Shown here: piece after piece, positions 1 through 24,068 of the stretch
How positions within the stretch are numbered: position 1 is the first letter of the stretch
Layout: every line of letters starts with the position of its first letter
IMG/VR virus record: IMGVR_UViG_2778261544_000011
Span: 1 to 24,068 of that record
From: a virus
Taxonomy: Duplodnaviria; Heunggongvirae; Uroviricota; Caudoviricetes
DNA length: 24,068 bases
Direction: 5' to 3' (one strand)
Notes under the pieces: generated by a model
Seen by the model: only the letters and a program-made list of their open reading frames with translations
Told to the model about the DNA's origin: nothing
Databases searched by the model: none
Made by a program: the position numbers and the translations under genes

Positions 1-70
1 ATGAAGATTTTAGCTAACTTTATTGGTGAGGTTTTACCTCACTCCTTACCAAGGTTTTTCTCCCAACTAA

Positions 71-110
71 AGCCCCGCATCGTTCCCCCGGTCGGGGCTT
101 GTTCTTATAT
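71..110 (+). terminator. Possible intrinsic terminator-like hairpin (AGCCCCG...CGGGGCT) followed by a moderately T-rich tract
   Basis: Inverted repeat at 71-77/91-97 followed by tgttcttatatttg; no plus-strand gene visible upstream inside the window. Confidence 0.25.
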
Positions 111-219
111 TTGTCTGTGTAAAATCTAATTTTGCGTCCTGCTACTTTTATAATTTGTTCTTTGCCTGATATTCTAAACATCATGTTATGTTTGTATTTA
201 GAGTCTTATCAATGTAAAT

Positions 220-259
220 AATTTTATTTTTTGAAAAATGAGGGGCATAAGCCCCTCAT
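220..259 (-). terminator. Rho-independent terminator downstream of the major head gene
   Basis: Hairpin ATGAGGGGC-ATAA-GCCCCTCAT at 238-259; on the minus strand it is followed by TTTTTCAAAAAATAAAAT, immediately after the CDS stop at 265. Confidence 0.6.
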
Positions 260-264
260 AGTTA

Positions 265-1161
265 TCAGATGAATGGTGAAACAATAATTTCCACGCGCTT
301 ATAATTAGGATTGTCTTCTCCGTTATCCAGATACTGACGTAACAGCAGTTTTTCCGCTGCGGCTCTTAACGATACGGGGACTACAATAACAGTAGGCACG
401 ATTCCCAATGGTTCACCGCTACTTCCCTTAACGGATAACATCCCGTCGTACACTTCATTAAATGTGGTTTCATTCAGTGTATCCCATGATGCCGCTGCGC
501 ATTGCCACATTGCATATCCAACGTTAAGACGCCCATCAACACCAAACAGAAAACGATTATTCAGAAACACATCAGTAGCGCCGGAATCAGTAACAGAAGT
601 TACAGCCATTGGACGACGAACTTGATAAATAAAAGGTTTCAATCCTTGACTACCATCAAATAAGTACCATAACGGCGTTGCACCTGCGTTTTTTTCTGGA
701 TTGCTTCCATAGAGGTTTGAATAAACGCCTTCACCATTAGGATGGTCAGTAGCAAAGAAGTTGTGCCCGTCAATTCCTTCTGATAAGTGCCCTTTCTTCA
801 TAGCTTCAAACAGTAACTTATCAGGGAATGCAGCTGCTTTGCGCCCGTACTGTTCAAAAACCATTGAATACTTACCATAATCATTATCTTCAAAATCCTC
901 ACGTTTAATTTGAATGCTGCTTTCAAACGTTTTATTTTTCAGAAAATAATCACGGGTTGACAGTGATTTTAACTGTCGGTCGTTTAACCACTCTTTGATT
1001 TCCGGGAAATCTTCGAGGAAGCCATAAGCACTAACTGCCGATGAAGACGTTACTTCTGAAGCAATCGTTGGATGTACAGGATTGTAGGCTTTTTTTCCTG
1101 ATTCAAACCTGGCATTAAAAGCGATAGTAGCATCAGCAATTACACAATTAATATCTTTCAT
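265..1161 (-). CDS. Mu-like prophage major head subunit (gpT-like)
   Basis: 298-aa ORF; sequence recalled as resembling Mu-like gpT major capsid proteins; lies directly downstream of an I-like protease gene with a small overlap, the Mu head-gene order. Confidence 0.6.
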   Translation of the reverse strand: MKDINCVIADATIAFNARFESGKKAYNPVHPTIASEVTSSSAVSAYGFLEDFPEIKEWLNDRQLKSLSTRDYFLKNKTFESSIQIKREDFEDNDYGKYSMVFEQYGRKAAAFPDKLLFEAMKKGHLSEGIDGHNFFATDHPNGEGVYSNLYGSNPEKNAGATPLWYLFDGSQGLKPFIYQVRRPMAVTSVTDSGATDVFLNNRFLFGVDGRLNVGYAMWQCAAASWDTLNETTFNEVYDGMLSVKGSSGEPLGIVPTVIVVPVSLRAAAEKLLLRQYLDNGEDNPNYKRVEIIVSPFI

Positions 1162-1972
1162 TTTCTTTTCCTAAAGCTATCAAATAGTCTTCTTCGCTTA
1201 CACCTGTAATGCGGCAAACAGCCAGTTGCGATTCAGTAAGCGTTCTCGGGGGTTCTTTACCTTTTACACTTACAGCCCTAGCAAAGTGTAAAAAATTACT
1301 CGTCGATTTTTCCTGCATATCAGCAAACTTCCTGAATGCATTTTCTCCAACACTTGAACACATGGACAGAAGAATATTCCGCTGGGCCGGACAGAAAACG
1401 GCTTTTTCGATATATTCATTTACAATCTGACTATGTTGTTCAGCTTGTCTTTTATTTAACGCTGTCAGCACTTCTTCAAGTGAATTAATCTCCTCCATGT
1501 TAAGTGCCAGTGCGATTTTGCTAATCGTTTGCTGAGTATTTAGTGCCGTTAGTTTTAGATTTGGTTTATTCGTTAACGCCACGCTAACGAGTTCCAGTAT
1601 TTCACCATCCTGAGAATGACGGAAAGCCGGTGAAAGGTATCTGTATTCACGGGATGTGATGAAATCTATTGCTCGTGGGGTCCATTCAACTTTTCCCCAT
1701 ACAGAACCATCATTACGAACAGCAACGTCATTAATCCATCCGGCGGCAGGAGCCTCGCCACCTTTGGGGGCAGTAACTTCTGTAGAATGTTCATAATCAA
1801 CAACCAGCGACATCCCCCGACCAGAAAACGCCTGTTTAATGCTCTGCGGATCCTTGAGCGTCCAGTGCCTTCCGTCACGCCCTTTAATTTCTGGTCCAGC
1901 TGGTAACAACTCAACCCATTCAGGAGGAGTCTTATCACCCGACAAATCAGTACATAAAGCAATTACGTTCAT
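1148..1972 (-). CDS. Mu-like prophage protein I-like (head maturation protease/scaffold family)
   Basis: ORF 1148-2005; the codon at 2005 is TTG, so the preferred start is the ATG at 1972 preceded by AGAGGAA; resemblance to Mu-like protease I family from memory; overlaps the gpT-like gene. Confidence 0.5.
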   Translation of the reverse strand: MNVIALCTDLSGDKTPPEWVELLPAGPEIKGRDGRHWTLKDPQSIKQAFSGRGMSLVVDYEHSTEVTAPKGGEAPAAGWINDVAVRNDGSVWGKVEWTPRAIDFITSREYRYLSPAFRHSQDGEILELVSVALTNKPNLKLTALNTQQTISKIALALNMEEINSLEEVLTALNKRQAEQHSQIVNEYIEKAVFCPAQRNILLSMCSSVGENAFRKFADMQEKSTSNFLHFARAVSVKGKEPPRTLTESQLAVCRITGVSEEDYLIALGKENERY

Positions 1973-1997
1973 TAGTTCCTCTGTTATTGAGTTAACC

Positions 1998-2038
1998 CCC
2001 TTCAAAACCCCTTCAAAAACGCCGTAGCGCCTTCAAAG
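1998..2038. repeat. Three direct copies of CC(C)TTCAAA(A) across the start region of the I-like gene
   Basis: cccttcaaaa (1998-2007), cccttcaaaaa (2008-2018), gccttcaaag (2029-2038) read directly from sequence. Confidence 0.5.
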
Positions 2039-2200
2039 ATATGAAGGTAAGGTGTTTGCCCATCATGAGCCAAAACACAGCCGTAATGCGTTTGAGGCAA
2101 TTCACATTTGTTAGGTGCGAAATACCCCTGATTCTATATTCATGCATTAAGTGTTTTGCTGTCAGCATCATTAGCAAATGTTCATTGCTTATCATTAACG

Positions 2201-2929
2201 TTAATTTAAGCCATAATCGCCAATGAGCGCCCTTACATGTTTTATTGTTGTGTATATCGATTTACCAGACTCTCCATACTTAATAGCCAGTTCAGCAGGA
2301 GACATAACATAACTATCTGCATACATATCTGCTTTTTTTATTATTCTACTCAGTGAGTCGGCCTTAGGTAAATAAAACTGGATTCCGCCTACAACTTCCA
2401 GAAATGCTTTTGTTGCAATAAATGTTTTTGTCGTGCCATTTACTTCTTCTTGTGGGTCTACTCCAGTTTTTTTTAATGCCGCCTCAATAGCCCCCATAAT
2501 CATAGTCACACTTTCTGGAAGAATCTTTGTTTCTTTTCTCAATAAAGCGATAATAGCAGTTTTGCGGATATGCTTAATCGGACCACCACTAAAAAAATCC
2601 GGTTCAAATTTCATTGCGTCAAGATAGAATGTTTGTTTTCCGCAAATAGACATAAATTCATTAAAGAGAGCGGTGCCTGCGACATTACAAAAAACATCAA
2701 TTTCGCACTCGCCACTCTGTTCATGTTTCACTGCGTGAAATTGTTTTTCAATCAATTTCACATGCTCACTGACTTCATTATAATTACATGCATATCCCAT
2801 TTTACTGATATAAGACATAACATCACAGATATCACGAGAAAAGCATGAAGAAACAATGAATTTATTTATCGCTGTAATATCATTGTGTGGCGGCGTTAAC
2901 ATGAGATTTTTAAAGGTTTGTTTAGCCAT
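2201..2929 (-). CDS. Hypothetical protein, AT-rich orphan gene (243 aa from the ATG at 2929)
   Basis: ORF 2201-3058; internal ATG at 2929 is preceded by GAGAAG; visibly AT-rich relative to flanking phage genes; no family recognised. Confidence 0.5.
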   Translation of the reverse strand: MAKQTFKNLMLTPPHNDITAINKFIVSSCFSRDICDVMSYISKMGYACNYNEVSEHVKLIEKQFHAVKHEQSGECEIDVFCNVAGTALFNEFMSICGKQTFYLDAMKFEPDFFSGGPIKHIRKTAIIALLRKETKILPESVTMIMGAIEAALKKTGVDPQEEVNGTTKTFIATKAFLEVVGGIQFYLPKADSLSRIIKKADMYADSYVMSPAELAIKYGESGKSIYTTIKHVRALIGDYGLN

Positions 2930-3007
2930 TATCTTCTCGCTTAAGCTTTTGCATATACCTGTGTACATTTGAGCGCGATGCGCGGTAGCCAATGCTTGCA
3001 GCAAACT

Positions 3008-3047
3008 TAACGTTATCCGCAATGTTACGATAACGATTATTGCGGAT
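3008..3047. promoter_or_regulatory. Nested inverted repeats (TATCCGCAAT...ATTGCGGATA and CGTTATC...GATAACG), operator-like, upstream of the orphan gene
   Basis: Perfect 10-bp inverted repeat separated by about 15 bp, roughly 80-120 bp upstream of the 2929 start codon; not followed by a T-tract on either strand. Confidence 0.3.
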
Positions 3048-3189
3048 ATGGGAATCAAAAATAAGTTTATCCCCGATTGTGATAAAACATAATTTTTTCA
3101 AAAAAGAACCATCTCCGTTTGCTCCGGATGCTGTGAGATTACATGGGAATTTTGGGGAAGATAGATTTACCGTTTTCCATGAAGTATGC

Positions 3190-3194
3190 ACGGA
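3190..3194. repeat. 5-bp target site duplication ACGGA (left copy) flanking IS2
   Basis: acgga at 3190-3194 immediately outside the IS2 terminus at 3195; identical copy at 4526-4530. Confidence 0.85.
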
Positions 3195-3205
3195 TGGATT
3201 TGCCC

Positions 3206-4111
3206 CTATATTTCCAGACACCTGTTATCACTTAACCCATTACTGGCCTGCTGCCGTAGATATTCCCGTGGCGAGCGATAACCCAGTGCACTATGCGGAT
3301 GCCATTCGTTATAATGCTCGAACGCCTCTGCAAGGTTCTTTGCTGCCGTTAACCCGTCTGGTTTAGGCATGACACTGATGTAGTCACGCTTTATCGTTTT
3401 CACGAAGCTCTCTGCCATGCCGTTACTCTCCGGACTCCGCACCGCCGTGTTCTTCGGTTCAAGCCCCAACATCCGGGCAAACTGCCGTGTTTCATTAGCC
3501 CGGTAGCATGAACCATTATCCGTCAGCCACTCTACTGGAGACGCCGGAAGCTCGTTGCCGAAGCGGCGTTCCACCGCTCCCAGCATGACGTCCTGTACTG
3601 TTTCACTGTTGAAGCCGCCCGTAGTGACCGCCCAGTGCAGTGCCTCACGGTCACAGCAGTCCAGCGCGAACGTGACTCGCAGTTTTTCTCCGTTATCACA
3701 GCGGAACTCGAACCCGTCAGAGCACCATCGCTGATTACTTTCTTTCACAGCCACTCTGCCGGTATGTGCCCGTTTCGATGGCGGTACAGCGAGTTTTCGC
3801 TCAAGCAACAGCGCATTCTGGCGCATGATCCGGTAAATACGTTTGGCATTGATCGCAGGCATACCATCAAGTTCGGCCTGTCTGCGAAGCAGCGCCCATA
3901 CCCGACGATAACCATATGTGGGCAGCTCTCCGATAACATGGTGTATACGGAGAAGCACATCCGTATCATCTGAGTGACGGCTGCGGCGACCATCTTTCCA
4001 GTCATCGGTTCGTCTGAGAATGACGTGCAACTGCGCACGCGACACCCGGAGACAACGGCTGACTAAGCTTACTCCCCATCCCCGGGCAATAAGGGCGCGT
4101 GCGCTATCCAC
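3206..4111 (-). CDS. insD: IS2 transposase OrfB (InsD)
   Basis: 301-aa ORF recognised as IS2 InsD from memory; DDE integrase-type sequence; overlaps the upstream insC frame as expected for IS3-family frameshifting. Confidence 0.9.
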
Positions 4112-4434
4112 TTTTTTGCACGCCCATATTCCACGGCTTCTTTAAGGAGTTCATTTTCCATCGTTTTTTTGCCGAGCAGGCGCTGGAGTTCTTTAATCTG
4201 CTTCATGGCAGCAGCAAGTTCAGAGGCAGGAACGACCTGTTCTCCTGCGGCCACAGCAGTAAGACTTCCCTCCTGGTATTGCTTGCGCCAGAGAAATAAC
4301 TGGCTGGCTGCCACACCGTGTTGCCGGGCTACAAGGGAGACCGTCATTCCCGGTTCAAAACTCTGCTGAACAATAGCGATCTTTTCCTGTGTAGTACGCC
4401 GTCTGCGTTTCTCCGGTCCTAAGACATCAATCAT
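4069..4434 (-). CDS. insC: IS2 transposase OrfA (InsC), helix-turn-helix protein
   Basis: ORF 4069-4479; start placed at [12 protein letters not shown] (ATG at 4434), giving 121 aa as in IS2 InsC. Confidence 0.85.
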
Positions 4435-4525
4435 CTGCTCTCCAATGACTAGTCTAAAAACTAGTATTAAGACTATCACTTATTTAAGTGATATTGGTTG
4501 TCTGGAGATTCAGGGGGCCAGTCTA

Positions 4526-4530
4526 ACGGA
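4526..4530. repeat. 5-bp target site duplication ACGGA (right copy) flanking IS2
   Basis: acgga at 4526-4530 immediately outside the IS2 terminus at 4525. Confidence 0.85.
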
Positions 4531-4552
4531 TATGTGCAGCAAGTGGTAGGCA

Positions 4553-4577
4553 ATAAAAAAGCCGCACGGGGCGGCTT
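4553..4577 (-). terminator. Rho-independent terminator directly downstream of the gp27-like gene
   Basis: Minus-strand reading: AGCCGC-cccgt-GCGGC followed by TTTTTTATT, starting about 8 nt after the stop codon at 4586. Confidence 0.5.
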
Positions 4578-4585
4578 TGGGATAG

Positions 4586-4948
4586 TTAATGTTTTTCGAG
4601 AAACTCTAACACTCGTTCAAGTCTGGTCCCTAATCTGTCTATCTTTGATTCAAGTTTATCAAGTCTCCTGTGCAGTTCGGCATGCTTATAACGGCGAGAC
4701 ACTTCTCCATGTTTCCTGGCTACCGAAACAGCATTGATTAAACTAATCGCATATCTGTTCAATCCGGTTTTGGATATGACCAGTTCTGAACACCCGGCTA
4801 TTACTATATCCTGATTTATGATATTTAAAATTTCAGCCTGAGAATACTTACGCGAGATAAGCATTTTATCAAGCTTCCTTTTTGTCTTTTCAGGCAGTAA
4901 TTCAACTTTTGAAAGTCTGCCTCGTTTGTTTTTTGTTTGATTTTCCAC
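4586..4948 (-). CDS. Mu gp27-like (DUF3486-type) protein, putative small terminase/DNA-binding packaging protein
   Basis: 120-aa ORF; N-terminal [18 protein letters not shown]... pattern resembles Mu-like gp27 family proteins (recalled, unverified). Confidence 0.4.
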
Positions 4949-4972
4949 TTACACCCTCACAAAAAAACATGA

Positions 4973-5254
4973 TCACTCATCACTTTGTTGGTCACAATAT
5001 TCTACTAACCGAGACATGCATTCAATAAGAGCAGGTGCTGATTGTAAGAACCCTGCCAATCGGGATATTTCCTCACCAGAATAACCACATCCCCCTCGCA
5101 ACTGATTTTCTTCCAGAAACCTACCAACAAAAGTAATCCCATTCAGTAAACTTTCTCTATGCCAGTCAGCATCAACACGTAAACCCCAGCGGCTTTCTTT
5201 GTCAGGCATGCTATTCGCGACTGCTTTCATTGACTCAAGCAAATGATTACGCAT
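4973..5254 (-). CDS. Hypothetical small protein (93 aa)
   Basis: ORF 4973-5335; ATG at 5254 preceded by strong AAGGAGG; start overlaps the stop of the upstream gene (ATGCGTAA). Confidence 0.45.
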   Translation of the reverse strand: MRNHLLESMKAVANSMPDKESRWGLRVDADWHRESLLNGITFVGRFLEENQLRGGCGYSGEEISRLAGFLQSAPALIECMSRLVEYCDQQSDE

Positions 5255-5444
5255 GGCGCACCTCCTTAGCCGGGACGCGGCCAGCAAACAGCAACACAAA
5301 ATCACGCGCCAGCATACGGCGGGCGGTTGTTTCATCGGGTGCGTTGACGGATTCGCGGTGTGGGCGGTCGTTCAGGTCGGAGCGGCGAACGACCAGAAAG
5401 TGAAAGGTAAATTCAGGGTGTAACGGGGTTGGGGTCGTAGCCAT
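5247..5444 (-). CDS. Hypothetical small protein (65 aa)
   Basis: ORF 5247-5636 (first codon GTG); ATG at 5444 preceded by strong AAGGAGG; upstream part of the ORF lacks an SD. Confidence 0.4.
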   Translation of the reverse strand: MATTPTPLHPEFTFHFLVVRRSDLNDRPHRESVNAPDETTARRMLARDFVLLFAGRVPAKEVRHA

Positions 5445-5990
5445 TCTGGCAGCCTCCTTGTACTGGTTTAAGGAGTCACCGCCTGAGTTGCTACGCTCAT
5501 AAATGGCGGTGACGCTGGCGGGGGTAGCAATACCGGCGTACAAGGAAACCGGCCAGCCTTTCGGCTGCCCCACCAGCGCCACCATAGATACAGTGCGGGC
5601 CTTGCCGCTGGGTATGGTTGCGCGATGGCATGACACAAAAAAAGACGCTGGGCGCGTCTGTGTCGCCTTGTACTGATTAAACGGGTTGCTACGCCCGATA
5701 CTCGATTCTGCCGAGTACTTTTATAAAATATCAACAACAGAATGAGTTGGCAAGTGTCTGTACGCATCAGCTATACAATGCATAAAAATACAACACACAA
5801 AGCTCATTACACATGAATTATCACACCAATTGGTTAATATCAATAAGCGACAATCATTGTATATGATACTGATTTTTATCATGTTTTACACATAAACTAG
5901 ACATTAACTGAGTTAATTTCATTGTTAATTGATATGATCCACGATTAAGAATGGCTACTTTTCGCCAAGGAATTTGCTACCCCTTACCAA

Positions 5991-6372
5991 TTATCTTGAA
6001 TAAGATAGCTTAACATACACAAATTATTTTCTTTTACCCAATACGCCACACCACCAGAGATGCGAAAAATTCACTTTAAAATCAATTTGATACACAAAAA
6101 GCAAAAACGAACACACAAAGGAAAAGATTTGTTTTTCCAGAAAAGACAAAAGAAAGCACTCCTGGATGTTCCAAGCGGCAAAGTCAAGGGCTATAGCGAA
6201 TTTGAAGCGCTTTAAAACATTCAAAACACACATCACCATTATCTTGATTGTTTTTTCGATTTTGGATAGTTGCGCTATTTGTGACCACGTTTATCTTGAA
6301 TAGTGTTATCCGTAAGTTGTTGATACCCGGCTATTCCCGTCTTTACTAATCTCTTCCCGCTTATCTTGAATA
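5991..6372. repeat. Four direct copies of TTATCTTGA(A/T)T(A) in an AT-rich intergenic region
   Basis: Copies at 5991-6002, 6239-6250 (ttatcttgattg), 6291-6302 and 6361-6372; the last abuts the stop of the GT-A-like gene. Confidence 0.6.
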
Positions 6373-6374
6373 AA

Positions 6375-7208
6375 TTACCTAGTCATATGAAGGATTTTTA
6401 CTGCAGCGTTGTTCCAGGTGACCTGATGGTGAATGCGTTTATGGCTGGCACCCATCAGTGAGATTTTTACGCACGACGGCGCATACATGACGGAATAAAA
6501 ACTTTTAACGTAGGTTCCGGAATCCAGATACAGCTCGGTCATTCCGCCGCTGTTTTTCTGCGTCTGTTTCTGCCCTAACTGGACAGCACCGATCGTCATA
6601 AACAATTCACCACGGCGACCGAGATTCGTGTACGTATTCACATCCTCGTTAATGCGCCCCATGAATGAGAACGGTCGATCAACCGAACAGATAAAGCTGT
6701 TCATTGCCTTGCGTTTCACCCATGAAGCATGGCCGCCATTGTCACCAAGAAAATCCCCGCCCTGCGACATAGCGATGGAAAGCGCAGGAATTGATTCGTA
6801 ATACGCCAGCATTTCAGAAAGGATCGCATCCAGTTTCCTTATCGGAAAATAGGCCTGGTCATAGTTGCGATCCACCCGAAACTGAAACTCGTGATAATCA
6901 TCATCGAGCTGAATGAAGTATTTACACCCGACCTTTTTTGCCAGGTCGAAACAGGCATTACGGGCGTAAAAAATTGAGCGACGATCACCGAAATTATCGG
7001 CTTCGTCAAAACGACTGGCGATTTCGGCTTTGGAAAACACCAGCACCTGTTCACCAAATTCTGCTATGTACTGATGCCGGGTTTTATCTTCATCATCAAC
7101 GACGATAAAAATTTTCCCTGTATAGCCAGCACGACGCAAAGTCCGGTAAGTCAGAACTTTGTCCGGTCGCCCATGAGTCAGAATAAAGGCGCAAAAATCA
7201 TCACGCAT
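6375..7208 (-). CDS. Nucleotide-diphospho-sugar transferase (GT-A)-like fold protein, function unknown
   Basis: ORF 6375-7226; ATG at 7208 preceded by GGGGAGGAGG; N-terminal FILTHGRPD...IFIVVDDED and later IQLDDDY resemble GT-A/NTP-transferase DxD-type motifs; no C-terminal transmembrane segment; start abuts the ParB-like stop (ATGCGTGA). Confidence 0.55.
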   Translation of the reverse strand: MRDDFCAFILTHGRPDKVLTYRTLRRAGYTGKIFIVVDDEDKTRHQYIAEFGEQVLVFSKAEIASRFDEADNFGDRRSIFYARNACFDLAKKVGCKYFIQLDDDYHEFQFRVDRNYDQAYFPIRKLDAILSEMLAYYESIPALSIAMSQGGDFLGDNGGHASWVKRKAMNSFICSVDRPFSFMGRINEDVNTYTNLGRRGELFMTIGAVQLGQKQTQKNSGGMTELYLDSGTYVKSFYSVMYAPSCVKISLMGASHKRIHHQVTWNNAAVKILHMTR

Positions 7209-7989
7209 ATTCCTCCTCCCCGCCATGCATGATCTCCACCATGCACTGCGTCATCCGGACAAAACCATTTTCAATAGCCTGCTGATAATCAATGATCACC
7301 AGTGCCGACTCTTCGAAAAGCGCCTGAACTTCAGCGGGCGCATGAGCGTAATAGTCCGCAATTCTGCTGAAATTAAATACTGTGTGGCGTTCTGCCGCAC
7401 ACAGGAGGAATTTTTCGATATCAGGCTCAAGGGACGCCGAACGTATCCGGCTGACCAGCTCCTGAGTTTTCGTATCGTCGTACAGTTCGCCGATATCCGG
7501 TTTATCGCCCGACGGCTCATAAACAGGCGTATCAATTTTCGTCGTGTACGGCTCCTCCTCATTTCCTGTACCTGGCAAAACATCCGTCAACAGTTCATCA
7601 ATTTCTGTCGGGCTGAATCCTGTCAGGGAGATATCAAAATCAGCATTGATTAGGTCCGACAGCTCCATCCGTAACAGATCTTCATCCCAGCCAGCATTCA
7701 TCGGCAGGCGATTATCTGCCAGGCGGTACGCCTTTTTCTGCTCATCCGTCAGGCCAGACAGAACAATGACCGGAACAGAATCCATTTTGAGCATTTCAGC
7801 CGCCATAACACGACCGTGACCTGCAATAATTTCGCCCTTTTCATCAATCAGCACCGGATTAGTCCAGCCGAATTGCTTAATGCTTTCTACCAGTTGTGCC
7901 ACCTGCTCAGGGCTGTGTGTCCTGGCATTGTGTGCATACGGAGACAGTTCTTGTAACGGGCGATAGACGATTTTCAATTTCTCGCTCAT
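7201..7989 (-). CDS. ParB-like nuclease domain (ParB/Srx fold) protein
   Basis: 262-aa ORF; N-terminal region with ParB N-domain-like motifs (…LSPYAHNART…GHGRVMAA…); ATG at 7989 preceded by GCGAGG. Confidence 0.7.
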   Translation of the reverse strand: MSEKLKIVYRPLQELSPYAHNARTHSPEQVAQLVESIKQFGWTNPVLIDEKGEIIAGHGRVMAAEMLKMDSVPVIVLSGLTDEQKKAYRLADNRLPMNAGWDEDLLRMELSDLINADFDISLTGFSPTEIDELLTDVLPGTGNEEEPYTTKIDTPVYEPSGDKPDIGELYDDTKTQELVSRIRSASLEPDIEKFLLCAAERHTVFNFSRIADYYAHAPAEVQALFEESALVIIDYQQAIENGFVRMTQCMVEIMHGGEEEYA

Positions 7990-8109
7990 ACAGCCTCGCT
8001 TTATGAATAAAAAAGCCCGCTATCGGCCAGTGCGCTGGGTGCGCGGCGGGTGCTGATAACGAGCTTTGACATTATCGCAGCCCCTCACACTGAAGGGCTG
8101 CTGTAATGC

Positions 8110-8220
8110 CTGTTACTCACGAATCAAACGAGCATGCTGACCACTCATTTCAATGCGTAAGTATTGTGGCTTGCCGTCAATCAACGCGGTGATTAACTTG
8201 TCACCTGTAGGTTTCCACAT
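8110..8220 (-). CDS. Hypothetical 36-aa protein (MWKPTGDKLITALIDGKPQYLRIEMSGQHARLIRE)
   Basis: Hand-translated; below the ORF-track size cutoff; ATG at 8220 preceded by AGGAGA at good spacing; followed by a hairpin at 8079-8103. Confidence 0.3.
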
Positions 8221-8393
8221 AATTTTCTCCTGTTTTAATGCCCCTTGCCGCCGGGCAGTTGATCAAAGTTCATCTTGATTCGGCAAGATTTAGAATGAAT
8301 AAGATAAAATTGGCACACGCAGCAGAATTTCATGCTTTCCGGACGCTGGTGCACCCTTCATTTTTCAGCAAAATATTCTGCTATTACAGGCGA

Positions 8394-8576
8394 TCAGTTC
8401 TGCATACACTGCCGAACACCGTCGACAATTTCACAGACCTGAGAAGCTGTATCGAAAAGCTGGCGCGCTTTATCCAGGCTGACGCATCCCACCAAGAAAA
8501 AAGGCACCAATATCGCTACCAGTGCCCATTTCGCCGCCGTTCGCGGCACTCTGTGTGTCCAGTGTTTTCGGCTCAT
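8394..8576 (-). CDS. Small putative lipoprotein (possible o-spanin/Rz1-like lysis accessory protein)
   Basis: 60-aa ORF with lipobox-like LVGC after a hydrophobic stretch; lies distal to the endolysin gene; not proline-rich like classical Rz1. Confidence 0.4.
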   Translation of the reverse strand: MSRKHWTHRVPRTAAKWALVAILVPFFLVGCVSLDKARQLFDTASQVCEIVDGVRQCMQN

Positions 8577-8581
8577 GTCAG

Positions 8582-8716
8582 CTATCCACCAATCAATCCA
8601 GATAAGCTCAAGACTCTCCAGGCAGTAGCAATGAAAATGGCAACCAGCATCACTGAAAATGAAAGGCCAACAACCACACAGAGAATCCTCGCTAGTTTTA
8701 TGATGCTATCTGACAT
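8582..8716 (-). CDS. Small single-pass membrane protein (44 aa), uncertain
   Basis: In-frame ATG inside ORF 8582-8809 gives MSDSIIKLARILCVVVGLSFSVMLVAIFIATAW...; hydrophobic core; no clear SD checked. Confidence 0.25.
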   Translation of the reverse strand: MSDSIIKLARILCVVVGLSFSVMLVAIFIATAWRVLSLSGLIGG

Positions 8717-8733
8717 ATTTACCCCCGCACCAC

Positions 8734-8880
8734 TTACGATTTCACAGCAATGATCAATTTTGCCATCCCATACAGAATCGGAGACACAGCGATACCGACA
8801 GCCACCCACTTAATGGCAAAAGCCACCGCTCTGCTGATGTCATCAGTTACAGGCGCTTTCAATTCAAGGCCGTTTTTCAT
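8734..8880 (-). CDS. Small single-pass membrane protein (48 aa), uncertain
   Basis: ORF 8734-8916; ATG at 8880 preceded by GAGG; hydrophobic segment WVAVGIAVSPILYGMAKLIIAV. Confidence 0.3.
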   Translation of the reverse strand: MKNGLELKAPVTDDISRAVAFAIKWVAVGIAVSPILYGMAKLIIAVKS

Positions 8881-8950
8881 AGTCAACCTCAACAGAATTG
8901 GTTTATACTTCCTCATGTTCTACTTTGCCTTACCCAAGGTCAGAAACAGA

Positions 8951-8985
8951 AAACCCCGGACTGTTCCCCCAGCCGGGGTTTTGCT
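8951..8985. terminator. Hairpin with T-rich flanks on both strands (possible bidirectional terminator) between the endolysin and the small distal genes
   Basis: AACCCCGG-actgttcccccag-CCGGGGTT followed by TTGCTTTTT on the plus strand and TTTCTGTTTCT on the minus strand. Confidence 0.4.
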
Positions 8986-9056
8986 TTTTCAGTAAGTCTA
9001 ATGTCGTGCTATCTGCAAAGTGGATTTACCGACTTCATTGAAAAGTGGAATTTCAA

Positions 9057-9602
9057 CTACACGCCCACGCGTTCTTTCATCCAGCCATAGACAAACGACT
9101 CGTTGGCCTCGCGTTTCTCTGCCAGCTCCAGATAGCGGTCACCCTGCGTGCAATTCAGCGCCTTCAGCATCACCAGTTCGCCATCCCTGCCACGATTTTT
9201 CAGATATGCCCGTAGCGCATTAAGAGTACGCGGCCCGATGCGTCCATCAGCATCCATATCCGGATACAGTTTCCCGCGCAGGTTGAAAACGTTAAGCCAG
9301 CGTTGAAGCATTTTTGACGCCACGGTTGGCCCCATGTTCACGCCCGTATCACACAACTCTGCGGCAATATCAGGGGATAACGCTGCCACCTGGTCAAAAC
9401 GTGGTCCGAACCAGTAATCCGCCTCGAGTATTTCCAGCGCCTGACCGCGTGTAAGGTCGCGCATATCGCCGCGATATCCGTGTGCGCGGGCGACTTTTTC
9501 CGTAACACCCCATTTTGTCGGCCCGCCTTTATCGTCCGGATGATTGACGTAGCCACCCTCTTTTCCGAGGATTTCATCAAAAATGACGTCCTTCGATTTC
9601 AT
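9057..9602 (-). CDS. Endolysin, glycoside hydrolase family 108-like N-terminal domain plus peptidoglycan-binding domain
   Basis: 181-aa ORF with FDEILGKEGGYVNHPDDKGGPTKWGVT (GH108-type EGGY motif) and a C-terminal DGRIGPRTLNAL peptidoglycan-binding-like segment. Confidence 0.8.
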   Translation of the reverse strand: MKSKDVIFDEILGKEGGYVNHPDDKGGPTKWGVTEKVARAHGYRGDMRDLTRGQALEILEADYWFGPRFDQVAALSPDIAAELCDTGVNMGPTVASKMLQRWLNVFNLRGKLYPDMDADGRIGPRTLNALRAYLKNRGRDGELVMLKALNCTQGDRYLELAEKREANESFVYGWMKERVGV

Positions 9603-9603
9603 C

Positions 9604-9882
9604 TCAGTGCCTCAACAATGGAAAGATTCTTGTGACGTTCCCGCGTGCGCGTATCACCAGCACGCAGAACAGCAGGTTAAAAAACACTTCCAGCCAGCCC
9701 GTTGCTAACGGGCGACCACACAGATAGCTGAGGGGCGCAAAGGCATACAGCAGCATCAGCAGCCAGGCCAGCCATGACATCAGCGGTTTATGTCTGGAAT
9801 CCCGGCGACGATAAAAAAAGAGCGTCAGCACGATAACCGTGCATAACGCCACATTCAGCAATCCGGGAAGGTTACTTAACAT
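9604..9882 (-). CDS. Membrane protein with about 3 predicted TM helices, holin/antiholin-like
   Basis: ORF 9604-9936; ATG at 9882 preceded by GGAGGAGG; overlaps the upstream holin-like gene stop by 11 bp; directly upstream of the endolysin. Confidence 0.5.
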   Translation of the reverse strand: MLSNLPGLLNVALCTVIVLTLFFYRRRDSRHKPLMSWLAWLLMLLYAFAPLSYLCGRPLATGWLEVFFNLLFCVLVIRARGNVTRIFPLLRH

Positions 9883-10264
9883 TGCCGCCTCCTCCACCCC
9901 GCGGGCGGGAGAACAGGCCGGACACCAGTGATGCAATATCCTGCTGGTGGATGAACGAGAGAATCTTCACCGACACCACTGACACCAGCACTGCACACAG
10001 TGCGTCGACAGGCGCACCGTCAAACCCTGTATGCTTTACCAGCCAGGATGCCAGAACCTCTGCGCCCAGCACGCCGATAATGAACGACACCAGAAAATGC
10101 GCCGCCACACGCCAGGCTGAAAGCGCCTGCGGCATCGTTGCCACAAATAACGCCCCGGCGAACGCACCAAACACAATCCCGAAATCCGTTCCGGTAAACA
10201 GCCCGAATACCGTCGCCCCGCCGAGCGCCACAGCCGTGCCGGAACCGGATAAGGGTTCAGACAT
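9872..10264 (-). CDS. Putative holin-like membrane protein (130 aa)
   Basis: ORF 9872-10336; ATG at 10264 preceded by AGGAGA; Gly/Ala-rich hydrophobic helices; first gene of the lysis cassette. Confidence 0.5.
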   Translation of the reverse strand: MSEPLSGSGTAVALGGATVFGLFTGTDFGIVFGAFAGALFVATMPQALSAWRVAAHFLVSFIIGVLGAEVLASWLVKHTGFDGAPVDALCAVLVSVVSVKILSFIHQQDIASLVSGLFSRPRGGGGGNVK

Positions 10265-10583
10265 ACTTTTTTCTCCTGTAAATAAAAAAGGGCCACCAGC
10301 GGCCCGTAAAAAACACCCCGTCAAAAGCACCGGCATCCGCAGATGCCCTTTGCGTGGCGTTATTTGATGCGCACCAGATGTGGCGCAAAGAAATGAAATA
10401 AGACTTATCGGAAATTATGGTTAATTTGAGGATTTAAACCACTTCTGAAGCTTAGTAGTATGAACATGTCCCCGGAAGGGGGCCAATACTTATTATTCTT
10501 CATGGACTTTGTCCCGCGGTCTTAATCCGACGACCGCGCTACTTTTCACCCTCTCGCAAATTGCTATCCAAAGGACGTTGTCC

Positions 10584-10616
10584 CACGAGTATTCCTGAAT
10601 GCTCGTGTCTTTTTTT
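10584..10616 (+). terminator. Rho-independent terminator on the plus strand
   Basis: CACGAG-tattcctgaatg-CTCGTG followed by TCTTTTTTT. Confidence 0.45.
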
Positions 10617-10630
10617 GTCCTGAGAAAGGA

Positions 10631-10656
10631 ATAAAAAAAACCGCCAGATATGGCGG
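10631..10656 (-). terminator. Rho-independent terminator on the minus strand downstream of the tRNA genes
   Basis: Hairpin CCGCCAGATATGGCGG (10641-10656) followed on the minus strand by a run of 8 T (complement of 10633-10640). Confidence 0.5.
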
Positions 10657-11021
10657 TTGGTCAATGCAAGGGATGAATTTTTTAATTGTTATTAAACCGA
10701 GGCGTCGGGTGCCTCCCGAAGTATTCCGTGCTGTATGGATACTGTGGTTTCCCGCTAAACCGACTCTTTAAACCACCCTCGCACTGAGGAGCGCCTCTAT
10801 GGTGCGATTTACAACACCAGAATGATGCATCACCGACCCTGCCAGGAAATACAAAATCTCCACCGATAATGCACCATTCTGCTGCCGTAAAAAAATCAGC
10901 ACTGAGGCTACACCCGGCCTCAAATCATAGCCAGAGAACAGAATGCTTTTTCAAAACAACCTGCTCCCACGTAATAAAAAATACGCCAGTGCCGCAATAC
11001 AATAAGGCTTGTTTCAAATAC

Positions 11022-11096
<75 letters not shown>

Positions 11097-11099
11097 ATA

Positions 11100-11175
<76 letters not shown>

Positions 11176-11410
11176 ATTGGTTCTTCAGGGGAGCGATATC
11201 ACCGAGCAAAGAAGAGTTCCCCCTCAGAACCGTTTTCGATGATACGATTTAATATTCCAATCGCAACAACACTTTGCGTCAAGTTATGTAAATTTATTTA
11301 TATGTTTTTATTTTATGTGAATAATTCACTTTCACTTAAAATATACATGACAATATATAAACAAATTTATTTTGAAGGAGATTATTAAATGTCGTTTCTT
11401 ATATAACACC

Positions 11411-11442
11411 GCAGAAACAACAAAACCCGCTCGATGGCGGGT
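11411..11442 (-). terminator. Rho-independent terminator downstream of the Q-like gene (tR'-like)
   Basis: Minus-strand hairpin AACCCGC-catcga-GCGGGTT followed by TTGTTGTTTCTG. Confidence 0.5.
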
Positions 11443-11497
11443 TCTATTAAAGTTCAATTGCGCTTGATTCGCCTCGCGATACAGCTTTGCGAAGCGT

Positions 11498-11532
11498 ACC
11501 AAAATTGAAGCAGTTTGTGGCTCATTTTGCAA
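11498..11532 (-). promoter_or_regulatory. Candidate late promoter (PR'-like) overlapping the 3' end of the Q-like gene
   Basis: Minus strand: TTGCAA, 17-bp spacer, TTCAAT; about 60-70 nt upstream of the terminator at 11411-11442, paralleling the lambda PR'/tR' layout. Confidence 0.3.
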
Positions 11533-11539
11533 TGATTTT

Positions 11540-12076
11540 TTAAGCATAATCGAACGCTTCTCTCATAGGTGAATACAAAATGAACTCAGCAACACGCAAC
11601 CACTGCTCAACACGACGTCGGCATGTAATCAACGCCCACTCTGGGTACTGTTCGTTTAATAACTCTGCCATCCTTCTCTTACTCATCCCTCGCCCCACAT
11701 AACGCTGACTCAGGACATTTAGTAGTCCTGGATGATCCGCCAGAACTTCACCTATAACACTATCAATTTTTAGTGCCTCTGCATCAGTGCAGTGAGTTAA
11801 CCAGCTTTTTTGCTTTCCTTCGATCATCTCACGCAAAAATGCTTCCAACTCTGGTTTATCAATTCCCGCTTTTTTCAATCTGCGCAGGGCTTCATTGATG
11901 GCTGTTTTTGTCATTTTTTGGGATGCCAGCAACTGGTTAAACATATTCCCTGACCTGCCGCCGCCAATATACGACCAGCGCCCCCACATACGTAGTTTTC
12001 CCTGAATCCAGACACTTTCCAGCGTGGTGAGACGAAGGTGTTCTCCGCTTTTTCCTGTATTCGTTGGGTAAATCAT
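11540..12076 (-). CDS. Putative late-gene antiterminator (Q-like by position), 178 aa
   Basis: ORF 11540-12196; ATG at 12076 overlaps the stop of the upstream DUF1364-like gene (ATGA); sits between the nin-like genes and the PR'-like/tRNA/lysis region; no confident family match. Confidence 0.45.
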   Translation of the reverse strand: MIYPTNTGKSGEHLRLTTLESVWIQGKLRMWGRWSYIGGGRSGNMFNQLLASQKMTKTAINEALRRLKKAGIDKPELEAFLREMIEGKQKSWLTHCTDAEALKIDSVIGEVLADHPGLLNVLSQRYVGRGMSKRRMAELLNEQYPEWALITCRRRVEQWLRVAEFILYSPMREAFDYA

Positions 12077-12363
12077 AAATATCCCTCCTTTCTCCAGATT
12101 TCTTGTGTGCGAAAAACACCTTCTGCATGCATCAGGCGTAATTCTTCTTTGGTGTAATCGCTGGTTTTTACCCGCCCGTCGATTAAATCGTGGCACGAGC
12201 TACAGGCAATCGCTGCCTGCATATCGTGTGGCTTTATCGCTGTTCCGCACGTTCCCGCCAGTCGGTAATGCGCCAGCACAGACGTTTCCGGATCGTGATT
12301 GCAGTAGCCAGGAATTCTGACGGTGCACATCTGCCCCCGCGCCGCTTTACGTAAATCCACCAT
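12073..12363 (-). CDS. DUF1364 (YbcO-like) phage protein, Cys-rich putative nuclease
   Basis: 96-aa ORF resembling DLP12 YbcO-family proteins (recalled); conserved Cys/His pattern; start overlaps the upstream gene stop (TAATG). Confidence 0.65.
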   Translation of the reverse strand: MVDLRKAARGQMCTVRIPGYCNHDPETSVLAHYRLAGTCGTAIKPHDMQAAIACSSCHDLIDGRVKTSDYTKEELRLMHAEGVFRTQEIWRKEGYL

Positions 12364-12962
12364 TACGCAAACTCCAGTAGCTGCGCGGCCACATTTTCGA
12401 CTTGTTCCGGAGAGGAAAATTTACGGAACAGAATCCAGTTCCACAGCACATTCAGTACAGATTTATAAACCTGCTGAAACTCGGTTTCGTCCATATTCGC
12501 AAACGCGATAGATTTCGCCCGACGCCCACGGCTACCGTCCGGATAAAAATGCTCGGTGTAAAATCCGGCCTGAATGGTTACCCACTCGCGGAAAGCCTCA
12601 AACGACTTTAGCAATGCCGTATCCCGGGTTCTGCGAGTCGCAACAGTGTTAAGGTATTGCTCTGCGGCATCACTCAGGGCTGGCGTATGTTCCCGGCCTA
12701 CCGATTCACACAGGTAATCAACGAAACCGGACACCAGTTTTCGTTCGCGAGGCGTGATCGCCCCACCGACCGGAGTCCAGTAATCGAATCCGAGCTGCAG
12801 GAGTTTAAAAAAACGCTTGTGGAATGCGTAGTTACGAACACGCTTAAAGTCTGCGTGTATCCACTCACCTATTTTGATTTGATGCAGAAAATCGCAACTC
12901 TCCGGCGTCGCCGGGAGAAGTAATCCGGAAGAGGTTTGTTTGACCAGTTGTATATGCGCCAT
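12363..12962 (-). CDS. DUF1367 (YbcN/YdfU-like) phage protein
   Basis: ORF 12363-12974 (first codon TTG); ATG at 12962 preceded by GGAG; sequence resembles the YbcN/YdfU nin-region family. Confidence 0.65.
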   Translation of the reverse strand: MAHIQLVKQTSSGLLLPATPESCDFLHQIKIGEWIHADFKRVRNYAFHKRFFKLLQLGFDYWTPVGGAITPRERKLVSGFVDYLCESVGREHTPALSDAAEQYLNTVATRRTRDTALLKSFEAFREWVTIQAGFYTEHFYPDGSRGRRAKSIAFANMDETEFQQVYKSVLNVLWNWILFRKFSSPEQVENVAAQLLEFA

Positions 12963-13021
12963 TGCTATCTCCAATGGCGCTGTAGGTTGCCAGTTGTTCA
13001 GGCTGGCTTACGAATTATAAC

Positions 13022-13195
13022 TCATTCCCGAACCACCTTGAAACCGAGCCTTTCCAGGTATTCAATGAATGCCTCGATAGATAAAATCACATGATCATCA
13101 GGAATTAACGTTGTGTAGATAACTTCTCCATTCTCAACGCGCACAGCATAGAGGCCATCTTCACTAAAAATTTCACGTAATTCTTCGATTTTCAT
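13022..13195 (-). CDS. Hypothetical small acidic protein (57 aa)
   Basis: Hand-translated MKIEELREIFSEDGLYAVRVENGEVIYTTLIPDDHVILSIEAFIEYLERLGFKVVRE; below the ORF-track cutoff; GGAAGGA about 11 nt upstream of the ATG. Confidence 0.3.
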   Translation of the reverse strand: MKIEELREIFSEDGLYAVRVENGEVIYTTLIPDDHVILSIEAFIEYLERLGFKVVRE

Positions 13196-13314
13196 CAACA
13201 GAATCCTTCCAGATAAATAGCACTCCCCTGTTCGGGGTCCATCCCTCTTCTCCCTGCACGCTACTTAAGTATTTTTGATTCTATTCCGGCACTATCCAAA
13301 ACTTCAAACGCGTT

Positions 13315-13346
13315 GAAAATAAAAACAAAAACCCGCCGAAGCGGGT
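13315..13346 (-). terminator. Rho-independent terminator at the 3' end of the hok transcript
   Basis: Minus-strand hairpin AACCCGC-ttcg-GCGGGTT followed by TTTGTTTTTATTTTC. Confidence 0.5.
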
Positions 13347-13415
13347 TAAGTGTGGGTGCATTGAGGATGCCTGACACATCAGAGGTGGCGGGAGATTTCT
13401 CCCCCGCCAGGTCTC

Positions 13416-13571
13416 TTACTCCTCAGGTTCGTAAGCTGTGAAGACAGCGACCTCCGTCTGGCCGGTTCGGATTCGTACCTCGCAGAGGTCTTTCCTCGTT
13501 ACCAGTGCCGTCACTATGACGGTTAAACAGATGACGATCAGGGCGATTAACATCGCCTTTTGCTGCTTCAT
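13416..13571 (-). CDS. hok: Hok/Gef-family type I toxin (51 aa)
   Basis: MKQQKAMLIALIVICLTVIVTALVTRKDLCEVRIRTGQTEVAVFTAYEPEE is a typical Hok/Gef-family toxin sequence; ATG at 13571 preceded by AAGGAGAAG; an in-frame upstream extension to the ATG at 13628 could act as a mok-like leader frame. Confidence 0.8.
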   Translation of the reverse strand: MKQQKAMLIALIVICLTVIVTALVTRKDLCEVRIRTGQTEVAVFTAYEPEE

Positions 13572-13924
13572 AGCCTGCTTCTCCTTGACCTTTCGGTCAG
13601 TAAGAGGCAATCTATATGTGACGAGCATATAGGGGCCTCACTTCGATTTATAGTCGGGTGGGGCTTTTATCTATCTGCCGTTGGTGTTCATGCCCGAGGC
13701 AGATAGCCTCAAGCACCCGCAGCAATTCTACTTAACTCTCCTTTTCCCGCAAACCGTTTTTATCCTCAACGAAAATTTTACCAATATCGCCTAACACATC
13801 TCCCTTGCCCTGACGATGCTTACCTCTTTACACAGCCCCCAATTTATGTATTATCTTTTACAAACAACCAGTTAAGAGCTATCGGTGGGTGAGTTCGCCC
13901 TGCGGTAGCTTTTCCTTTATGCAT

Positions 13925-13960
13925 TGCATCTATTTATGTTCTAGTATATTCCTATATGTT
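13925..13960 (+). promoter_or_regulatory. Candidate promoter for the two-gene cassette
   Basis: TTGCAT followed at sub-optimal spacing by TATATT in the AT-rich region upstream of the 13975 start (SD AAGGA); exact -35/-10 assignment uncertain. Confidence 0.25.
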
Positions 13961-13974
13961 CAAAAGGACTTTTC

Positions 13975-14907
13975 ATGCACAGCGTTAATTTCTATTCATT
14001 CCGCGTCTTGACCCATAAAGGCAGTCGAGCCAGCAAAAAACTTAATGAATTGGGTTTAAGTAATAAAAAAACGGCATATGAACTTTTTGTTGATTATTTT
14101 ACTCTATATAAAAACACCCCCATCGAGTTTGGCGTATCCAAAACTAAAATATCTCTGGAACAACACGCTAAACTTCACTTTGATAACTCAAAAAAAATTA
14201 TATATGGTTATGTAAAAGTTGGGAAATATGGAGAAAGCAGTGAAATAAAAGATGTAAAACTCAAAAAAATCCACTATAGGACAACTGCTTATGATGTAAC
14301 ACTCAAAGAACGTTATATTTTAATATACCTACCAGACGCCCTTGAAGAAGGAATTATTGCATTCCACTCTTGCGATAATATTTCTGCTCGAGGTGTCCTT
14401 TCTGATTCTATCACTGAATATCTAAAAAACAAATTTCAACTCGAAGCAAGAATCAATCCATTACATCATAAGAAAATCCCTCAATATATTCTCAATTCCG
14501 AATTAAAACAAATTAAGGCTCAAGGATATAAAGCACCAAAAGACATTGCTGATTCCTTTGGTCAAAACAAAACAAACATCAAGACAGACTTAATAATAAA
14601 AGCAAACGATGGCATGTTCGGAAGTTTCAGAGATTTAAGAAACAAGAATATAGGAAACATCATTGAGATTATTGAAGATAAATGTGATGCAATAAAAGTA
14701 AGCTTACAACTCGGCAGTCGGACTGTCGTTTTCAATTATGATACCATACTAAAAAAAGGAATTTCCGCAGAGTTAGATGATAATGATCTAAAAATCGACC
14801 CATTAACAGGCATACCTGATCTAACAGCACTTCATGACACGATAAAAAACCTTTCTAATGATATATTGTTAGAACTGCATAGCGGAAACAAAGGGGTGAT
14901 TATATGA
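13975..14907 (+). CDS. Hypothetical soluble protein (310 aa), RexA-like candidate, first gene of a two-gene cassette
   Basis: AT-rich ORF opposite in orientation to the flanking phage genes; ATG preceded by AAGGA; N-terminal NFYSFRVLTHKG weakly recalls the RexA N-terminus (unverified). Confidence 0.6.
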   Translation: MHSVNFYSFRVLTHKGSRASKKLNELGLSNKKTAYELFVDYFTLYKNTPIEFGVSKTKISLEQHAKLHFDNSKKIIYGYVKVGKYGESSEIKDVKLKKIHYRTTAYDVTLKERYILIYLPDALEEGIIAFHSCDNISARGVLSDSITEYLKNKFQLEARINPLHHKKIPQYILNSELKQIKAQGYKAPKDIADSFGQNKTNIKTDLIIKANDGMFGSFRDLRNKNIGNIIEIIEDKCDAIKVSLQLGSRTVVFNYDTILKKGISAELDDNDLKIDPLTGIPDLTALHDTIKNLSNDILLELHSGNKGVII

Positions 14908-15458
14908 ATAAAATAAATGTACTGGGTGTAATAATAAAACACTACAAAACAATGTCAGATCAGCGTGGAACAATGTTGATGAGCGACATTATCGTACATT
15001 TTATTGTTCCGTTATCTCTTTCTTTCGTTCTGTGCTGGACATACGGAATAATGAAACCGGCAATTGCTTCCGTCTTTGTTAACTTCGGGGCTATTACAAC
15101 AGCACTATTAATGAGTGCAGTAATAATGATTTATGAACAAAAACAAAAAACCATCACTAAGATATCAGACATAATTGAAGGAAACAAATCCCGAGACAAA
15201 TTGATATCATTAAACACTAACAAAACCATATATGAGCAGTTATGCCACAACGTCGCTTATGCAATATTAACTTCAATAGTATTGGTTATATTTTCAGTGA
15301 TAATATATTTCCTGCCTGACAATGCAGTGGATTTAATGAAATGGTATTTTCGCGCACCTGCATATATTGTTAGCTTTTTAGCCTATACATCCTTTTTTAT
15401 CACTGTTATAACGTTCTTAATGGTAATAAAAAGATTTAGCACAATTTTAGATAATTGA
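14904..15458 (+). CDS. Integral membrane protein with four predicted TM helices (184 aa), RexB-like candidate
   Basis: ATGA start/stop overlap with the upstream gene; AGGGGTG ahead of the ATG; four hydrophobic segments (about residues 26-48, 53-77, 117-137, 150-175). Confidence 0.6.
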   Translation: MNKINVLGVIIKHYKTMSDQRGTMLMSDIIVHFIVPLSLSFVLCWTYGIMKPAIASVFVNFGAITTALLMSAVIMIYEQKQKTITKISDIIEGNKSRDKLISLNTNKTIYEQLCHNVAYAILTSIVLVIFSVIIYFLPDNAVDLMKWYFRAPAYIVSFLAYTSFFITVITFLMVIKRFSTILDN

Positions 15459-15467
15459 ACAGCGGAA

Positions 15468-15495
15468 CAGCCGCCCTTTTGGGCGGCCTCCTGAT
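15468..15495 (+). terminator. Hairpin (AGCCGCCC-tttt-GGGCGGC) after the cassette; weak terminator
   Basis: GC-rich stem immediately after the stop at 15458, followed by ctcctgattatttg (only moderately T-rich). Confidence 0.35.
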
Positions 15496-15558
15496 TATTT
15501 GAGGGTGCAGAAATCCCTCCGGTTAAGGATTAAATTTTATTTACAACACTAAATTTAA

Positions 15559-16146
15559 TTATTCAGGCGCGCGAATCTGTTCCGCACAATGCAACAATGC
15601 TTCTGTCACTTCCTTAAGCGTTACAGTATCGCCATCATCCAGTCCTGCAACTTTTGCGTGCCGGACAAACGCCGCGCAAAGCTCGTTAAACGCCACTGCC
15701 CGTACATCAGCCAGGAAAGCATCTGTAGCCGGGGTTTGCGGCATCCTTCCGCCTATTGCGCAGATATACGCATCAGATAGTTCATCCTGCTCGCCATCAA
15801 ACACGTAGCAACTCTGTGCGATAAATTTATTCAGCCCCGCATTCTCCGCCGCAAGCGCAGCAAGATTAGTCTCCAGCCCTGCAATGCGTTCCTCCAGTTC
15901 GTAGACTCTGCATTGCTCTTTATCATCAATCAGATATAACCCAAGACATTCGCTTTCTACCCAACCGCCGAAATCATGATCGTAACGCTCACATGAAAAC
16001 TCACCGTCGCTGTCCTTTGTTGGGATGGTGTAGCTATCTAATGGGCCACCATACGTCGGCACATTTCCCAATGCCGGATGCTCAATCCACATGAAAAATG
16101 CACGTCCGGTTATAGGGCAAATATCTGGTCGCCATTGATTACTCAC
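15559..16146 (-). CDS. Hypothetical phage early protein (195 aa)
   Basis: ORF 15559-16176 (first codon TTG); preferred start is the GTG at 16146 preceded by AGGAGG-aaacca, overlapping the upstream gene stop (GTGAGTAA). Confidence 0.45.
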
Positions 16147-16876
16147 TGGTTTCCTCCTGGCAAAGCTGGGCGACAATATCGCGATATTTATTCAGCTCCC
16201 GCAGCGCGACACAGACTCGCTCCCATTTCCGGATATCACTTTTCGCCCGACGCAGTTCGCGGTTTGCCTGTCGCAGCGATGGCAGAACCAGATTATCCAC
16301 TCGCTTCTCAAGCGGCTGCACAATGTCTGCCACAGTTTCTGTTTTAATATCTTCCTGTGTTGCAGCTTCCTGTACTGGTAACGCAACACATGCAGGCTGA
16401 GGAAAGGCTTTACCATCAGTTTCCGCTACCGATGCCGCTTTCGGCTCTGCTGGTAAATTACCGCCCGGCATGCAGTAACGAAATTTACCGTTCTGATTAA
16501 CACGAATCAGACGACCTTTGCTGATTGCCATTGCCAGCGTTGAAGCCACTTTGCGGGATGTTGTACCGAACAGCGTAGCCAGTTCATCCGCCGTTTGTGG
16601 TCCGCGTTGTTCAATCGTCGCGGTTAAATCGCACTCTGAGATTTTCGCTACTGTCGCCGTGGTGGTTTCTTCCGGCTGTTCTTCTGGCGCTGGCTGTTCC
16701 TGCTGAACGTTGTTATCAGCCACACGCCAGGTGTATACGCTTTTATCAACGAAGCCAGCCTTTTTCAGTTCCCACAGCTCGTTCAGTACTTCTTCACGAC
16801 TGATATCAAGTCGCGCAGCCAGCTCTACCGACGTGGCTTTTCCCATCGCTTTCAGTGCGTCAAAAACAGTCTCCAT
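16139..16876 (-). CDS. Hypothetical protein with an N-terminal winged-helix-like DNA-binding region (245 aa)
   Basis: ORF 16139-16942; ATG at 16876 preceded by GGGAGGAAAT; N-terminus [30 protein letters not shown]... looks like a winged-helix motif; Glu/Gln-rich central linker. Confidence 0.5.
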
Positions 16877-16910
16877 TAAAATTTCCTCCCGGTAAAAATT
16901 ACTTCTCAAC

Positions 16911-17576
16911 TCAAACAAAACCAGCCGCTTTCCGGCGCTCATATTCCTGTTTCAGCAACTCAATTGGCGTTGGTCCCGACGGGCGTTCTGGTGCTGCCAG
17001 TTGCCGCCGTACGGGCGGAACGCTGAAGCCATCACCAACATGCTTTGCCCATTTCGCCAGTTGCCGTTCTGCAAGCCGTTTTAACTCCCCTTCGGTCATC
17101 TGACGCTCAATCCCCTTTGAACGCATCTCGAGGCAAATGTGATACAGCACAGGCTGAGTCCATGGGTATTTATCGCTTCCGTCGTATCGCCAGGACTCAT
17201 TGCGCCAGCGCCGGTACTCCTCCATCACGGCATCCACCGTCAGACCGAATGGATTGGCTCCGCTTTCCGAAATCAGCGCCACAAACTCAGCCAGGTCCGG
17301 AGGCCATGTTTCACCCGCCCGGCAGCGGTTCATGCACTGGCGGCAGACCTGACGGATTTGCTGCTCAGTCATCGCGCCAATCTGTGCAATCCAGAGCTTC
17401 GAAGGTGCGGCCCCGTTCTTCTGGGTCCAGCGGTTCGAATAAACCTCCCCCATGAGTTCCCACAGCTTCCACGCCGTTTCCGTCGCTGATAAATCCGTTT
17501 TCACGTTCCCACTGCTCACGTGCTGCCCGAATTTCCTGAACGGCCCGTGATGCGGTGCCGCCTGGTGCTGCTGCAT
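16911..17576 (-). CDS. Replication protein P-like (DnaB helicase loader, lambda P family)
   Basis: C-terminal ...[40 protein letters not shown]... aligns by eye with lambda P; start ambiguous (ATG 17576 with GGGGTGA SD, or internal ATGs at 17453/17372); overlaps the O-like gene. Confidence 0.65.
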
Positions 17577-18489
17577 GGCTCACCCCCTTGCTGACTGGTT
17601 TAACCTGCGCCCTGACGTGATGTACGTGACGGGCGAATTTCTGCTCCCACTGAACCTGCGTGAAAACTTTCCCCTCCGCTGCCCAGTAGTCCCGGAAGGC
17701 GGCAAGTTCAGCAGGTGTAAATTCCGGCTCCGGCAGAGCCACTCCCCACAGTGCAGCCCGCCGTCGAAAATCCGGCGACGGATGCCAGCCATCGGTCATC
17801 GGAAATTTCCCAATGGGTTCGCTCAGGCCTTCCAGGTAATCAGGTTCCGCTGCCTGCAACGGCACGCCATTTGCCTCACTGGCCGGAGCACTCTCGCGCA
17901 CGCGCGCGTTATGTGTGGGGTTTATATATCTGTTATCTGTTATCTGGATACCGCATGACAAAGCGTTAGCCTTATCCTTAGGCTTATCCTCAGGCAAAGG
18001 GATTGCCTTATCGAATGCCATCCCCAAAGCCTCAGAAACACCGTAGGACGCGGCTCTCAGCGATTCCCTGGCCTCCCATTTGAGAGGGCAATCAGGAATT
18101 AAAGCGAATGCCTTTGCCCAGGATTTAATGACATTTATCGAGTTTGGCGGATTGTGTTTCGCAGCATTCGGGAGCCAAAAAACTCTGGCTTTGATATCTG
18201 CTTTCACCATGCCAAGATTCATGGCTTCGCCTAAGGCTAAGTCAAAGGCTTCGATATCCCACCCCAACTCTTCAGCCATTGCTGCCCGCCCGGCTTTAAA
18301 TAACCCAGGAATAATCCCGGTAAATGGACTGGTCAGCAGATAAATAAACAAACTCTGTCCACTTGGAGGCAGAGGAGATAACGCCCTAAATTTGGGATCA
18401 TCCCATATCGTTATTTTTACCTTGCGATAAGGCTCATTGTTTGCCTTAGTTTTTGGCATGGGATTTGGCATGTTTTTAGCCTTAACCAT
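17365..18489 (-). CDS. Putative replication initiator/replisome organiser (O-like by position)
   Basis: ORF 17365-18543 (first codon TTG); ATG at 18489 preceded by GAGG; immediately upstream of the P-like gene; contains an iteron-like repeat array. Confidence 0.5.
17923..18012. repeat. Iteron-like direct repeats with a TTATC core inside the O-like gene (candidate origin)
   Basis: tatctgttatctgttatctgg (17928-17946) and gccttatcct-tag-gcttatcctcagg...gccttatcg (17968-18012). Confidence 0.5.
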
Positions 18490-18568
18490 AATTGCCTCAT
18501 CTGGTGTCGAACCTTCCTCCGGATATAATCTGTGATTCCCCAATCAACAGAACCAAAGGAGGTTCGAC

Positions 18569-19024
18569 ATGTCTTTAATGGCTGTTTGCCAAAAAATTAA
18601 AAATCACATGCGCACTGTGTACAAAATTAACCAGCACGACCACGACATGGTTAACCTGGTAACATGCAGGGCTATAGTTCTCACCCGCTTCCACCTGATT
18701 CTTACAAATCACTCACGGGATTCTCTCCTGAGCCCCAGTAGCTATGATTCGCTGGCGAGATTGCTATACCAGGCAAGTGAAAAACGTATTACTGATCCCT
18801 TATCTGTTTCCCCTGTCCTTGCTCTTCACATTCTGGAAGACGCTCTCTATGACCCCCGTCAGGAATGCGACTATCAATTTCTTGAAGCTGAGAAATCAAT
18901 GAGAGAATGGTTCGTTGAATATCGCGAACGGCAGCAAAAGTTACCCTCAGAGTATTCAGAACTTCCGCAACTTCGCTGGAGTGACCTTCCGAACGAATTA
19001 TTTGCTCTGACCCCAGAAAATTAA
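18569..19024 (+). CDS. Hypothetical protein (151 aa) encoded antisense to the early-right operon
   Basis: Textbook SD (AAGGAGG, 6-nt spacer) before the ATG at 18569; TATAAT hexamer at 18526-18531; overlaps the competing minus-strand ORF 18789-19202. Confidence 0.4.
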   Translation: MSLMAVCQKIKNHMRTVYKINQHDHDMVNLVTCRAIVLTRFHLILTNHSRDSLLSPSSYDSLARLLYQASEKRITDPLSVSPVLALHILEDALYDPRQECDYQFLEAEKSMREWFVEYRERQQKLPSEYSELPQLRWSDLPNELFALTPEN

Positions 19025-19221
19025 TTCTTGGGGATAAATCGTCCATCACTGAGCGCAGGCTAAGTTCTGCGCTCTGAAGCTTCCGAACCGAAGTTTCTGT
19101 ACCCCAACCCGCAATTTCTGCATTTTTTGCAAGTTTCAGGATCCAGTCTCGTAGTTCGCCGGGAGTAAGATTTCCGGCATTTATGTACGGTTTGATTTTC
19201 ATTATTGGATACCCTATTCAA

Positions 19222-19644
19222 TCAATGCACTACAACAGAATCGTCGGACGCTCCACCACCGCTGAAATGTGCTTTCCGGTAAACGGCCTGGACTGCATCA
19301 TCATGCGCATCAATTGCCGTACTCAACGCTTCCTGCGCCGCCAGTAATGCACGGCGTTCCAGGGTATCGAAGATGCAGAGTCGGTGACGCAGCTCGCGCG
19401 GAAGAATTGCCAGAACCGCAGGGATCAGTTTCTGAATTTTTTCCCTTTGCGCTTTCGTTTCACCTTTTAACCAACGGTGATAGATGTTCTGCTGATTATT
19501 CCAGTCCTTGCCTGGTACCAGGGGCAATTCGCCGCCCCCCTGGCGCAGATATTCTTCAGTAATTGCACTGGCTACCCATGCCTGCCCTTTTTCAGCAGCC
19601 AGGGCTAACAACACTGATTCGATGTGCTCATGCTTGATTTTCAT
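19222..19644 (-). CDS. ydaT: YdaT-like protein (Rac prophage YdaT family)
   Basis: 140-aa ORF starting MKIKHEHIESVLLALAAEKG..., recalled as closely resembling K-12 Rac YdaT; ATG preceded by AGGAG; follows the ydaS-like gene. Confidence 0.6.
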   Translation of the reverse strand: MKIKHEHIESVLLALAAEKGQAWVASAITEEYLRQGGGELPLVPGKDWNNQQNIYHRWLKGETKAQREKIQKLIPAVLAILPRELRHRLCIFDTLERRALLAAQEALSTAIDAHDDAVQAVYRKAHFSGGGASDDSVVVH

Positions 19645-19903
19645 GAATCAACTCCTGTGCATTTTGTGTGTTAGCCTTACATCCAACAGGTAAACCGTCG
19701 GTTGGGTTAGGGTAGATATCAGGCCGAAGTTCATGAGGTGTAACCTCGAAATTCGTAGCCTCTGCGATACGCAATACCTTTTCAGGGCTTAACTGACTAC
19801 GTCCAGTAGCAACGAGGCTAATCATTGATTGCGAACAACCAGCCAGCGCGGCCAAACAAGACTGTCGTACACGATTTTTTTTCAAATATTCATCTAATGT
19901 CAT
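19628..19903 (-). CDS. ydaS: Cro-type/YdaS-like helix-turn-helix protein
   Basis: ORF 19628-19942; preferred start is the ATG at 19903 with AAGGTGA; HTH-like QSCLAALAGCSQSMISLVATGR; divergent from the repressor gene. Confidence 0.55.
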   Translation of the reverse strand: MTLDEYLKKNRVRQSCLAALAGCSQSMISLVATGRSQLSPEKVLRIAEATNFEVTPHELRPDIYPNPTDGLPVGCKANTQNAQELIHENQA

Positions 19904-19978
19904 AAGGGTCACCTTAGTAATGCTCATCAAAATATTAACCATACTAATTTAAATGATCAATACCTATATCAGTTTGAG

Positions 19979-19999
19979 ATTATGAACTGTATTCATAAG
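19979..19999. promoter_or_regulatory. Operator-like palindrome TTATGAA-N5-TTCATAA in the divergent immunity promoter region
   Basis: Perfect 7-bp inverted repeat between the ydaS-like and repressor genes, just upstream of the ATG at 20008. Confidence 0.3.
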
Positions 20000-20007
20000 A
20001 TGGTGGT

Positions 20008-20472
20008 ATGAGAAGAAAACGCGAAGAAATCGCATCGCCGGAAGCTACGCAACGTCTGCGCGCAATCTGGGATGCAAAAAAAAGAGAGCTCAAACTGACT
20101 CAGGAGCTTGCTGCCGAGCTAATGGGTTTTGAGGCGCAATCTGCGGTTAGCCATTATCTCAACGGAAAGGCTCCACTTAATACTGATGCGGCATTAAAAT
20201 TCGCTGTATTACTAAGAGTTAAGCCTGAAGAGTTGAGGCCTGATTTAGCTGATCTGATGAATTACGTCCGTTCCTCAGGAACTTATGACGAAAGTTTCGA
20301 AGGCGAAGGTTGGCGGATGGTTAACAAGCAACAAGCTGATTTACTAGATCTTTTTGATATCCTTCCCGAATCAGAAAAAGCAAAACTAATCGAAAGACTT
20401 AAAGGTCAGAATGAACTCTACAAAGAAGCATTTGAAAATATGCTGGCAGCTCAAAAACGCATGAAGAAATAG
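20008..20472 (+). CDS. racR: Prophage repressor, RacR/DicA-like HTH protein without a peptidase domain
   Basis: 154-aa ORF with an N-terminal HTH and C-terminal LLDLFDILPESEKAKLIERLKG resembling DicA-family repressors; position matches racR in a Rac-type early region; symbol by context. Confidence 0.6.
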   Translation: MRRKREEIASPEATQRLRAIWDAKKRELKLTQELAAELMGFEAQSAVSHYLNGKAPLNTDAALKFAVLLRVKPEELRPDLADLMNYVRSSGTYDESFEGEGWRMVNKQQADLLDLFDILPESEKAKLIERLKGQNELYKEAFENMLAAQKRMKK

Positions 20473-20491
20473 CTCCCACCACCTCGTAACT

Positions 20492-20519
20492 AAACCGCCA
20501 TTTTTGGCGGTTTTTTTGT
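20492..20519 (+). terminator. Rho-independent terminator after the repressor gene
   Basis: AAACCGCCA-ttttt-GGCGGTTT followed by TTTTTTGTC. Confidence 0.6.
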
Positions 20520-20612
20520 CCCCTCCGCCCGCCCCGCCTTACTTTTTATCAAAAAAAACACTAAAAATTTCATTAGGATAGTACATTTTTATCAACAAAA
20601 TGCATATTTGTA

Positions 20613-20641
20613 TTGATCATTAATATGAACATAACTAATAT
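20613..20641 (+). promoter_or_regulatory. Candidate sigma70 promoter for the early-left operon
   Basis: TTGATC (20613-20618), 17-bp spacer, TAATAT (20636-20641). Confidence 0.35.
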
Positions 20642-20707
20642 TATTACAGAAGCAGCACGGCGCTGTAGGTTTTAGTTCCGCCACCCGGCGTTAAGGGGAG
20701 AGATAAG

Positions 20708-20842
20708 ATGGTGCATTACGAAGTAGTTCAGTATTTGATGGATTGTTGCGGTATCACTTACAACCAGGCTGTGCAGGCTTTACGCAGCAACGACTGGGAT
20801 CTCTGGCAGGCAGAAGCCTCTATCCGCAACAACAAAATGTGA
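20708..20842 (+). CDS. Small protein (44 aa), YdaG-like
   Basis: Hand-translated MVHYEVVQYLMDCCGITYNQAVQALRSNDWDLWQAEASIRNNKM; GGGGAGAG SD; below the ORF-track cutoff; position matches the small genes next to racR. Confidence 0.4.
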   Translation: MVHYEVVQYLMDCCGITYNQAVQALRSNDWDLWQAEASIRNNKM

Positions 20843-20852
20843 GGTGCGAAAA

Positions 20853-21005
20853 ATGCAAAAAATCGACCTCGGCAATAACGAATCCCTGGTGTGCGGCGTG
20901 TTCCCCAACCAAGATGGAACGTTCACCGCCATGACTTATACCAAAAGCAAGACATTCAAAACTGAAACGGGCGCACGTCGCTGGCTTGCCAGAAATACTT
21001 GCTAA
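20853..21005 (+). CDS. Small protein (50 aa), YdaF-like
   Basis: Hand-translated MQKIDLGNNESLVCGVFPNQDGTFTAMTYTKSKTFKTETGARRWLARNTC; GAGGTG SD 7 nt upstream. Confidence 0.4.
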   Translation: MQKIDLGNNESLVCGVFPNQDGTFTAMTYTKSKTFKTETGARRWLARNTC

Positions 21006-21189
21006 TCCATTATTTGGATTAATTCAATATTCTCGCTGTAGGGGTATAGCAGAAACCACCAAAGCCCGGAGGTGGTGAAATAAAACTGGGCGCAACACGA
21101 AGGCGCATTTCCGATATCCATAAAGAGTCGGTCTTGTCTGTTAAATTTAAATAGTGGGAGTGCGCCTCCGGTTGTAAATAACGACATTG

Positions 21190-21251
21190 CTGTGTGTAGT
21201 CCTGGCGGCATCAGTTTTTTCTTGAAGTTCGGCTGATGTCCGCCCTTTTTT
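21190..21251 (+). ncRNA. DicF-like small RNA candidate ending in an intrinsic terminator
   Basis: GGCGGCATCAG...CTGATGTCCGCC hairpin (21204-21245) followed by CTTTTTT; recalls the 3' hairpin/terminator of the Qin prophage sRNA DicF; lies just upstream of the kilR-like division-inhibitor gene. Confidence 0.35.
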
Positions 21252-21425
21252 AAGTGAATTTTGTGATGCGGTGAATGCGGCTAAGCGCACGTGGCACAGT
21301 TAAAAGTCATGTTAGTCCTTATTGGTTTGGGTGGGAAAGCCGACTGTAATTGTTAACTGGTTGCAGTCACCTGGAGGCACCAGGCACCGCATCAACAAAG
21401 TTCATTTGTAAAAATGGAGATAATT

Positions 21426-21647
21426 ATGATTGCACATCACTTCGGAACTGATGAAATACCACGTCAGTGTGTGACTCCTGGCGATTATGTTCTTCATGAA
21501 GGCCGGACATATATTGCCTCGGCAAACAATATTAAAAAGCGAAAACTATATATTCGTAACCTGACTACAAAAACATGCATTTCTGACTGCATGATTAAAG
21601 TCTTCCTCGGTCGTGATGGTTTACCTGTAAAGGCGGAGTCATGGTGA
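21426..21647 (+). CDS. kilR: KilR-like small protein (FtsZ-targeting killing protein family)
   Basis: ORF 21414-21647; start at [12 protein letters not shown] (ATG 21426) with GGAGAT SD; 73 aa; resemblance to Rac KilR from memory. Confidence 0.5.
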
Positions 21648-21817
21648 TGACTAAGAAAATAAAATGTGCTTACCACCTTTGCAATAAAGGAATTGAAGAA
21701 AGCAAAAGCATTAAAAGACCACTTCATTTCATGCGTGGAGTTATCCCAACGACGGAAATGAAAAAATATTGTAGTGAAAATTGTGCCGAAAAAGACCAGA
21801 TGGCACACGAACTTTAA
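21647..21817 (+). CDS. Small Cys-rich (zinc-ribbon-like) protein, YdaE-like, 56 aa
   Basis: Hand-translated [56 protein letters not shown]; start overlaps the upstream stop (TGATGA); CxxxxC...CxxxC pattern. Confidence 0.45.
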   Translation: MTKKIKCAYHLCNKGIEESKSIKRPLHFMRGVIPTTEMKKYCSENCAEKDQMAHEL

Positions 21818-21891
21818 TTAACTGACTATGCGAAACTGAATTTATGCCAGCAATGGCAGGGATTCGCTCAACCTTAATTAAGGAGAAAAAC

Positions 21892-22167
21892 ATGATTACC
21901 AGTTATGAAGCCACTGTTGTAACTACTGATGACATTGTTCACGAAGTTAATCTGGAAGGAAAGCGTATTGGCTACGTGATTAAAACAGAAAATAAAGAAA
22001 CCCCATTCACTGTGGTTGATATCGACGGTCCATCAGGCAACGTTAAAACACTTCACGAAGGTGTCAAAAAAATGTGCCTGGTGCATACCGGAAAGAATCT
22101 GCCCGCAGAAAAAAAAGCCGAATTTCTGGCAACTCTAATTGCAATGAAATTAAAAGGTGAAATCTGA
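21892..22167 (+). CDS. racC: RacC-like protein (91 aa)
   Basis: ORF 21844-22167; ATG at 21892 preceded by AAGGAGA; immediately upstream of the recE-like gene as in Rac. Confidence 0.5.
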   Translation: MITSYEATVVTTDDIVHEVNLEGKRIGYVIKTENKETPFTVVDIDGPSGNVKTLHEGVKKMCLVHTGKNLPAEKKAEFLATLIAMKLKGEI

Positions 22168-22268
22168 AAGAAATAGCCTGCGTATGGCGCAGGCTATGAA
22201 CAGTGTGTATCCGGCAAGATCATTCACTGAACAAAACGAATTTTAATCTGAGTTGAGGTTAAAAAACA

Positions 22269-24068
22269 ATGAGCACAAAACCACTCTTCCTGTTACGGAA
22301 AGCGAAAAAATCATCCGGTGAACCTGACGTCGTCCTGTGGGCAAGCGACGATTTTGAATCGACCTGTGCCACTCTGGACTACCTGATCGTTAAGTCAGGT
22401 AAAAAACTGAGCAGCTATTTTAAAGCTGTTGCCACGAATTTTCCTGTCGTTAATGACCTGCCCGCTGAAGGTGAGATCGATTTTACCTGGAGTGAACGCT
22501 ATCAACTCAGCAAAGACTCCATGACATGGGAACTAAAACCGGGAGCAGCACCAGACAACGCTCACTATCAAGGCAATACCAACGTCAACGGCGAAGACAT
22601 GACTGAGATTGAGGAGAATATGCTACTCCCAATTTCTGGCCAGGAACTGCCCATTCGTTGGCTTGCTCAACACGGCAGCGAAAAACCGGTAACGCACGTT
22701 TCACGCGACGGACTCCAGGCATTACACATTGCTCGGGCTGAAGAACTACCGGCTGTTACTGCCCTGGCTGTTTCCCACAAAACCAGCCTGCTCGACCCGC
22801 TGGAAATTCGCGATCTCCACAAACTGGTTCGTGACACTGACAAAGTTTTCCCTAATCCTGGTAATTCAAACCTGGGACTGATAACTGCTTTTTTCGAAGC
22901 ATACCTGAACGCTGACTACACCGATCGAGGACTGCTGACAAAAGAGTGGATGAAGGGTAATCGTGTTTCACACATCACTCGCACGGCTTCCGGTGCTAAT
23001 GCTGGCGGCGGAAACCTCACCGATCGCGGCAAAGGTTTCGTACACGATCTGACGTCACTGGCGCGCGACGTAGCCACTGGCGTACTGGCCCGTTCAATGG
23101 ATCTGGACATCTATAACATTCATCCGGCACACGCTAAACGCATTGAGGAAATTATCGCTGAAAATAAACCGCCCTTTTCTGTTTTCCGCGACAAATTCAT
23201 CACCATGCCTGGCGGGCTGGATTATTCCCGCGCCATCGTGGTTGCTTCCGTAAAAGAAGCACCAATTGGGATCGAGATCATCCCCGCGCACGTCACTGAA
23301 TATCTGAACAAAGTACTGACTGAAACCGATCATGCCAACCCTGATCCGGAAATCGTGGATATTGCCTGCGGTCGCTCCTCTGCCCCGATGCCGCAGCGAG
23401 TAACAGAAGAAGGAAAACAGGATGATGAAGAAAAACCGCAACCATCTGGAACAACGGCAGTTGAACAGGGAGAGACTGAAACAATGGAACCGGACGCAAC
23501 TGAACATCATCAGGACACGCAGCCGCTGGATGCTCAGTCACAGGTAAATTCTGTTGATGCGAAATATCAGGAACTGCGGGCAGAACTCCATGAAGCCCGG
23601 AAAAACATTCCATCAAAAAATCCTGTCGATGCCAATAAATTGCTTGCTGCATCACGTGGTGAATTTGTTGACGGAATTAGCGACCCGAACGATCCGAAAT
23701 GGGTAAAGGGGATCCAGACTCGCGATTCTGTGTACCAGAACCAGCCAGAAACGGAAAAAACCAGCCCGGATATGAATCAACCTGAGCCAGTAGTGCAACA
23801 GGAACCGGAAATAGCCTGCAATGCCTGCGGCCAGACTGGCGGGGATAACTGCCCTGACTGTGGTGCGGTGATGGGCGACGCAACATACCAGGAAACATTC
23901 GATGAAGAGAGTCAGGTTGAAGCTAAGGAAAATGATCCGGAGGAAATGGAAGGCGCTGAACATCCGCACAATGAGAATGCTGGCAGCGATCCGCATCGCG
24001 ATTGCAGTGATGAAACTGGCAAAGTCGCAGATCCCGTAATCGTAGAAGTGTTAGCGCCAGTGATATAA
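22269..24068 (+). CDS. recE: Exonuclease VIII (RecE)-like protein, N-terminal region only (599 aa; stop at the window end)
   Basis: N-terminus [46 protein letters not shown]... recalled as near-identical to K-12 Rac RecE; ORF ends with TAA at 24066-24068, well short of the ~866 aa recalled for full-length RecE. Confidence 0.75.

Follow-up and report, generated by a model that had tools for sequence, protein, structure and literature searches.

Gene content of the locus

The window, the whole 24,068-nt stretch of viral DNA analyzed here, is a 100% match to its source contig L007, and all the genes under study lie on its minus strand. The gene at 265..1161 codes for an intact 298-aa major capsid protein of the Mu gpT family (PF10124, E=6e-89), which is 99% identical to copies in Salmonella and E. 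coli and 36% identical to Mu T. Upstream of it is the gene for the capsid maturation protease/scaffold of the Mu gpI family (1148..1972; PF10123, E=2e-49); its ORF spans 2005..1148, with the real ATG at 1972, and specifies an intact protein of 274 aa. In alignments, this version lacks part of the central region and is therefore shorter than Mu I (361 aa) and the I protein of the helper-type Mu-like prophages described below (318 aa). The next gene (2201..2929), termed an AT-rich orphan in the initial annotation, encodes a 242-aa Mor-family transcription activator (PF08765, E=3e-8; phrog_532, late transcriptional activator), in which a unique N-terminal half precedes the C-terminal Mor domain; it is about 93% identical to the E. 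coli and Salmonella copies. The last of these genes (4586..4948) has a GTG start and specifies a short, 120-aa small-terminase-like protein. Its matches to PF11985 (E=1.5e-9) and to phrog_426 (terminase small subunit) cover only positions 1-65 of 173 and 2-67 of 184 of the respective profiles. It retains the DNA-binding N terminus of Mu Gp27/DUF3486, where identity to residues 1-68 of the helper and Mu Gp27 is 44-48%, followed by a short helical tail; the C-terminal ~80 aa are absent. The three Pfam matches bear out the initial assignments of Gp27-like, I and T.

Between the Gp27-like gene (4948..4586) and gene I (1972..1148), there are only a terminator, an IS2 and the AT-rich gene, and the interval 2005-4586 can be wholly assigned. 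An intrinsic terminator (4558..4578, minus strand) lies 8 bp past the Gp27-like stop codon and is kept in relatives such as L001. It is followed by the IS2 (InsC/InsD; 3195..4525, minus strand), a secondary insertion into the Gp27-Mor intergenic region bordered by a perfect 5-bp duplication, TCCGT, at 3190-3194 and 4526-4530. The remainder of the interval comprises intergenic DNA (2930-3189) colinear with IS2-free relatives, the mor gene, ~150 bp of unrelated DNA (2038..2190, minus strand) and a repeat motif adjoining gene I. The unrelated DNA stands in place of a gene for a 137-140-aa protein; its bounds were drawn from the alignment with L001, the blast block boundaries and the gene tables of the relatives. 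Beyond T is a spacer unique to this copy (1..233, minus strand), where relatives carry a ~1.8-kb tape-measure-like gene; homology to them ends at position 234.

Several points made previously about this interval thus stand: the Gp27-like gene has its own terminator, no terminase, portal or F gene separates it from I, and the IS2, with its intact target duplication, caused no loss, the relatives without it being colinear across its insertion point. The orphan of the earlier description is a Mor-family activator. Neither the TerL, portal, F, G, A and B proteins of phage Mu nor the TerS, TerL, portal and minor-head proteins encoded by an intact Rac-like relative had a tblastn match in the whole 24-kb window or in the 10 kb past its left edge. 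There are accordingly no remnants of terminase, portal or F in 2005-4586 or in any other part of the window.

On the other side of the Gp27-like gene, a variable small ORF (4973..5335, minus strand; 93-120 aa, no recognizable family) occupies the position of an unrelated 134-aa ORF in relatives. Next to it is a regulatory RNA region (5502..5718, minus strand) with an isrK-like sRNA (5638-5718) and a C4 antisense RNA (5502-5589); the Rfam matches, RF01695 (82 bits) and RF01394 (54 bits), both exceed their gathering scores. An annotated 'Ash' ORF (5636..5247, PF10554) overlaps the C4 RNA, the whole being reminiscent of the immI-type regulatory cassette of P1. In relatives, an Icd-like ORF takes the place of this region. 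PADLOC recovered no defense-system match for the small proteins of unknown family, Mor, Gp27 or the tape-measure-like protein (TMP).

A candidate gyrase site upstream of I

Directly upstream of I is a triple repeat, TTTGAAGG..TTTTGAAGGGGTTTTGAAGGGGG (1996..2037, minus strand), found in all the family members that were examined. Alignment places it in register with the right arm of the Mu strong gyrase site, adjacent to the annotated cut site. It also shares 95% identity over 43 bp with the sequence between F and I in Mu-like prophages. The strong gyrase site of Mu is centrally placed, is strongly bound and cleaved by gyrase, and promotes transpososome assembly (PMC10052514). The repeat likewise lies near the middle of the element, at 0.43-0.46 of the length of complete copies, and has phased right-arm repeats upstream of I. 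Hence, going by sequence and position, we regard it as a candidate homolog of the strong gyrase site. We also considered a Mor/C-dependent late promoter. This is disfavored by the alignment with the Mu cut site and by its position in the helper prophages, where the repeat sits in the F-I interval, ahead of a terminator; the repeat may nevertheless act as a promoter or operator.

A family of compact elements

The block belongs to a family of elements of 6.4-6.9 kb sharing the order short Gp27, Mor, the 137-140-aa gene, I, T and the tape-measure-like gene. This arrangement, devoid of terL, portal and F, recurs in at least seven genera: Escherichia (L001, L002, L019), Salmonella (L004, L005), Klebsiella (L010), Citrobacter (L012-L014), Yersinia (L015), Shewanella (L026, L027) and Aeromonas (L028, L029), with further members on metagenome or IMG/VR contigs (L016, L020, L021). 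T identity across the seven genera falls to 42%, and a scan of genome contigs with the T protein gave a single distant Vibrio locus (L003, 40% identity). Gp27 is short throughout (108-120 aa). The 137-140-aa gene between Mor and I is present in all other members and missing from the window copy. The insertion sites of the family are unrelated to each other: the same gene block lies within ddpC, between art genes, inside cox operons and at other loci, without lambdoid genes beside it.

The dN/dS ratios, 0.05-0.12 (T), 0.07-0.11 (I) and 0.17-0.25 (Mor), show purifying selection on I and T. Sequence identity with the helper lineage amounts to 42% for T, 31% for I, 44% for the Gp27 N-terminus and 44% for TMP. 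The initial annotation had quoted the order of Mu correctly (gp27, terL, portal, F, G, I/Z, T) and had taken the locus for a gutted Mu-like head module with I and T perhaps decaying. Neither part of that account is supported by the comparison: Gp27-Mor-I-T without terL, portal and F is the native order in these genera, and both I and T are intact and constrained.

Proteins for autonomous mobility are lacking. Pfam, PHROG and PADLOC detected no integrase, transposase, replicase or defense protein in the element. Across all ORFs of a complete element (L004) and the window copy, Pfam and PHROG revealed no integrase, AlpA/MerR/Stl regulator or primase-replicase; leaving aside the inserted IS2, no family member has an rve or Mu-transposase domain. 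Tblastn with Mu A and B gave no match in a complete element either.

Mu-type ends and scattered insertion

The L-end region (5794..6387, minus strand) has its terminus at 6385-6387, from which the inward sequence reads TGACTAGGTAATTTATTCAAGATAAGCGGGAAGAGATTAG..., and contains repeated putative transposase-binding sites, TATCTTGAA, on the plus strand at 6362, 6292, 6240 and 5992. After the first of these is a CGGGA..CGGGA motif resembling the pac site of Mu, and such a pac-like sequence is kept in every L end of the family. Packaging of Mu begins at the L end. The first 50 nt of the window L end are identical at 46 positions to the L end of a genuine Mu-like prophage with MuA and MuB, with the same repeat-site spacing, and the terminal 187 bp show 70-80% identity to the same end of Mu-like prophages located in narI, alr, fliH and nrfA. 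The phage collection yielded no match to this L end. The R end, 52-137 bp past the left edge of the window, has three TATCTTGAA sites (at 11216, 11251 and 11273 of the source contig) and adjoins a truncated ydbK, ydbK/nifJ homology beginning at 11299. Over 80 bp it shares 91% identity with an R end located beside the Com and Mom-like genes of a genuine Mu-like prophage. These end-matched prophages are ~35 kb in length and possess MuA, MuB, Gp27, TerL, portal, F, I and T; the one that was checked has a 5-bp duplication, TATAT.

All four elements for which both flanks were available (6760-6898 bp) have TG...CA termini and perfect 5-bp duplications (ATGGA, TCCAG, GTGTG and GTGGT). For L001, a terminus at TGATAAATACG was rejected: it gives no target duplication, and comparison with L019 puts the true L terminus, TGTGATGG..., 10 bp further out, where the ATGGA duplication is perfect. 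A Citrobacter element with 99.9% identity between its copies sits at three unrelated chromosomal sites, two copies occur in five of the nine element-carrying E. coli genomes, and contigs L020 and L016 stop at an element terminus, which is what heterogeneous flanks would produce and is an indirect hint that a helper may induce, package or transfer the element. End regions have been swapped between elements with 95% identical cores. Two observations weigh against the satellite reading put forward below: strain STEC388 has a resident Mu-like prophage with an end type different from that of its element, and no full-length Mu-like phage with L001-type ends was found in 5426 complete E. coli genomes or the phage collection.

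The window copy at a Rac-like prophage junction

Taken together, window positions ~1-6387 and ~137 bp past the left edge probably constitute one copy of a non-autonomous transposable element of the phage Mu type. Outside it (6388..7226, minus strand) is the TET-associated glycosyltransferase gene of a Rac-like prophage, which has 311 codons and is interrupted at codon 274 by the L end. Both ends are present in the window copy, with the R end just beyond the window, yet there is no target duplication, since the two flanks are not contiguous with each other: on the R side lies the interior of ydbK and on the L side a Rac-like prophage gene. Homology to intact Rac-like relatives breaks off within that gene, at 6387/6388, past which these relatives continue with terS, terL, portal and minor-head genes. 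The non-contiguous flanks therefore point to an element-associated deletion that took the Rac-like terS, terL, portal and other late genes along with attR. The 'prophage' of the window is thus two entities, a Rac-like lambdoid prophage and a Mu-ended element at its deletion junction. The prediction that the prophage is packaging-defective is correct, but for a different reason, the loss of the Rac-like terS, terL and portal by deletion; and the proposed synteny comparison, instead of exposing a gap in a Mu-like module, shows divergence from intact Rac-like relatives at this junction and compact relatives that share the terL/portal-less order.

The copy has suffered further damage: an IS2 upstream of Mor, and the replacement of both the 137-140-aa gene and the tape-measure-like gene by short unrelated DNA. 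Lacking two family-conserved genes and carrying an IS2, it may be non-functional even with a helper. The 233/234 junction had been considered as a simple truncation of the element, which is ruled out by the genuine R end ~300 bp further on the source contig.

A probable satellite of transposable phages

In summary, the element has Mu-like L and R ends and encodes a short Gp27, a Mor-type activator, a 137-140-aa protein, I, T and a tape-measure-like protein, with no transposase, integrase, replicase, large terminase or portal. As in satellites generally, essential virion and replication functions are missing, and cis sites and genes are matched to a helper, as seen in the ends and in the motif upstream of I. 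The anatomy of the element makes it likely that it is a non-autonomous satellite of transposable phages. When a Mu-like helper replicates in the same cell, its MuA/MuB transposase would bind the matching ends and amplify the element by replicative transposition, possibly aided by the central gyrase site. The Mor-like activator would turn on the I-T(-TMP) genes, and the element could then build its own, probably smaller, capsids on the portal of the helper. The short Gp27 is predicted to steer packaging from the pac-like sequence of the L end, using the large terminase of the helper, and helper tails would finish the particle, making the element a capsid-forming satellite.

The alternatives differ in what they make of the same genes. 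Recent deletion of terL, portal, F and G from a Mu-like prophage, with I and T left to decay, would account for the homology of Gp27, Mor, I and T to Mu genes, for the Mu-type ends and for a window copy clearly hit by an IS2 and two internal replacements. It does not account for a terL/portal-less order kept across seven genera with T identity down to 42%, for Gp27 preceding Mor, unlike in Mu, for a Gp27 of uniformly 108-120 aa, for purifying selection on I and T, or for the intact 5-bp duplications of complete copies at many sites. Moreover, proteins only 31-44% identical to the phage lineage with the same ends cannot belong to a recent deletion derivative; the conservation data largely refute this explanation, and we assign it a very low probability. 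Lower still is that of Gp27-Mor-I-T being a mosaic head module or moron of the Rac-like lambdoid prophage, which has in its favor that these genes adjoin Rac-like ones in the window. It is already refuted by the junction and context data: Rac-like homology stops inside a gene at 6387/6388, where its relatives go on with terS, terL, portal and minor-head genes, and the block is bounded by Mu-type ends and found without lambdoid neighbors in ddpC, between art genes and in cox operons.

A closer competitor, albeit an unlikely one, retains the helper-moved, Mu-ended transposon and assigns I, T and the Gp27-like protein to interference or defense instead of transmission of the element itself. Such an abortive 'decoy' island might, for example, poison or mis-size the assembly of helper capsids, or titrate pac or terminase, protecting the host population. 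The same anatomical evidence can be cited for it; a Gp27 cut to its DNA-binding half could be a dominant-negative TerS, and known satellites also interfere with their helpers (PMC10085698). Against it are the pac-like sequence in every L end, the end from which Mu packaging starts, the size tightly held at 6.4-6.9 kb, the full capsid-protease pair kept alongside a tape-measure-like gene and the lack of a PADLOC match. Interference and transmission can also coexist.

Returning to the satellite reading, the elements seem to represent a kind of phage satellite not described before, one dependent on Mu-like helpers. We found no description of satellites of Mu-like or transposable phages in the literature searched, a body that excludes most subscription journals, and the satellite survey and reviews recovered have zero occurrences of 'Mu-like' or 'transposable phages'. 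On balance, we lean towards a fuller proposal, in which these would be the first recognized satellites of transposable (Mu-like) phages, widespread in Gammaproteobacteria: transposon ends matched to the helper and a central gyrase site would make an integrase and a replicase unnecessary, helper MuA/MuB would amplify and insert them, swaps of end modules would switch helpers, and their own small capsids, made of T and the shortened I, would be filled from pac by the truncated TerS with helper TerL.

If this is true, a satellite borrowing the transposase of its helper represents a new way for satellites to persist, replicate and spread, and explains the orphan "Mu-like gpT / protease / Gp27" annotations in numerous Enterobacterial, Shewanella and Aeromonas genomes. 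For such loci, the label of degraded Mu prophage should be avoided. The family also offers natural material on the evolution of MuA end recognition, pac recognition and the strong gyrase site, and on the setting of capsid size in the Mu T/I system. Through scattered insertion and adjacent deletions the elements remodel genomes, the one in the window lying at a junction that removed the late genes of a lambdoid prophage and part of ydbK.

Comparison with known satellites and Mu derivatives

The element resembles the cf-PICIs, which are small and chromosomal, encode their own major capsid protein, prohead protease and small terminase, and rely on a helper for the remaining virion parts (PMC10085698). 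The cf-PICIs differ from the element family in possessing integrase, AlpA-type regulator, primase-replicase, terL, portal and head-tail adaptor genes and in inserting at att sites. Thus, of the cf-PICI components the element has capsid and protease but not terL, portal or adaptors; instead, it displays Mu-type ends, 5-bp duplications, scattered sites and a tape-measure-like gene, and the cf-PICI detection model excludes tail genes, including those of the tape-measure kind. Of the PICI hallmarks, it has a terS-like fragment only, with no integrase or replicase. P4 is comparable as an Enterobacterial satellite using helper virion proteins and RNA-based or small-regulator control, and it redirects capsid size; unlike the element, it encodes no capsid protein. 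P4-like elements are defined by an integrase, psu-delta-sid, alpA, epsilon and the alpha primase (PMC10085698), and none of these seven core components is found in the element. The PICMIs of Vibrionaceae are likewise very small satellites of reduced gene content and are described as having no capsid-remodeling genes (PMC10803314), whereas the element encodes capsid and protease and moves by transposon ends.

With Mu and the Muvirus group, the element shares TG...CA ends, repeated sites in an L1, L2, L3 and R1, R2(,R3) layout, a pac-like CCGGGA..CGGGA after L1, 5-bp target duplications, the central strong-gyrase-site-like motif upstream of I and homologous Gp27, Mor, I, T and TMP. It differs from them in having no c/ner, A, B, gam, lysis, terL, portal, F, G, connector or tail genes, in its size (6.4-6.9 kb versus 35-37 kb), in a Gp27 cut to 108-120 aa and in a shortened I. 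Hence, it has the ends and duplications of an autonomous Mu-like prophage but neither MuA/MuB nor a full head and tail module. Mini-Mus also possess two Mu ends without the full phage genome and are packaged by helper Mu. They replicate by transposition when A and B are supplied (PMC10052514). Mini-Mus are, however, engineered or selected deletions of Mu, whereas the element belongs to a conserved lineage that occurs in nature, in which I, T, Gp27 and TMP have diverged from those of the helper lineage, the gene order is different and the C4/isrK RNAs are non-Mu regulatory parts.

Mu-like genes of the window copy

The minus strand of the window codes for three proteins with Pfam matches to phage Mu counterparts: the major head protein gpT (1161..265; E=6e-89), the protease gpI (ORF 2005..1148; E=2e-49), whose true start is the ATG at 1972 with a good ribosome-binding site before it, and a 120-aa Gp27-like protein (4948..4586), which matches profile positions 1-65 of 173 only. 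The Gp27-like gene ends in its own intrinsic terminator (4558-4578), and it is separated from the I gene by an IS2 (3195-4525) with a perfect TCCGT duplication and a further minus-strand gene (2929..2201). The initial annotation had made the same three assignments, and its terminator, its intact IS2 target duplication and the Mu order that it quoted (gp27, terL, portal, F, G, I/Z, T) are likewise borne out. The AT-rich gene that it placed in this interval exists but is no orphan, being a Mor-family activator by Pfam and a late transcriptional activator by PHROGs. The terminase, portal and F genes are indeed absent: neither the window nor the adjoining 10 kb past its left edge gave a tblastn match to TerL, portal, F, G, A or B of Mu, or to the packaging proteins encoded by an intact Rac-like relative.

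This absence had been read as the gutting of a Mu-like head module, with the retained I and T genes perhaps decaying or co-opted. Both genes are full length, and comparison of the window with close relatives gives dN/dS values of 0.05-0.12 for T and 0.07-0.11 for I, which contradict decay, and 0.17-0.25 for Mor. Relative to the proteins of Mu and of the helper lineage (Mu-like prophages with MuA and MuB), the element Gp27 has lost ~80 C-terminal residues but retains the DNA-binding part at its N-terminus, and the element I protein is missing part of the central region, its protease domain and extreme C-terminus being retained.

A family without large-terminase and portal genes

By megablast, the T-I-Mor block occurs in nine of 5426 complete E. 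coli genomes at 94-95% identity, five of the nine carrying two copies of the element. In all nine genomes the gene content in and around the block is the same: an ORF elsewhere annotated as “Ash family protein”, an Icd-like ORF, a small ORF and the genes for Gp27 (120 aa), Mor (242 aa), a 140-aa ORF, the protease and gpT, to which the undisrupted copies add a ~600-aa tape-measure-like gene (TMP). The same architecture accompanies T homologs of 99-61% identity in Salmonella, Klebsiella variicola, Citrobacter freundii and Yersinia enterocolitica and on metagenome or IMG/VR contigs, and T homologs of 42-46% identity in Shewanella and Aeromonas. Genes for TerL, portal, F, integrase and transposase are absent from every family member examined; the arrangement is native to the family and not the outcome of gutting.

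A Vibrio MAG codes for a 40%-identical T in an I-T-Mor-Mor order (L003, 9082-12066); Mu terL and portal are both missing within 10 kb, and the locus may be a further, differently organized relative. A member with 61% T identity may be inserted in a small plasmid, since its 8838-bp Logan contig (L030) codes for a Rep3-type plasmid replication protein as well.

Mobility and apparently exchangeable ends

The insertion sites are unrelated and lie within or between genes (for example ddpC, the art region, an aga/sorbose PTS operon and a cox operon), and a 99.9%-identical Citrobacter element occupies three different sites. The termini are TG...CA, and perfect 5-bp duplications (ATGGA, TCCAG, GTGTG and GTGGT) bound all four copies in which both flanks are readable; six measured copies span 6440-6898 bp from end to end. 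Both ends have arrays of repeated sites laid out as in phage Mu (L1, L2, L3 and R1, R2), and the first L site is followed by CCGGGA...CGGGA, at the position that pac has in Mu. Two contigs (L020 and L016) stop at the element terminus, as is expected with heterogeneous flanks. That the family is transposable and non-autonomous is close to certain.

Elements can share 6.3-kb cores of 95% identity and yet have unrelated end regions: among E. coli, Salmonella, Citrobacter and window copies (L001, L004, L012 and the window), the modules at the L end (~460-590 bp) and at the R end (~130 bp) are unrelated, and their repeated sites differ (GTTTCAC..CGAAA, ATGTGAAC, ATTGACA and, in the window type, TTCAAGATA). 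The ends therefore appear to be exchangeable modules, and the differences suggest that they are swapped to suit different helper transposases.

The L terminus of the window copy lies at 6385-6387, and 46 of its 50 terminal nucleotides agree with the L end of an E. coli STEC388 Mu-like prophage that encodes, among others, a repressor, a Ner-like protein, MuA, MuB, Gam and Mor; the TTCAAGATA repeats are also spaced as in that prophage. The window derives from E. coli assembly GCA_002229815.1 (100% identity over 11,161 bases), and the DNA past its left edge was read from contig L007 of that assembly. Just beyond the window, the R end has three inverted copies of the TTCAAGATA site and shows 91% identity to its counterpart in a ~35-kb Mu-like prophage on plasmid pCFSAN004178P_01, where that end adjoins Com and Mom-like genes. 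This prophage is complete, follows the canonical gp27-terL-portal-F-I-T order and has a TATAT duplication. The element proteins share with its lineage 42% identity in T, 31% in I and 44% in Gp27 (residues 1-67 only), and the TMP of a complete relative shares 44%. Such a combination of helper-like cis sites and distant proteins would be expected of a long-standing parasite rather than a recent deletion mutant.

STEC388 (L002/L009) has its own copy of the element, beside IS1 and with the TMP side lost, and also has, in fliH, a Mu-like prophage that an IS66-family element interrupts; the satellite-type element and the resident prophage differ in end type.

A central motif upstream of I

All family members, those of Shewanella and Aeromonas among them, have a triple repeat directly upstream of I (1996-2037 in the window), which lies at 0.43-0.46 of the length of complete elements. 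Over 43 bp, it shares 95% identity with the F-I intergenic region of Mu-like prophages, and it can be aligned in register with Mu DNA immediately to the right of the annotated gyrase cut site, between G and I. The strong gyrase site of Mu is central, requires its repeat-bearing right arm and speeds transpososome assembly (PMC10052514). From this alignment, we infer that the elements retain an equivalent of the strong gyrase site, which would fit replication by transposition; a role of the motif as a promoter or operator is possible.

Damage to the window copy and the adjoining prophage

Relative to complete members, the window copy has IS2 in the Gp27-Mor spacer, ~150 bp of unrelated DNA in place of the 137-140-aa gene, ~315 bp in place of the ~1.8-kb tape-measure-like gene, and a different small ORF after the C4 region. 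Within L007 10898-11298 (window 1-264 plus 137 bp past the left edge), these ~315 bp contain two hairpins, and the three-site R end is intact; the TMP-less copy is either a natural variant or a product of decay.

The flanks of this copy are non-contiguous. At its L end, it truncates the TET-associated glycosyltransferase gene of a Rac-like prophage at codon 274 of 311; in intact relatives, terS, terL, portal and minor-head genes come after that gene. Its R end abuts the interior of ydbK, followed by ydbJ, hslJ, ldhA and ydbH. The Rac-like late region, attR and chromosomal genes nearby have thus been deleted, and the two ends of the element mark the edges of that deletion. By established Mu biology, such a deletion would be the outcome expected of intramolecular Mu-type transposition or of recombination between two copies.

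The minus strand at 6388-7989 encodes, beside the glycosyltransferase, a protein with a ParB/Srx N-terminal domain that also matches a PADLOC type II methyltransferase model; the pair is probably a phage DNA-modification module of the Rac-like prophage. Pfam and PADLOC gave no match for a 171-aa ORF at 8238-8753 (plus strand), which the ParB gene and the lysis genes flank; near this position intact relatives have trkG, and the window prophage is without it. A two-gene cassette at 13975-15458 (plus strand; 310 aa and 184 aa; ~33% G+C), oriented opposite to the surrounding lambdoid early genes, likewise matches nothing in Pfam or PADLOC; it may be a moron, or an uncharacterized defense or accessory cassette.

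Nature of the element and comparison with known systems

The element is probably a non-autonomous, capsid-encoding satellite of transposable phages, the best-supported reading, in which packaging and the formation of small capsids are inferred steps. A role in interference alone, as a “decoy”, is compatible with the satellite reading and is, taken for itself, unlikely. The gutting of a Mu-like head module proposed in the initial annotation is, as a recent event, contradicted by the conservation of the same architecture, by the divergence from the helper lineage and by the selection acting on the retained genes. The junctions and the genomic contexts contradict membership of these genes in the Rac-like prophage itself, which adjoins them.

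The satellite reading finds no description in a full-text literature search for satellites of Mu-like phages; the coverage of this search was incomplete, and an earlier account may exist. Among the satellite classes compared, this family does not have the defining feature sets of cf-PICI, P4-like elements and PICI. In the L-proximal control region, an isrK-like sRNA and a C4 antisense RNA (5502-5718, minus strand) both exceed the Rfam gathering scores. The “Ash” ORF overlaps the C4 RNA and, because of this, may not be a real gene. Together with this ORF and the Icd-like ORF of the relatives, the C4 and isrK RNAs resemble the immI cassette of phage P1 (C4-icd-ant), and the variable ORF after the C4 region could encode an antirepressor-like effector.

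Follow-up and report, generated by a model that had tools for sequence, protein, structure and literature searches.

Four copies of TTATCTTGA(A/T)T are present at 5991, 6239, 6291 and 6361 of the window, i.e. the 24,068-nucleotide stretch of DNA analyzed here, a number of exact copies that 0/100 shuffles reach. They lie in an AT-rich stretch (GC 0.32–0.35) that contains no ORF longer than 71 aa and gives no protein-family match, in agreement with the initial annotation of this stretch as non-coding. The same annotation described a 12-bp motif present four times; the count was confirmed but the exact common motif is the 11-nt TTATCTTGAWT, found on the plus strand at 5991-6001, 6239-6249, 6291-6301 and 6361-6371, and the copies are not equivalent. 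Specifically, three of them form a conserved terminal array with spacings of 52 and 70 nt, and the fourth lies 248 nt further inward. With at most one mismatch, the window contains seven matches to TTATCTTGAWT versus 1.55 expected, and none of 100 dinucleotide-preserving shuffles reaches seven. The 9-mer TATCTTGA[AT] has no further occurrence elsewhere within the 24-kb window. The recognizable sites reach 3' beyond the core to ~22–27 nt, with flanks that differ by position. A suggested link between the TTATC string and the iterons of the O gene was rejected because the two share only the 5-mer TTATC, the iterons are 12-nt repeats of the CCTTATCC type, and the O gene contains no match to the motif at one mismatch.

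Complete Mu-like prophages of 35 kb found in E. coli and Shigella (referred to as helper-type prophages) have three end sites, L1, L2 and L3, with which the window's copies at 6361, 6291 and 6239 agree both in position and in spacing. With reference to these sites, the segment contains, from right to left:

6388..7226, minus strand: TAGT/GREB1-like glycosyltransferase gene (Pfam TAGT), its 3' end cut off by the element
6361..6387, plus strand: putative L1, the outermost copy, with core TATCTTGAA at 6362-6370 plus the terminus ...TTACCTAGTCATA
6331..6359, no strand: conserved block CTATTCCCGTCTTTACTAATCTCTTCCCG between L1 and L2
6291..6312, plus strand: putative L2, aligned with the L2 core in every helper-type left end, 70–71 nt from L1
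6239..6262, plus strand: putative L3, in register with the helper-type L3 core, 52 nt from L2
6201..6232, no strand: second conserved block (TTTGAAGCGCTTTAAAACATTCAAAAC) just inward of L3
6064..6187, plus strand: decayed first ~35 codons of an L014-type prophage repressor gene (c), a remnant with no intact ORF
5983..6017, plus strand: L1', containing the fourth repeat; these 35 nt internally duplicate 6353-6387, the terminal L1 sequence
5827..5954, no strand: remnant of a ner-c early control region and the first four repressor codons of the L008 prophage type (...TTGATATGATCCACGATTAA)

The 100% identity to an uninterrupted Rac-type relative ends at 6388, inside the TAGT gene; the element terminus is 6387 and the uninterrupted TAGT sequence picks up at the next position. 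The TAGT ORF continues to a stop at 6375, inside the element, and encodes 283 aa compared to 310 aa in the uninterrupted relative. Judging from this comparison, everything left of 6388 is a separate inserted Mu-family element, and the array belongs to this leftward element rather than lying upstream of the packaging-side genes of the prophage as originally thought. For annotation, this means that the apparent "intergenic control region" is a junction at which the lambdoid prophage is truncated and its late genes are lost. Elsewhere in the window, an AT-rich gene pair (13975-15458) gave no match to defence-system models.

The complete prophages reveal how the cores are arranged at both ends. 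In prophage L014, TATCTTGAA is present exactly six times in 46 kb: three copies mark the left tip and three, in inverted orientation, the right tip, where they follow mom. At seven independent E. coli loci, the genes run from Gam through a MuB-like ATPase, a Mu transposase, a Ner-like HTH protein and a repressor to a disrupted host gene or other host DNA, with the three cores at equal offsets and homology breaking directly after GTCATA. Seven independent Mu-like prophage left ends have ...TTAC(C/T)T(A/G)GTCATA in common and diverge directly thereafter, and with the end in the window included, eight left ends diverge directly after GTCATA. At the insertion sites, narI, yhfX (alr-like) and fliH are interrupted, nrfA and cusS adjoin the prophage, and in the window it is the TAGT gene that is interrupted. 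Transposase and MuB-like ATPase adjoin the same end array in all full-length relatives. Among species-representative genomes, the three-site pattern identified only four left ends, two each in E. coli and Shigella; two of these adjoin a transposase, and two, representing one shared insertion, have an IS1 in the repressor gene. No phage record with a left end of the window's type was found in the collection searched.

This arrangement resembles attL/attR of phage Mu in having three sites per end that are inverted between ends, L1 at the tip with a spacer before L2 and L3, two right-end sites 22 nt apart, insertion into random host genes, and, in autonomous relatives, the A and B genes adjoining the left end. 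It differs from phage Mu in its core, TTCAAGATA instead of the MuA consensus, and in that the helper-type termini are TATGAC... and ...CTTTA/TATA (TA...TA) rather than the TG...CA of Mu-family ends. Also, all four full-length prophages of this end type examined at their flanks have 4-bp direct repeats; 5-bp duplications were considered and rejected, because one base fails in each of the four cases. A close described counterpart is the Yersinia phage vB_YpM_5 (Muvirus, MT374853). Its transposase shares 85% identity with the helper-type enzyme, and the phage has the same terminal strings (TATGA...GCGCGCTTTA and ...TTTTGCGCGCTTTA) and the same inverted layout of three plus three sites. However, it is a complete 37-kb phage and its repeated core is TTTGATACT, and therefore the recognition sequence has diverged.

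The original interpretation of the repeats as a multi-site protein-binding array appears to hold, but neither of the two candidates proposed at the time, a cos/pac site or an activator/repressor array, accounts for three plus three inverted cores at prophage tips, which is the layout of transposase ends. We suggest that the repeats are, very probably, recognition sites for a Mu-family (DDE) transposase that form the left end of a transposable element. The expected conservation of number and spacing in relatives was borne out for the three outer copies, which are in register, but not for the copy at 5991, which has no counterpart. L3 has the core TATCTTGAT, the only copy with a T at core position 9, and its flank TGTTTTTTCGAT matches TGTTTTATCGAT, which flanks L3 in the helpers.

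Within the arm, conservation is highest in the block at 6331-6359, which is largely invariant across six aligned ends of the window's type. As in phage Mu, a conserved CCGGGA...GGGA block lies between L1 and L2, the interval in which the pac site of phage Mu is located, and we infer that the block is a candidate pac or host-factor site. It is also kept in a sibling element (see below) with Mu-type ends, whose transposase sites differ. The position of this block, together with a gp27-like gene of a PHROG small-terminase family ~1.1 kb further into the element, would be compatible with the repeats themselves being a pac-type array bound by the gp27-like small terminase protein. We consider this very unlikely, because the candidate pac block differs in sequence from the repeats, the siblings retain the block yet carry entirely different repeats, and the core is also present three times, inverted, at the right tips of the complete prophages and of the window's element, which one-end headful packaging does not need.

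Further inward, the 6201..6232 block is partly conserved in the aligned helper ends, mostly at the 70% level, and a string resembling it was found further inside a sibling element. The remnant at 6064..6187 is 64% identical at the DNA level to the start region of c in L014, and the remnant at 5827..5954 is 68% identical to L008 across an alignment of 142 positions that takes in the start codon context; in both comparisons, 0/300 shuffles reach the score. A repressor gene in the arm was rejected, because tblastn with four helper repressors was negative and only these decayed DNA-level remnants were found. L1' (5983-6017) is 74% identical to 6353-6387 (0/300 shuffles), ends in CATA as the true terminus does, and has no copy at its position in the full-length prophages. 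Situated between the two decayed control-region remnants, L1' most likely records a nesting or recombination event in the left arm, and it might still serve as an alternative end.

Left of this arm, the element carries its cargo, which is transcribed leftward:

5502..5753, minus strand: leader of the cargo operon, with a promoter-like site (5753-5725), an isrK-like RNA (5718-5638) and a C4 antisense RNA (5589-5502)
5247-5585, minus strand: Ash-family ORF (Pfam Phage_ASH)
4973-5254, minus strand: orf93 (gene call)
4586-4948, minus strand: short gp27-like protein, 120 aa (Pfam Phage_Mu_Gp27)
3196..4526, minus strand: IS2-like (IS3-family) insertion sequence, 1331 bp (Pfam HTH_Tnp_1, rve)
2201-2929, minus strand: Mor-domain protein (Pfam, PHROGs)
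1148-1972, minus strand: Mu I-type head protease (Pfam, PHROGs)
265-1161, minus strand: Mu gpT major head protein (Pfam, PHROGs)
1-264: start of the right arm

In the leader, the C4 and isrK matches score 82.2 and 53.7 bits, respectively (Rfam gathering scores 45 and 50), and promoter and terminator scans identified a terminator-like hairpin at the isrK-like RNA. The PHROG small-terminase match of the gp27-like protein covers its N-terminal 70 residues only. The IS2-like insertion separates the gp27-like and Mor genes, and the siblings are contiguous across that point. Because the element encodes a Mor-domain protein and the ner-c control remnant lies within the arm, we also considered that the repeats are operators (for a repressor, Ner or a Mor/C-type activator) governing the leftward cargo operon. 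This is highly improbable: the sole promoter-like site is outside the array, the three conserved copies are nearest to the terminus and align with prophage tips, at which a promoter would not be expected, the cores recur inverted at the right end after mom, and the operator-like palindromes in the control remnant (TTAACTnAGTTAA) have a different sequence.

The element is ~6.5 kb including the IS2-like insertion sequence and reaches from 6387 leftward past the start of the window; the matching right end with its three inverted cores is located 51–137 nt beyond the window start (L010 11216-11298), and both ends of the element are intact. In 20.9 kb of the source contig, the core is confined to the two arms of the element, with four left copies and three inverted right copies. 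Neither a transposase nor a MuB-type ATPase is present among the gene calls between the element ends, and the element is therefore non-autonomous; terminase large subunit, portal and tail genes are also absent from it. The flanks of the element are non-contiguous, with TAGT on one side and the interior of nifJ/ydbK on the other, and therefore the window's copy has no target duplication; such non-contiguous flanks are the expected outcome of intramolecular transposition or of recombination between two copies, and we take them as a sign that this locus has been active. Moreover, this copy lacks two genes that siblings carry. Because of the absent target duplication, the IS2-like insertion and the two missing genes, the copy in the window may be inactive.

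The siblings are elements with cargo 89–95% identical to that in the window, canonical Mu-type ends and TG...CA termini. They are inserted at four different sites with perfect 5-bp duplications in 4/4 (CTGGC, CACAT, CCGGT and TCCAG), and they keep the C4/isrK leader. One genome contains two sibling copies with identical proteins and, in addition, a prophage whose right end is near-Mu; no full-length prophage with a left end DNA-similar (BLAST) to that of the Mu-type siblings was found. A more distant small element, with a Mor protein of 41% identity, has two copies of the TTTGATACT core at its end. Thus, one kind of cargo, i.e. a gp27-like protein and a Mor-domain activator, plus the head protease and gpT where the contig reaches that far, is joined to at least three end types. 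The window's own combination of cargo and end was found in only two assemblies, apparently of one strain, and in 0/5,426 complete E. coli genomes. Searches for proteins identical to gpT and Ash recovered nothing beyond the source contig and a single SRA assembly covering that locus, and no viral or metagenome contig matched a 24-mer spanning the fourth repeat.

That this combination is rare, and that the copy in the window has an IS2-like insertion, decayed repressor remnants, an adjacent deletion and no target duplication, could also be explained if the sites are genuine but the element is a decaying remnant of a full Mu-like prophage and the array a fossil. We regard this as unlikely. The compact gene set recurs with intact ORFs at no fewer than four perfectly duplicated target sites, one genome has two copies of it that encode identical proteins, this type of cargo is joined to at least three end types, and the element in the window has retained both ends. 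Also, because the cargo proteins are only 26–44% identical to their helper counterparts, the element is not a recent deletion derivative.

Our best reading of these comparisons is instead that the element is a natural, non-autonomous mini-Mu with helper-specific transposase sites, which probably needs a full-size Mu-like phage for movement. Laboratory mini-Mu units require nothing in cis but their ends, receive MuA and MuB in trans, and are more efficient with an internal enhancer (PMC5847225). Similarly, the arm in the window retains a remnant of the operator region, the location of the enhancer in Mu. In contrast to laboratory mini-Mu, the element is natural and conserved and has its own head protein, protease, activator, gp27-like gene and RNA switch. 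We propose that the transposase of a resident or infecting helper phage would bind L1–L3 (6361, 6291 and 6239) and R1–R3 and pair both ends, so that the small element would be transposed in trans. Packaging would begin at the conserved L1–L2 block. The core varies with the helper lineage, being TTCAAGATA here, TTTGATACT in vB_YpM_5 and a MuA-type consensus in Mu; because related small elements carry whichever end type is needed, the repeats would be the specificity determinant that couples the element to its helper. The only hint of a helper prophage in the source genome is a break in a k-mer assembly of the same strain, located precisely at the start of a 42-nt stretch that helper right ends also have; this may reflect a second copy of this end type.

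The cargo, with its short gp27-like protein, Mor-type activator, protease, head protein and C4-type RNA switch, suggests a satellite lifestyle, and the mini-Mu is possibly a satellite. The element has no genes for autonomous spread but has cis sites matched to a helper, as phage satellites do, and the siblings show that the gene set is conserved, recurs and moves naturally. As in P4-like and PICI satellites, the element is in the range of 5–7 kb, lacks a replication or mobility enzyme with which to spread lytically by itself, and brings along capsid-related genes and regulators; head proteins are likewise encoded by the capsid-forming PICIs themselves (bioRxiv 10.1101/2022.09.08.507074). Unlike P4-like and PICI satellites, it has no integrase and no att-site integration; its mobility, unlike that of known satellites, would use the transposase of the helper, with random insertion and short target duplications, and its packaging and dependence on a helper are putative. 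To our knowledge, all known phage satellite classes integrate via their own recombinase. A literature search for natural mini-Mu elements or Mu satellites found no relevant description; one match that was examined concerned a P4-like satellite. We consider the chances evenly balanced that E. coli and its relatives harbour satellites without integrase or transposase that borrow the transposase of Mu-like helpers and swap terminal site arrays so as to fit different helper lineages, with the window holding the variant for TTCAAGATA helpers and the four repeats acting as its helper-specificity determinant. If so, a natural mini-Mu that relies on a helper transposase would represent a new mode of phage parasitism and would explain the small, transposase-less "Mu-like head protein" islands that annotation pipelines call prophage debris. 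The family, with the same cargo on three end types, is also a natural experiment on transposase-end specificity.

We note that the leader of the cargo operon resembles the immI region of P1/P7 (C4 antisense RNA, icd), with C4 and isrK above their gathering scores followed by Icd-like/Ash-family ORFs; unlike in P1/P7, no ant gene was identified, and the module stands at the start of a cargo operon within a Mu-ended element.

A pattern search of the window found exact copies of TTATCTTGAWT at 5991, 6239, 6291 and 6361, all on the + strand, and seven matches when up to one mismatch was allowed, against 1.55 expected; none of 100 shuffles attained seven. Because the four copies are exact, no shuffle reached this count and the 9-mer core TATCTTGA[AT] is absent from the rest of the window, we conclude that the repeats are real and not a product of chance. 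The initial annotation described their surroundings as AT-rich and non-coding, which holds: 5768-6374 is AT-rich and contains no ORF longer than 71 aa and no recognisable protein. Its suggestion that the TTATC core recurs in the iterons of an O-like replication gene comes down to a shared 5-mer. Specifically, those iterons (17959-18012) have a 12-nt period and are of the TTAGCCTTATCC type, and their kinship with the TTATCTTGAAT repeats is ruled out, as nothing else is common to them.

The majority of the genes in the window lie on the - strand and make up a lambdoid prophage, with the following recognisable components:

20008-20472, cI-like repressor
16911-18543, O-like and P-like replication genes
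11540-12196, Q
9057-10336, lysis genes
7201-7989, - strand, ParB-N protein
6375-7226, - strand, TAGT/GREB1-like glycosyltransferase

Rac-type relatives that lack an interruption carry a TAGT gene for a 310-aa product, with one small gene between it and the terminase genes. Because the 100% identity between the window and these relatives ends at 6388 and the DNA leftward is foreign, the repeats do not occupy an intergenic region of the prophage upstream of its packaging-side genes, as had been proposed; the comparison places them at a junction, outside the control DNA of the prophage. Of note, the adjacent ParB-N and TAGT genes (6375-7989, - strand), just upstream of the expected terminase-gene position, look like a DNA-modification module that is disrupted in the window. 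Also inside the prophage, a two-gene cassette on the + strand (13975-15458; GC 0.30-0.38) encodes a 310-aa protein and a 184-aa, apparently membrane protein; neither had a match in PADLOC, and the two genes may constitute a moron or defence pair not yet characterised.

Around the tip of the foreign DNA, window 6201-6390 is 70-79% identical to the outermost DNA of E. coli Mu-like prophages, with 89% identity over the last 80 nt. All seven fetched Mu-like prophage loci have the order Gam ... AAA ATPase (MuB-like), Mu transposase, Ner-like HTH protein, repressor, end and host DNA, and the host DNA beyond the end differs from locus to locus: narI, the alanine-racemase-like yhfX and fliH are each disrupted by an insertion, and other copies are neighbours of nrfA and cusS. 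Each of the seven also has three (T/C)TATCTTGAA cores at the offsets of 6361, 6291 and 6239 in the window, spaced 70-71 and 52, and the terminus ...TTAC(C/T)T(A/G)GTCATA, directly after which the sequences diverge. Because core offsets and terminus are shared by the seven loci, we place the end of the window's element at 6387 and read these three repeats as its conserved terminal array, naming them L1, L2 and L3, respectively, by analogy to Mu. Motif number and spacing are thus conserved in related prophages for three of the four copies; the copy at 5991 has no counterpart at its position in the full-length prophages.

A complete prophage of 35.2 kb (L014), extending from the repressor to com/mom and inserted in yhfX, has six cores and no more across 46 kb; each tip holds three, with those on the right inverted and two of these right-end copies 22 nt apart. 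In Mu, MuA sites comprise L1-L3 and R1-R3, reportedly since Craigie and colleagues in 1984 and in later reviews. Three cores at each tip, inverted between the two ends, are the arrangement that defines Mu-type transposase sites, and by this analogy we predict that the repeats are bound by a transposase. The 3' flanks are position-specific for each site, giving a recognisable unit of ~22-27 nt. The initial annotation had considered a pac-like or small-terminase array; since the right end has the cores too, in inverted orientation, this is unlikely for the repeats. The pac idea may instead apply to 6331-6359, between L1 and L2, since this block is the best-conserved part of the arm, common even to related elements with Mu-type ends, and the pac site of Mu lies in the equivalent interval.

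Transposase end repeats as such are already known, and the repeats are ordinary once explained; the interest lies in the element carrying them. The full-length TATCTTGAA-ended prophages have the termini TATGAC...GCGCGCTTTA and, in four of four cases, 4-bp flanking direct repeats (ATTC, CAGG, TTCA and TAAG; L014 847/36090, L006 with L021, L007 with L022 and L008 with L023), whereas 5 bp is canonical for Mu. Compared with the joined flanks, the empty yhfX site lacks 5 nt, one of which is the constant terminal A. Because of the 4-bp repeats and the TA...TA termini, which also set it apart from Mu, we do not class this end type as a canonical Mu att, although it is clearly Mu-att-like in its working. 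The window's recognition sequence had no match among phage records.

The fourth repeat lies in a 35-nt segment (5983-6017; CTTACCAATTATCTTGAATAAGATAGCTTAACATA) that duplicates the terminal 35 nt (6353-6387) with 74% identity, the final CATA included, a score attained by none of 300 shuffles. The DNA inward of this duplicate (L1'), at 5827-5954, can be aligned to the ner-c control region and opening four repressor codons of the L008 prophage type, and that outward of it, at 6064-6187, to the opening ~35 repressor codons of the L014 type. Both alignments exceed 300 of 300 shuffles, and neither segment can be translated. From these alignments we read the arm as probably composite: L1' would be an inner end, fused to what is left of another element's decayed left end, and it may still function as an alternative end.

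In the source contig (GCA_002229815.1, NLNV01000023.1; L010), a right end of the matching type with three inverted cores lies at 11216-11298, past the window's left edge, and identity to E. coli nifJ/ydbK begins immediately after it, at 11299. The element thus spans L010 4775-11298 (6,524 bp, or 5,193 bp without a 1,331-bp IS2-like insertion) and contains, from its left end inward and in window coordinates where given:

left arm, at the element's left end, ahead of the promoter-like site
promoter-like site, inward of the arm, ahead of the isrK-like and C4 RNAs
5638-5718, - strand, isrK-like RNA (Rfam isrK, 53.7 bits, above the gathering score)
5502-5589, - strand, C4 antisense RNA (Rfam C4, 82.2 bits, above the gathering score)
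Ash-family ORF, inward of the RNA leader
93-aa ORF, next to the Ash-family ORF
gp27-like protein, 120 aa, matching only the N-terminal 70 residues of the helper prophage's 193-aa protein
3196-4526, IS2-like (IS3-family) insertion sequence, between the gp27-like and Mor genes
Mor protein, 242 aa, Mor domain C-terminal
Mu I-type head protease, element cargo
gpT major head protein, element cargo

The element encodes neither a transposase nor MuB, and it lacks large terminase, portal and tail genes. Together, C4 and isrK form a P1 immI-like leader; because the Ash-family ORF overlaps the C4 RNA, that call may be spurious. The activator or repressor array proposed earlier would make the repeats operators, which is unlikely because the conserved copies are at the tips, distant from the promoter-like site. 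The flanks, the prophage TAGT gene on the left (6388) and the interior of nifJ/ydbK on the right, are non-contiguous in E. coli, indicating a loss of every late gene of the prophage as well as of chromosomal DNA as far as nifJ. We infer an adjacent deletion; intramolecular replicative transposition or recombination of one copy with another could have produced it, and in either case the locus would have been active in the past. A k-mer assembly of SRR6413644 (L011, ending at L010 11280) halts exactly at the final 31-mer ahead of a 42-nt sequence identical to the right ends of helper prophages, and this stop suggests a second copy of the same end type in the source strain.

A 6.9-kb element in nine complete E. 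coli genomes matches window 234-3195 at 95% identity and window 4526-5793 at 88-89%. It shares the gene order of the window's element, with a tape-measure-like gene and two small ORFs in addition, and likewise has no transposase or integrase. The ends of this sibling are of canonical Mu type (TGTGATGGTTCATGATAAATACGAAAAG... at one end, TGAGGCGCTTCACAAAAAGCGCGAAAG... at the other), and perfect 5-bp duplications flank four independent insertions:

CTGGC, LysR-family regulator gene, UMNF18
CACAT, next to a sugar isomerase gene, RIVM_C039629
CCGGT, yiaK, RIVM_C039629
TCCAG, IMG/VR contig

The two RIVM_C039629 copies have the same protein accessions, and this genome also carries a prophage with a right end nearly that of phage Mu. 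We conclude that the small element belongs to a recurrent, mobile family. Because cargo identity to TATCTTGAA-type prophage proteins is low (gpT, 43%; protease, 33%; gp27 N-terminus, 44%; Mor domain, 26%), its members are not fresh deletion derivatives. The UMNF18 sibling encodes a 595-aa tape-measure-like protein (L009 8097-9884) with 76% identity to the tape measure found in the other, TATCTTGAA-type, prophage lineage; such a gene, missing from the window's copy, is unusual in an element of 6.9 kb. It is quite possible that the window's copy is a fossil, given its IS2-like insertion (absent from every sibling copy), lack of a duplication, fewer genes and rarity; this leaves the identity of the repeats unchanged.

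For an element with conserved sites duplicated in inverted orientation at its ends, no transposase and mobile siblings, our working hypothesis is that the transposase of a helper would bind the six sites, pair the ends and move the element in trans, much as L/R units of laboratory mini-Mu are moved with MuA and MuB from a plasmid (PMC5847225). The core sequence would decide which helper can mobilise the element, a retained operator remnant could serve as enhancer, and the C4/isrK leader would hold the cargo silent until induction; more speculatively, the gp27-like, protease and gpT genes might serve to divert packaging or head assembly. We found no literature on natural mini-Mu elements or Mu-dependent satellites, in a search of incomplete coverage that amounts to absence of evidence only.

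A more distant member (L020; Mor protein 41% identical) has a tip with two copies of the core TTTGATACT, which also occurs three times at each end of Yersinia phage vB_YpM_5. The transposase of this phage is 85% identical to that of helper-type prophages, and its terminal strings (TATGA..., ...TTTTGCGCGCTTTA) agree with theirs. Because the ends of the window's element, the siblings and L020 differ in type, one kind of cargo is joined to at least three kinds of ends, each fitting a different Mu-like lineage. In L019, a further relative of the cargo (Mor protein 92% identical), a different left arm carries three CAAAAACAC repeats at the contig edge (1-60) and another three repeats, of GTGGGTGCCA, close to a small gene on the reverse strand (430-560), and may represent a fourth end or regulatory type.

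Follow-up and report, generated by a model that had tools for sequence, protein, structure and literature searches.

A gene for a ParB-like protein and a gene for a glycosyltransferase of the TAGT (TET-associated glycosyltransferase) family form an obligate two-gene cassette. The ParB-like gene lay directly upstream of the TAGT gene in all 87 loci drawn from viral contigs, E. coli genomes and metagenomes, and in each of the 44 species genomes in which the arrangement was testable, a set that includes Proteobacteria, Bacteroidota, Firmicutes, Chlorobiota, Acidobacteriota, Saccharibacteria and one archaeon. Our preferred reading, to which we would give roughly an even chance, is that the pair encodes a late-expressed, two-subunit glycosyltransferase that places a sugar onto phage DNA before packaging. 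Both protein families are known already, as is the activation of a DNA-modifying phage enzyme by a ParB-like protein, demonstrated in 2026; the cassette has no described function and lacks a precursor pathway, on which all characterised relatives that act on DNA depend. In the literature under ynaK, GREB1-related, PF20691 or HHTV-2, no study of what the pair does was found.

The cassette in the window and in its relatives

The copy described here lies on the minus strand of the window, i.e., the whole stretch of 24,068 nucleotides that was analysed (Table 1). The initial annotation had observed two paired open reading frames and proposed that they were translationally coupled, and both points held. 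Direct reading of the junction on the minus strand gives ...GGGGAGGAGG AAT ATGCGTGA, in which GGGGAGGAGG is a Shine-Dalgarno run and ATGCGTGA is an 8-nt overlap between the ParB-like and TAGT genes; the genes also overlapped in 45 of 48 diverse loci, by 4-23 nt and most commonly by 8 or 11 nt. A TAGT start at ATG 7226, given in a mechanical list of open reading frames, was dropped because the homologues all begin MRDDFC, which corresponds to ATG 7208-7206, and because the RefSeq start in the relatives is the equivalent of that same codon.

Table 1. Features of the ParB-like/TAGT cassette, in window coordinates (aa, residues of the protein concerned).
Feature	Position	Strand	Details
ParB-like partner gene	7201..7989	-	262 aa; Pfam ParB_N and phrog_620 matches
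ParB/Srx nucleotide-binding domain, aa 1-100	7690..7989	-	N21-x-R23, G57-H-G-R60, N93
Acidic helix-helix segment, aa 101-136	7582..7689	-	AF2 helices 103-134
Linker motif Y148-T-T-K-I-D-T-P155-V-Y157-E-P159	7513..7548	-	in predicted disordered linker, aa 137-170
Acidic helical C-terminal domain, aa 173-255	7225..7473	-	AAERHTVFxF..IADYY..E.SALVIID..AIENG
Coupling junction	7201..7221	-	Shine-Dalgarno 7212-7221; TAGT ATG 7206-7208; ParB TGA 7201-7203
TAGT-family GT-A glycosyltransferase gene	6375..7208	-	277 aa; Pfam PF20691 TAGT and phrog_842 matches
IVVDDED, aa 35-41	7086..7106	-	first acidic motif, GT-A nucleotide-binding half; V36, D38, D41 invariant
QLDDDY, aa 100-105	6894..6911	-	DxD metal/NDP-sugar motif; D102-D104, Y105 invariant
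NEDVNTY, aa 187-193	6630..6650	-	'ED' catalytic-site motif; N187, E188, D189, V190, T192, Y193 invariant
Rearrangement junction	6375..6388	-	foreign last three codons (MTR) and stop

The module in the window sits in a rearranged, probably defective Rac-like prophage. DNA homology to intact relatives begins at position 6388, and beyond approximately that point there are Mu-like, P4-like and IS3 remnants instead of a packaging region; complete E. coli genomes contained nothing closely similar to the DNA left of the junction (5700-6387). The window's TAGT protein is identical to the 310-aa protein of E. coli SK6988 over 274 of 274 residues and then diverges, the 36 codons of the normal 3' end being missing, but the core conserved across the family ends approximately five residues past the break and almost all of it is retained. 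The position between lysis and packaging genes that was initially assigned to the pair is correct for its relatives but not for the rearranged window, where homology stops at ~6388 and the transferase is truncated at its 3' end.

Elsewhere the pair was found together everywhere that co-occurrence was examined, as the initial annotation had suggested checking across prophages. Cultured phages that have it include Lactobacillus c5, phi jlb1, Nocardia NTR1, the haloarchaeal HHTV-2 and Porphyromonas phage005b, the last with a TAGT protein of only 27% identity, and among 5426 complete E. coli genomes 889 (about a sixth) covered both genes and many others contained remnants. The two proteins have diverged in a correlated way (Mantel r=0.61, p=0.001), and in P0372 they are a single chain of 534 aa with TAGT, ParB domain, motif and C-terminal domain. 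In 40 diverse loci the three genes downstream of the pair are usually those for TerS, TerL and portal, with at least four TerL families represented. In c5 the pair forms the first genes after cos, in a genome of 50 annotated ORFs without an integrase, while in Vibrio phage pv27 it lies among primase, exonuclease and helicase genes. MAG locus L126 has the cassette plus a second TAGT and a SAM-methyltransferase fusion.

The glycosyltransferase and its acidic partner

Judged by its sequence, the second protein clearly belongs to the TAGT family, which includes the T2/T6 beta-glucosyl-HMC glucosyltransferase, the base-J glucosyltransferase and GREB1. It matched PF20691 over residues 8-222 (E=7e-37; 127.7 bits, cut-off 27.5) and phrog_842 over residues 1-270 (E=4e-102), and is homologous over its full length to enzymes of Aeromonas T4-like phages (23-26% identity, residues 5-263). 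At 277 aa it is shorter than the intact E. coli relatives (310 aa), while proteins elsewhere are ~285-290 aa long. The AF2 model has a GT-A core with pLDDT 85-96 over residues 1-60 and 81-110 and a poorly predicted C-terminal third. Its best Foldseek matches were viral TAGT proteins (E=1e-17), with SpsA, glycogenin and LARGE1 from the PDB, and a PDB sequence search with the TAGT profile gave no match. The invariant residues in Table 1 were called from 16 aligned homologues, and NEDVNTY, when back-translated, also served to retrieve relatives when the collections were scanned. QLDDDY supplies the 'DDD' of R...DDD...ED[YF], a motif described for JGT and for the GT-A enzymes with which phages glycosylate DNA (Pyle et al.), and R14, D102-D104 and E188-D189 are all invariant, although the residue after ED is Val and not Tyr or Phe. 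An identity as an NTP-transferase was dropped, as the sugar-nucleotidyltransferases matched in the PDB are generic Rossmann-like GT-A neighbours and the sequence family is TAGT.

The first protein, whose relatives are named ynaK or 'ParB/Srx family N-terminal domain-containing protein' in RefSeq, is 97% identical to that of intact E. coli SK6988. It matched phrog_620 strongly (E=6e-90) and Pfam ParB_N (PF02195) marginally, at 29.2 bits with a cut-off of 26.3. In its AF2 model the N-terminal ~140 residues resemble ParB, Noc, PadC, KorB, Srx and SerK structures (Foldseek), and a PDB profile search matched Noc and ParB at E~4e-5; the AF2 monomer models of the two proteins are moderate overall (pLDDT 65 and 62). 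An alignment of 22 sequences across phyla is invariant at N21, G57 and N93 and at least 90% conserved at R60, so that the GxxR arginine of ParB N-terminal domains is present as GHGR60. The same 140 residues match phage ParB-methyltransferase fusions (phrog_498, E=1e-51; PADLOC MTase_II, E=1e-38), with only this N-terminal part matching and no methyltransferase domain in the 262-aa protein. The helix-helix segment that follows has a charge of -10 and a mean pairwise identity of 29%.

The linker that follows these helices in the partner is predicted to be disordered (pLDDT below 50) and contains a motif with the consensus YTxKIxxPxYEP, in which Y148, P155 and Y157 are invariant in 22 sequences from several phyla and position 149 is Thr or Ser; when an archaeal virus and a distant Porphyromonas phage are added to the alignment, the Pro is still invariant and both Tyr are at least 90% conserved. 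The C-terminal domain had no match to a Pfam family. Mean pairwise identity is 50% for this domain, 31% for the ParB domain and 53% for TAGT, and by sequence comparison the partner is best conserved in its motif and C-terminal domain rather than in its ParB domain, a point absent from the initial annotation. A query with these two elements recovered 1197 protein clusters (50% identity, E<=1e-3), and in pv27 the partner upstream of TAGT is reduced to them, which shows the ParB domain to be dispensable. The partner has a net charge of -26 and a pI of 4.4, complementary to the median pI of 8.9 of the TAGT proteins.

The ParB/Srx and GT-A folds proposed initially are therefore well founded, the former on Pfam, Foldseek and the PDB profile search and the latter, together with IVVDDED and QLDDDY, on Pfam, Foldseek and the 16-homologue alignment. 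The second protein proved to be of a DNA-glycosyltransferase family rather than an unrelated enzyme family, and the label 'nuclease' for the ParB-like protein found no support in this analysis.

A proposed two-subunit enzyme and its possible acceptors

In the preferred reading, a basic GT-A enzyme of the TAGT family would work with an acidic partner made up of ParB/Srx domain, helices, motif-bearing linker and C-terminal domain. Both would be made together, because their genes are translationally coupled, from a pair that opens the late/packaging operon. Through its motif and C-terminal domain the partner would bind the transferase, activating or positioning it, and the ParB domain, where present, may contribute NTP-dependent dimerisation or clamping, with the transferase standing in for the missing DNA-binding domain, as proposed for the ParB-dependent thymine dioxygenases. 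The complex would then move a sugar from an NDP-sugar to replicated phage DNA shortly before packaging, and the sugar would presumably protect or mark that DNA in the next host. In this scheme we infer that the proteins form a physical complex, that DNA is the acceptor and that NTP has a role. A link between the two proteins is supported by the P0372 fusion, by the reduction of the pv27 partner to motif and C-terminal domain, by a conservation of that domain equal to that of TAGT and by the complementary charges. In favour of a DNA context are the sharing of the N-terminal 140 aa with DNA methyltransferase fusions, the replication genes around the pv27 pair and the TerS, TerL and portal genes downstream of the cassette. 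The precedents are that characterised phage TAGT members act on DNA, that a ParB without a DNA-binding domain activates a phage DNA thymine dioxygenase on dsDNA (PMC13229309), and that, according to a proposal of Iyer et al. (2013) cited in PMC8256090, modification enzymes are directed by ParB while DNA is being packaged. On the other side, the family member GREB1 glycosylates a protein, and the strong acidity of the partner is unlike that of a DNA binder; in the dioxygenase system, mutations of NTP-binding residues had little effect (PMC13229309).

The genomic association with a dioxygenase or other hydroxymethyl-pyrimidine source that gave the TAGT family its name was not found for this cassette. 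There was no TET/JBP dioxygenase or thymidylate-synthase-type hydroxymethylase in the window, in the annotation of the SK6988 prophage (~29 kb), in the three genes on either side at 40 loci (among the 25 commonest families on each side, out of 28 downstream and 37 upstream) or in the complete 31.8-kb, 50-ORF genome of c5, where no unannotated ORF of at least 100 aa matched a dioxygenase or ThyS. Canonical DNA therefore has no hydroxyl of the type used by all characterised DNA-acting TAGTs. That the module glycosylates such precursor-free DNA, at a canonical base, the backbone or an end made by packaging, via an undescribed adaptor, is a tentative and somewhat doubtful proposal; the adaptor may be the YTxKIxxPxYEP motif with the acidic helical domain, optionally on a ParB NTP switch. 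If true, post-replicative DNA glycosylation of a new type would exist in roughly one in six complete E. coli genomes, in phages from dairy and gut, and in archaeal viruses. We regard it as quite improbable that the acceptor is instead a 5-hydroxymethyl-pyrimidine or a DNA-attached sugar, with the precursor made by an unrecognised phage or host enzyme encoded elsewhere. Such an acceptor would suit the full-length homology to T-even-type enzymes, the R...DDD...ED motif common to 5hmC-DNA GT-As and JGT, and the resemblance of the extended cassette at L126 to glycan-building hypermodification clusters, and thousands of 5mYOX-like contigs have no Pfam annotation (O'Toole et al.), but there was no candidate in the window, the SK6988 prophage, the families listed for the 40 loci or c5, and hosts as different as Haloarcula, Lactobacillus and E. 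coli share no such pathway. Against the preferred reading, too, glycosyltransferase contigs without a neighbouring 5mYOX or ThyS have been deemed less likely to take part in DNA hypermodification (Pyle et al.).

The problem of the missing acceptor vanishes if the sugar goes to a protein, either to the partner itself via the Tyr or Thr of its motif, in a glycogenin-like self-priming, or to a phage or host protein to which the partner brings the enzyme. GREB1, through its TAGT domain, O-GlcNAcylates Ser/Thr of ER-alpha; the partner's Y148, T/S149 and Y157 offer invariant or near-invariant hydroxyls in a disordered segment; glycogenin, though generic, is among the GT-A structural matches; and the pair adjoins virion-assembly genes. 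We nevertheless consider a protein acceptor unlikely, given that the N-terminal module of the partner is also fused to DNA methyltransferases, that the pv27 pair lies in a replication cluster and not among structural genes, that DNA is the substrate of all characterised phage TAGTs, and that a docking peptide fits a conserved linear motif equally well. No common phage protein target is evident, because the terminase and portal families vary between carriers. It is barely credible that the two proteins have separate and ordinary roles, the ParB-like one in partition or regulation or as a nuclease, and the transferase as a lysogenic-conversion enzyme of an envelope polymer. Public annotations do call the first gene 'chromosome (plasmid) partitioning protein' or 'transcriptional regulator', there are prophage GT-A enzymes, TarP among them, that modify teichoic acid, and the lysis-terminase slot is often occupied by accessory genes, but the obligate pairing, the gene overlap and the existing fusion protein all speak against it, as do the presence of the pair in c5 (no annotated integrase) and in an archaeal virus, the unrelated envelopes among the hosts, and the lack of any predicted sigma-70-like promoter upstream of the pair. 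A partition system, already doubted in the initial annotation, was rejected: the partner had no match to an HTH family and falls below the NCBIfam ParB cut-offs (TIGR00180, 38.7 with a cut-off of 58.45), no ParA family was listed for the window ORFs or occurred in the flanking genes of the 40 loci (among the same 25 commonest families), and the protein is acidic (net charge -26) and encoded in a late operon. An anti-phage defence system was likewise rejected, PADLOC having returned only the N-terminal ParB-methyltransferase match and nothing for TAGT.

Identification of the acceptor would account for hundreds of 'solitary TAGT' phages flagged as unexplained and would test whether loading of DNA-modifying enzymes is a general role of ParB-type partners. 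It could also bring to light a new modification, of DNA or of protein, that matters in the conflict between phage and host. The carriers extend over many bacterial phyla and haloarchaea and include industrial Lactobacillus phages, and E. coli allows the system to be tested directly.

Comparison with known systems

The 5mYOX176/ParB176 system (O'Toole et al., PNAS 2026, PMC13229309) resembles the present pair in that a ParB without a DNA-binding domain lies beside a DNA-modifying enzyme, with terminase genes as frequent neighbours. Compared by description, ParB176 and the present partner share a nucleotide-binding domain, a short structured segment, a disordered linker and a C-terminal domain, and for the partner this architecture and the adjacency to the enzyme gene were seen in the AF2 model, the alignments and every locus examined. 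The enzyme there, however, is a 5-methylpyrimidine dioxygenase and not a TAGT glycosyltransferase, the ParB176 linker was described as non-conserved (PMC13229309) whereas the present one has an invariant motif, and ParB-dependent dsDNA activity has been demonstrated for 5mYOX176/ParB176, while for the present pair a similar dependence would have indirect support from the obligate pairing, the fusion protein and the correlated divergence.

The T2/T6 beta-glucosyl-HMC-alpha-glucosyltransferase and the 5mYOX-associated GT-As have the same Pfam family, PHROG and R...DDD...ED motif as the TAGT protein of the cassette. These enzymes act on hmC or glucosyl-hmC provided by dedicated enzymes of the same phage, whereas the cassette is without a precursor pathway, and no published ParB-like partner was found for them, in contrast to the obligate partner here. 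'Solitary' TAGT homologues of undefined function have been reported in 288 of 753 phage genomes (PMC13216743). The ParB-DNA methyltransferase fusions (phrog_498, PADLOC MTase_II), of which B. cereus Bce_0392 is an example cited in PMC5512222, share the N-terminal ~140 aa, i.e., the ParB domain and the helices that follow, and like the cassette are enriched in prophages, but they have the enzyme in the same chain, whereas here the glycosyltransferase is separate and the ParB module is followed by the motif and C-terminal domain.

GREB1 and the kinetoplastid JGT are eukaryotic proteins that belong to the TAGT family or are related to it in structure, and the E. coli protein is itself named 'GREB1-related' in RefSeq. 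JGT uses the 5hmU made in DNA by JBP and GREB1 modifies a protein, and no published ParB-like partner was found for either. In DpdA/DpdB, a ParB/Srx-fold protein is accessory to a DNA base- or backbone-modifying enzyme. DndB is another such ParB-like accessory (PMC12704722). Compared by description, these last two systems differ from the present pair in that their enzymes and chemistry are unrelated to it, and in that they are located in host defence islands rather than in the late operons of phages.

The gene pair and its products

The initial annotation had described two adjoining genes for a ParB/Srx-fold protein and a GT-A-like transferase, and both ORFs were confirmed on the minus strand, with overlapping start and stop. 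The junction, read directly on that strand, is GGGGAGGAGG-AAT-ATGCGTGA; the transferase ATG (7208-7206) falls within the last codons of the partner ORF, whose TGA occupies 7203-7201. An earlier start (ATG 7226) from a mechanical ORF list was ruled out, since MRDDFC begins every homologue and the RefSeq start is 7208.

The GT-A assignment was borne out by a match to the TET-associated glycosyltransferases (TAGT, PF20691; 127.7 bits against a Pfam cut-off of 27.5), by membership of phrog_842, annotated as beta-glucosyl-HMC-alpha-glucosyltransferase, by the confident GT-A core of the AF2 model, and by fold matches, the nearest viral structures being TAGT proteins (E = 1e-17) and those in the PDB SpsA, glycogenin, LARGE1 and similar. 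The motifs previously noticed, IVVDDED and QLDDDY, are both present and invariant across the family, and R14, D102-D104 and E188-D189 supply the R...DDD...ED motif that this enzyme shares with phage GT-A enzymes acting on 5hmC-DNA and with the base-J glucosyltransferase. The fold proposed for the partner also held: its N-terminal ParB/Srx domain was recovered by Pfam (29.2 against a cut-off of 26.3), a PDB profile search matched Noc and ParB, and Foldseek matched ParB, Noc, PadC, KorB, Srx and SerK. The partner has no HTH, its NCBIfam ParB scores are under the cut-offs, its net charge is -26, and no ParA was found among the window ORFs. Its first 140 residues come very close to a module found in phages as a fusion with DNA methyltransferases (phrog_498, E = 1e-51; PADLOC MTase_II, E = 1e-38).

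A cross-phylum alignment and an AF2 model together divide the partner into four parts, listed in the table. Judging from the alignment, the ParB domain is not the most constrained of these, because its mean pairwise identity is 31%, versus 50% for the C-terminal domain (helices, 29%; linker, 35%; TAGT, 53%). The same point is made by Vibrio phage pv27 (191 kb), in which the 139-aa protein upstream of TAGT consists of the linker motif and C-terminal domain only, and no ParB domain was found in the whole 12.8-kb locus, by stand-alone 128-aa and 134-aa versions, and by a metagenomic 534-aa chain (P0372) that runs TAGT, ParB domain, helices, YTRDIVLPIYEP motif and C-terminal domain, a reversal of the usual gene order. 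In pv27, TAGT is extended at its N-terminus by ~40 aa, and the genes around the pair encode primase, exonuclease and helicase, with no terminase adjacent. A motif-plus-domain query recovered 1197 clusters (50% identity), of which 1013 had E <= 1e-10; the module is nearly always C-terminal, in proteins of 250-300 aa, and no Pfam family matched it.

Coordinates of the pair, its surroundings and the parts of the partner protein
Feature	Position	Strand	Basis or remark
ParB-like partner ORF (262 aa)	7989-7201	minus	ORF calling
TAGT ORF	start 7208, end 6375	minus	ORF calling and homologue starts
AT-rich non-coding DNA, ~690 bp	5700-6388		abuts truncated 3' end of transferase gene
Ash-family gene	5247-5636
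Mu gp27 fragment	4586-4948
IS3-family element	orfB 3206-4111, orfA 4069-4479
285-aa ORF with C-terminal Mor domain	2201-3058
Mu protease I	1148-2005
Mu-type major head gpT	265-1161
ParB domain	partner aa 1-100		N21, GHGR60, N93
Two acidic helices	partner aa 103-134
Disordered linker	partner aa 137-170		holds invariant motif Y148-[T/S]-x-K-I-x-x-P155-x-Y157-E-P
Helical C-terminal domain	partner aa 172-255		AAxRHxxF, IAxYY, E-x-SALVIID signatures
pv27 pair (locus L134)	5459-6888		OR413349.1

Pairing and spread

The two genes form an obligate cassette. In 87 of 87 loci (80 viral contigs, two from E. coli and five from metagenomes) the gene just before TAGT encodes a ParB homologue, and one also lies upstream of TAGT in all 44 testable loci of a one-genome-per-species scan, so that the co-occurrence check proposed earlier extends the pairing beyond the window's own locus, cultured viruses included. 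Hosts in the scan were Enterobacterales, Thiotrichales, Hyphomonadaceae, Thermodesulfobacteriota, Bacteroidota, Veillonella, Clostridia, Chlorobiota, Acidobacteriota, Opitutia, Saccharibacteria and an archaeon. The cultured viruses are Lactobacillus phages phi jlb1 and c5, in the latter of which the pair (ORF1/ORF2) comes first after cos, together with Nocardia phage NTR1 and haloarchaeal HHTV-2; Porphyromonas phage005b keeps the pair despite TAGT identity down to 27%, and a search on TAGT alone found homologues also in phages LL-Ku and phiLdb. In 45 of 48 loci the TAGT start and the partner stop overlap by 4-23 nt. Sequence divergence in one protein tracks that in the other (Mantel r = 0.61, p = 0.001). 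In a neighbour survey of diverse loci, TerS, TerL and portal genes lay downstream, the TerL belonging to four families (Terminase_6N, Terminase_3, GpA and TerL_ATPase), and the upstream genes varied. Of 5426 complete E. coli genomes, 889 cover at least 80% of the 1.8-kb segment and 1551 carry part of it.

Variants of the arrangement were also seen. A Hyphomonadaceae MAG (L126; JANRIP010000063.1, 2614-6161) carries the partner, a 564-aa TAGT with a fused domain resembling class-I SAM methyltransferases (weak Pfam hits) and then a second TAGT, an expanded cassette whose composition suggests that it builds a methylated di-saccharide. In a Faecousia MAG (L099), 44 nt and no overlap separate the usual partner and TAGT, and a second, ParB_N-only protein of 190 aa (8875-9447) lies directly downstream of TAGT. 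In E. coli, both genes have many copies that are chimeric or truncated (e.g., P0007, P0202, P0207, P0219 and P0232), the chimeras being in-frame fusions to fragments of Lom/Ail, NlpC/P60, terminase or tail fibre, and for some strains RefSeq lists ynaK, the partner gene, as a pseudogene; the E. coli slot of the pair seems to be a hot spot of recombination.

A rearranged prophage

The window represents a Rac-like lambdoid Escherichia prophage and carries recE, replication genes, a DUF1133/Q-like gene, tRNA-Gly, tRNA-Thr, two holins and a GH108 endolysin. The earlier placement of the pair between lysis and packaging regions stands for intact relatives, in which a 69-aa ORF, TerS, TerL and portal follow it, but not for the window, where homology to them ends at 6388. 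Leftward come the AT-rich DNA, Ash-family gene, Mu gp27 fragment, IS3-family element, Mor fusion, Mu-type protease and major head gene. Positions 265-5636 form a mosaic of degraded mobile elements with no terminase or portal, so the packaging module of the Rac-like prophage is gone. The AT-rich stretch holds four copies of (C)TTATCTTGAATA (at 5988, in the 6234-6247 region, at 6288 and at 6358) and, at 5983-6017 and 6353-6387, a direct repeat of 35 nt. None of the 5426 complete E. coli genomes matches this stretch closely, and it resembles an arm or iteron region belonging to an integrated element beside the Ash-family gene.

Because the window TAGT is identical over 274 residues to the 310-aa protein of E. 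coli SK6988 before three foreign codons end it, and the conserved core stops ~5 residues beyond the break (most homologues have 285-290 aa), its catalytic core is, on sequence grounds, intact. The prophage itself has undergone rearrangement and is probably defective. Within its early region, two overlapping ORFs of 310 and 184 aa (13975-15458, plus strand) lie in opposite orientation, have no Pfam or PADLOC match, and are a candidate accessory or defence cassette.

Target, acceptor and precedents

The best-supported reading is that the pair is a late-expressed two-subunit glycosyltransferase, in which the partner's motif and C-terminal domain would bind the basic TAGT, activating or positioning it, and the ParB domain would be an optional element for NTP-dependent dimerisation or clamping. 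That the two proteins have unrelated, separate roles is less likely. As the target, DNA is the likeliest because of the TAGT enzyme family, the partner's homology to the methyltransferase-fusion module, the place of the pv27 pair in a replication cluster and the constant position of the pair ahead of terminase genes. Against these stands the main rival, glycosylation of a protein, for which GREB1 is a precedent and the partner's own invariant Tyr/Thr motif is possibly the acceptor.

Characterised DNA-acting relatives require 5hmC, 5hmU or a sugar already on the DNA. A TET/JBP enzyme, thymidylate-synthase-type hydroxymethylase or cytosine methyltransferase turned up neither in the window nor in the annotated SK6988 prophage, nor in three genes either side of the pair at 40 diverse loci, nor in the complete 50-ORF c5 genome, including unannotated ORFs of at least 100 aa; that a hidden precursor pathway supplies the acceptor is one of the less likely explanations. 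The real question posed by a glycosyltransferase of this kind is the acceptor of its sugar, and the module, directly testable in E. coli, is worth the experiment.

There are precedents for such a partnership. Some phage thymine dioxygenases depend on a ParB homologue, on dsDNA only; this ParB combines a nucleotide-binding with a C-terminal domain but lacks a DNA-binding domain, whose place the enzyme occupies in a predicted 2:2 complex (PMC13229309). DNA methyltransferases are frequent fusion partners of phage ParB folds (PMC12704722), and the idea of ParB directing modification enzymes during packaging is credited by Burke et al. to Iyer et al. 2013. Solitary TAGT homologues of undefined function occur in 288 of 753 phage genomes (PMC13216743), and ~65% of GT-containing contigs have no neighbouring precursor enzyme (Pyle et al. 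preprint). We found no functional study of the pair in the literature, and Iyer et al. 2013 may already depict the operon. Ordinary in its components, the module brings a new adaptor element, lacks an obvious substrate, and belongs, as a very widespread and uncharacterised variant, to the ParB-assisted DNA-modification theme.

What the first reader, a model, noticed from the sequence alone, without database searches (positions are those of the whole stretch)
13975..15458. AT-rich two-gene cassette with RexA/RexB-like architecture inserted opposite to the flanking phage operons
A 310-aa soluble protein and a 184-aa four-helix membrane protein are translationally coupled (ATGA overlap), visibly AT-rich, and sit between the hok locus and the replication genes with their own SD, candidate promoter and downstream hairpin. 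This is typical moron/defence-island behaviour. The size and topology match lambda RexA (soluble) and RexB (four-TM), and the N-terminus of the first protein weakly recalls RexA, but I cannot confirm homology. If unrelated to RexAB it would be an undescribed membrane-effector defence candidate.
Basis: partly seen in the sequence, partly recalled or inferred. Interest (0 to 1): 0.8.

Follow-up and report, generated by a model that had tools for sequence, protein, structure and literature searches.

The report
Unannotated Rex-like two-gene phage-defence cassette
An AT-rich two-gene insert in an E. coli Rac-type prophage encodes a soluble protein whose predicted fold is closest to phage lambda RexA, plus a small four-helix membrane protein; the pair belongs to a large, uncatalogued family carried by prophages, plasmids and defence islands, and most likely aborts infection by rival phages.

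Summary
Two genes, A (13975-14907, 310 aa, soluble, pI 9.1) and B (14904-15458, 184 aa, four TM helices), overlap by ATGA. They occupy the most AT-rich part of the window, between hokD/sok and the ead/replication genes, on the opposite strand, with a conserved promoter-like site and a downstream hairpin.

A belongs to a family of about 600 clusters, and B followed A directly in every locus examined. The pair occurs in lambdoid and P2-like prophages, a Pf filamentous phage, small Col plasmids and defence islands.

Verdict: a probable RexAB-type abortive-infection module and a new variant of a known kind. Function is inferred, not shown.

The parts
13827..13854 (+). Candidate sigma-70 promoter of the cassette (TTTACA, 16-nt spacer, TATTAT)
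   Evidence: Consensus scan, 10 of 12 positions. Both hexamers are invariant in the window, the 74%-identity E. coli EC11 allele and Citrobacter braakii. Function is not shown.
13874..13913 (+). Conserved stem-loop (11+5 bp) in the roughly 110-nt leader of gene A; possible attenuator or operator
   Evidence: Fold of 13861-13980 gives -28.8 kcal/mol, z -2.2. The region is nearly invariant across three diverged copies. Its role is unknown.
13964..13968 (+). Shine-Dalgarno (AAGGA) of gene A, 6 nt before the ATG
   Evidence: Read directly from the sequence.
13975..14907 (+). Gene A: 310-aa soluble basic protein (35.2 kDa, pI 9.1) with a RexA-like fold; proposed DNA-binding sensor
14891..14896 (+). 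Shine-Dalgarno (AAGGGG) of gene B, inside the last codons of A
   Evidence: Read directly from the sequence.
14904..15458 (+). Gene B: 184-aa inner-membrane protein with four TM helices (N-in/C-in), an N-terminal amphipathic helix and a 36-residue cytoplasmic loop; proposed membrane effector
   Evidence: ORF. phrog_15250, function unknown. Hydropathy and positive-inside charge distribution. AlphaFold model, pLDDT 86. TM2 motif VNFGAIxTALLMS and C-terminal KR are conserved in 88 homologues. A homologue follows an A homologue in every locus examined.
15470..15487 (+). GC-rich hairpin (7-bp stem, UUUU loop) 12 nt after B's stop; candidate terminator
   Evidence: Fold gives -19.7 kcal/mol, z -2.4. 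Not called by the terminator scan because the T-run is weak.
13416..13718 (-). Left flank: hokD toxin gene plus sok/mok regulatory region (type I toxin-antitoxin); not part of the cassette
   Evidence: PGAP annotation of the 99.6%-identical E. coli JNU locus. Rfam RF01794, 106 bits.
15559..16113 (-). Right flank: ead/Ea22-like gene, last gene of the replication-side operon; not part of the cassette
   Evidence: PGAP annotation of the JNU locus and the ORF list.

Best explanation
The cassette is a RexAB-type two-component phage-exclusion (abortive-infection) module carried as lysogen-expressed cargo by a Rac-type prophage.

Proposed mechanism:
1. A is a basic, RexA-fold protein that probably dimerises. 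It binds DNA or a phage DNA-protein intermediate made early in infection by another phage.
2. Activated A engages B, probably through B's conserved cytoplasmic N-terminal helix or its 36-residue cytoplasmic loop.
3. B oligomerises or opens in the inner membrane, using the highly conserved polar TM2.
4. The membrane is depolarised or permeabilised, growth stops, and the infection aborts.

Expression comes from the cassette's own conserved promoter in the lysogen. The prophage's early lytic operon must read antisense through the cassette, which would silence it during the prophage's own lytic growth.

Shown here: the gene structure, the four-TM topology, the strict A-B linkage, the fold similarity and the genomic contexts. 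Every functional step is inferred from lambda RexAB and from P. putida RexABpp.
For: Fold and sequence:
- The model's layout matches RexA's split globular domain with an inserted dimerisation domain as described in PMC11077077: a confident domain at 1-165, a poorly modelled middle, and a confident C-terminal helix at 283-301.
- A 121-sequence A profile against a 26-sequence RexA profile gives P 9.5e-4 over 143 collinear columns. The alignment extends to 1-307 versus 1-277 at relaxed settings. Reversed profiles score 13.7 and 17.1 against an observed 31.7, and 2 of 200 block-shuffles reach the observed score.
- A is basic (pI 9.1; RexA 8.6).

The partner protein:
- B is a small four-TM, N-in/C-in protein encoded directly downstream with translational coupling, in the same order as rexA-rexB.

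Linkage:
- A is immediately upstream of B in 23 of 23 species-representative genome loci, in 6 of 6 distant A-family contexts, and in the Pf phage and plasmid copies. This holds down to about 20% identity for A.

Mobility and neighbourhood typical of defence cargo:
- The pair occurs in lambdoid prophages, inside or beside tail modules of other prophages (L007; Pseudomonas P2-like loci), and next to the repressor of Pf filamentous phage PfAC16. In sibling Pf phages that accessory region carries Kiwa, Gabija, ShosTA, IetAS, Avs or retrons (PMC11878078).
- It is almost the sole cargo of Col plasmids of about 5.5 kb.
- It also lies beside GmrSD, MmeI-type and type III R-M, PemK, MazE/PIN, bSEFIR, MzaA and Pycsar-type TIR genes.

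Precedent:
Against: - No sequence-level homology to RexA or RexB was found by Pfam, BLASTP or HMM-to-PDB searches.
- The profile-profile signal is marginal (HHalign probability 22%).
- Foldseek against viral predicted structures recovered five uncharacterised phage proteins, not RexA.
- B against RexB scores below the null.
- The cassette is not in the immunity region and is not co-transcribed with the repressor here.
- PADLOC v2 has no model for it.
- No phenotype data exist for this family.
- Membership in the validated P. putida family could not be tested. Its sequence was absent from the two collections searched, and PP_5644's primer-derived termini lack the B-family motifs.
Confidence: 0.6

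Rival explanations
1. Kiwa-like logic with the roles reversed. The membrane protein B senses envelope perturbation or phage DNA entry, and releases or activates the soluble DNA-binding protein A. A then acts directly on phage DNA by blocking replication or transcription, without killing the cell.
For: The composition matches Kiwa: a four-TM protein of about 185 aa plus a soluble, probably DNA-binding protein of about 310 aa. My knowledge of Kiwa comes from memory, not from a test here. Kiwa occupies the equivalent accessory slot in sibling Pf phages (PMC11878078). In mycobacteriophage Butters the RexA-like protein is the effector and the membrane protein only restrains it (PMC12894663). Lambda RexA also has RexB-independent DNA-related activity (PMC11077077).
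Confidence: 0.13
2. An addiction or stabilisation module. B is a membrane toxin in the manner of Hok or holins, A is its proteic antidote, and the pair serves mainly to retain the prophage or plasmid rather than to defend against phages.
For: The pair is carried on very small Col plasmids alongside a RelE/ParE toxin-antitoxin. In the window it lies next to the hok/sok locus. Its neighbours often include toxin-antitoxin genes. The two genes are tightly coupled in translation.
Against: A 310-aa, two-domain antitoxin with a RexA fold would be atypical. The order, large soluble gene first and membrane gene second, and the sizes match Rex-type systems. In P. putida, deleting the soluble gene alone was viable and abolished defence instead of killing the cell. 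The pair is also found in defence islands next to R-M systems.
Confidence: 0.08
3. Not a defence function. The pair is prophage cargo with another role, such as modulating the lysis-lysogeny switch or replication (as RexA does by itself in lambda), or a membrane function that benefits the host.
For: Lambda RexA biases the CI/Cro switch independently of RexB (PMC11077077). In Pf phage PfAC16 and P. putida P1 the pair sits beside the repressor. No phenotype has been measured for this family.
Against: The pair also occurs outside phages, on Col plasmids and in chromosomal defence islands, where a lysis-lysogeny role makes no sense. The strict A-B coupling argues that the membrane partner is essential to the function.
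Confidence: 0.1

Closest known systems
Phage lambda RexA/RexB exclusion system (Pfam PF15969/PF15968; RexA structure PDB 8TWQ)
   Different: There is no detectable family-level sequence homology for either protein. A is 310 aa, RexA 279. B is 184 aa, RexB 144, and has an extra N-terminal amphipathic helix and a 36-residue cytoplasmic helical loop. The cassette has its own promoter and lies between hok and the replication genes, antisense to the early operon, not in the cI operon. This family spreads far beyond lambdoid phages.
P. putida prophage P1 RexABpp (PP_5643/PP_5644; Rosendahl et al., Sci Rep 2026, PMC12894663)
   Different: Sequence identity could not be tested because the locus is absent from the collections I could scan. 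PP_5644's termini (MLIGQLANP... and ...LYYLGYKLQE) do not show the B-family signatures (M-S-S-K-I-N-V... and ...KR-x-H/S-x-L-L). Only 2 of 7 fingerprint residues match the nearest Pseudomonas B homologues. The P. putida pair lies just downstream of a Cro/CI-type repressor.
Actinobacteriophage Rex-like pairs (Sbash gp30/gp31, CarolAnn gp44/gp43, Butters gp30/gp31)
   Same: A soluble DNA-binding dimer plus a membrane protein, encoded by temperate phages and giving heterotypic exclusion (PMC11077077 section 23; PMC12894663 discussion).
   Different: The hosts are Gram-positive and I tested no sequence relationship. In Butters the roles are reversed.
Kiwa (KwaA four-TM protein + KwaB DUF4868)
   Same: A small four-TM protein paired with a soluble protein of about 310 aa. 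Both occupy the same accessory slot in Pf filamentous phages.
   Different: No PADLOC or Pfam hit to KwaA, KwaB or DUF4868. The gene order is opposite.

Membership tests
Lambda RexA family (Pfam PF15969) | Sequence match to the RexA family profile | tested here: not met
   Pfam hmmscan of the window protein and of 121 family members gave no RexA hit. BLASTP against lambda RexA gave E 1.2. The PDB HMM search did not return 8TWQ. hhalign reached only probability 22%, P 9.5e-4.
Lambda RexA family (Pfam PF15969) | RexA fold: a split globular beta-rich domain interrupted by a dimerisation domain, with a C-terminal helix packing back (PDB 8TWQ) | tested here: met
Lambda RexA family (Pfam PF15969) | Non-specific DNA binding and dimerisation | not testable with these tools
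   Only the basic pI of 9.1 is consistent with this.
Lambda RexB family (Pfam PF15968) | Sequence match to the RexB family profile | tested here: not met
   No Pfam hit. BLASTP gave E 0.65. hhalign of 88 B sequences against 6 RexB sequences scored 10.7, below the shuffle mean of 12.4. RexB is not among the top 50 Foldseek hits in BFVD.
Lambda RexB family (Pfam PF15968) | Small inner-membrane protein with four TM helices, encoded directly downstream of the soluble partner | tested here: met
   Hydropathy, the positive-inside rule and the AlphaFold model agree. The genes overlap by ATGA.
Lambda RexAB system | Location in the immunity region, co-transcribed with the cI repressor | tested here: not met
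   The cassette lies between hokD and ead, about 4.5 kb from the CI/Cro-like genes, on its own promoter. Genuine rexAB relatives sit directly after the S24 repressor.
Lambda RexAB system | Exclusion of superinfecting phage by membrane depolarisation | not testable with these tools
   Needs phage challenge and membrane-potential assays.
RexAB-type system of P. putida (RexABpp, PMC12894663) | Soluble protein of about 320 aa with RexA as best structural match, plus a four-TM partner of about 185 aa downstream | tested here: met
RexAB-type system of P. putida (RexABpp, PMC12894663) | Sequence homology to PP_5643 and PP_5644 | tested here: inconclusive
   The sequences could not be retrieved. Primer-derived termini show that the A N-terminus is compatible with the family, while the B termini are not obviously so. 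The suppressor-residue fingerprint matches 2 of 7 positions in the nearest Pseudomonas homologues.
Kiwa (KwaA/KwaB) | KwaB DUF4868 domain and KwaA profile; gene order kwaA then kwaB | tested here: not met
   No PADLOC or Pfam hits for the window proteins or for 121 A-family members. The order here is soluble gene first, then membrane gene.
PHROG families phrog_15676 / phrog_15250 | Full-length profile match | tested here: met
   E 7e-215 and 2e-124. Both families are annotated 'unknown function'.

The most novel reading that the evidence does not exclude
The A+B pair defines a large, previously uncatalogued superfamily of Rex-type defence modules, with about 600 clusters at 50% identity. It spans Gamma- and Betaproteobacteria and beyond, and travels on five kinds of mobile element. 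In it, an ancient RexA/RdgC-fold DNA sensor is obligatorily coupled to a four-TM effector that is evolutionarily unrelated to RexB. If so, lambda RexAB is one small offshoot of a much broader sensor family, and the membrane effector has been swapped at least once. This family would also be a tractable E. coli model for the 70-year-old question of how Rex senses infection.
Probability: 0.45. Interest if true: 0.65.

Novelty: new variant of a known kind. Interest (0 to 1): 0.55.

Why it matters
Rex was the first abortive-infection system discovered, and its trigger and its RexA-to-RexB signalling are still unresolved. By one 2026 count only five Rex-like systems have been described.

A widespread family with a RexA-fold sensor and a different, highly conserved four-TM partner would:
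- show that Rex-type immunity is common, not a lambda curiosity;
- give comparative leverage from hundreds of co-evolving A-B pairs, invariant TM2 and N-helix motifs in B, and GxxG and PxDIAD motifs in A, to map the interface and the pore;
- fill a gap in defence-annotation tools, since PADLOC, Pfam and NCBIfam all miss it, including in clinical P. aeruginosa Pf phages and ETEC strains such as E24377A;
- supply a native E. coli system for genetics.

Tried and rejected
**Family and sequence searches with no result**
- Pfam, NCBIfam and PADLOC scans of both proteins gave nothing.
- PADLOC and Pfam scans of 121 diverse A-family members gave only scattered single chance hits.
- Sequence searches of the PDB with single sequences and with the deep profile gave nothing relevant.
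- BLASTP of A against RexA and of B against RexB was negative.
- hhalign with shallow A profiles (A1, A4) against RexA was negative. Only the 121-sequence profile gave a marginal signal.

**Structure searches**
- Foldseek of B against BFVD gave no significant hit and no RexB.
- Foldseek of A against BFVD did not find RexA, only five uncharacterised phage proteins.
- AFDB50 was unavailable.

**Attempts to obtain PP_5643/PP_5644**
- An exact primer-derived 30-mer in viral contigs and a 25-mer in metagenome contigs both returned zero matches.
- The suppressor-residue fingerprint was only partly informative.

**Other dead ends**
- The search for related loci with the deep A alignment failed because no stretch was conserved enough.
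- Brenes & Laub 2025 (Cell Host Microbe 33:1004) is not held in the library.
- The DefensePredictor main text mentions no RexA-like plus four-TM pair, but I did not read its supplementary tables.

**Readings rejected**
- Kiwa membership (no profile hits, opposite gene order).
- Holin or Hok-type single toxin (obligate large partner).
- Chance ORFs (strong conservation in hundreds of genomes).

Full report
**1. The observation**

The window is a Rac-type lambdoid prophage of E. coli. It is 99.6% identical to a prophage of strain JNU that is integrated next to ttcA and carries intR, xisR, recET, kilR and ydaS/T-like genes.

At the stated coordinates there are two + strand ORFs. A lies at 13975-14907 (310 aa) and B at 14904-15458 (184 aa). 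The junction reads AAAGGGGTGATTATATGAAT, so A's TGA stop overlaps B's ATG. An AAGGGG ribosome-binding site sits inside A's last codons. A has AAGGA 6 nt upstream of its own ATG.

GC content is 0.33 for A and 0.32 for B, against 0.46 for the window and about 0.50 in the flanks. The cassette fills the three most AT-rich of 40 bins.

All neighbouring phage genes are on the - strand. To the left are hokD (13416-13571) and its sok/mok region (Rfam sok, 106 bits, 13569-13718). To the right are the ead/Ea22-like gene, DUF1627, P and an O-like gene.

A candidate promoter, TTTACA-16-TATTAT at 13827-13854, is not statistically remarkable by itself. However, both hexamers and a downstream leader stem-loop (13874-13913) are invariant in three copies whose coding regions have diverged to 74% identity.

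A stable GC hairpin follows B (15470-15487; -19.7 kcal/mol, z -2.4). It lacks a strong T-tract, so the terminator scan did not call it.

The only unsupported detail is the remark that A's N-terminus recalls RexA, since BLASTP finds nothing.

**2. What the proteins are**

Neither protein hits Pfam, NCBIfam or PADLOC v2. Both match PHROGs of unknown function. Public annotations all read 'hypothetical protein'.

A is soluble (maximum hydropathy 1.08), 35 kDa and basic (pI 9.1).

B has four hydrophobic helices and a confident AlphaFold model (pLDDT 86). The model shows a short N-terminal amphipathic helix and four long helices, with TM2 and TM3 extending into a 36-residue charged loop. The charge distribution gives an N-in/C-in topology.

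The A model (pLDDT 71) has a confident beta-rich domain at 1-165, a poorly modelled middle at 172-237, and a confident C-terminal helix at 283-301.

**3. The test against RexA and RexB**

[quoted passage not shown] The A model's layout fits that description.

*Sequence.* BLASTP and shallow profiles show nothing.

An exhaustive HMMER search showed that A belongs to a much larger family: 598 representatives of 50%-identity clusters, almost all 295-330 aa. I then compared a 121-sequence profile of that family with a 26-sequence RexA family profile. The result was P 9.5e-4 over 143 collinear columns (A 106-249 against RexA 83-236), extending to full length at relaxed settings.

As nulls, reversed profiles score 13.7 and 17.1 against the observed 31.7. 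Of 200 block-shuffled RexA profiles (mean 22.6, sd 3.1), 2 reach the observed score.

Taken together, this is a consistent but marginal case for very remote homology and a reasonable case for a shared fold. Foldseek against viral predicted structures did not retrieve RexA. It found five uncharacterised phage proteins of similar length (E 2e-12 to 2e-5).

*B against RexB.* BLASTP is negative. A profile of 88 B-family sequences against six RexB sequences spanning 43-100% identity scores below the shuffle mean. Foldseek finds no RexB. B resembles RexB only in being a small four-TM protein encoded just downstream of the soluble gene.

**4. The pair is an obligate, mobile module**

Every B homologue examined is preceded by an A homologue on the same strand, overlapping it or within a few bases:
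- Enterobacter lambdoid prophages, with A at 38% identity.
- A prophage tail module, with A at 28% identity.
- Six contexts of A-family members at about 20-26% identity. These include a marine MAG, a site next to two GmrSD genes, a site between an MmeI-type R-M and PemK/EVE genes, and a site beside IS1595 and MazE/PIN.
- 23 of 23 species-representative genomes. These are Halomonadaceae, Vibrio, Alteromonas, Pseudoalteromonas, Alcanivorax, Acinetobacter, five Pseudomonas, Paludibacterium, an Alcaligenaceae MAG and a Phycisphaerae MAG.

The pair is also found in:
- P. aeruginosa filamentous phage PfAC16, directly beside the repressor and excisionase. A published survey left these two ORFs as hypothetical, while sibling Pf phages carry Kiwa, Gabija, ShosTA, IetAS, Avs or retrons in their accessory regions (PMC11878078).
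- Col-type plasmids of about 5.5 kb, where it is essentially the only cargo.

Among 131 ORFs flanking the pair in the representative genomes are a complete type III R-M, type II methyltransferases, bSEFIR, MzaA, PADLOC candidate systems, two Pycsar-type TIR effectors, P2 GpD/GpU/tape-measure genes, a Mu portal, integrases and LexA/CI-like repressors.

In E. coli the cassette is rare: 37 of 5,426 complete genomes, always single-copy and chromosomal, in two allele groups (at least 95% and about 74% identity). Other Rac-like phages hold unrelated small ORFs in the same slot between hok and the replication genes.

**5. Mechanism**

The best-supported reading is a RexAB-type exclusion module. A acts as a DNA-binding, probably dimeric sensor. 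B acts as a membrane effector whose activation collapses membrane integrity or potential and arrests the infected cell.

The strongest external support is the 2026 P. putida study (PMC12894663). There:
- PP_5644 is a four-TM protein of at least 181 aa.
- Both genes are needed for defence.
- Overexpression of the soluble protein causes growth arrest and dye uptake that depend on the membrane protein.

Conserved features here fit this picture but do not prove it. B's TM2 (VNFGAIxTALLMS...YDQ), its N-terminal K-I-N...H motif and its C-terminal KR are at least 85% conserved in 88 homologues. A has invariant G83 and G86 and a PxDIAD motif, with no catalytic-type signature.

The prophage's early operon runs on the - strand. 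It must read antisense through the cassette to reach hokD, the Q-like region and the lysis genes. From this I infer that the cassette is expressed in the lysogen and silenced during the prophage's own lytic growth.

The rivals are:
- a Kiwa-like or Butters-like role reversal, with B as sensor and A as effector on DNA;
- an addiction module;
- a non-defence role.

**6. Relation to what is known, and novelty**

The cassette fails family-level membership tests for RexA and RexB by sequence, and it is not located in the immunity region. I therefore do not file it as a rexAB orthologue. It does meet the architectural and fold criteria of the looser 'RexAB-type' class.

I could not settle whether it belongs to the same sequence family as RexABpp, because the P. 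putida locus was absent from the collections I could scan. The termini I derived from the paper's primers give mixed evidence:
- PP_5643 begins MHRTATFV, which is compatible with the A family's first strand. 'MH' is the commonest start in the family, and one member begins MHSLATYL.
- PP_5644's termini lack the B-family signatures.

I rate the finding a new variant of a known kind. It is a large, unannotated family that pairs a RexA-fold protein with a non-RexB four-TM partner.

Two caveats apply. Either could already list this pair.

**7. Verdict**

- Confidence in the Rex-type abortive-infection explanation is about 0.6.
- Interest is 0.55. The result is useful and testable, and it fills an annotation gap, but it is no longer a surprise after the 2026 P. 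putida paper.

Noticed in passing
window 13874-13913 (+), within the leader 13861-13974: A stem-loop (11+5 bp) followed by a U-rich stretch sits between the candidate promoter and gene A. It is almost invariant across copies whose coding sequence has diverged to 74% identity. It could be an attenuator, an operator or an RNA-stability element.
   Followed up: partly
window 13326-13407 (-): A sub-threshold match to the Hfq-binding sRNA family isrK (25.4 bits against a gathering score of 50; E 0.0096), just downstream of hokD.
   Followed up: no
window ~2788-4224 (-) (L001 3089-4525): In the near-identical E. coli JNU prophage, PGAP names a 478-aa protein immediately after the terminase genes 'anti-CBASS protein Acb1 family protein'. 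This is the position where a portal protein is expected, so the name deserves checking.
   Followed up: no
window ~10560-11600: A second AT-rich stretch (GC 0.35-0.41) holds a 247-aa helix-turn-helix gene on the - strand, between the DUF1133/Q-like region and the holin genes. The same gene is present in the EC11 prophage. It may be another cargo gene.
   Followed up: no
window 15559-20000 (-) relative to 13975-15458 (+): The Cro-like/YdaS-YdaT, O-like, P, DUF1627 and ead operon is transcribed towards the cassette. It must pass through the cassette antisense to reach hokD, DUF1367, DUF1364, DUF1133 and the lysis genes. The hairpins at both ends of the cassette may act on that read-through.
   Followed up: no
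L029, L031, L038 (Pseudomonas) and L007: In three Pseudomonas genomes the A-B pair directly abuts P2-type gpD, gpU and tape-measure genes. In L007 it is inserted between a tape-measure (SLT) gene and a Dit-like gene. Tail-module borders appear to be recurrent insertion sites for this cassette.
   Followed up: partly
BFVD entries A0A8S5S8L2 and A0A8S5S8H0 (Siphoviridae sp. ctylc9): One uncultured gut siphovirus supplies both the second-best structural match to A (314 aa, E 3.6e-9) and the second-best match to B (172 aa, TM-score 0.52/0.55). This suggests the pair extends to phages too distant to detect by sequence.
   Followed up: no
L037 4065-4998: In an Alcaligenaceae MAG the A gene is split into two ORFs, apparently by a frameshift, while B is intact. 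This is either a decaying copy or an assembly error.
   Followed up: no

Follow-up and report, generated by a model that had tools for sequence, protein, structure and literature searches.

The window, by which we mean the whole 24,068-nt stretch of DNA analysed here, is a Rac-like lambdoid prophage of E. coli. Its replication genes lie on the minus strand, with YdaT/CII-like, Cro-like and repressor genes located upstream of the initiator:

17365–18489, minus strand: replication initiator gene, 374 aa, beginning MVKAKN, with GAGG 5 nt upstream of the start
16911–17372, minus strand: lambda P-like helicase-loader gene, overlapping the initiator stop by 8 nt

The only Pfam match of the initiator was the DnaT DNA-binding domain (8.5e-18). 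The first-pass annotation had taken the gene for a replication initiator, and this assignment is upheld by a match to PHROG 1408, 'replication initiation protein' (1e-91), by the DnaT-like C-domain and by the P-like gene directly downstream. Its description of the gene as O-like holds as an analogy but not as homology, since BLASTP against lambda O gave E = 1.1 and no PF04492 match was obtained at E ≤ 0.01. The loader is related to its lambda counterpart: it matched Pfam Phage_lambda_P (PF06992; 4.5e-16) and PHROG 109 (1.9e-62), shows 25% identity to lambda P (E = 6e-7) and appears as 'replication protein P' in E. coli genome annotations.

An AlphaFold model of the initiator was built on 58 homologs, with residues numbered from the ATG at 18471. 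The N-domain (aa 25–157) was modelled confidently (pLDDT 81–97) with the topology helix-strand-helix-helix-hairpin, a predicted winged-helix fold of the DNA-binding kind. It is followed by a disordered linker (aa 160–215; pLDDT 40–52) and a confidently modelled, DnaT-like C-domain that is predicted to bind single-stranded DNA. The nearest PHROG of the N-domain is 'DnaD-like', and a sequence search of the N-domain against solved structures returned a match only in the DnaT part. Helix H3, which occupies the canonical position of a recognition helix, is acidic, and this counts against binding of the N-domain to the boxes described below. The winged helix of DnaD mediates oligomerisation and not DNA binding. 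SPP1 G38P is an example of DnaD-like, or replisome-organizer, initiators that have the origin in their own gene.

Repeats within the initiator gene

The initiator gene carries three clusters of short boxes, a 7-bp tandem repeat and an easily melted tract. In the direction of transcription, the features are:

18426–18484, minus strand: array 0, AAGGC/GCCTT boxes TAAGGCTAA, TAAGGCAAA and TGAGCCTTA at the 5′ end of the gene
18218–18253, minus strand: array 1, three 12-bp units GAAGCCTTTGAC TTAGCCTTAGGC GAAGCCATGAAT (TRF period 12)
17950–18021, minus strand: array 2, a series of six units of 12 bp that share the core AAGSC(T) (TRF period 12, lag-12 identity)
17921–17950: candidate DNA-unwinding element, less stable than any other 30-mer in the gene
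17926–17946, minus (coding) strand: 7-bp tandem CAGATAA CAGATAA CAGATAT (TRF, 2.9 copies, 100% match)
17895–17908: palindrome CGCGCGCGTGCGCG, rich in GC, where the shared C-terminal module begins
17969, 17981, 18005 (minus strand) and 18426 (plus strand): GATAAGSC sites, all in the initiator gene

Read on the plus strand, the segment from 17920 to 18012 is GTTTATATATCTGTTATCTGTTATCTGGATACC...GCCTTATCCTTAGGCTTATCCTCAGG...GCCTTATCG. It contains a TCTGTTA tandem of 2.9 copies at 17927–17946 (reported by TRF as TATCTGT ×2.9 with 100% match), an array of 12-bp period at 17966–17995 (TRF, 88% match) and three GCYTTATC units between 17969 and 18012. GATAAGSC, the complement of GCYTTATC, was found four times in the 24,068-bp window, compared with an expectation of 1.18±1.06, and all four sites fall within the initiator gene. 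Likewise, four of the five exact TAAGSCTAA sites in the window are in this gene.

For the window tests, synonymous codons were permuted 2000 times, holding the initiator protein sequence and its codon usage fixed. The four GATAAGSC sites in the gene compare with 1.03 expected, and this number was reached in 7/2000 permutations. TAAGSCTAA/TTAGSCTTA occurred four times (0.25 expected; 0/2000 permutations) and the shorter core AAGSCT/AGSCTT eight times (2.97 expected; 34/2000 permutations). Identity at a lag of 12 across 17950–18021 was 33/60, against 24.1±2.1 after permutation (1/2000). Because permutation of synonymous codons leaves fewer boxes than were observed, we conclude that the repeats are real and exceed both chance and the demands of the encoded peptide. 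The strict heptamer AAGSCTT was not significantly enriched in the window alone (1 versus 0.58 expected), the boxes of the window being degenerate (AAGGCA, AAGCCTA, AAGGCTA, TTGCCT); for the window, the claim is accordingly based on relaxed cores, 12-bp phasing and the conservation of synonymous sites. Since 12 bp correspond to four whole codons, a peptide repeat may contribute in some measure.

TRF, site counts and codon permutation thus bear out the earlier observation that repeat units cluster inside the putative initiator gene. The units themselves had been recognised correctly as repeats, but their boundaries had not: the spaced units belong to a run of six 12-bp units, core AAGSC(T), at 17950–18021. 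An array is indeed present in the interval 17923–18012 that had been assigned to it, but these limits do not enclose the element, as further box clusters lie at 18218–18253 and 18426–18484.

Array 2, which we propose as the main, putative initiator-binding (iteron) array, reads on the coding strand from 18021 down to 17950 ATGGCATTCGAT AAGGCAATCCCT TTGCCTGAGGAT AAGCCTAAGGAT AAGGCTAACGCT TTGTCATGCGGT and includes the GCTTATCC units of the first-pass annotation. It corresponds to nt 469–540 of the 1125-nt gene (41–48% of its length) and encodes the inter-domain linker that was disordered and of low confidence in the AlphaFold model. On the same strand it is followed by ATC, then by CAGATAA CAGATAA CAGATAT ATAAACC (17946 down to 17920) and then by a GC-rich stretch. 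An AT-rich, easily melted tract thus lies directly after array 2 in the direction of transcription. The nearest-neighbour ΔG of 17921–17950 was −30.9 kcal/mol compared with −34.5 kcal/mol for the next segment of the gene, which places the tract among the least stable 0.9% of the whole window; its GC content is 0.37, that of its flanks 0.68. The 7-bp tandem within it occupies the position of a (CAGGAR)n tract in non-enteric relatives.

Array 1 is located within the coding region of the N-domain and encodes helix H3 of the predicted winged helix. In array 0, boxes 1 and 2 are 36 bp apart and boxes 2 and 3 are 12 bp apart. The AAGGC...AAGGC...GCCTT pattern is kept in ten sequences of the enteric clade despite varying peptide, and array 0 is the weakest of the three clusters.

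Other candidate elements were considered at the locus. The palindrome at 17895–17908 was tried as a counterpart of the palindrome in the lambda origin; it is absent from the Chris1/Pluralibacter clade, which makes a role in the origin doubtful, and it belongs to the coding sequence of the C-module. A DnaA box, TTATCCTCA (17984–17992, 8/9 match), was attributed to chance, the window containing nine such matches compared with 5.9 expected. A scan of 17300–19300 found promoter-like sites at chance level (2 versus 1.9±1.6) and six terminator-like sites (versus 2.4±1.5), none of which could be linked to the element. Upstream of the gene lies a 10-nt perfect inverted repeat (18505–18514 / 18560–18569).

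The repeats might be the nucleotide shadow of a low-complexity, flexible linker (KA/KP/DK, QE), possibly homogenised by slippage and without any function in cis. The region of array 2 does encode such a linker, and periods of 12 bp and 6 bp keep the reading frame. However, the window-only tests above were significant with the peptide held constant, and one box cluster falls in a well-folded helix rather than in the linker. Moreover, the 7-bp period of the tandem is out of frame, and the tandem is therefore no peptide repeat.

Relatives of the initiator and exchange of modules

Over its N-domain, the window protein is 47–83% identical to 68 database proteins and displays their conserved pattern, YRKV...GQ.L..YLLT...AEELGW..EAF...PNV(V/I)(K/R)SW...PEC.LK. 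In a collection of species-representative genomes, relatives were found at 25 loci in Enterobacterales (including Salmonella), Stenotrophomonas, Burkholderiales, Desulfovibrio, Acidobacteriota, Planctomycetota and Spirochaetota, and they are encoded on 271 IMG/VR viral contigs. The N-domain is nearly absent from the phage and plasmid collections (2/50,697 phage records and 2/72,556 plasmid records), so that no studied phage can be used as a reference.

At nearly all of the 25 loci, three to seven copies of AAGSCTT, a self-complementary 7-mer, are found where the N-domain coding region ends, mostly 12 bp apart, and the family 12-mer is close to GAAGCCTTCGCG. The flanks of the boxes differ in enterics, where the sequence is GATAAGSCTWA. 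The array is followed in these relatives by ATGCCTAAT, then by (CAGGAR)4–7 and then by unrelated C-terminal domains. A second cluster of two to four AAGSCTT at 12-bp spacing is located ~170–230 nt into the N-domain of nearly all homologs. In total, the 160.8 kb of the 25 loci contain 144 AAGSCTT, with 76 in the 260-bp linker zone, ~45 in the second N-domain cluster and the rest at chance rate. Successive copies are spaced by exactly 12 bp in 58/94 cases, and homologous arrays at the 25 loci and on the viral contigs examined differ by whole 12-bp units, also within the enteric clade. In the window, both clusters are at homologous positions and 12-bp phased, but only one box is a strict AAGSCTT, the others being AAGSC(T/A). 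A CAG-periodic tract is present directly after the second box cluster.

Within ORFs, 122 AAGSCTT were observed, whereas 500 synonymous-codon permutations per ORF yielded 28.0±4.7 (maximum 44), which argues for a constraint on the nucleotide sequence and not on the protein. At the peptide level, the AAGSCTT copies correspond to 18 different tripeptides, read in two codon offsets, and switches between Ala, Gly and Pro preserve the DNA core. In the (QE)n tracts, Gln is encoded by CAG in 72/72 cases compared with 86/141 elsewhere in the same ORFs (p = 2e-12), while the Glu codons vary freely. The (CAGGAR)n tract of most relatives, at ~50–65% GC, does not correspond to a classical AT-rich unwinding element. 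Other enteric members carry CAGAAAG CAGTAAA CAGTAAA CAGATCT where the window has CAGATAA ×3 with its 7-bp period; the 7-bp CAG period is thus retained in relatives though the amino acids differ. Among columns with an invariant residue in six enteric sequences, the codon was identical in 9/15 array columns but only in 12/74 other N-domain columns (Fisher p = 0.0009), and the array 1 codons GCC, GAC, GCC, TTA and GAA were identical in 6/6 of them. Taken together, the sequence comparisons indicate that the boxes are under nucleotide-level constraint, in the enteric clade and across phyla.

The same comparisons bear on the linker-shadow explanation. The peptides EAF, KAF and KAL predominate among the box instances, as would be expected of a peptide repeat. 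In contrast, the peptide-preserving permutations fall far short of the 122 observed boxes and synonymous sites are frozen in the arrays; that CAG is fixed while GAA and GAG are free argues against simple homogenisation by slippage. We consider it very unlikely that the repeats merely reflect the linker.

A constraint on nucleotides rather than on the peptide could also arise at the RNA level, if self-complementary AAGSCUU units formed an mRNA structure that tunes the translation or stability of the initiator. The self-complementary core would allow oppositely oriented units to pair. In many relatives, however, all units have the same orientation (e.g. RAAGCCTT ×5 at locus L025), which results in a central mismatch, and the strict 12-bp phasing together with the adjacent conserved tract fits recognition of duplex DNA better. 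An RNA element therefore appears hardly credible to us.

The C-terminal half of the gene has a different set of relatives. Downstream of ~17949, the DNA is 85–95% identical to that of ~1300 E. coli genomes (1303), in which the N-halves of the initiators are unrelated to that of the window: Rac carries DUF1376 and the O157 prophages carry a third type. In megablast and blastn comparisons, the DNA shared with Rac/O157-type genes ends at ~17927–17949, on the N-terminal side of the palindrome, forming a mosaic breakpoint; homology with Rac-type genes stops at query positions 628–650 and 70. Repeats particular to each initiator type directly precede the ACAGAT(A)-tandem/AT-rich junction that all of them share. 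The O157 type carries GTCACG ten times on the coding strand and once on the other, with 9/10 in two arrays spaced 10–11 bp. These arrays, like the 7-bp tandem of the window, are out of frame and thus also speak against a linker shadow. Rac has two to three copies of the palindrome TGTTYRAACA, and this prophage has been reported to contain an active origin, oriJ.

The reverse combination was found in a Klebsiella-group relative, which has the window-type N-domain, boxes, 7-bp tandem and AT tract, but a different C-domain and a DnaC-like instead of a P-like loader. The same pairing of C-domain and loader occurs in YdaU/YdaV of K-12. As the N-domain, the boxes and the 7-mer tract persist while the C-domain and the loader are swapped, two modules can be told apart: the N-domain with its boxes, and the C-domain with the loader. 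They meet at the AT-rich tract, as in lambdoid O genes.

Among 5426 complete E. coli genomes, 37 have this exact initiator type, counted where the match covered at least 80% of the 1.3-kb query. The module is also found on a circular E. coli record of 47.7 kb, which may hint at an active replicon.

A candidate origin in the initiator gene

We propose that the segment is probably the core of the prophage replication origin, located within the gene of its own initiator and composed of a putative initiator-binding array and an unwinding element. That the repeats mark a likely origin had been suggested in the first-pass annotation; the conservation of the boxes across phyla and the type-specific repeats at the same site in sister initiators point to such a function. 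The co-occurrence of boxes and N-domain is not independent evidence of binding, because the boxes lie in or beside the DNA that encodes this domain.

By analogy with lambda, the N-domain of the initiator would bind the phased boxes and create a nucleoprotein complex resembling the O-some. This complex would strain and open the adjacent tract at 17921–17950. The DnaT-like C-domain, the opened strand or both may then engage the P-like loader encoded directly downstream, and the loader would bring in the host DnaB. The origin may at the same time act as the module boundary for exchange between prophages, with the N-domain and boxes on one side and the C-domain and loader on the other.

The boxes could alternatively be a cis element to which the initiator or a different factor binds, but not an origin, either an autoregulatory or copy-control operator or a linker for recombinational module exchange, with the origin elsewhere, for example in the intergenic region 18490–18790. 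The homology breakpoint between initiator types falls exactly at the boxes; three separate clusters, of which one covers the start codon region, would suit autoregulation, and the perfect inverted repeat upstream of the gene is also in keeping with a regulatory site. However, boxes followed by the least stable tract at the domain boundary represent the layout of proven lambdoid origins, and every initiator type has repeats of its own at this one position. A recombination joint, moreover, leaves the 12-bp phasing and the cross-phylum conservation of the boxes between unrelated flanks unexplained. We regard a cis element without origin function as unlikely. The roles of origin and recombination joint are compatible with each other.

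If the segment is the origin, it might further represent a previously undescribed origin type that spans many bacterial phyla. Such an origin would combine self-complementary AAGSCTT boxes in the coding sequence of the initiator, 12-bp phased in two to three clusters with one in the codons of the predicted recognition helix, with a CAG-periodic tract. Instead of unwinding passively as AT-rich DNA, this tract would be recognised by the initiator as a specific single-stranded sequence while the duplex opens, much as DnaA-trios are or as Rep binds the unwinding element. This broader proposal is tentative, and we hold it to be possible but rather doubtful. No description of such an origin type was found in the searched literature, the searchable part of which is incomplete and gives no proof of novelty.

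The segment provides a concrete candidate origin for the widespread, uncharacterised replication modules of Rac-like prophages. The lambda principle, in which the origin lies in the initiator gene and the specificity module is exchanged at the origin, would extend to initiators unrelated to O. A short DNA box that is conserved across phyla within coding sequence offers a clear-cut case of dual coding, and it supplies a sequence signature for the annotation of origins in prophages and metagenomic viral contigs. The module is possibly a compact new replicon for vector building. In addition, RefSeq start sites that cut off the winged helix could be corrected.

Comparison with known origins and initiators

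In lambda, the origin is found in the middle of gene O and consists of iterons and an AT-rich tract, and O binds single-stranded AT-rich DNA (PMC7466680). The lambda iterons extend over nt 349–433 of 900 (39–48% of gene O) as annotated 18-bp sites with 20–24-bp spacing. With the origins of lambda and Stx phages, the element of the window shares a mid-gene position where the N-domain of the initiator gives way to the C-domain (41–48% versus 39–48% in lambda), repeated boxes succeeded by a readily melting AT-rich tract, and a helicase loader of the P family encoded by the next gene downstream; in both, the N-half and the boxes constitute one exchangeable specificity module. Unlike in lambda, the initiator is no homolog of O and its C-domain is DnaT-like. 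Lambda has four to six 18-bp inverted-repeat iterons in a single cluster, whereas the units of the window are 12 bp long with a self-complementary core of 5–7 nt, and the gene contains three box clusters. The parallel with lambdoid iteron arrays, for which a comparison had been recommended, is therefore confined to position and the adjacent AT-rich tract and does not extend to iteron length, spacing or sequence. The element resembles a lambdoid oriO-type origin, as in lambda, 933W and P27, yet lacks two of its defining features, membership of the initiator in the O family and 18-bp iterons.

The gene order, with racR/ydaS/ydaT-like genes followed by the initiator and then the loader, is that of Rac (oriJ, YdaU–YdaV) and of O157-type prophages. 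The C-terminal half is ~90% identical at the DNA level to that of Rac-SA53 and O157-type genes, and the ACAGAT(A) tandem and AT-rich junction, with short repeats just upstream, are common to the Rac and O157 types and the window. Unlike these features, the N-domain of the window is unrelated to those of Rac (DUF1376) and O157 (third type), and its repeats differ from TGTTYRAACA and from GTCACG at 10–11 bp, respectively. In position, oriJ may be equivalent to the element of the window.

The initiator also differs from DnaT (primosomal protein I). It scored 95.9 bits against NCBIfam NF002770, for which the cut-off is 201, and matched only positions 81–157 of 179; the N-terminal part of DnaT is absent, and the DnaT-like domain is fused to a phage initiator N-domain instead.

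Finally, the window shares with iteron-type plasmid origins (RepE, TrfA, π) a winged-helix initiator, as predicted here, phased direct repeats and an adjacent unwinding element. Rep proteins bind one strand of the unwinding element in a sequence-specific manner (PMC4081077), and by analogy the conserved CAG-periodic tract could likewise act through its sequence.

Start of the initiator gene and related records

In two of the comparison DNA records, L032 (10376-11290) and L114 (1348-2262), the automatic RefSeq/GenBank start of the initiator gene lies 70 codons short, giving a protein of 304 aa versus the 374 aa obtained from the start used here. The annotated 304-aa form thereby loses the N-terminal half of the conserved winged helix, and the same truncation was found in several database proteins (P0027-P0032, P0052 and P0054). 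The part of the initiator that is conserved between phyla starts at YRKV, far upstream of the automatic start.

L114 (CP100067.1, p727A3-47K) is an E. coli entry recorded as a 'plasmid', circular, 47.7 kb in length and non-mobilizable. It carries the P-like gene and encodes an N-domain at 100% identity to that of the window initiator; the record probably represents a related phage in its circular form.

Another record, PP818812.1, is entered as 'Actinobacillus phage vB_Apl-pPE4' with Actinobacillus pleuropneumoniae as host. Its replication module is 98-99% identical to that of the E. coli Rac-like prophage of the window, and the Rac-type gene order (recE, kil, dicA-like, ydaT) is common to both. 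The assignment of A. pleuropneumoniae as host looks doubtful. Upstream of the initiator gene, two long ORFs on opposite strands overlap within 18569-19202, both of them annotated in PP818812.1:

18569-19024, + strand, ORF of 151 aa
18789-19202, - strand, ORF of 137 aa, PHROG 37051

It is likely that at most one of the two is real.

Mosaic composition, possible modification module and possible cargo genes

Next to the Rac-like early region, the window carries Mu-like, Mor-family and IS3-type genes:

within 265-4111, - strand, Mu-like major head (gpT) gene
within 265-4111, - strand, Mu-like protease I gene
within 265-4111, - strand, Mor-family activator gene
within 265-4111, - strand, IS3-type transposase (rve) gene

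No complete E. coli genome matches more than 61% of the window, which is therefore mosaic in composition. Two further regions carry these genes:

within 6375-7989, - strand, TET-associated glycosyltransferase (PF20691, 8e-37)
within 6375-7989, - strand, ParB_N/Srx-domain protein (match to the PADLOC 'MTase_II' model, 1e-38)
13975-15458, + strand, two genes of 310 and 184 aa, the second membrane-like in appearance

The first two genes adjoin each other and may form a DNA-modification module of the prophage. The pair at 13975-15458 is on the opposite strand, with the ead/Ea22-like gene to one side and the hok region to the other. Several 30-mers that rank among the least stable in the window occur in this stretch, and neither product had any match in Pfam or PADLOC. 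Moron or defence cargo is a possible reading of this pair.

Repeats beyond the window initiator

Of the five exact copies of TAAGGCTAA in the window, the fifth (19671-19679) falls inside the Cro-like gene (19628-19942) and is possibly an outlying box, or a chance occurrence.

An initiator with another N-domain type is present in a prophage of E. coli FORC_044 (record L005, 1576-1898). GTCACG occurs there ten times on the coding strand and once on the opposite strand, and nine of the ten coding-strand copies form two arrays with 10-11-bp spacing, one within the N-domain coding region and the other at the linker. The multi-array layout is that of the window initiator, with another box sequence.

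Follow-up and report, generated by a model that had tools for sequence, protein, structure and literature searches.

A conserved pair of convergent genes that probably share coding DNA, one of them behind a portable promoter-like leader, in a Rac-like prophage of Escherichia coli

The oop RNA of phage lambda, made from the promoter pO in the interval separating cII from O, is complementary to the 3′ end of cII, whose expression it reduces by way of RNase III. Promoters that face each other are known to interfere. Coding sequences that overlap on opposite strands are contested in bacteria, and annotation pipelines routinely remove them. Long antisense pairs have been described in E. coli O157:H7 and Pseudomonas (ano, asa; PMC9927249, PMC8850804), where two frames occupy opposite strands, annotation keeps one of them, and the pairs are reported to be mostly young ORFs inside older genes, accompanied by expression data. 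ECs1072 (curated NCBIfam family NF033230) and its unannotated antisense partner (phrog_8304) are carried by E. coli O157:H7 and O26 in prophages of the CP-933/Sp type, and ECs1072 was detectably and differentially expressed in microarrays of uninduced O157:H7 Sakai cultures (PMC2241611).

Here, we analysed a stretch of 24,068 nucleotides (the window) that is part of a Rac-like E. coli prophage, and in which two oppositely oriented ORFs sit between ydaT and an O-like replication gene, the order of the early-right operon being ydaS/cro, ydaT, the minus-strand gene, O and P. A preliminary description of this DNA had drawn attention to the plus-strand ORF of 151 codons, to its Shine-Dalgarno (SD) sequence and a TATAAT some 38 bp upstream, to its antisense placement within the ydaS-ydaT-...-O-P operon, and to a 137-aa minus-strand ORF overlapping it by about 236 bp. 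All of these features were recovered (Table 1), with the TATAAT measured at 39 nt 5′ of the ATG. It had also held that at most one of the two ORFs is likely to be real and that conservation of only the minus-strand frame would speak against the plus-strand gene. We found the opposite: both frames are conserved, with coding-type substitution in the non-overlapped part of each, and synonymous change is suppressed for both in a shared core, so that this claim must be abandoned. Comparative sequence analysis thus indicates that both ORFs are very probably real genes sharing a dual-coding core, and that the region is best seen as a two-gene accessory cassette, conserved in lambdoid prophages of the Rac/CP-933 type, rather than as a gene with a shadow ORF.

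Table 1. Features of the cassette and its surroundings (window coordinates).
Feature	Position	Strand	Remarks
DnaT/O-like replication gene	17365-18489/18543	-	next gene is lambda-P-like
Portable promoter-leader of plus-strand gene (putative)	18501-18568	+	~68 nt
-35-like CTGGTG	18501-18506	+	followed by 17-nt spacer
-10 TATAAT	18524-18529	+	overlaps TAATCT at 18526-18531
SD AAAGGAGG	18555-18562	+	6 nt 5′ of ATG
Inverted repeat in leader	18506-18568		left arm GTCGAACCTTCC 18506-18517; right arm GGAGGTTCGAC 18558-18568, includes SD
Inner hairpin of leader	18530-18550		within inverted repeat
Plus-strand ORF/gene	18569-19024	+	151 aa, ATG start, predicted all-helical
Minus-strand ORF/gene	18789-19202	-	137 aa, ATG start, in early-right operon; PGAP annotation, hypothetical
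Functional part of minus-strand gene	19202-18879	-	about codons 1-108
Unconstrained variable tail of minus-strand gene	18878-18792	-	codons ~109 to 137
Overlap of the two ORFs	18789-19024	both	exactly 236 bp
Dual-coding core	18879-19021	both	plus codons ~104-151, minus codons ~61-108; ~143 bp
GC-rich hairpin, candidate 3′ end/terminator of plus transcript	19051-19074	+	27 nt past plus stop, within minus coding sequence
ydaT (YdaT_toxin family)	19222-19644	-	Pfam E 2.4e-11
YdaT-box over ydaT start codon	19634-19651	-	regulator site of operon carrying minus-strand gene

Outside the overlap, the plus frame has a dN/dS of 0.12 in 18569-18788 compared to 1.22 for the opposite frame (Nei-Gojobori), while in 19025-19190 the minus frame is the constrained one (0.25, against 1.27 for the plus frame). 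Diversity at the three codon positions was 0.42/0.30/0.55 in 18569-18788 and 0.33/0.24/0.63 in 18789-18878 and, for the minus frame, 0.48/0.37/0.61 over the 178 bp of its ORF outside the overlap; in the core, where plus codon position 1 lies opposite minus position 1, 2 opposite 3 and 3 opposite 2, it was 0.24/0.25/0.29. Like all substitution statistics given here, the proportions of synonymous change (pS) are pairwise values from nine sequences that are not phylogenetically independent, with synonymous sites near saturation outside the overlap; for the plus frame pS was 0.39 (0.30-0.49) in the core versus 0.73 (0.68-0.78) outside it, and for the minus frame 0.30 (0.22-0.39) versus 0.72 (0.67-0.77) in the minus-only part, the bootstrap intervals being non-overlapping in both cases. 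Moreover, pN was lowest in the core for both frames (0.23 and 0.24). The remaining part of the overlap, 18789-18878, has no two-frame drop in pS: only the plus frame is constrained there, and the minus frame, with a dN/dS of 1.55, is free to vary over its last ~30 codons. Hence the locus combines frames that are both intact in divergent homologues, purifying selection on each where it is not overlapped, and reduced pS in both within the core, as dual coding demands. When the minus protein was kept fixed and its codons were recoded synonymously, the plus frame stayed open in 0.7% of trials; in the reciprocal exercise the minus frame was stop-free across the overlap in 23%, so that co-open frames in a single sequence are unremarkable in this direction. 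What places the feature far above chance is that both frames stay open with coding-type substitution across divergent homologues and that the leader is kept in 44 variants.

The plus protein family aligns without gaps over 151 columns down to 44% identity and carries an invariant C-terminal motif, LP(E/Q)L(R/Q)W(S/N)DLPNELF. It comprises 24 cluster representatives among 1.84 billion proteins, the full-length ones being of 148-162 aa, and the AF2 model of the plus protein has a pLDDT of 68. The minus protein matches phrog_37051 in PHROGs, a family of unknown function, and is modelled by AF2 as a helical hairpin with pLDDT below 50 for residues 116-137; its homologues are of 110-139 aa, with a conserved N-terminal motif and start region and a tail of variable length. 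A paralogue at locus L143 that has no plus-strand overlap keeps the FL.S.QIIRS motif, which must therefore belong to the minus protein itself. In other contexts the minus gene has a good ribosome binding site, as read from the alignment (GGAGGAAGT-ATG in L042, AAGGAGG in L041). Searches of Pfam, NCBIfam and PADLOC with the two proteins gave no match for either, PDB sequence profiles returned nothing for them, and their predicted folds, generic helical bundles or hairpins, were uninformative.

A minus homologue, convergent with and overlapping the 3′ end of the plus gene, was present in 61 of the 61 fetched loci with a plus homologue, some of them very distant. The pair occurs in E. coli, Salmonella, Serratia, Erwinia and metagenomes, in differing contexts that amount to at least six neighbourhoods. 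Both frames are open in the Serratia, Salmonella and metagenome loci and also in L004, a copy set 66% identical and in a different prophage context. Lesions of single genes were of three kinds (plus gene frameshifted in L007 and L036, N-terminus of the minus gene lost in L012, plus gene lost in L142), and neither gene is thus strictly dependent on the other; the minus family is also found without an overlapping plus gene at L142 and as the first paralogue in L143. Of 5,426 E. coli genomes, 42 have the cassette compared to 1,507 that have the flanking ydaT/O DNA, and its GC content is 0.44-0.46 versus 0.50-0.60 in the flanks. A tblastn search of 50,697 phage records yielded one record, itself near-identical to the window. 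PGAP annotates only the minus ORF in every window-type genome and PHROGs holds only minus partners, and in several divergent loci gene callers called only the plus gene. In the literature, nothing on the cassette was retrieved under its accessions, locus tags or leader sequence.

The segment upstream of the plus gene is conserved in its own right. A sigma-70-like layout, (T/C)TGGTG followed after 17-19 nt by TAnnnT, is kept in 44/44 leader variants, and each of the nine variants in which the sole TAnnnT follows a spacer of 19 nt compensates with a TGn extended −10. The leader is nearly unchanged (exact arm/SD pattern or few differences) in plus homologues that are ~25-35% identical as proteins. 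It was found in 635 of the 5,426 E. coli genomes (~12% of complete genomes) and, at this map position, stands in front of no fewer than 10 cargo families that are unrelated to one another; since other cargo genes with this leader have no minus partner, the overlap is not required for it to work. The TATAAT escaped a generic promoter scan, owing to the weak −35, and the scan found two promoter-like sites where 2.2 were expected from shuffles. The plus gene probably has its own promoter, judging from this conserved layout, and the spacing from the −10 predicts a transcription start near 18536. We found no earlier description of the portable leader in the literature, the ECs1072 leader sequence was not found in the searched part of the EDL933 transcription-start supplements, and Rfam gave no match with an E-value below 0.9 over 18300-19400. 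The proposal in the preliminary description that the plus gene is a separately signalled accessory gene, or moron, fits several of these results: like a moron, it has an autonomous promoter-like leader of conserved sigma-70-like type, the orientation of the repressor gene, a GC content lower than that of its flanks and a patchy spread, with presence and absence among similar prophages. It differs from one in that it cannot be parted from a gene of the early operon that runs the other way and uses some of the same coding DNA, and in that its promoter-leader is portable and shared rather than private.

The leader is predicted to fold as RNA of either strand, at −27.3 kcal/mol (z −4.3) for the plus and −32.2 kcal/mol (z −4.4) for the minus strand. 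The minus-strand RNA is the more stable in 41/44 variants (mean −31.0 versus −24.1 kcal/mol), so that part of the conservation of the leader may serve the early-right transcript and not the plus gene. In L012 both arms of the inverted repeat have changed, from CGAA/TTCG to CTGA/TCAG, as is visible in the sequences themselves. When 13 leaders were analysed with RNAalifold, the stem was recovered but no two-sided compensatory changes were, since the arms are almost invariant, and this limits the covariation support for an RNA structure to the single L012 lineage. Sequestration of the SD of the plus mRNA by the hairpin was also considered, an idea weakened by the predicted transcription start, which falls downstream of the left arm, as well as by the better minus-strand fold in those 41 of 44 variants. 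At the 3′ end of the plus gene, the 19020-19100 segment folds with a z of −3.2. A hairpin comparable to that at 19051-19074 was identified in 8/14 family members, with a U-run behind it only in L010 and L045; in the window there is no U-run 3′ of it and the plus gene has no canonical terminator. The plus transcript may end at this hairpin, going by its predicted fold and position.

Over the ydaT start codon, TGATTTTCATGAATCA at 19635-19650 corresponds, in reverse complement, to the core of the Rac YdaT-box, ATGATTCATGAAAATCAA, which has been footprinted (PMC11879457). Control of the plus gene by YdaT through box-like sites was considered and set aside, the site in the plus ORF (18696-18711) being polymorphic among close relatives (HLIL versus HLLL). 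A box-like YdaT site in the leader has a spacing of N4, not N6.

The ECs1072 pair resembles the window pair in map position (downstream of ydaS/ydaT, ahead of the replication gene), in having the leader fused at the ATG of a plus gene for a protein of about 151 aa, and in a convergent partner that covers the 3′ end of that gene with a similar substitution pattern. The two differ in the length of the overlap (269-323 bp for ECs1072, longer than in the window), in the C-terminal motif of the plus protein (LPELRWSDLPNELF in the window family but SE(A/D)EWD in ECs1072) and in annotation, PGAP marking the plus gene at ECs1072 loci but the minus gene at window-type loci. With the NF033230 HMM, whose curated cut-off is 70 bits, the window plus protein gave no match at E ≤ 10; distant plus relatives scored 21.7 bits (P0041) and 29.2 bits (P0053), and a true ECs1072 protein 105.7 bits. 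Profile comparison by hhalign nonetheless linked the plus families (A8 versus A7; 82% probability, E 1.1e-5, 74 columns) and the minus partners (A9 versus A3; 95.5% probability, E 1.3e-8). Falling below the NF033230 cut-off, yet showing profile homology and the same leader, position and overlap, the window pair is a remote relative of the ECs1072 pair and represents a sister family rather than a member. In O26 and O157, the accessory region next to the immunity region also carries the toxin-antitoxin genes paaR2-paaA2-parE2.

Like lambda pO/oop, the plus-strand unit lies in the interval bounded by the CII analogue (or cro) and replication gene O and, with its own predicted promoter, would run against the early-right operon and across the 3′-terminal part of the early gene upstream; by analogy, duplex RNA and interference with rightward expression would be expected here as well. 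However, oop, at 77 nt, is non-coding, ends at a strong terminator and overlaps cII, whereas the unit described here encodes a conserved 151-aa protein, which takes it out of the class of short oop-type non-coding RNAs, and overlaps a gene other than cII. No similarity between the two was found, in sequence or in Rfam. In comparison with the ano/asa-type pairs as reported, the window pair is tail-to-tail and consists of comparably old genes, with support that is comparative, namely purifying selection on both frames and conservation throughout a superfamily. A classical type II toxin-antitoxin system was also considered and rejected: the genes are convergent and not co-directional, neither protein has a match in the three family databases, and the folds are generically helical.

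The explanation we lean towards is that of two real convergent genes with a shared core, the plus gene having its own promoter and convergent expression being antagonistic. The minus gene, read in the early-right operon, would encode a helical-hairpin protein of ~108 residues with a dispensable tail, and the plus gene a helical protein of 151 residues, driven by a sigma-70-type promoter in the leader that would also supply its strong ribosome binding site. The last ~48 plus codons and minus codons ~61-108 would occupy the same 143 bp, with selection maintaining both proteins. With the early-right promoter off under the prophage repressor, only the plus gene would be expressed; once that promoter fires, polymerases would cross the plus gene in antisense on their way to the replication genes, and their collision, together with pairing of the two mRNAs over at least 236 nt, could render expression of the two genes mutually antagonistic. 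Such antagonism, argued from lambda oop/cII at the same map position, is plausible but tentative. The constant pairing of plus with minus suggests, moreover, that the two proteins act on the same process in opposite prophage states.

Several other explanations must be weighed against two maintained genes. That the minus ORF alone is a gene, with the plus ORF, SD and TATAAT there by chance, might be read from PGAP and PHROGs, which have only the minus partners, but is contradicted by the data and scarcely conceivable: the plus family alignment is gap-free, its frame is constrained in 18569-18788, where no minus ORF exists, and opens so rarely upon recoding of the minus protein; the leader keeps its SD and ATG in 44 variants, and the remote relative ECs1072 is curated in NCBIfam. 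The converse, in which only the plus ORF is a gene and the minus ORF a shadow called because it is co-directional with the operon, could appeal to the 23% of recodings that leave the minus frame open by chance, to its unconstrained tail and to the divergent loci where just the plus gene was called; it is strongly disfavoured and most improbable, for the non-overlapped 178 bp have the periodicity and dN/dS of the minus frame, the N-terminal motif and start of the minus protein are conserved, a non-overlapped paralogue exists, and the minus protein is a remote homologue of phrog_8304. It is also very unlikely that an RNA element (a terminator, processing site or antisense pairing surface) suppresses synonymous change in 18879-19021 in place of double coding. 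The mRNAs are complementary in the core, a structured element lies nearby at 19051-19074, and selection at the RNA and protein levels is inseparable with these data; yet both frames run in phase and stop-free from regions of coding signature through the core in all homologues, pN is also lowest there, and the minus motif survives in the non-overlapped paralogue.

If both genes are real, the overlap could still be incidental compaction, the plus gene being an ordinary moron beside an unrelated early gene, with no regulatory role. Its favourable points are that the leader drives unrelated cargo lacking a minus partner, that the minus family can do without an overlapping plus gene (L142 and the first L143 paralogue), and that the last ~30 minus codons are unconstrained and either gene can be lost singly. 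We regard it as rather unlikely, because the plus family is never without its overlapping minus partner (61/61 loci, at least six neighbourhoods), the ECs1072 family keeps the arrangement although homology between the plus families is barely detectable, and an overlap that costs both proteins their synonymous freedom would hardly have lasted over such divergence. An effector-antidote module, in which a plus protein made in the lysogen harms incoming phages or the induced prophage, the early minus protein neutralises it and the shared DNA ensures linkage, seems improbable. Co-inheritance with opposite predicted expression states, the location in an accessory hot spot beside the immunity region (which in its O26/O157 version also has paaR2-paaA2-parE2) and the plausibility of overlap as a linkage-enforcing device are consistent with it; against it are the lack of PADLOC, Pfam and NCBIfam matches, the uninformative folds, a convergent arrangement unlike that of type II systems, and the persistence of the plus gene in L012 despite loss of the N-terminus of the minus gene, which argues against a lethal effector.

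Two maintained, convergently expressed genes could also be part of a wider pattern, put forward here as speculative and on the whole doubtful: the slot from the cro/CII analogue to the replication genes of Rac/CP-933-type prophages would be a general, leader-marked dock for antisense cargo, in which cargo expressed in the lysogen throttles early-right read-through, the ECs1072-like superfamily having become a hard-wired two-state module by means of 143-320 bp of dual-coding DNA. If so, the slot would be a protein-coding equivalent of lambda pO-oop, and the proteins of the lysogeny and induction states would be mutual antagonists, at the level of RNA as well as of protein. From the arrangement one would expect a simple switch between the lysogenic and induced states; the prophages concerned carry virulence-linked and toxin-antitoxin genes as well. 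Apart from any such role, the 'textbook' SD and TATAAT belong to a portable leader that marks an accessory-gene hot spot where lambda has oop, and the pair offers a clean comparative case of two old protein genes on opposite strands that very probably share ~143 bp (269-323 bp in the sister family). PGAP retains the minus gene for one family but the plus gene for its sister, so that thousands of genome records lack one member of each pair, among them many of the O157:H7 genomes sampled.

Both ORFs of the preliminary description, with their Shine–Dalgarno sequence (SD), TATAAT hexamer and overlap (exactly 236 bp), were found in the sequence as claimed. The window belongs to a lambdoid, Rac-like E. 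coli prophage, and a near-identical stretch of ETEC4085 is annotated, in order, with recE, kilR, ydaF and an HTH repressor-like gene and, on the opposite strand, with a YdaS-family gene, ydaT, a hypothetical protein, a DnaT-like replication gene and replication protein P. Pfam likewise placed a DnaT domain in the O-like gene and identified a further neighbour as Phage_lambda_P. PGAP annotates the − ORF as the sole one of the pair in every window-type E. coli genome, with ~300–500 bp 'empty' ahead of the replication gene; gene callers picked the + ORF alone in divergent contigs, and both ORFs are annotated in one phage record. These conflicting annotations are no evidence for either gene, and the analysis below has practical consequences for annotation.

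Features of the overlapping gene pair and its surroundings, with diversity at + codon positions 1/2/3 and dN/dS in each frame for the four segments
Feature	Position	Strand	Diversity	dN/dS (+; −)	Remark
+ ORF	18569–19024	+			151 aa
− ORF	18789–19202	−			137 aa
SD, AAAGGAGG	18555–18562	+			6 nt 5′ of + ATG
TATAAT	18524–18529	+
Promoter spacer, GTCGAACCTTCC	18506–18517
SD region, GGAGGTTCGAC	18558–18568
Segment A, + only	18569–18788		0.42/0.30/0.55	0.12; 1.22	+ coding only
Segment B1, − tail	18789–18878		0.33/0.24/0.63	0.20; 1.55	+ coding only
Segment B2, shared core	18879–19021		0.24/0.25/0.29	0.48; 0.75	both constrained
Segment C, − only	19025–19190		0.48/0.61/0.37	1.27; 0.25	− coding only
GC-rich hairpin	19051–19074				27 nt past + stop codon, within − coding sequence
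YdaT_toxin (Pfam)	19222–19644
Promoter-like site TTGGCA-16-CATAAT	18465–18492	+			10/12 matches
TGATT/AATCA site, N4	18533–18546				at predicted + transcription start
TGATT/AATCA site, N6	18696–18711				inside + ORF
TGATT/AATCA site, N6	16494–16509				near 16.5 kb
TGATT/AATCA site	19635–19650				over ydaT start codon; matches core of footprinted Rac YdaT-box

The proposal that at most one of the two ORFs is real did not survive comparison of nine divergent cassettes (the convergent gene pair with the leader that precedes the + ATG), since both frames are under purifying selection and stay open across divergent loci. Positions 1, 2 and 3 of + codons lie opposite positions 1, 3 and 2 of − codons, respectively. 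The conservation and codon-substitution check suggested for the two frames gave dN/dS of 0.12 for + in segment A and 0.25 for − in segment C, where diversity at − positions 1/2/3 was 0.48, 0.37 and 0.61, and found both frames constrained in the core; control frames yielded pN/pS of ~1–1.4. By codon bootstrap, pS in the + frame was 0.39 (0.30–0.49) in the core versus 0.73 (0.68–0.78) outside, and in the − frame 0.30 (0.22–0.39) versus 0.72 (0.67–0.77) in segment C, with pN likewise at its lowest inside the core in either frame (0.23 and 0.24), all being pairwise estimates from non-independent sequences whose synonymous sites outside the core are near saturation. From these substitution patterns and bootstraps it follows that purifying selection acts on both genes, that the truly dual-coding stretch spans ~143 bp, and that the final ~30 codons of the − ORF in the window form a tail without constraint, which fits the length variation in the − family (110–139 aa) and the disorder of residues 116–137 in the AF2 model of the − protein. 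Chance openness over the overlap is 23% for the − frame given the + protein and 0.7% for the + frame given the − protein; in one direction, co-open frames in a single sequence are only weakly surprising.

Homologues of the + protein in Salmonella, Serratia and metagenomes are exactly 151 aa long down to 49% identity, and eleven sequences with identities down to 44% align over 151 gap-free columns with an invariant C-terminal motif, LPxLxWxDLPNxLF. The family is small, an exhaustive profile search of 1.84 billion proteins returning only 24 cluster representatives, of which the full-length ones are all 148–162 aa and retain the C-terminal motif. The − protein belongs to a separate family, marked near its N-terminus by the conserved motif P-x-I-N-A-G-x-L-x-P-x-E-L-x-x-W. 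The AF2 models are all-helical for both proteins (pLDDT 68 for + and 73 for −, the latter a long hairpin of helices) and yielded only generic structural matches; neither protein matched an annotated family, defence-system model or solved structure. The pairing is constant: in 61/61 loci retrieved with the + protein as entry point, among them loci whose + proteins are far removed from that of the window, a − homologue lies on the opposite strand and overlaps the + 3′ end. One of the eleven aligned sequences comes from a 66%-identical cassette copy carried by a different prophage, in E. coli ETEC1732. The context of this copy is unlike that of the window, a cro-like gene lying immediately upstream of it and a Rha regulator downstream of it; there too both ORFs are open, and the ribosome-binding site is identical.

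The leader, the ~68 nt before the + ATG, is highly similar even where + proteins have diverged to ~25–35% identity. A two-arm exact-pattern scan located it in at least 80 viral contigs (loci L061–L140) and, among the matches listed, it precedes eleven ORF clusters that comprise at least 10 unrelated cargo families, including the ECs1072 family, a 97-aa family, a BssS-like protein and orphans of 70–145 aa. Close inspection of nine loci placed the cargo in a single slot each time, between cro/ydaT and a replication or Rha gene and antisense to the early-right operon. The leader occurs in 635/5,426 complete E. coli genomes and in only 1/50,697 sequenced phage records. It is a portable element, and the slot is an accessory-gene hot spot at the position of lambda oop, the antisense RNA opposite the cII 3′ end. 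All 44 leader variants contain (T/C)TGGTG, 17–19 nt and TAnnnT, whose outer T's and A are invariant while the middle bases vary freely, and a TGn extended −10 is present in every variant whose sole TAnnnT has a 19-nt spacer. This layout reads as a sigma-70 promoter signature, with + transcription predicted to start near 18536 and to give a leader RNA of ~33 nt. No Rfam family matched the leader, and its sequence was not found in the literature. Just upstream, within the start of the O-like gene, lies a further promoter-like site (18465–18492), from which a transcript would take in the whole leader hairpin; because it is outside the conserved cassette, it is probably due to chance or specific to the window context.

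The commonest cargo behind the leader, and the annotation under the leader match in most sampled O157:H7 genomes, is the 'ECs1072 family phage-associated protein' (NF033230), a curated family without known function. The window + protein scored under the cut-off of this family and was rejected as a member. The ECs1072 loci also contain a convergent ORF, left without PGAP annotation in the locus inspected, that of E. coli O26:H11 11368. This ORF corresponds to phrog_8304, measures 151–169 aa in aligned members, overlaps the ECs1072 3′ end by 269–323 bp and is open in all divergent variants; the substitution pattern of this pair is the same in kind as that of the window pair, and weaker. Profile–profile comparison related ECs1072 to the window + family (82% probability, E 1e-5) and joined their minus partners as well (95.5%, E 1e-8); the window + protein belongs to a sister family of ECs1072. 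It follows from these links that the tail-to-tail overlapping arrangement is older than the sequence similarity still detectable between the proteins. The one experimental trace is a change in ECs1072 expression as uninduced Sakai cultures pass through a growth transition (PMC2241611). In ECs1072-type prophages (O26:H11 11368 and O157:H7) the cassette adjoins paaR2-paaA2-parE2-like repressor and toxin–antitoxin genes, and ydaS/ydaT.

The promoter spacer is complementary to the SD region, and the resulting leader hairpin is stable on either strand (z about −4.3), its minus-strand RNA folding better in 41/44 variants (−31.0 versus −24.1 kcal/mol for plus). Because the hairpin lies mostly outside the predicted + mRNA, this inverted repeat may function in RNA of the early-right operon, where it would fold shortly before the replication gene, and not by sequestering the SD of the + mRNA. 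At the other end, a 3′ hairpin comparable to that past the window's + stop codon occurs in 8/14 family members and is followed by a U-run in two. No U-run follows it in the window, and hence the + transcript probably covers 290 nt or more of the − mRNA in antisense.

The cassette, two conserved genes in constant +/− pairing with a dual-coding core and a promoter-like leader, is a variant of kinds already known, namely antisense overlapping genes, morons and oop-like antisense units, and goes unmentioned in the literature on the ydaS/ydaT switch of Rac and CP-933P. By analogy with lambda pO-oop versus cII, we propose that the + gene would be active so long as the early-right promoter is shut down by the prophage repressor; upon derepression, rightward polymerases would cross it in antisense on their way to O and P, and collision together with RNA duplex formation could make the two expression states mutually exclusive. 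The + and − proteins would then be active in opposite states and might target one another. The suggestion that the + gene is a moron is plausible. Selection on both frames speaks against single-gene readings; other alternatives are that the overlap is incidental compaction, that the pair forms an effector–antidote module, or that constraint acts at the RNA level alone.

Natural lesions of single genes are of three kinds. In two independent assemblies (L007, L036) a 1-nt deletion in the early A-run of the + ORF, equivalent to window 18599–18603, puts it out of frame past codon 11 and leaves the − gene intact; this could be a natural knockout, a homopolymer assembly error or slippage-prone variation. 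Trabulsiella guamensis (L012) has an intact + gene and a − gene whose N-terminus is lost, with unrelated sequence in its place. At L142 the + gene is gone and the leader directly adjoins the − stop codon; here the residues after the FL.S.QIIRS region of the − protein have drifted from RSxDHSS to FPKEQYG. At L143, which carries two tandem − paralogues, the + gene overlaps the second alone, and the paralogue without overlap retains FL.S.QIIRS, which therefore belongs to the − protein; conservation of the RSxDHSS part may be imposed by the + gene.

Four TGATT-N(2–10)-AATCA sites occur in the window versus 0.58 expected; a function for the one inside the + ORF is doubtful because it is polymorphic among close relatives. 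The PGAP start of the minus-strand O-like gene is equivalent to 18279 (304 aa), and an alternative ATG at 18489, with GAGG 5 nt upstream, would give 374 aa. As residues 20–355 of this longer version align with positions 3–302 of phrog_1408, a 302-position PHROG replication-initiator profile, the annotated start looks ~70 codons too short. Finally, PP818812.1, 'Actinobacillus phage vB_Apl-pPE4', with Actinobacillus pleuropneumoniae as recorded host, has an identical leader, cassette proteins 99–100% identical to the two of an E. coli Rac-like prophage, and neighbours (ydaT, kil, exodeoxyribonuclease VIII) annotated as in the window; its host assignment looks questionable.

Follow-up and report, generated by a model that had tools for sequence, protein, structure and literature searches.

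The hairpin and T-run between the ydaF-like and kilR-like genes of the window (that is, the whole stretch of 24,068 nucleotides of viral DNA that was analysed) are, to judge from the sequence, almost certainly the Rho-independent terminator and 3′ end of KilS, a 97-nt small RNA encoded at 21154..21250 (+). In the explanation that best accounts for the findings as a whole, and that we hold to be probable though by no means assured, KilS would be a diverged allele of the DicF locus which acts via an RprA-type seed on targets of RprA.

The non-coding gap in which the hairpin lies extends from 21006 to 21413 (or 21425), about 410 bp. Upstream it is bordered by a gene of the DUF1391 family (20853..21005, +) whose product is identical to K-12 YdaF in 47 of 50 residues and whose counterpart in Qin is ydfA (YdaF and YdfA are both annotated as DUF1391 proteins in K-12). 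Downstream follows kilR, which encodes an FtsZ inhibitor (21426..21647, +; alternative ATG at 21414; 70 of 73 residues identical to K-12 KilR). The initial annotation had thus recognized both neighbours correctly, and further early genes of the window are equally close to K-12 (42 of 44 residues identical for YdaG and 89 of 91 for RacC). The framework GGCGG-C-ATCAGTTTT...CCGCCC-TTTTTT was found as that annotation had it: a terminator hairpin at 21204-21245 (+) with a GC-based stem of 13 pairs and one bulged U, in which GGCGGCAUCAG... is the partner of ...CUGAUG(U)CCGCC, is directly followed by the T-run at 21246-21251 (+). The GGCGG/CCGCC base of the stem is common to DicF, while the upper stem and loop are specific to KilS. 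The predicted fold of the isolated hairpin is at −19.0 kcal mol−1, and that of the 76-nt stretch 21180-21255 is at −21.4 kcal mol−1 (z = −2.33), which was equalled by 4 of 200 dinucleotide shuffles. A pattern-based terminator scan of the window did not list the hairpin, because its loop exceeds the 8-nt limit of that scan. On the minus strand no T-run follows the hairpin, therefore the terminator is one-directional (+). In Hfq-dependent small RNAs such a U-tail is usually the proximal-face site of Hfq. Two minus-strand open reading frames over the site (69 and 47 aa) were dropped, as they have no counterpart in the K-12 annotation.

When the gap was compared with complete E. coli genomes, a stretch of 97.7% identity was found in K-12 derivatives at about 1.418 Mb. 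At this place the curated MG1655 record holds the ncRNA gene kilS (b4833; ‘small RNA KilS'; 1418405-1418502, minus strand), between kilR and sieB. The copy in the window is identical to it at 96 of 97 positions and has one T fewer in the loop. The proposal of a small RNA gene that ends in an intrinsic terminator was therefore right, but the candidate is not new, since in K-12 this RNA has already been described, named and annotated (PMC8175672). KilS was predicted from RIL-seq data by Bar et al. 2021, who named it as a small RNA derived from the kilR 5′-UTR (PMC8175672). In K-12 it was verified by northern blot, is absent in an hfq deletion strain, accumulates in stationary phase and has its own transcription start site at 1418502 (PMC8175672 and its supplement). 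Its reported RIL-seq partner is yncL, found in Hfq-bound chimeras, and the total yield was only three interactions and a few hundred chimeras (PMC8175672). The K-12 mapping also corrects the extent of the RNA: an RNA of 50-60 nt had been expected, yet the transcript is of ~97 nt with its own start, and projected onto the window it covers 21154-21250, so that the range first marked (21190-21251) does contain the terminator but only the 3′ two-thirds of the RNA.

The start site, the Hfq dependence and the stationary-phase expression are all K-12 data, and the promoter-proximal sequence is conserved in the window. There, TGtTAAATT at 21139-21147 (+), whose last base lies 7 nt before the start, reads as a probable extended −10 promoter of KilS; it has no good −35 hexamer, and a promoter scan needing both hexamers made no call at this place. 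The copy in the window and that of K-12 Rac have the same promoter-proximal sequence, terminator and neighbours (ydaF and kilR). They differ in that K-12 Rac carries sieB on the opposite strand between ydaF and KilS, whereas in the window sieB is absent and ydaF is directly followed by the KilS promoter region (21006-21153), and in that the immunity repressor of the window prophage is not RacR. The repressor-like gene, in the region 20008-20513 upstream of ydaG, encodes 154 aa of helix-turn-helix type with a sequence unrelated to K-12 RacR and is followed by a strong terminator at 20492-20513; the Rac-type early genes are therefore joined here to a different immunity module.

KilS-like sequence is widespread: of 5,426 complete E. 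coli genomes, 1,749, about a third, carry it (1,673 of them over at least 80% of its length), and it also occurs in inducible Rac-type phages; the region as a whole matches, at 97-99% identity, a stretch found in about 1,750 of the 5,426. In all 12 of the genome matches listed, no feature was annotated at KilS, which amounts to an annotation gap.

The relation of KilS to DicF was then apparent from gene order and flanking sequence. In Qin the order is ydfA(DUF1391)-ydfB-ydfC-dicF-dicB, and in the window, as in Rac, it is ydaG-ydaF(DUF1391)-KilS-kilR; each RNA gene thus occupies a slot between a DUF1391 gene and a gene for an FtsZ inhibitor, which bears out the equivalent operon position proposed by the initial annotation. 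The likeness that it had seen to the DicF terminator was also confirmed, since a GGCGG(Y)AUCAG...CCGCC base and a U-tail are common to the two. The whole gap aligns to the Qin spacer over most of its length, most strongly at the terminator base and in the homologous 3′ flank, about 180 nt downstream, with about 80% identity. Both RNAs are Hfq-dependent. DicF, however, arises by processing of the operon transcript and has 53 nt, whereas KilS is a 97-nt RNA with its own start site. Moreover, the 5′ seed of DicF, UUUCUGGUGAC, which pairs with xylR, is replaced in KilS by AUUGCUGUGUGUAGUC (the role of the DicF 5′ end is from PMC5069750), and KilS lacks the residues by which DicF pairs with ftsZ, xylR and pykA.

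By the family model KilS is not a DicF. Against the Rfam DicF model (RF00039; gathering cut-off 48 bits), KilS of the window scored 37.6 bits (E = 1.1e-6 in a 501-nt search), a likeness greater than chance yet below the cut-off, compared with 76.7 bits for K-12 DicF and 39.1 bits for K-12 KilS as controls. At gathering thresholds Rfam gave no match at the KilS site; DicF, STnc100 and RprA surfaced only in a permissive search. The initial annotation had named the lack of a significant DicF model match, together with the lack of a stable small transcript, as evidence against it: the score is indeed below the cut-off, while a small transcript is known in K-12. The proposed DicF paralogue accordingly stands by descent and position (slot, flank and natural hybrids) and fails by family model and by the replacement of 5′ seed and loop. 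KilS is not a DicF in the functional sense.

A wider view of the locus was obtained with a 17-nt motif from the common 3′ flank, which is neutral as to the RNA itself and retrieved 132 loci from viral contigs and Escherichia and Shigella genomes. In the genome-collection scan the motif met mostly chance matches in unrelated phyla, real ones being found only in Escherichia and Shigella, so the scan says little beyond those genera. The 132 flank-anchored loci make up a single family of mosaic build, in which seed, hairpin and the gene that follows (dicB or kilR) vary. At least four types of seed occur (UUUCUGGUGAC of DicF, AUUGCUGUGUGUAGUC, CCAUGUUGAUU and CCAUGYGUAGUC) together with several hairpin types, and all combinations were seen; for example, DicF is located upstream of kilR at three loci and KilS upstream of dicB at one. 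Two loci are natural hybrids (L097, at 6225-6276, −, and L119), in which a DicF-type hairpin follows the 5′ part and seed of KilS; they lie upstream of kilR, in a prophage setting that also carries RalA. Both scored 63.5 bits against the Rfam DicF model, above the cut-off (hybrids overall, 61-63 bits), and such a hybrid, which has an anti-ftsZ loop, could combine both target sets.

Across 37 variants of this family, the five basal positions of the GGCGG/CCGCC helix are paired in 97.8% of cells. The terminator shows little covariation, with one compensatory change (GGUGG/CCACC) in three related sequences; support for the structure therefore comes mainly from the differing upper stems, as every variant folds as a terminator hairpin in spite of them. 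Mosaic loci, hybrids and the common base helix together indicate that KilS and DicF are alleles of one recombining locus, and the classification of KilS as a diverged DicF-locus allele in lambdoid prophages, with its two target-recognition parts exchanged, is well supported. KilS and DicF provide a clear natural example of modular small-RNA evolution, in which seed, hairpin and division inhibitor are shuffled independently.

The part exchanged at the 5′ side is of particular interest. The putative seed AUUGCUGUGUGUAGUC at 21186..21201 (+) corresponds to KilS nt 33-48 and matches RprA nt 60-75 exactly (24 of 26 positions if the stretch is extended). The window has this 16-mer only once, and no copy with up to two mismatches turned up in 100 shuffles. 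Against the Rfam RprA model (RF00034) the window reached only 27.2 bits (E = 0.5; cut-off 70), in an alignment that held the perfect run. The core UGCUGUGUG is kept across KilS variants with different hairpins. Processed RprA consists of the last 47 nt of RprA (PMC9262595), therefore its 5′ end begins at exactly the AUUGCUGUGUGUAGUC stretch.

An equivalent cut is known in KilS, where an RNase E site was mapped at K-12 position 1418471, that is, KilS nt 32, in the context AC|AUU (PMC8175672 supplement). In the alignment, AC|AUU is at the position of GA|AUU in RprA. Both fit RN|WUU, the RNase E cleavage motif reportedly described by Chao et al. 2017. The 5′ segment that ends at this site (nt 1-32; 21154..21185, +) is predicted to mask part of the seed: in the fold of full-length KilS, the 3′ half of the seed is paired with nt 3-13 (−16.2 kcal mol−1 for the 5′ end with the seed), and after cleavage at nt 32 only a marginal 5-bp hairpin is predicted to be left at the seed. 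Cleaved KilS (~65 nt) would thus have the make-up of processed RprA, namely the 16-nt seed, a spacer of 2-3 nt, a GC-rich terminator and a U-tail; in addition, the RNase E sites are at aligned positions and the partner yncL is common to both RNAs.

KilS is nevertheless not a member of the RprA family. It lies at a prophage locus and not between ydiK and ydiL, has no Rcs-type context and ends in a different terminator. It also has no GGAAAUCCCCUG part, which RprA uses on the rpoS leader: with its rpoS-activating region (GGAAAUCCCCUG...AACGAAUU), RprA is predicted to pair at rpoS −135..−93 with −32.4 kcal mol−1, whereas the best KilS duplexes lie elsewhere. KilS therefore resembles processed rather than full-length RprA. 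The identity also has a practical side. One of the two northern probes published for KilS, probe 2 (AGGACTACACACAGCAATGTCGTTATTTAC), covers KilS nt 21-50, including the 16 nt identical to RprA (PMC8175672 oligonucleotide table). Since RprA (about 105 nt) and KilS (98 nt) are similar in size, and both are Hfq-dependent and increase in stationary phase, cross-hybridization is possible, and reads or probes over the common stretch could confuse the two RNAs.

Predicted pairings of the 16-mer were compared with a background of 100 chunks of 400 nt of unrelated K-12 DNA (best energy −14.2 ± 1.9, minimum −21.6 kcal mol−1; pairing energies ignore the accessibility of the target). For the 5′-UTR of csgD, 15 consecutive pairs at −99..−83 gave −24.2 kcal mol−1, and for that of ymgC 14 pairs gave −23.0 kcal mol−1, both stronger than all 100 chunks. 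Pairing with the 3′-UTR of yncL, at −18.2 kcal mol−1, is at the 6% level of the background, and a longer KilS segment has a second candidate site in the yncL 5′-UTR (−43..−16; −20.8 kcal mol−1). When each RNA was taken with its own flanks, the pairing of KilS was at least as strong as that of RprA for csgD and yncL and slightly weaker for ymgC (−23.8 versus −26.0 kcal mol−1). These three mRNAs are all among the RprA partners common to RIL-seq and TRIC-seq (bioRxiv 10.1101/2025.09.11.675593). As the predicted pairings follow automatically from the identity of the seed, they are not independent evidence, and the one independent support for RprA-like targeting is yncL as common partner. The ftsA-ftsZ and nlpD regions showed no notable match to the common seed in the 16-mer pairing; ftsA and nlpD are listed as RprA partners and presumably use other parts of RprA.

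The course of events that we propose is as follows. KilS would be transcribed, as the K-12 copy is, from its own start site just upstream and end at the terminator. RNase E would cut it at nt 32|33 and so remove the 5′ segment that partly masks the seed, leaving a form of ~65 nt whose working seed, 2 nt ahead of the terminator, is the sequence with which processed RprA begins. Through this seed, processed KilS would pair with yncL, csgD and ymgC, which would give the prophage a way, independent of Rcs, to act on part of the RprA regulon (curli and biofilm, small envelope proteins). The case for KilS acting in this manner on the three targets after RNase E processing is about evenly balanced. 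If it holds, a phage has copied the seed of a host regulator, and an RNA with one known partner receives a function; the seed identity predicts that Rac-type prophages feed into the control of curli and biofilm (csgD) and into other RprA targets. The same terminator would limit transcription into the toxic kilR, both from the KilS promoter and from further upstream.

An altogether different output had been expected by the initial annotation, which foresaw a second division-inhibitory function. Here KilS would work as a paralogue of DicF, repressing the translation of ftsZ through antisense pairing and providing Rac with a second division block beside KilR. We consider this very unlikely, although locus and scaffold are shared with DicF, the sub-threshold model match has a low E value, and L097 and L119 demonstrate that some Rac-type prophages do have a DicF-type hairpin upstream of kilR. 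The ftsZ-pairing residues of DicF lie in its 3′ region (PMC5069750). In the alignment, the ftsZ-pairing stretch ACUCCGUGACUGCUC is replaced by UUCUUGAAGUUCGGCUG in KilS, as is the ACUCCG loop with which DicF pairs with the ftsZ ribosome-binding site; eight weak pairs, A-U and G-U, could still join a U-run in the KilS loop to GAGAAACU at the start of ftsZ. When duplexes were predicted for whole RNAs they came out unrealistically long, and the established pair of DicF and ftsZ did not stand out from shuffles (z = −0.5), because of which short windows, genomic background and hairpin-opening costs were adopted. By this crude measure (duplex with ftsZ −45..+15 minus the cost of opening the RNA's own hairpin), net predicted pairing was −13.3 kcal mol−1 for DicF and −15.2 kcal mol−1 for the L097 hybrid, but −5.9 kcal mol−1 for KilS. 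Weak net pairing and the loss of the anti-Shine-Dalgarno CUCCG make an ftsZ function unlikely for this allele, and ftsZ is not among the KilS RIL-seq partners (PMC8175672). KilS of this allele probably does not repress ftsZ.

Less improbable, yet still unlikely in our estimate, is that the element serves mainly in cis, as an attenuator before the toxic kilR, with the 97-nt RNA a by-product that has no role in trans. The terminator ends 175 nt before kilR, expression of kilR needs read-through and rises when termination by NusG/Rho is weakened (PMC10798246), and KilS has very few RIL-seq partners. An action in cis is indeed to be expected in any event, because the terminator is placed between the KilS promoter or the early operon and kilR, and the two roles are not mutually exclusive. 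What a by-product leaves unexplained is the Hfq-dependent accumulation, the specific yncL chimeras and the 16-nt host-identical seed that was kept while the adjoining hairpin was exchanged, since a terminator needs no seed. Alternatively, KilS could be a decoy or competitor that titrates Hfq, RNase E or RprA targets and sponges, or that pairs with RprA via its 5′ end, and so modulates RprA. The seed and the RNase E context are the same as in RprA, and the KilS 5′ end, which can pair with the seed of KilS itself, can also do so with RprA (−13.1 kcal mol−1). The latter pairing, however, is no better than that of shuffles, 8% of which do as well, so the 5′ end was rejected as an RprA sponge; moreover, no KilS-RprA chimera was reported, and an identical rather than complementary sequence cannot sponge RprA directly. 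A decoy role is hardly probable. Trans action of KilS through the RprA-type seed, with the terminator also working in cis, remains the preferred reading.

The seed is not confined to KilS. Viral contigs searched with its 14-nt core UGCUGUGUGUAGUC gave 118 usable matches, and in 96 of them a hairpin and T-run follow within 62 nt, with 34 different hairpin beginnings. The survey is biased in that the query was the seed itself, but chance matches would not be expected to have a terminator immediately behind the seed in about 80% of cases. About 20 of the 118 are KilS and about 39 have an STnc100-like body upstream (...GGCACCGGGAGGCACCCGGCACCACAAC...); several upstream contexts exist, for example GACCGCAACGAAU..., and a few matches look like genuine rprA genes of other genera. 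Some matches may be host rprA genes on contigs misassigned as viral.

The STnc100-like type is found in phages SfV and SfIV and in related Salmonella and E. coli phages; one such element (L250, 8010-8232) scored 43.1 bits against a cut-off of 47. In these phages the element lies downstream of cI, which in SfV (L352, 2501-2762) is in the early operon, and ends in UGCUGUGUGUAGUC and a GGCGGUACCAG terminator; it looks like a second, unannotated phage small RNA with an RprA-type seed. The 5′ body of this SfV-type element is homologous to the kilR leader of the window (21252..21425, +). Besides its homology to the spacer between dicF and dicB in Qin, the leader has a likeness to the STnc100/PasD scaffold that extends to the hairpin CCUGGAGGCACCAGG; the corresponding match to STnc100 (RF02076) at 21234-21433 (+), 37.7 bits with a cut-off of 47, thus concerns the leader rather than KilS. 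The leader may serve in processing, in antitermination or in the translational control of kilR. Unlike in STnc100/PasD, where the scaffold forms the body of the RNA, here it follows KilS. The window and its relatives all score below the cut-off, and PasD and STnc100 are reported near the Q/late region.

It is tempting to go further and see in KilS a prophage copy of the working end of RprA on a DicF scaffold, giving Rcs-free control of csgD/curli, ymgC and yncL. ‘UGCUGUGUGUAGUC plus terminator' would then be a module in early operons of many enterobacterial temperate phages, carried on interchangeable DicF/KilS and STnc100/PasD scaffolds, and DicF, KilS and STnc100-like RNAs would be one recombining, seed-swapping superfamily. 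This extended proposal is tentative, and we place it a little below an even chance.

In the searchable literature, which includes few subscription journals, we found no prophage RNA with an RprA seed, no link between KilS and DicF, and no report of the identity between KilS nt 33-48 and RprA nt 60-75. KilS itself features there in a single paper, that of Bar et al. 2021 (PMC8175672), in which DicF and RprA do not come up, nor do they in a recent preprint that links STnc100 with PasD. Elsewhere in the window, Rfam matches above the cut-offs were found at 13569-13718, 5502-5589, 5638-5718 and 11025-11175 (all −), and include a sok antitoxin RNA (106 bits), a C4 antisense RNA (82 bits), isrK (54 bits) and two tRNA genes.

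Follow-up and report, generated by a model that had tools for sequence, protein, structure and literature searches.

The recE gene of a decaying Rac-like prophage is, with little room for doubt, split by a simple insertion of an IS21-family element, with the nuclease domain kept in the genome but separated from the rest of the protein. The window (the whole stretch of 24,068 nucleotides analysed here) ends with the 5' part of the gene and the first bases of the element, while the 3' part lies on a second contig of the same assembly. Both junctions, the target duplication, the identity of the IS ends, and the collinearity of the downstream part with Rac can be read directly from the contigs. 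In the proposed course of events, an istA-istB element of about 2.1 kb, in the same orientation as recE, would have inserted after nucleotide 1780 of the gene, breaking codon 594 in the linker that immediately precedes the nuclease domain, with GAAG duplicated as the 4-bp target. The recE frame then runs into the left repeat of the element, where six foreign codons and a TAA complete the 599-codon ORF. A short-read assembly unable to resolve the IS repeat would stop its contig 55 nt into the element, and the remainder of recE (residues 594-866) starts 55 nt into another contig of the same genome, followed by recT, ralR, xisR, intR, and ttcA. A single complete copy of the IS presumably joins the two contigs.

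The ORF (22269..24068, plus strand) opens with the ATG at 22269 and runs for 599 sense codons to a TAA stop at 24066-24068, the last three bases of the window, as described in an earlier note made from the sequence. It is chimeric, consisting of RecE residues 1-593 and six IS-encoded residues. The recE part (nucleotides 1-1780 of the gene, at 22269..24048 on the plus strand) comprises codons 1-593 plus the first base of codon 594, with the Exonuc_VIII domain in its N-terminal region. Full-length recE genes, including that of E. coli 746, match it at 1780 of 1780 nucleotides (100%). The gene of strain 746 encodes the 866-aa protein WP_001595659.1, which the window protein equals over residues 1-593, after which it reads VLAPVI-stop where the reference continues with DIEPGI. 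The earlier note had linked the N-terminus to the RecE of Rac and given full-length RecE as about 866 aa, with the catalytic domain at its C-terminus. This length and domain order proved accurate: in the intact 866-aa protein, PDB entry 3H4R matches residues 605-866 and Pfam PF12684 (PD-(D/E)XK-like) lies at residues 615-850.

The window ORF shares residues 1-593 with Rac RecE but lacks residues 594-866, and therefore lacks the PD-(D/E)XK nuclease domain, whose absence had been suspected from the length of the frame. Its sole Pfam match is PF06630, Exonuc_VIII ("Enterobacterial exodeoxyribonuclease VIII"), at residues 2-178 (E = 3e-98, 328 bits); PF12684 was not found in it by Pfam, and no solved structure in the PDB was matched. 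Against the NCBIfam exodeoxyribonuclease VIII equivalog NF007259, the ORF scores 1182 bits, under the curated cut-off of 1269 bits that represents a full-length match, because it covers model positions 1-609 of 877 and positions 610-877 are missing. A PADLOC defence search returned no match for the ORF. We infer that the 599-aa product cannot be an exonuclease. The suggestion of a truncated, non-catalytic, or pseudogenised allele was thus right as to what the window encodes, which is non-catalytic and pseudogenised, but the cause, an IS21-family insertion, had not been recognised.

When the 599-aa product was looked up as an exact sequence, a single contig was returned: NLNV01000023.1 (86,216 bp), part of assembly GCA_002229815.1. 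Positions 12269-24068 of the window are identical to this contig. It is not by chance that the stop marks the window edge: the contig continues for 35 nt past the called recE-like gene before it ends, which suggests that the window was trimmed to the last base of this gene. The left junction reads ...CGTAGAAG followed immediately by TGTTAGCG, with the target site GAAG at 24045..24048 (plus strand) as the last recE bases. The next 20 nt, at 24049..24068 (plus strand), are the first 20 nt of an IS21-family left terminal inverted repeat (TGTTAGCGCCAGTGATATAA) and form codons 594-599 (VLAPVI) and the TAA. Together with the following 35 nt of the contig, they are identical at 55 of 55 positions to the left end of an istA/istB element; being an exact IS left terminus, they make the last six codons and the stop IS sequence. 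The breakpoint was placed by an alignment of the contig end, intact recE, and two independent copies of the IS. The contig tracks recE to ...GTAGAAG and then the IS from its first base, TGTTAGCG..., and the flanks of the independent IS copies diverge from each other exactly at that first base (T), the same point at which contig and recE part. As a check for a fold-back artefact, the terminal 20-mer TGTTAGCGCCAGTGATATAA was sought elsewhere in the window, and no second occurrence was found on either strand.

If the insertion is simple and duplicates 4 bp, the right junction should consist of ...AATCGTGGCGTTGACA, GAAG, and ACATAGAGCC..., with recE resuming at nucleotide 1781. The ORF predicted across this junction, in the recE frame, has a GTG start inside the IS repeat and encodes 278 aa: MALTE and then RecE residues 594-866. 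This predicted protein was matched exactly once among about 15 billion proteins, on NLNV01000049.1 (18,091 bp), a contig of the same assembly, GCA_002229815.1. The contig starts with exactly 55 nt of the IS right end, followed by GAAG and then by recE from nucleotide 1781 (...GTTGACA, GAAG, ACATAGAGCC). The GAAG present at both junctions, at 24045-24048 in the window and at 56-59 of the partner contig, constitutes a perfect 4-bp direct target duplication. The 278-aa ORF, the 3' fragment of recE at 44-880, retains the nuclease domain with the whole of the crystallised part (within residues 594-866). Among other candidate starts, a TTG-start form of 276 aa and forms of 239 aa and 237 aa were absent from the collection of about 15 billion proteins; shorter fragments with internal starts (230, 180, and 159 aa) were present in it, but these are not junction-specific and were set aside.

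On the partner contig the 278-aa ORF is followed by recT (873-1682), which overlaps it, and then by Lar/ralR, DUF1187, xisR, intR, ttcA, and dbpA. Starting where recE resumes, the contig runs collinear with an intact Rac over 4,000 nt, differing at 15 positions and without any gap. In strain 746, the genes 3' of recE are recT, ralR, a DUF1187 gene, xisR, intR, and then the chromosomal ttcA, an arrangement standard for the left arm of the Rac prophage. The context of Rac recE is thus matched on both sides, by kilR, ydaE, and a racC-like gene upstream in the window and by recT, ralR, xisR, intR, and ttcA downstream on NLNV01000049.1; the difference is that recE is intact in Rac, whereas the gene here is split after nucleotide 1780 by the IS. 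The earlier note had proposed that the nuclease domain might continue in another frame beyond the window and that the downstream sequence be inspected for it and for recT. Both are indeed present on NLNV01000049.1, although the domain does not follow directly in another frame but resumes after the IS and the 4-bp duplication.

The element itself is common. The 55-mer that follows the recE breakpoint was matched in 2,249 of 5,426 complete E. coli genomes, mostly on plasmids and at up to 15 places per genome. In annotated records, istA (IS21 family transposase) comes roughly 100 nt after it, with istB next. The IstB protein scores 297 bits against the NCBIfam equivalog NF038214 (IS21_help_AAA), passing the cut-off of 200. 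A reference copy in plasmid pETEC_80 is 2,123 bp long, carries istA and istB, has TGT...ACA ends, finishes in ...GGCGTTGACA, and lies between two copies of a duplicated 4-bp target, CTGC; full-length copies were found in 709 of the 5,426 complete genomes. The terminal inverted repeats are imperfect and of the 5'-TG...CA-3' type (IRL TGTTAGCGCCA; IRR, as the reverse complement, TGTCAACGCCA). Because of this imperfection, an automatic repeat search missed the right inverted repeat, and its position was found from the sequence and the CTGC duplication. The left end at recE is identical at 55 of 55 positions to the pETEC_80 element and the right end is near-identical to it; the assembled part of the IS in this strain comprises only the 55 nt at each end. 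Judged by these ends, the element at recE is assigned to the IS21 family and would be about 2.1 kb in size. It resembles IS21 and IS5376, which encode an istA transposase and an istB AAA+ helper, in having the ends of an istA/istB element, its imperfect terminal repeats, and its short target duplication. The duplication is 4 bp at recE, as against the 5 bp reported for the insertions in PMC10122671. The right repeat of IS21 was reported to carry a -35 box (PMC10122671), and this is matched by a TTGACA at the right end of the present element.

The abundance of the element bears on the alternative that comes nearest to the preferred reading, namely that insertion was followed by an IS-mediated rearrangement (an inversion or translocation, for example) that left the recE halves flanked by two different IS copies. 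Many E. coli genomes carry the element in multiple copies, with the 55-nt IS end or the element found at up to 15-19 places in each, and the assembly cannot show that the two contigs are linked. Against this, both IS ends point the same way, the duplication has been preserved, and collinearity extends through the Rac and ttcA sequence downstream, so that a rearrangement is quite unlikely and one IS copy in situ is the simplest reading.

That the break is a chimeric contig end or a sequencing artefact, and that recE is really intact in the strain, is more improbable again. The junction does lie close to a contig end, 55 nt away, in the least reliable part of an assembly, and the same junction was seen nowhere else: the recE/IS junction allele is absent from the 5,426 complete E. 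coli genomes, none of which covers the last 8-20 nt of the ORF; the 27-nt junction had no matches in viral contigs or in contigs of species-representative genomes; and a phage collection gave partial Rac-like matches only, with no record holding the recE/IS junction. The reciprocal junction on the second contig, however, comes with a precise GAAG duplication, the footprint of a real transposition and unlike the product of chimeric reads, which argues strongly against chimeric assembly. Both halves of recE are accounted for without any contig bearing an uninterrupted gene. The symmetric 55-nt IS overhangs, moreover, would fit the k-mer overlap that a de Bruijn assembler is expected to leave at a true repeat boundary. 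Nor is the frame broken by a sequencing error with the nuclease domain simply following on, a case that the earlier note had considered; the break is a transposition event.

There is a close to negligible chance that recE was truncated locally, through point mutations or some small rearrangement, and that the genome has lost the nuclease domain. The appeal of this reading lies in the clean TAA that closes the ORF and in the last 20 nt, which agree in register with the reference at 12 of 20 positions. Yet these 20 nt and the 35 that follow match an IS21-family terminus at every one of 55 positions, and neither the nuclease domain nor recT has been lost: the same assembly has them directly beside the other IS end. 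The length of the ORF is the one point in favour of a RecE that is natively about 600 aa in this lineage, a reading dismissed by the existence of an 866-aa RecE with identical first 593 residues and by the 1668 records, under genes annotated as recE or exodeoxyribonuclease VIII, that span at least 80% of the query. These records come from a megablast search of the 5,426 complete E. coli genomes, 4,514 of which contain recE-like DNA; alignment to full-length RecE, which the earlier note had advised, gives 866 aa as the length in this lineage.

With the simple IS21-family insertion as the preferred reading, the consequences for expression can be considered. The insertion would be polar on the nuclease fragment and on recT; the latter, whose start overlaps the end of recE, is probably affected. 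The 278-aa fragment would lack both the native promoter and the native start codon, and a Shine-Dalgarno sequence is not recognisable at its candidate GTG start. The IS right terminus forms a perfect outward-facing -35 hexamer, TTGACA, with TATTTA 17 nt downstream in recE (region 50-84 of NLNV01000049.1). This TTGACA-17-TATTTA arrangement matches the sigma-70 consensus at 9 of 12 positions and fails the strict rule; two strict sigma-70 scans of the IS right end and recE flank detected no outward or hybrid promoter. The recET module is best regarded as pseudogenised, within a cryptic prophage that is decaying, and activation of recET by the IS is speculative and of low probability.

The split point falls six residues inside the classical boundary of E588, and the product of the 278-aa ORF (MALTE and residues 594-866) is nearly the same fragment as E588, one of the engineered RecE truncations, with E564, used in recombineering. 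E588 comprises the C-terminal 279 residues of RecE and was reported to have full 5' exonuclease activity (PMC11257833). The difference is one of origin: E588 was engineered, whereas the fragment here arises from a chance transposition, starts at a GTG in the IS repeat, and has only putative expression. It is conceivable, but very unlikely, that RecE functions here in split form, with the N-terminal 593 residues made alone from the early operon, while the near-E588 fragment and RecT are made through istAB read-through or from the hybrid TTGACA/TATTTA promoter, giving an sbcA-like, repressor-independent activation of RecET. The recET genes of Rac are normally silent, and sbcA mutations of E. coli K-12 activate silent recE and recT. 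Like the IS insertion, these mutations lie at recE or upstream of it and could affect how recET is expressed. Their effect, however, is activation, whereas the insertion most likely prevents expression, and nothing seen here points to activation.

In its kind, the finding is already known, being composed of a known gene (Rac recE), a known type of element (IS21 family), a simple insertion with duplication, and a contig break at a repeat. The allele was unseen in 5,426 complete E. coli genomes, yet it is not a new kind of thing. Its biological weight is small, as IS insertions into genes of cryptic prophages are routine. Its use is rather in annotation: a RecE without its domain at the edge of a window or contig should be read as a repeat-induced assembly break, in which a mobile element supplies the final codons and the stop, and the domain that seems to be missing lies elsewhere in the assembly. 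The strain would also be a convenient natural source of an N-terminal-only RecE for studying that uncharacterised domain.

The prophage is a mosaic Rac-like element with other signs of decay, and no complete genome matches more than 61% of the window. The immunity region (19222-20472) is unlike that of Rac in the genomes that share the identical recE and carries different repressor and cro-like alleles; it holds a YdaT-like gene (19222-19644, minus strand), a YdaS/HTH_3 gene, and a 154-aa HTH_3 repressor-like gene (20008-20472, plus strand). These differences point to mosaic recombination between Rac-like prophages. Mu-like morphogenesis genes on the minus strand (265-5636) adjoin Rac-like lysis and regulatory genes. 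They include, all on the minus strand, a gpT major head gene (265-1161), a gpI protease gene (1148-2005), a gene for a 285-aa Mor-domain protein (2201-3058), a Gp27-like gene (4586-4948), and Ash (5247-5636).

An IS3-family (IS2-like) element with HTH_Tnp_1 and rve domains lies at about 3187-4530, inside the late region of the prophage and among the Mu-like head genes, with orfB at 3206-4111 and orfA at 4069-4479 (both on the minus strand). It is about 98.5% identical to copies in 4,900 of 5,426 E. coli genomes. In the Mu gene order, the large terminase and portal genes are expected between gp27 and I. Both are apparently missing at the site of the IS3-family element, pointing to a defective prophage that has undergone a deletion associated with this IS.

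Several smaller gene groups were also observed. An overlapping pair on the minus strand (6375-7226 and 7201-7989) encodes a TET-associated glycosyltransferase (TAGT, PF20691, E = 8e-37) together with a protein that bears a ParB_N domain and has an N-terminus like that of PADLOC type II methyltransferases (E = 1e-38); the pair may form a phage DNA-modification module. A hok/gef-family toxin gene (13416-13628, minus strand) and a Rem gene (13022-13195, minus strand) lie between the DUF1367/antiterminator region and a two-gene cassette. This cassette consists of overlapping ORFs of 310 and 184 aa (13975-14907 and 14904-15458, both on the plus strand), on the strand opposite to that of their neighbours. 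Neither ORF had a Pfam or PADLOC match, and over their full length they match only the PHROGs families of unknown function phrog_15676 and phrog_15250; the pair is a candidate moron or defence cassette.
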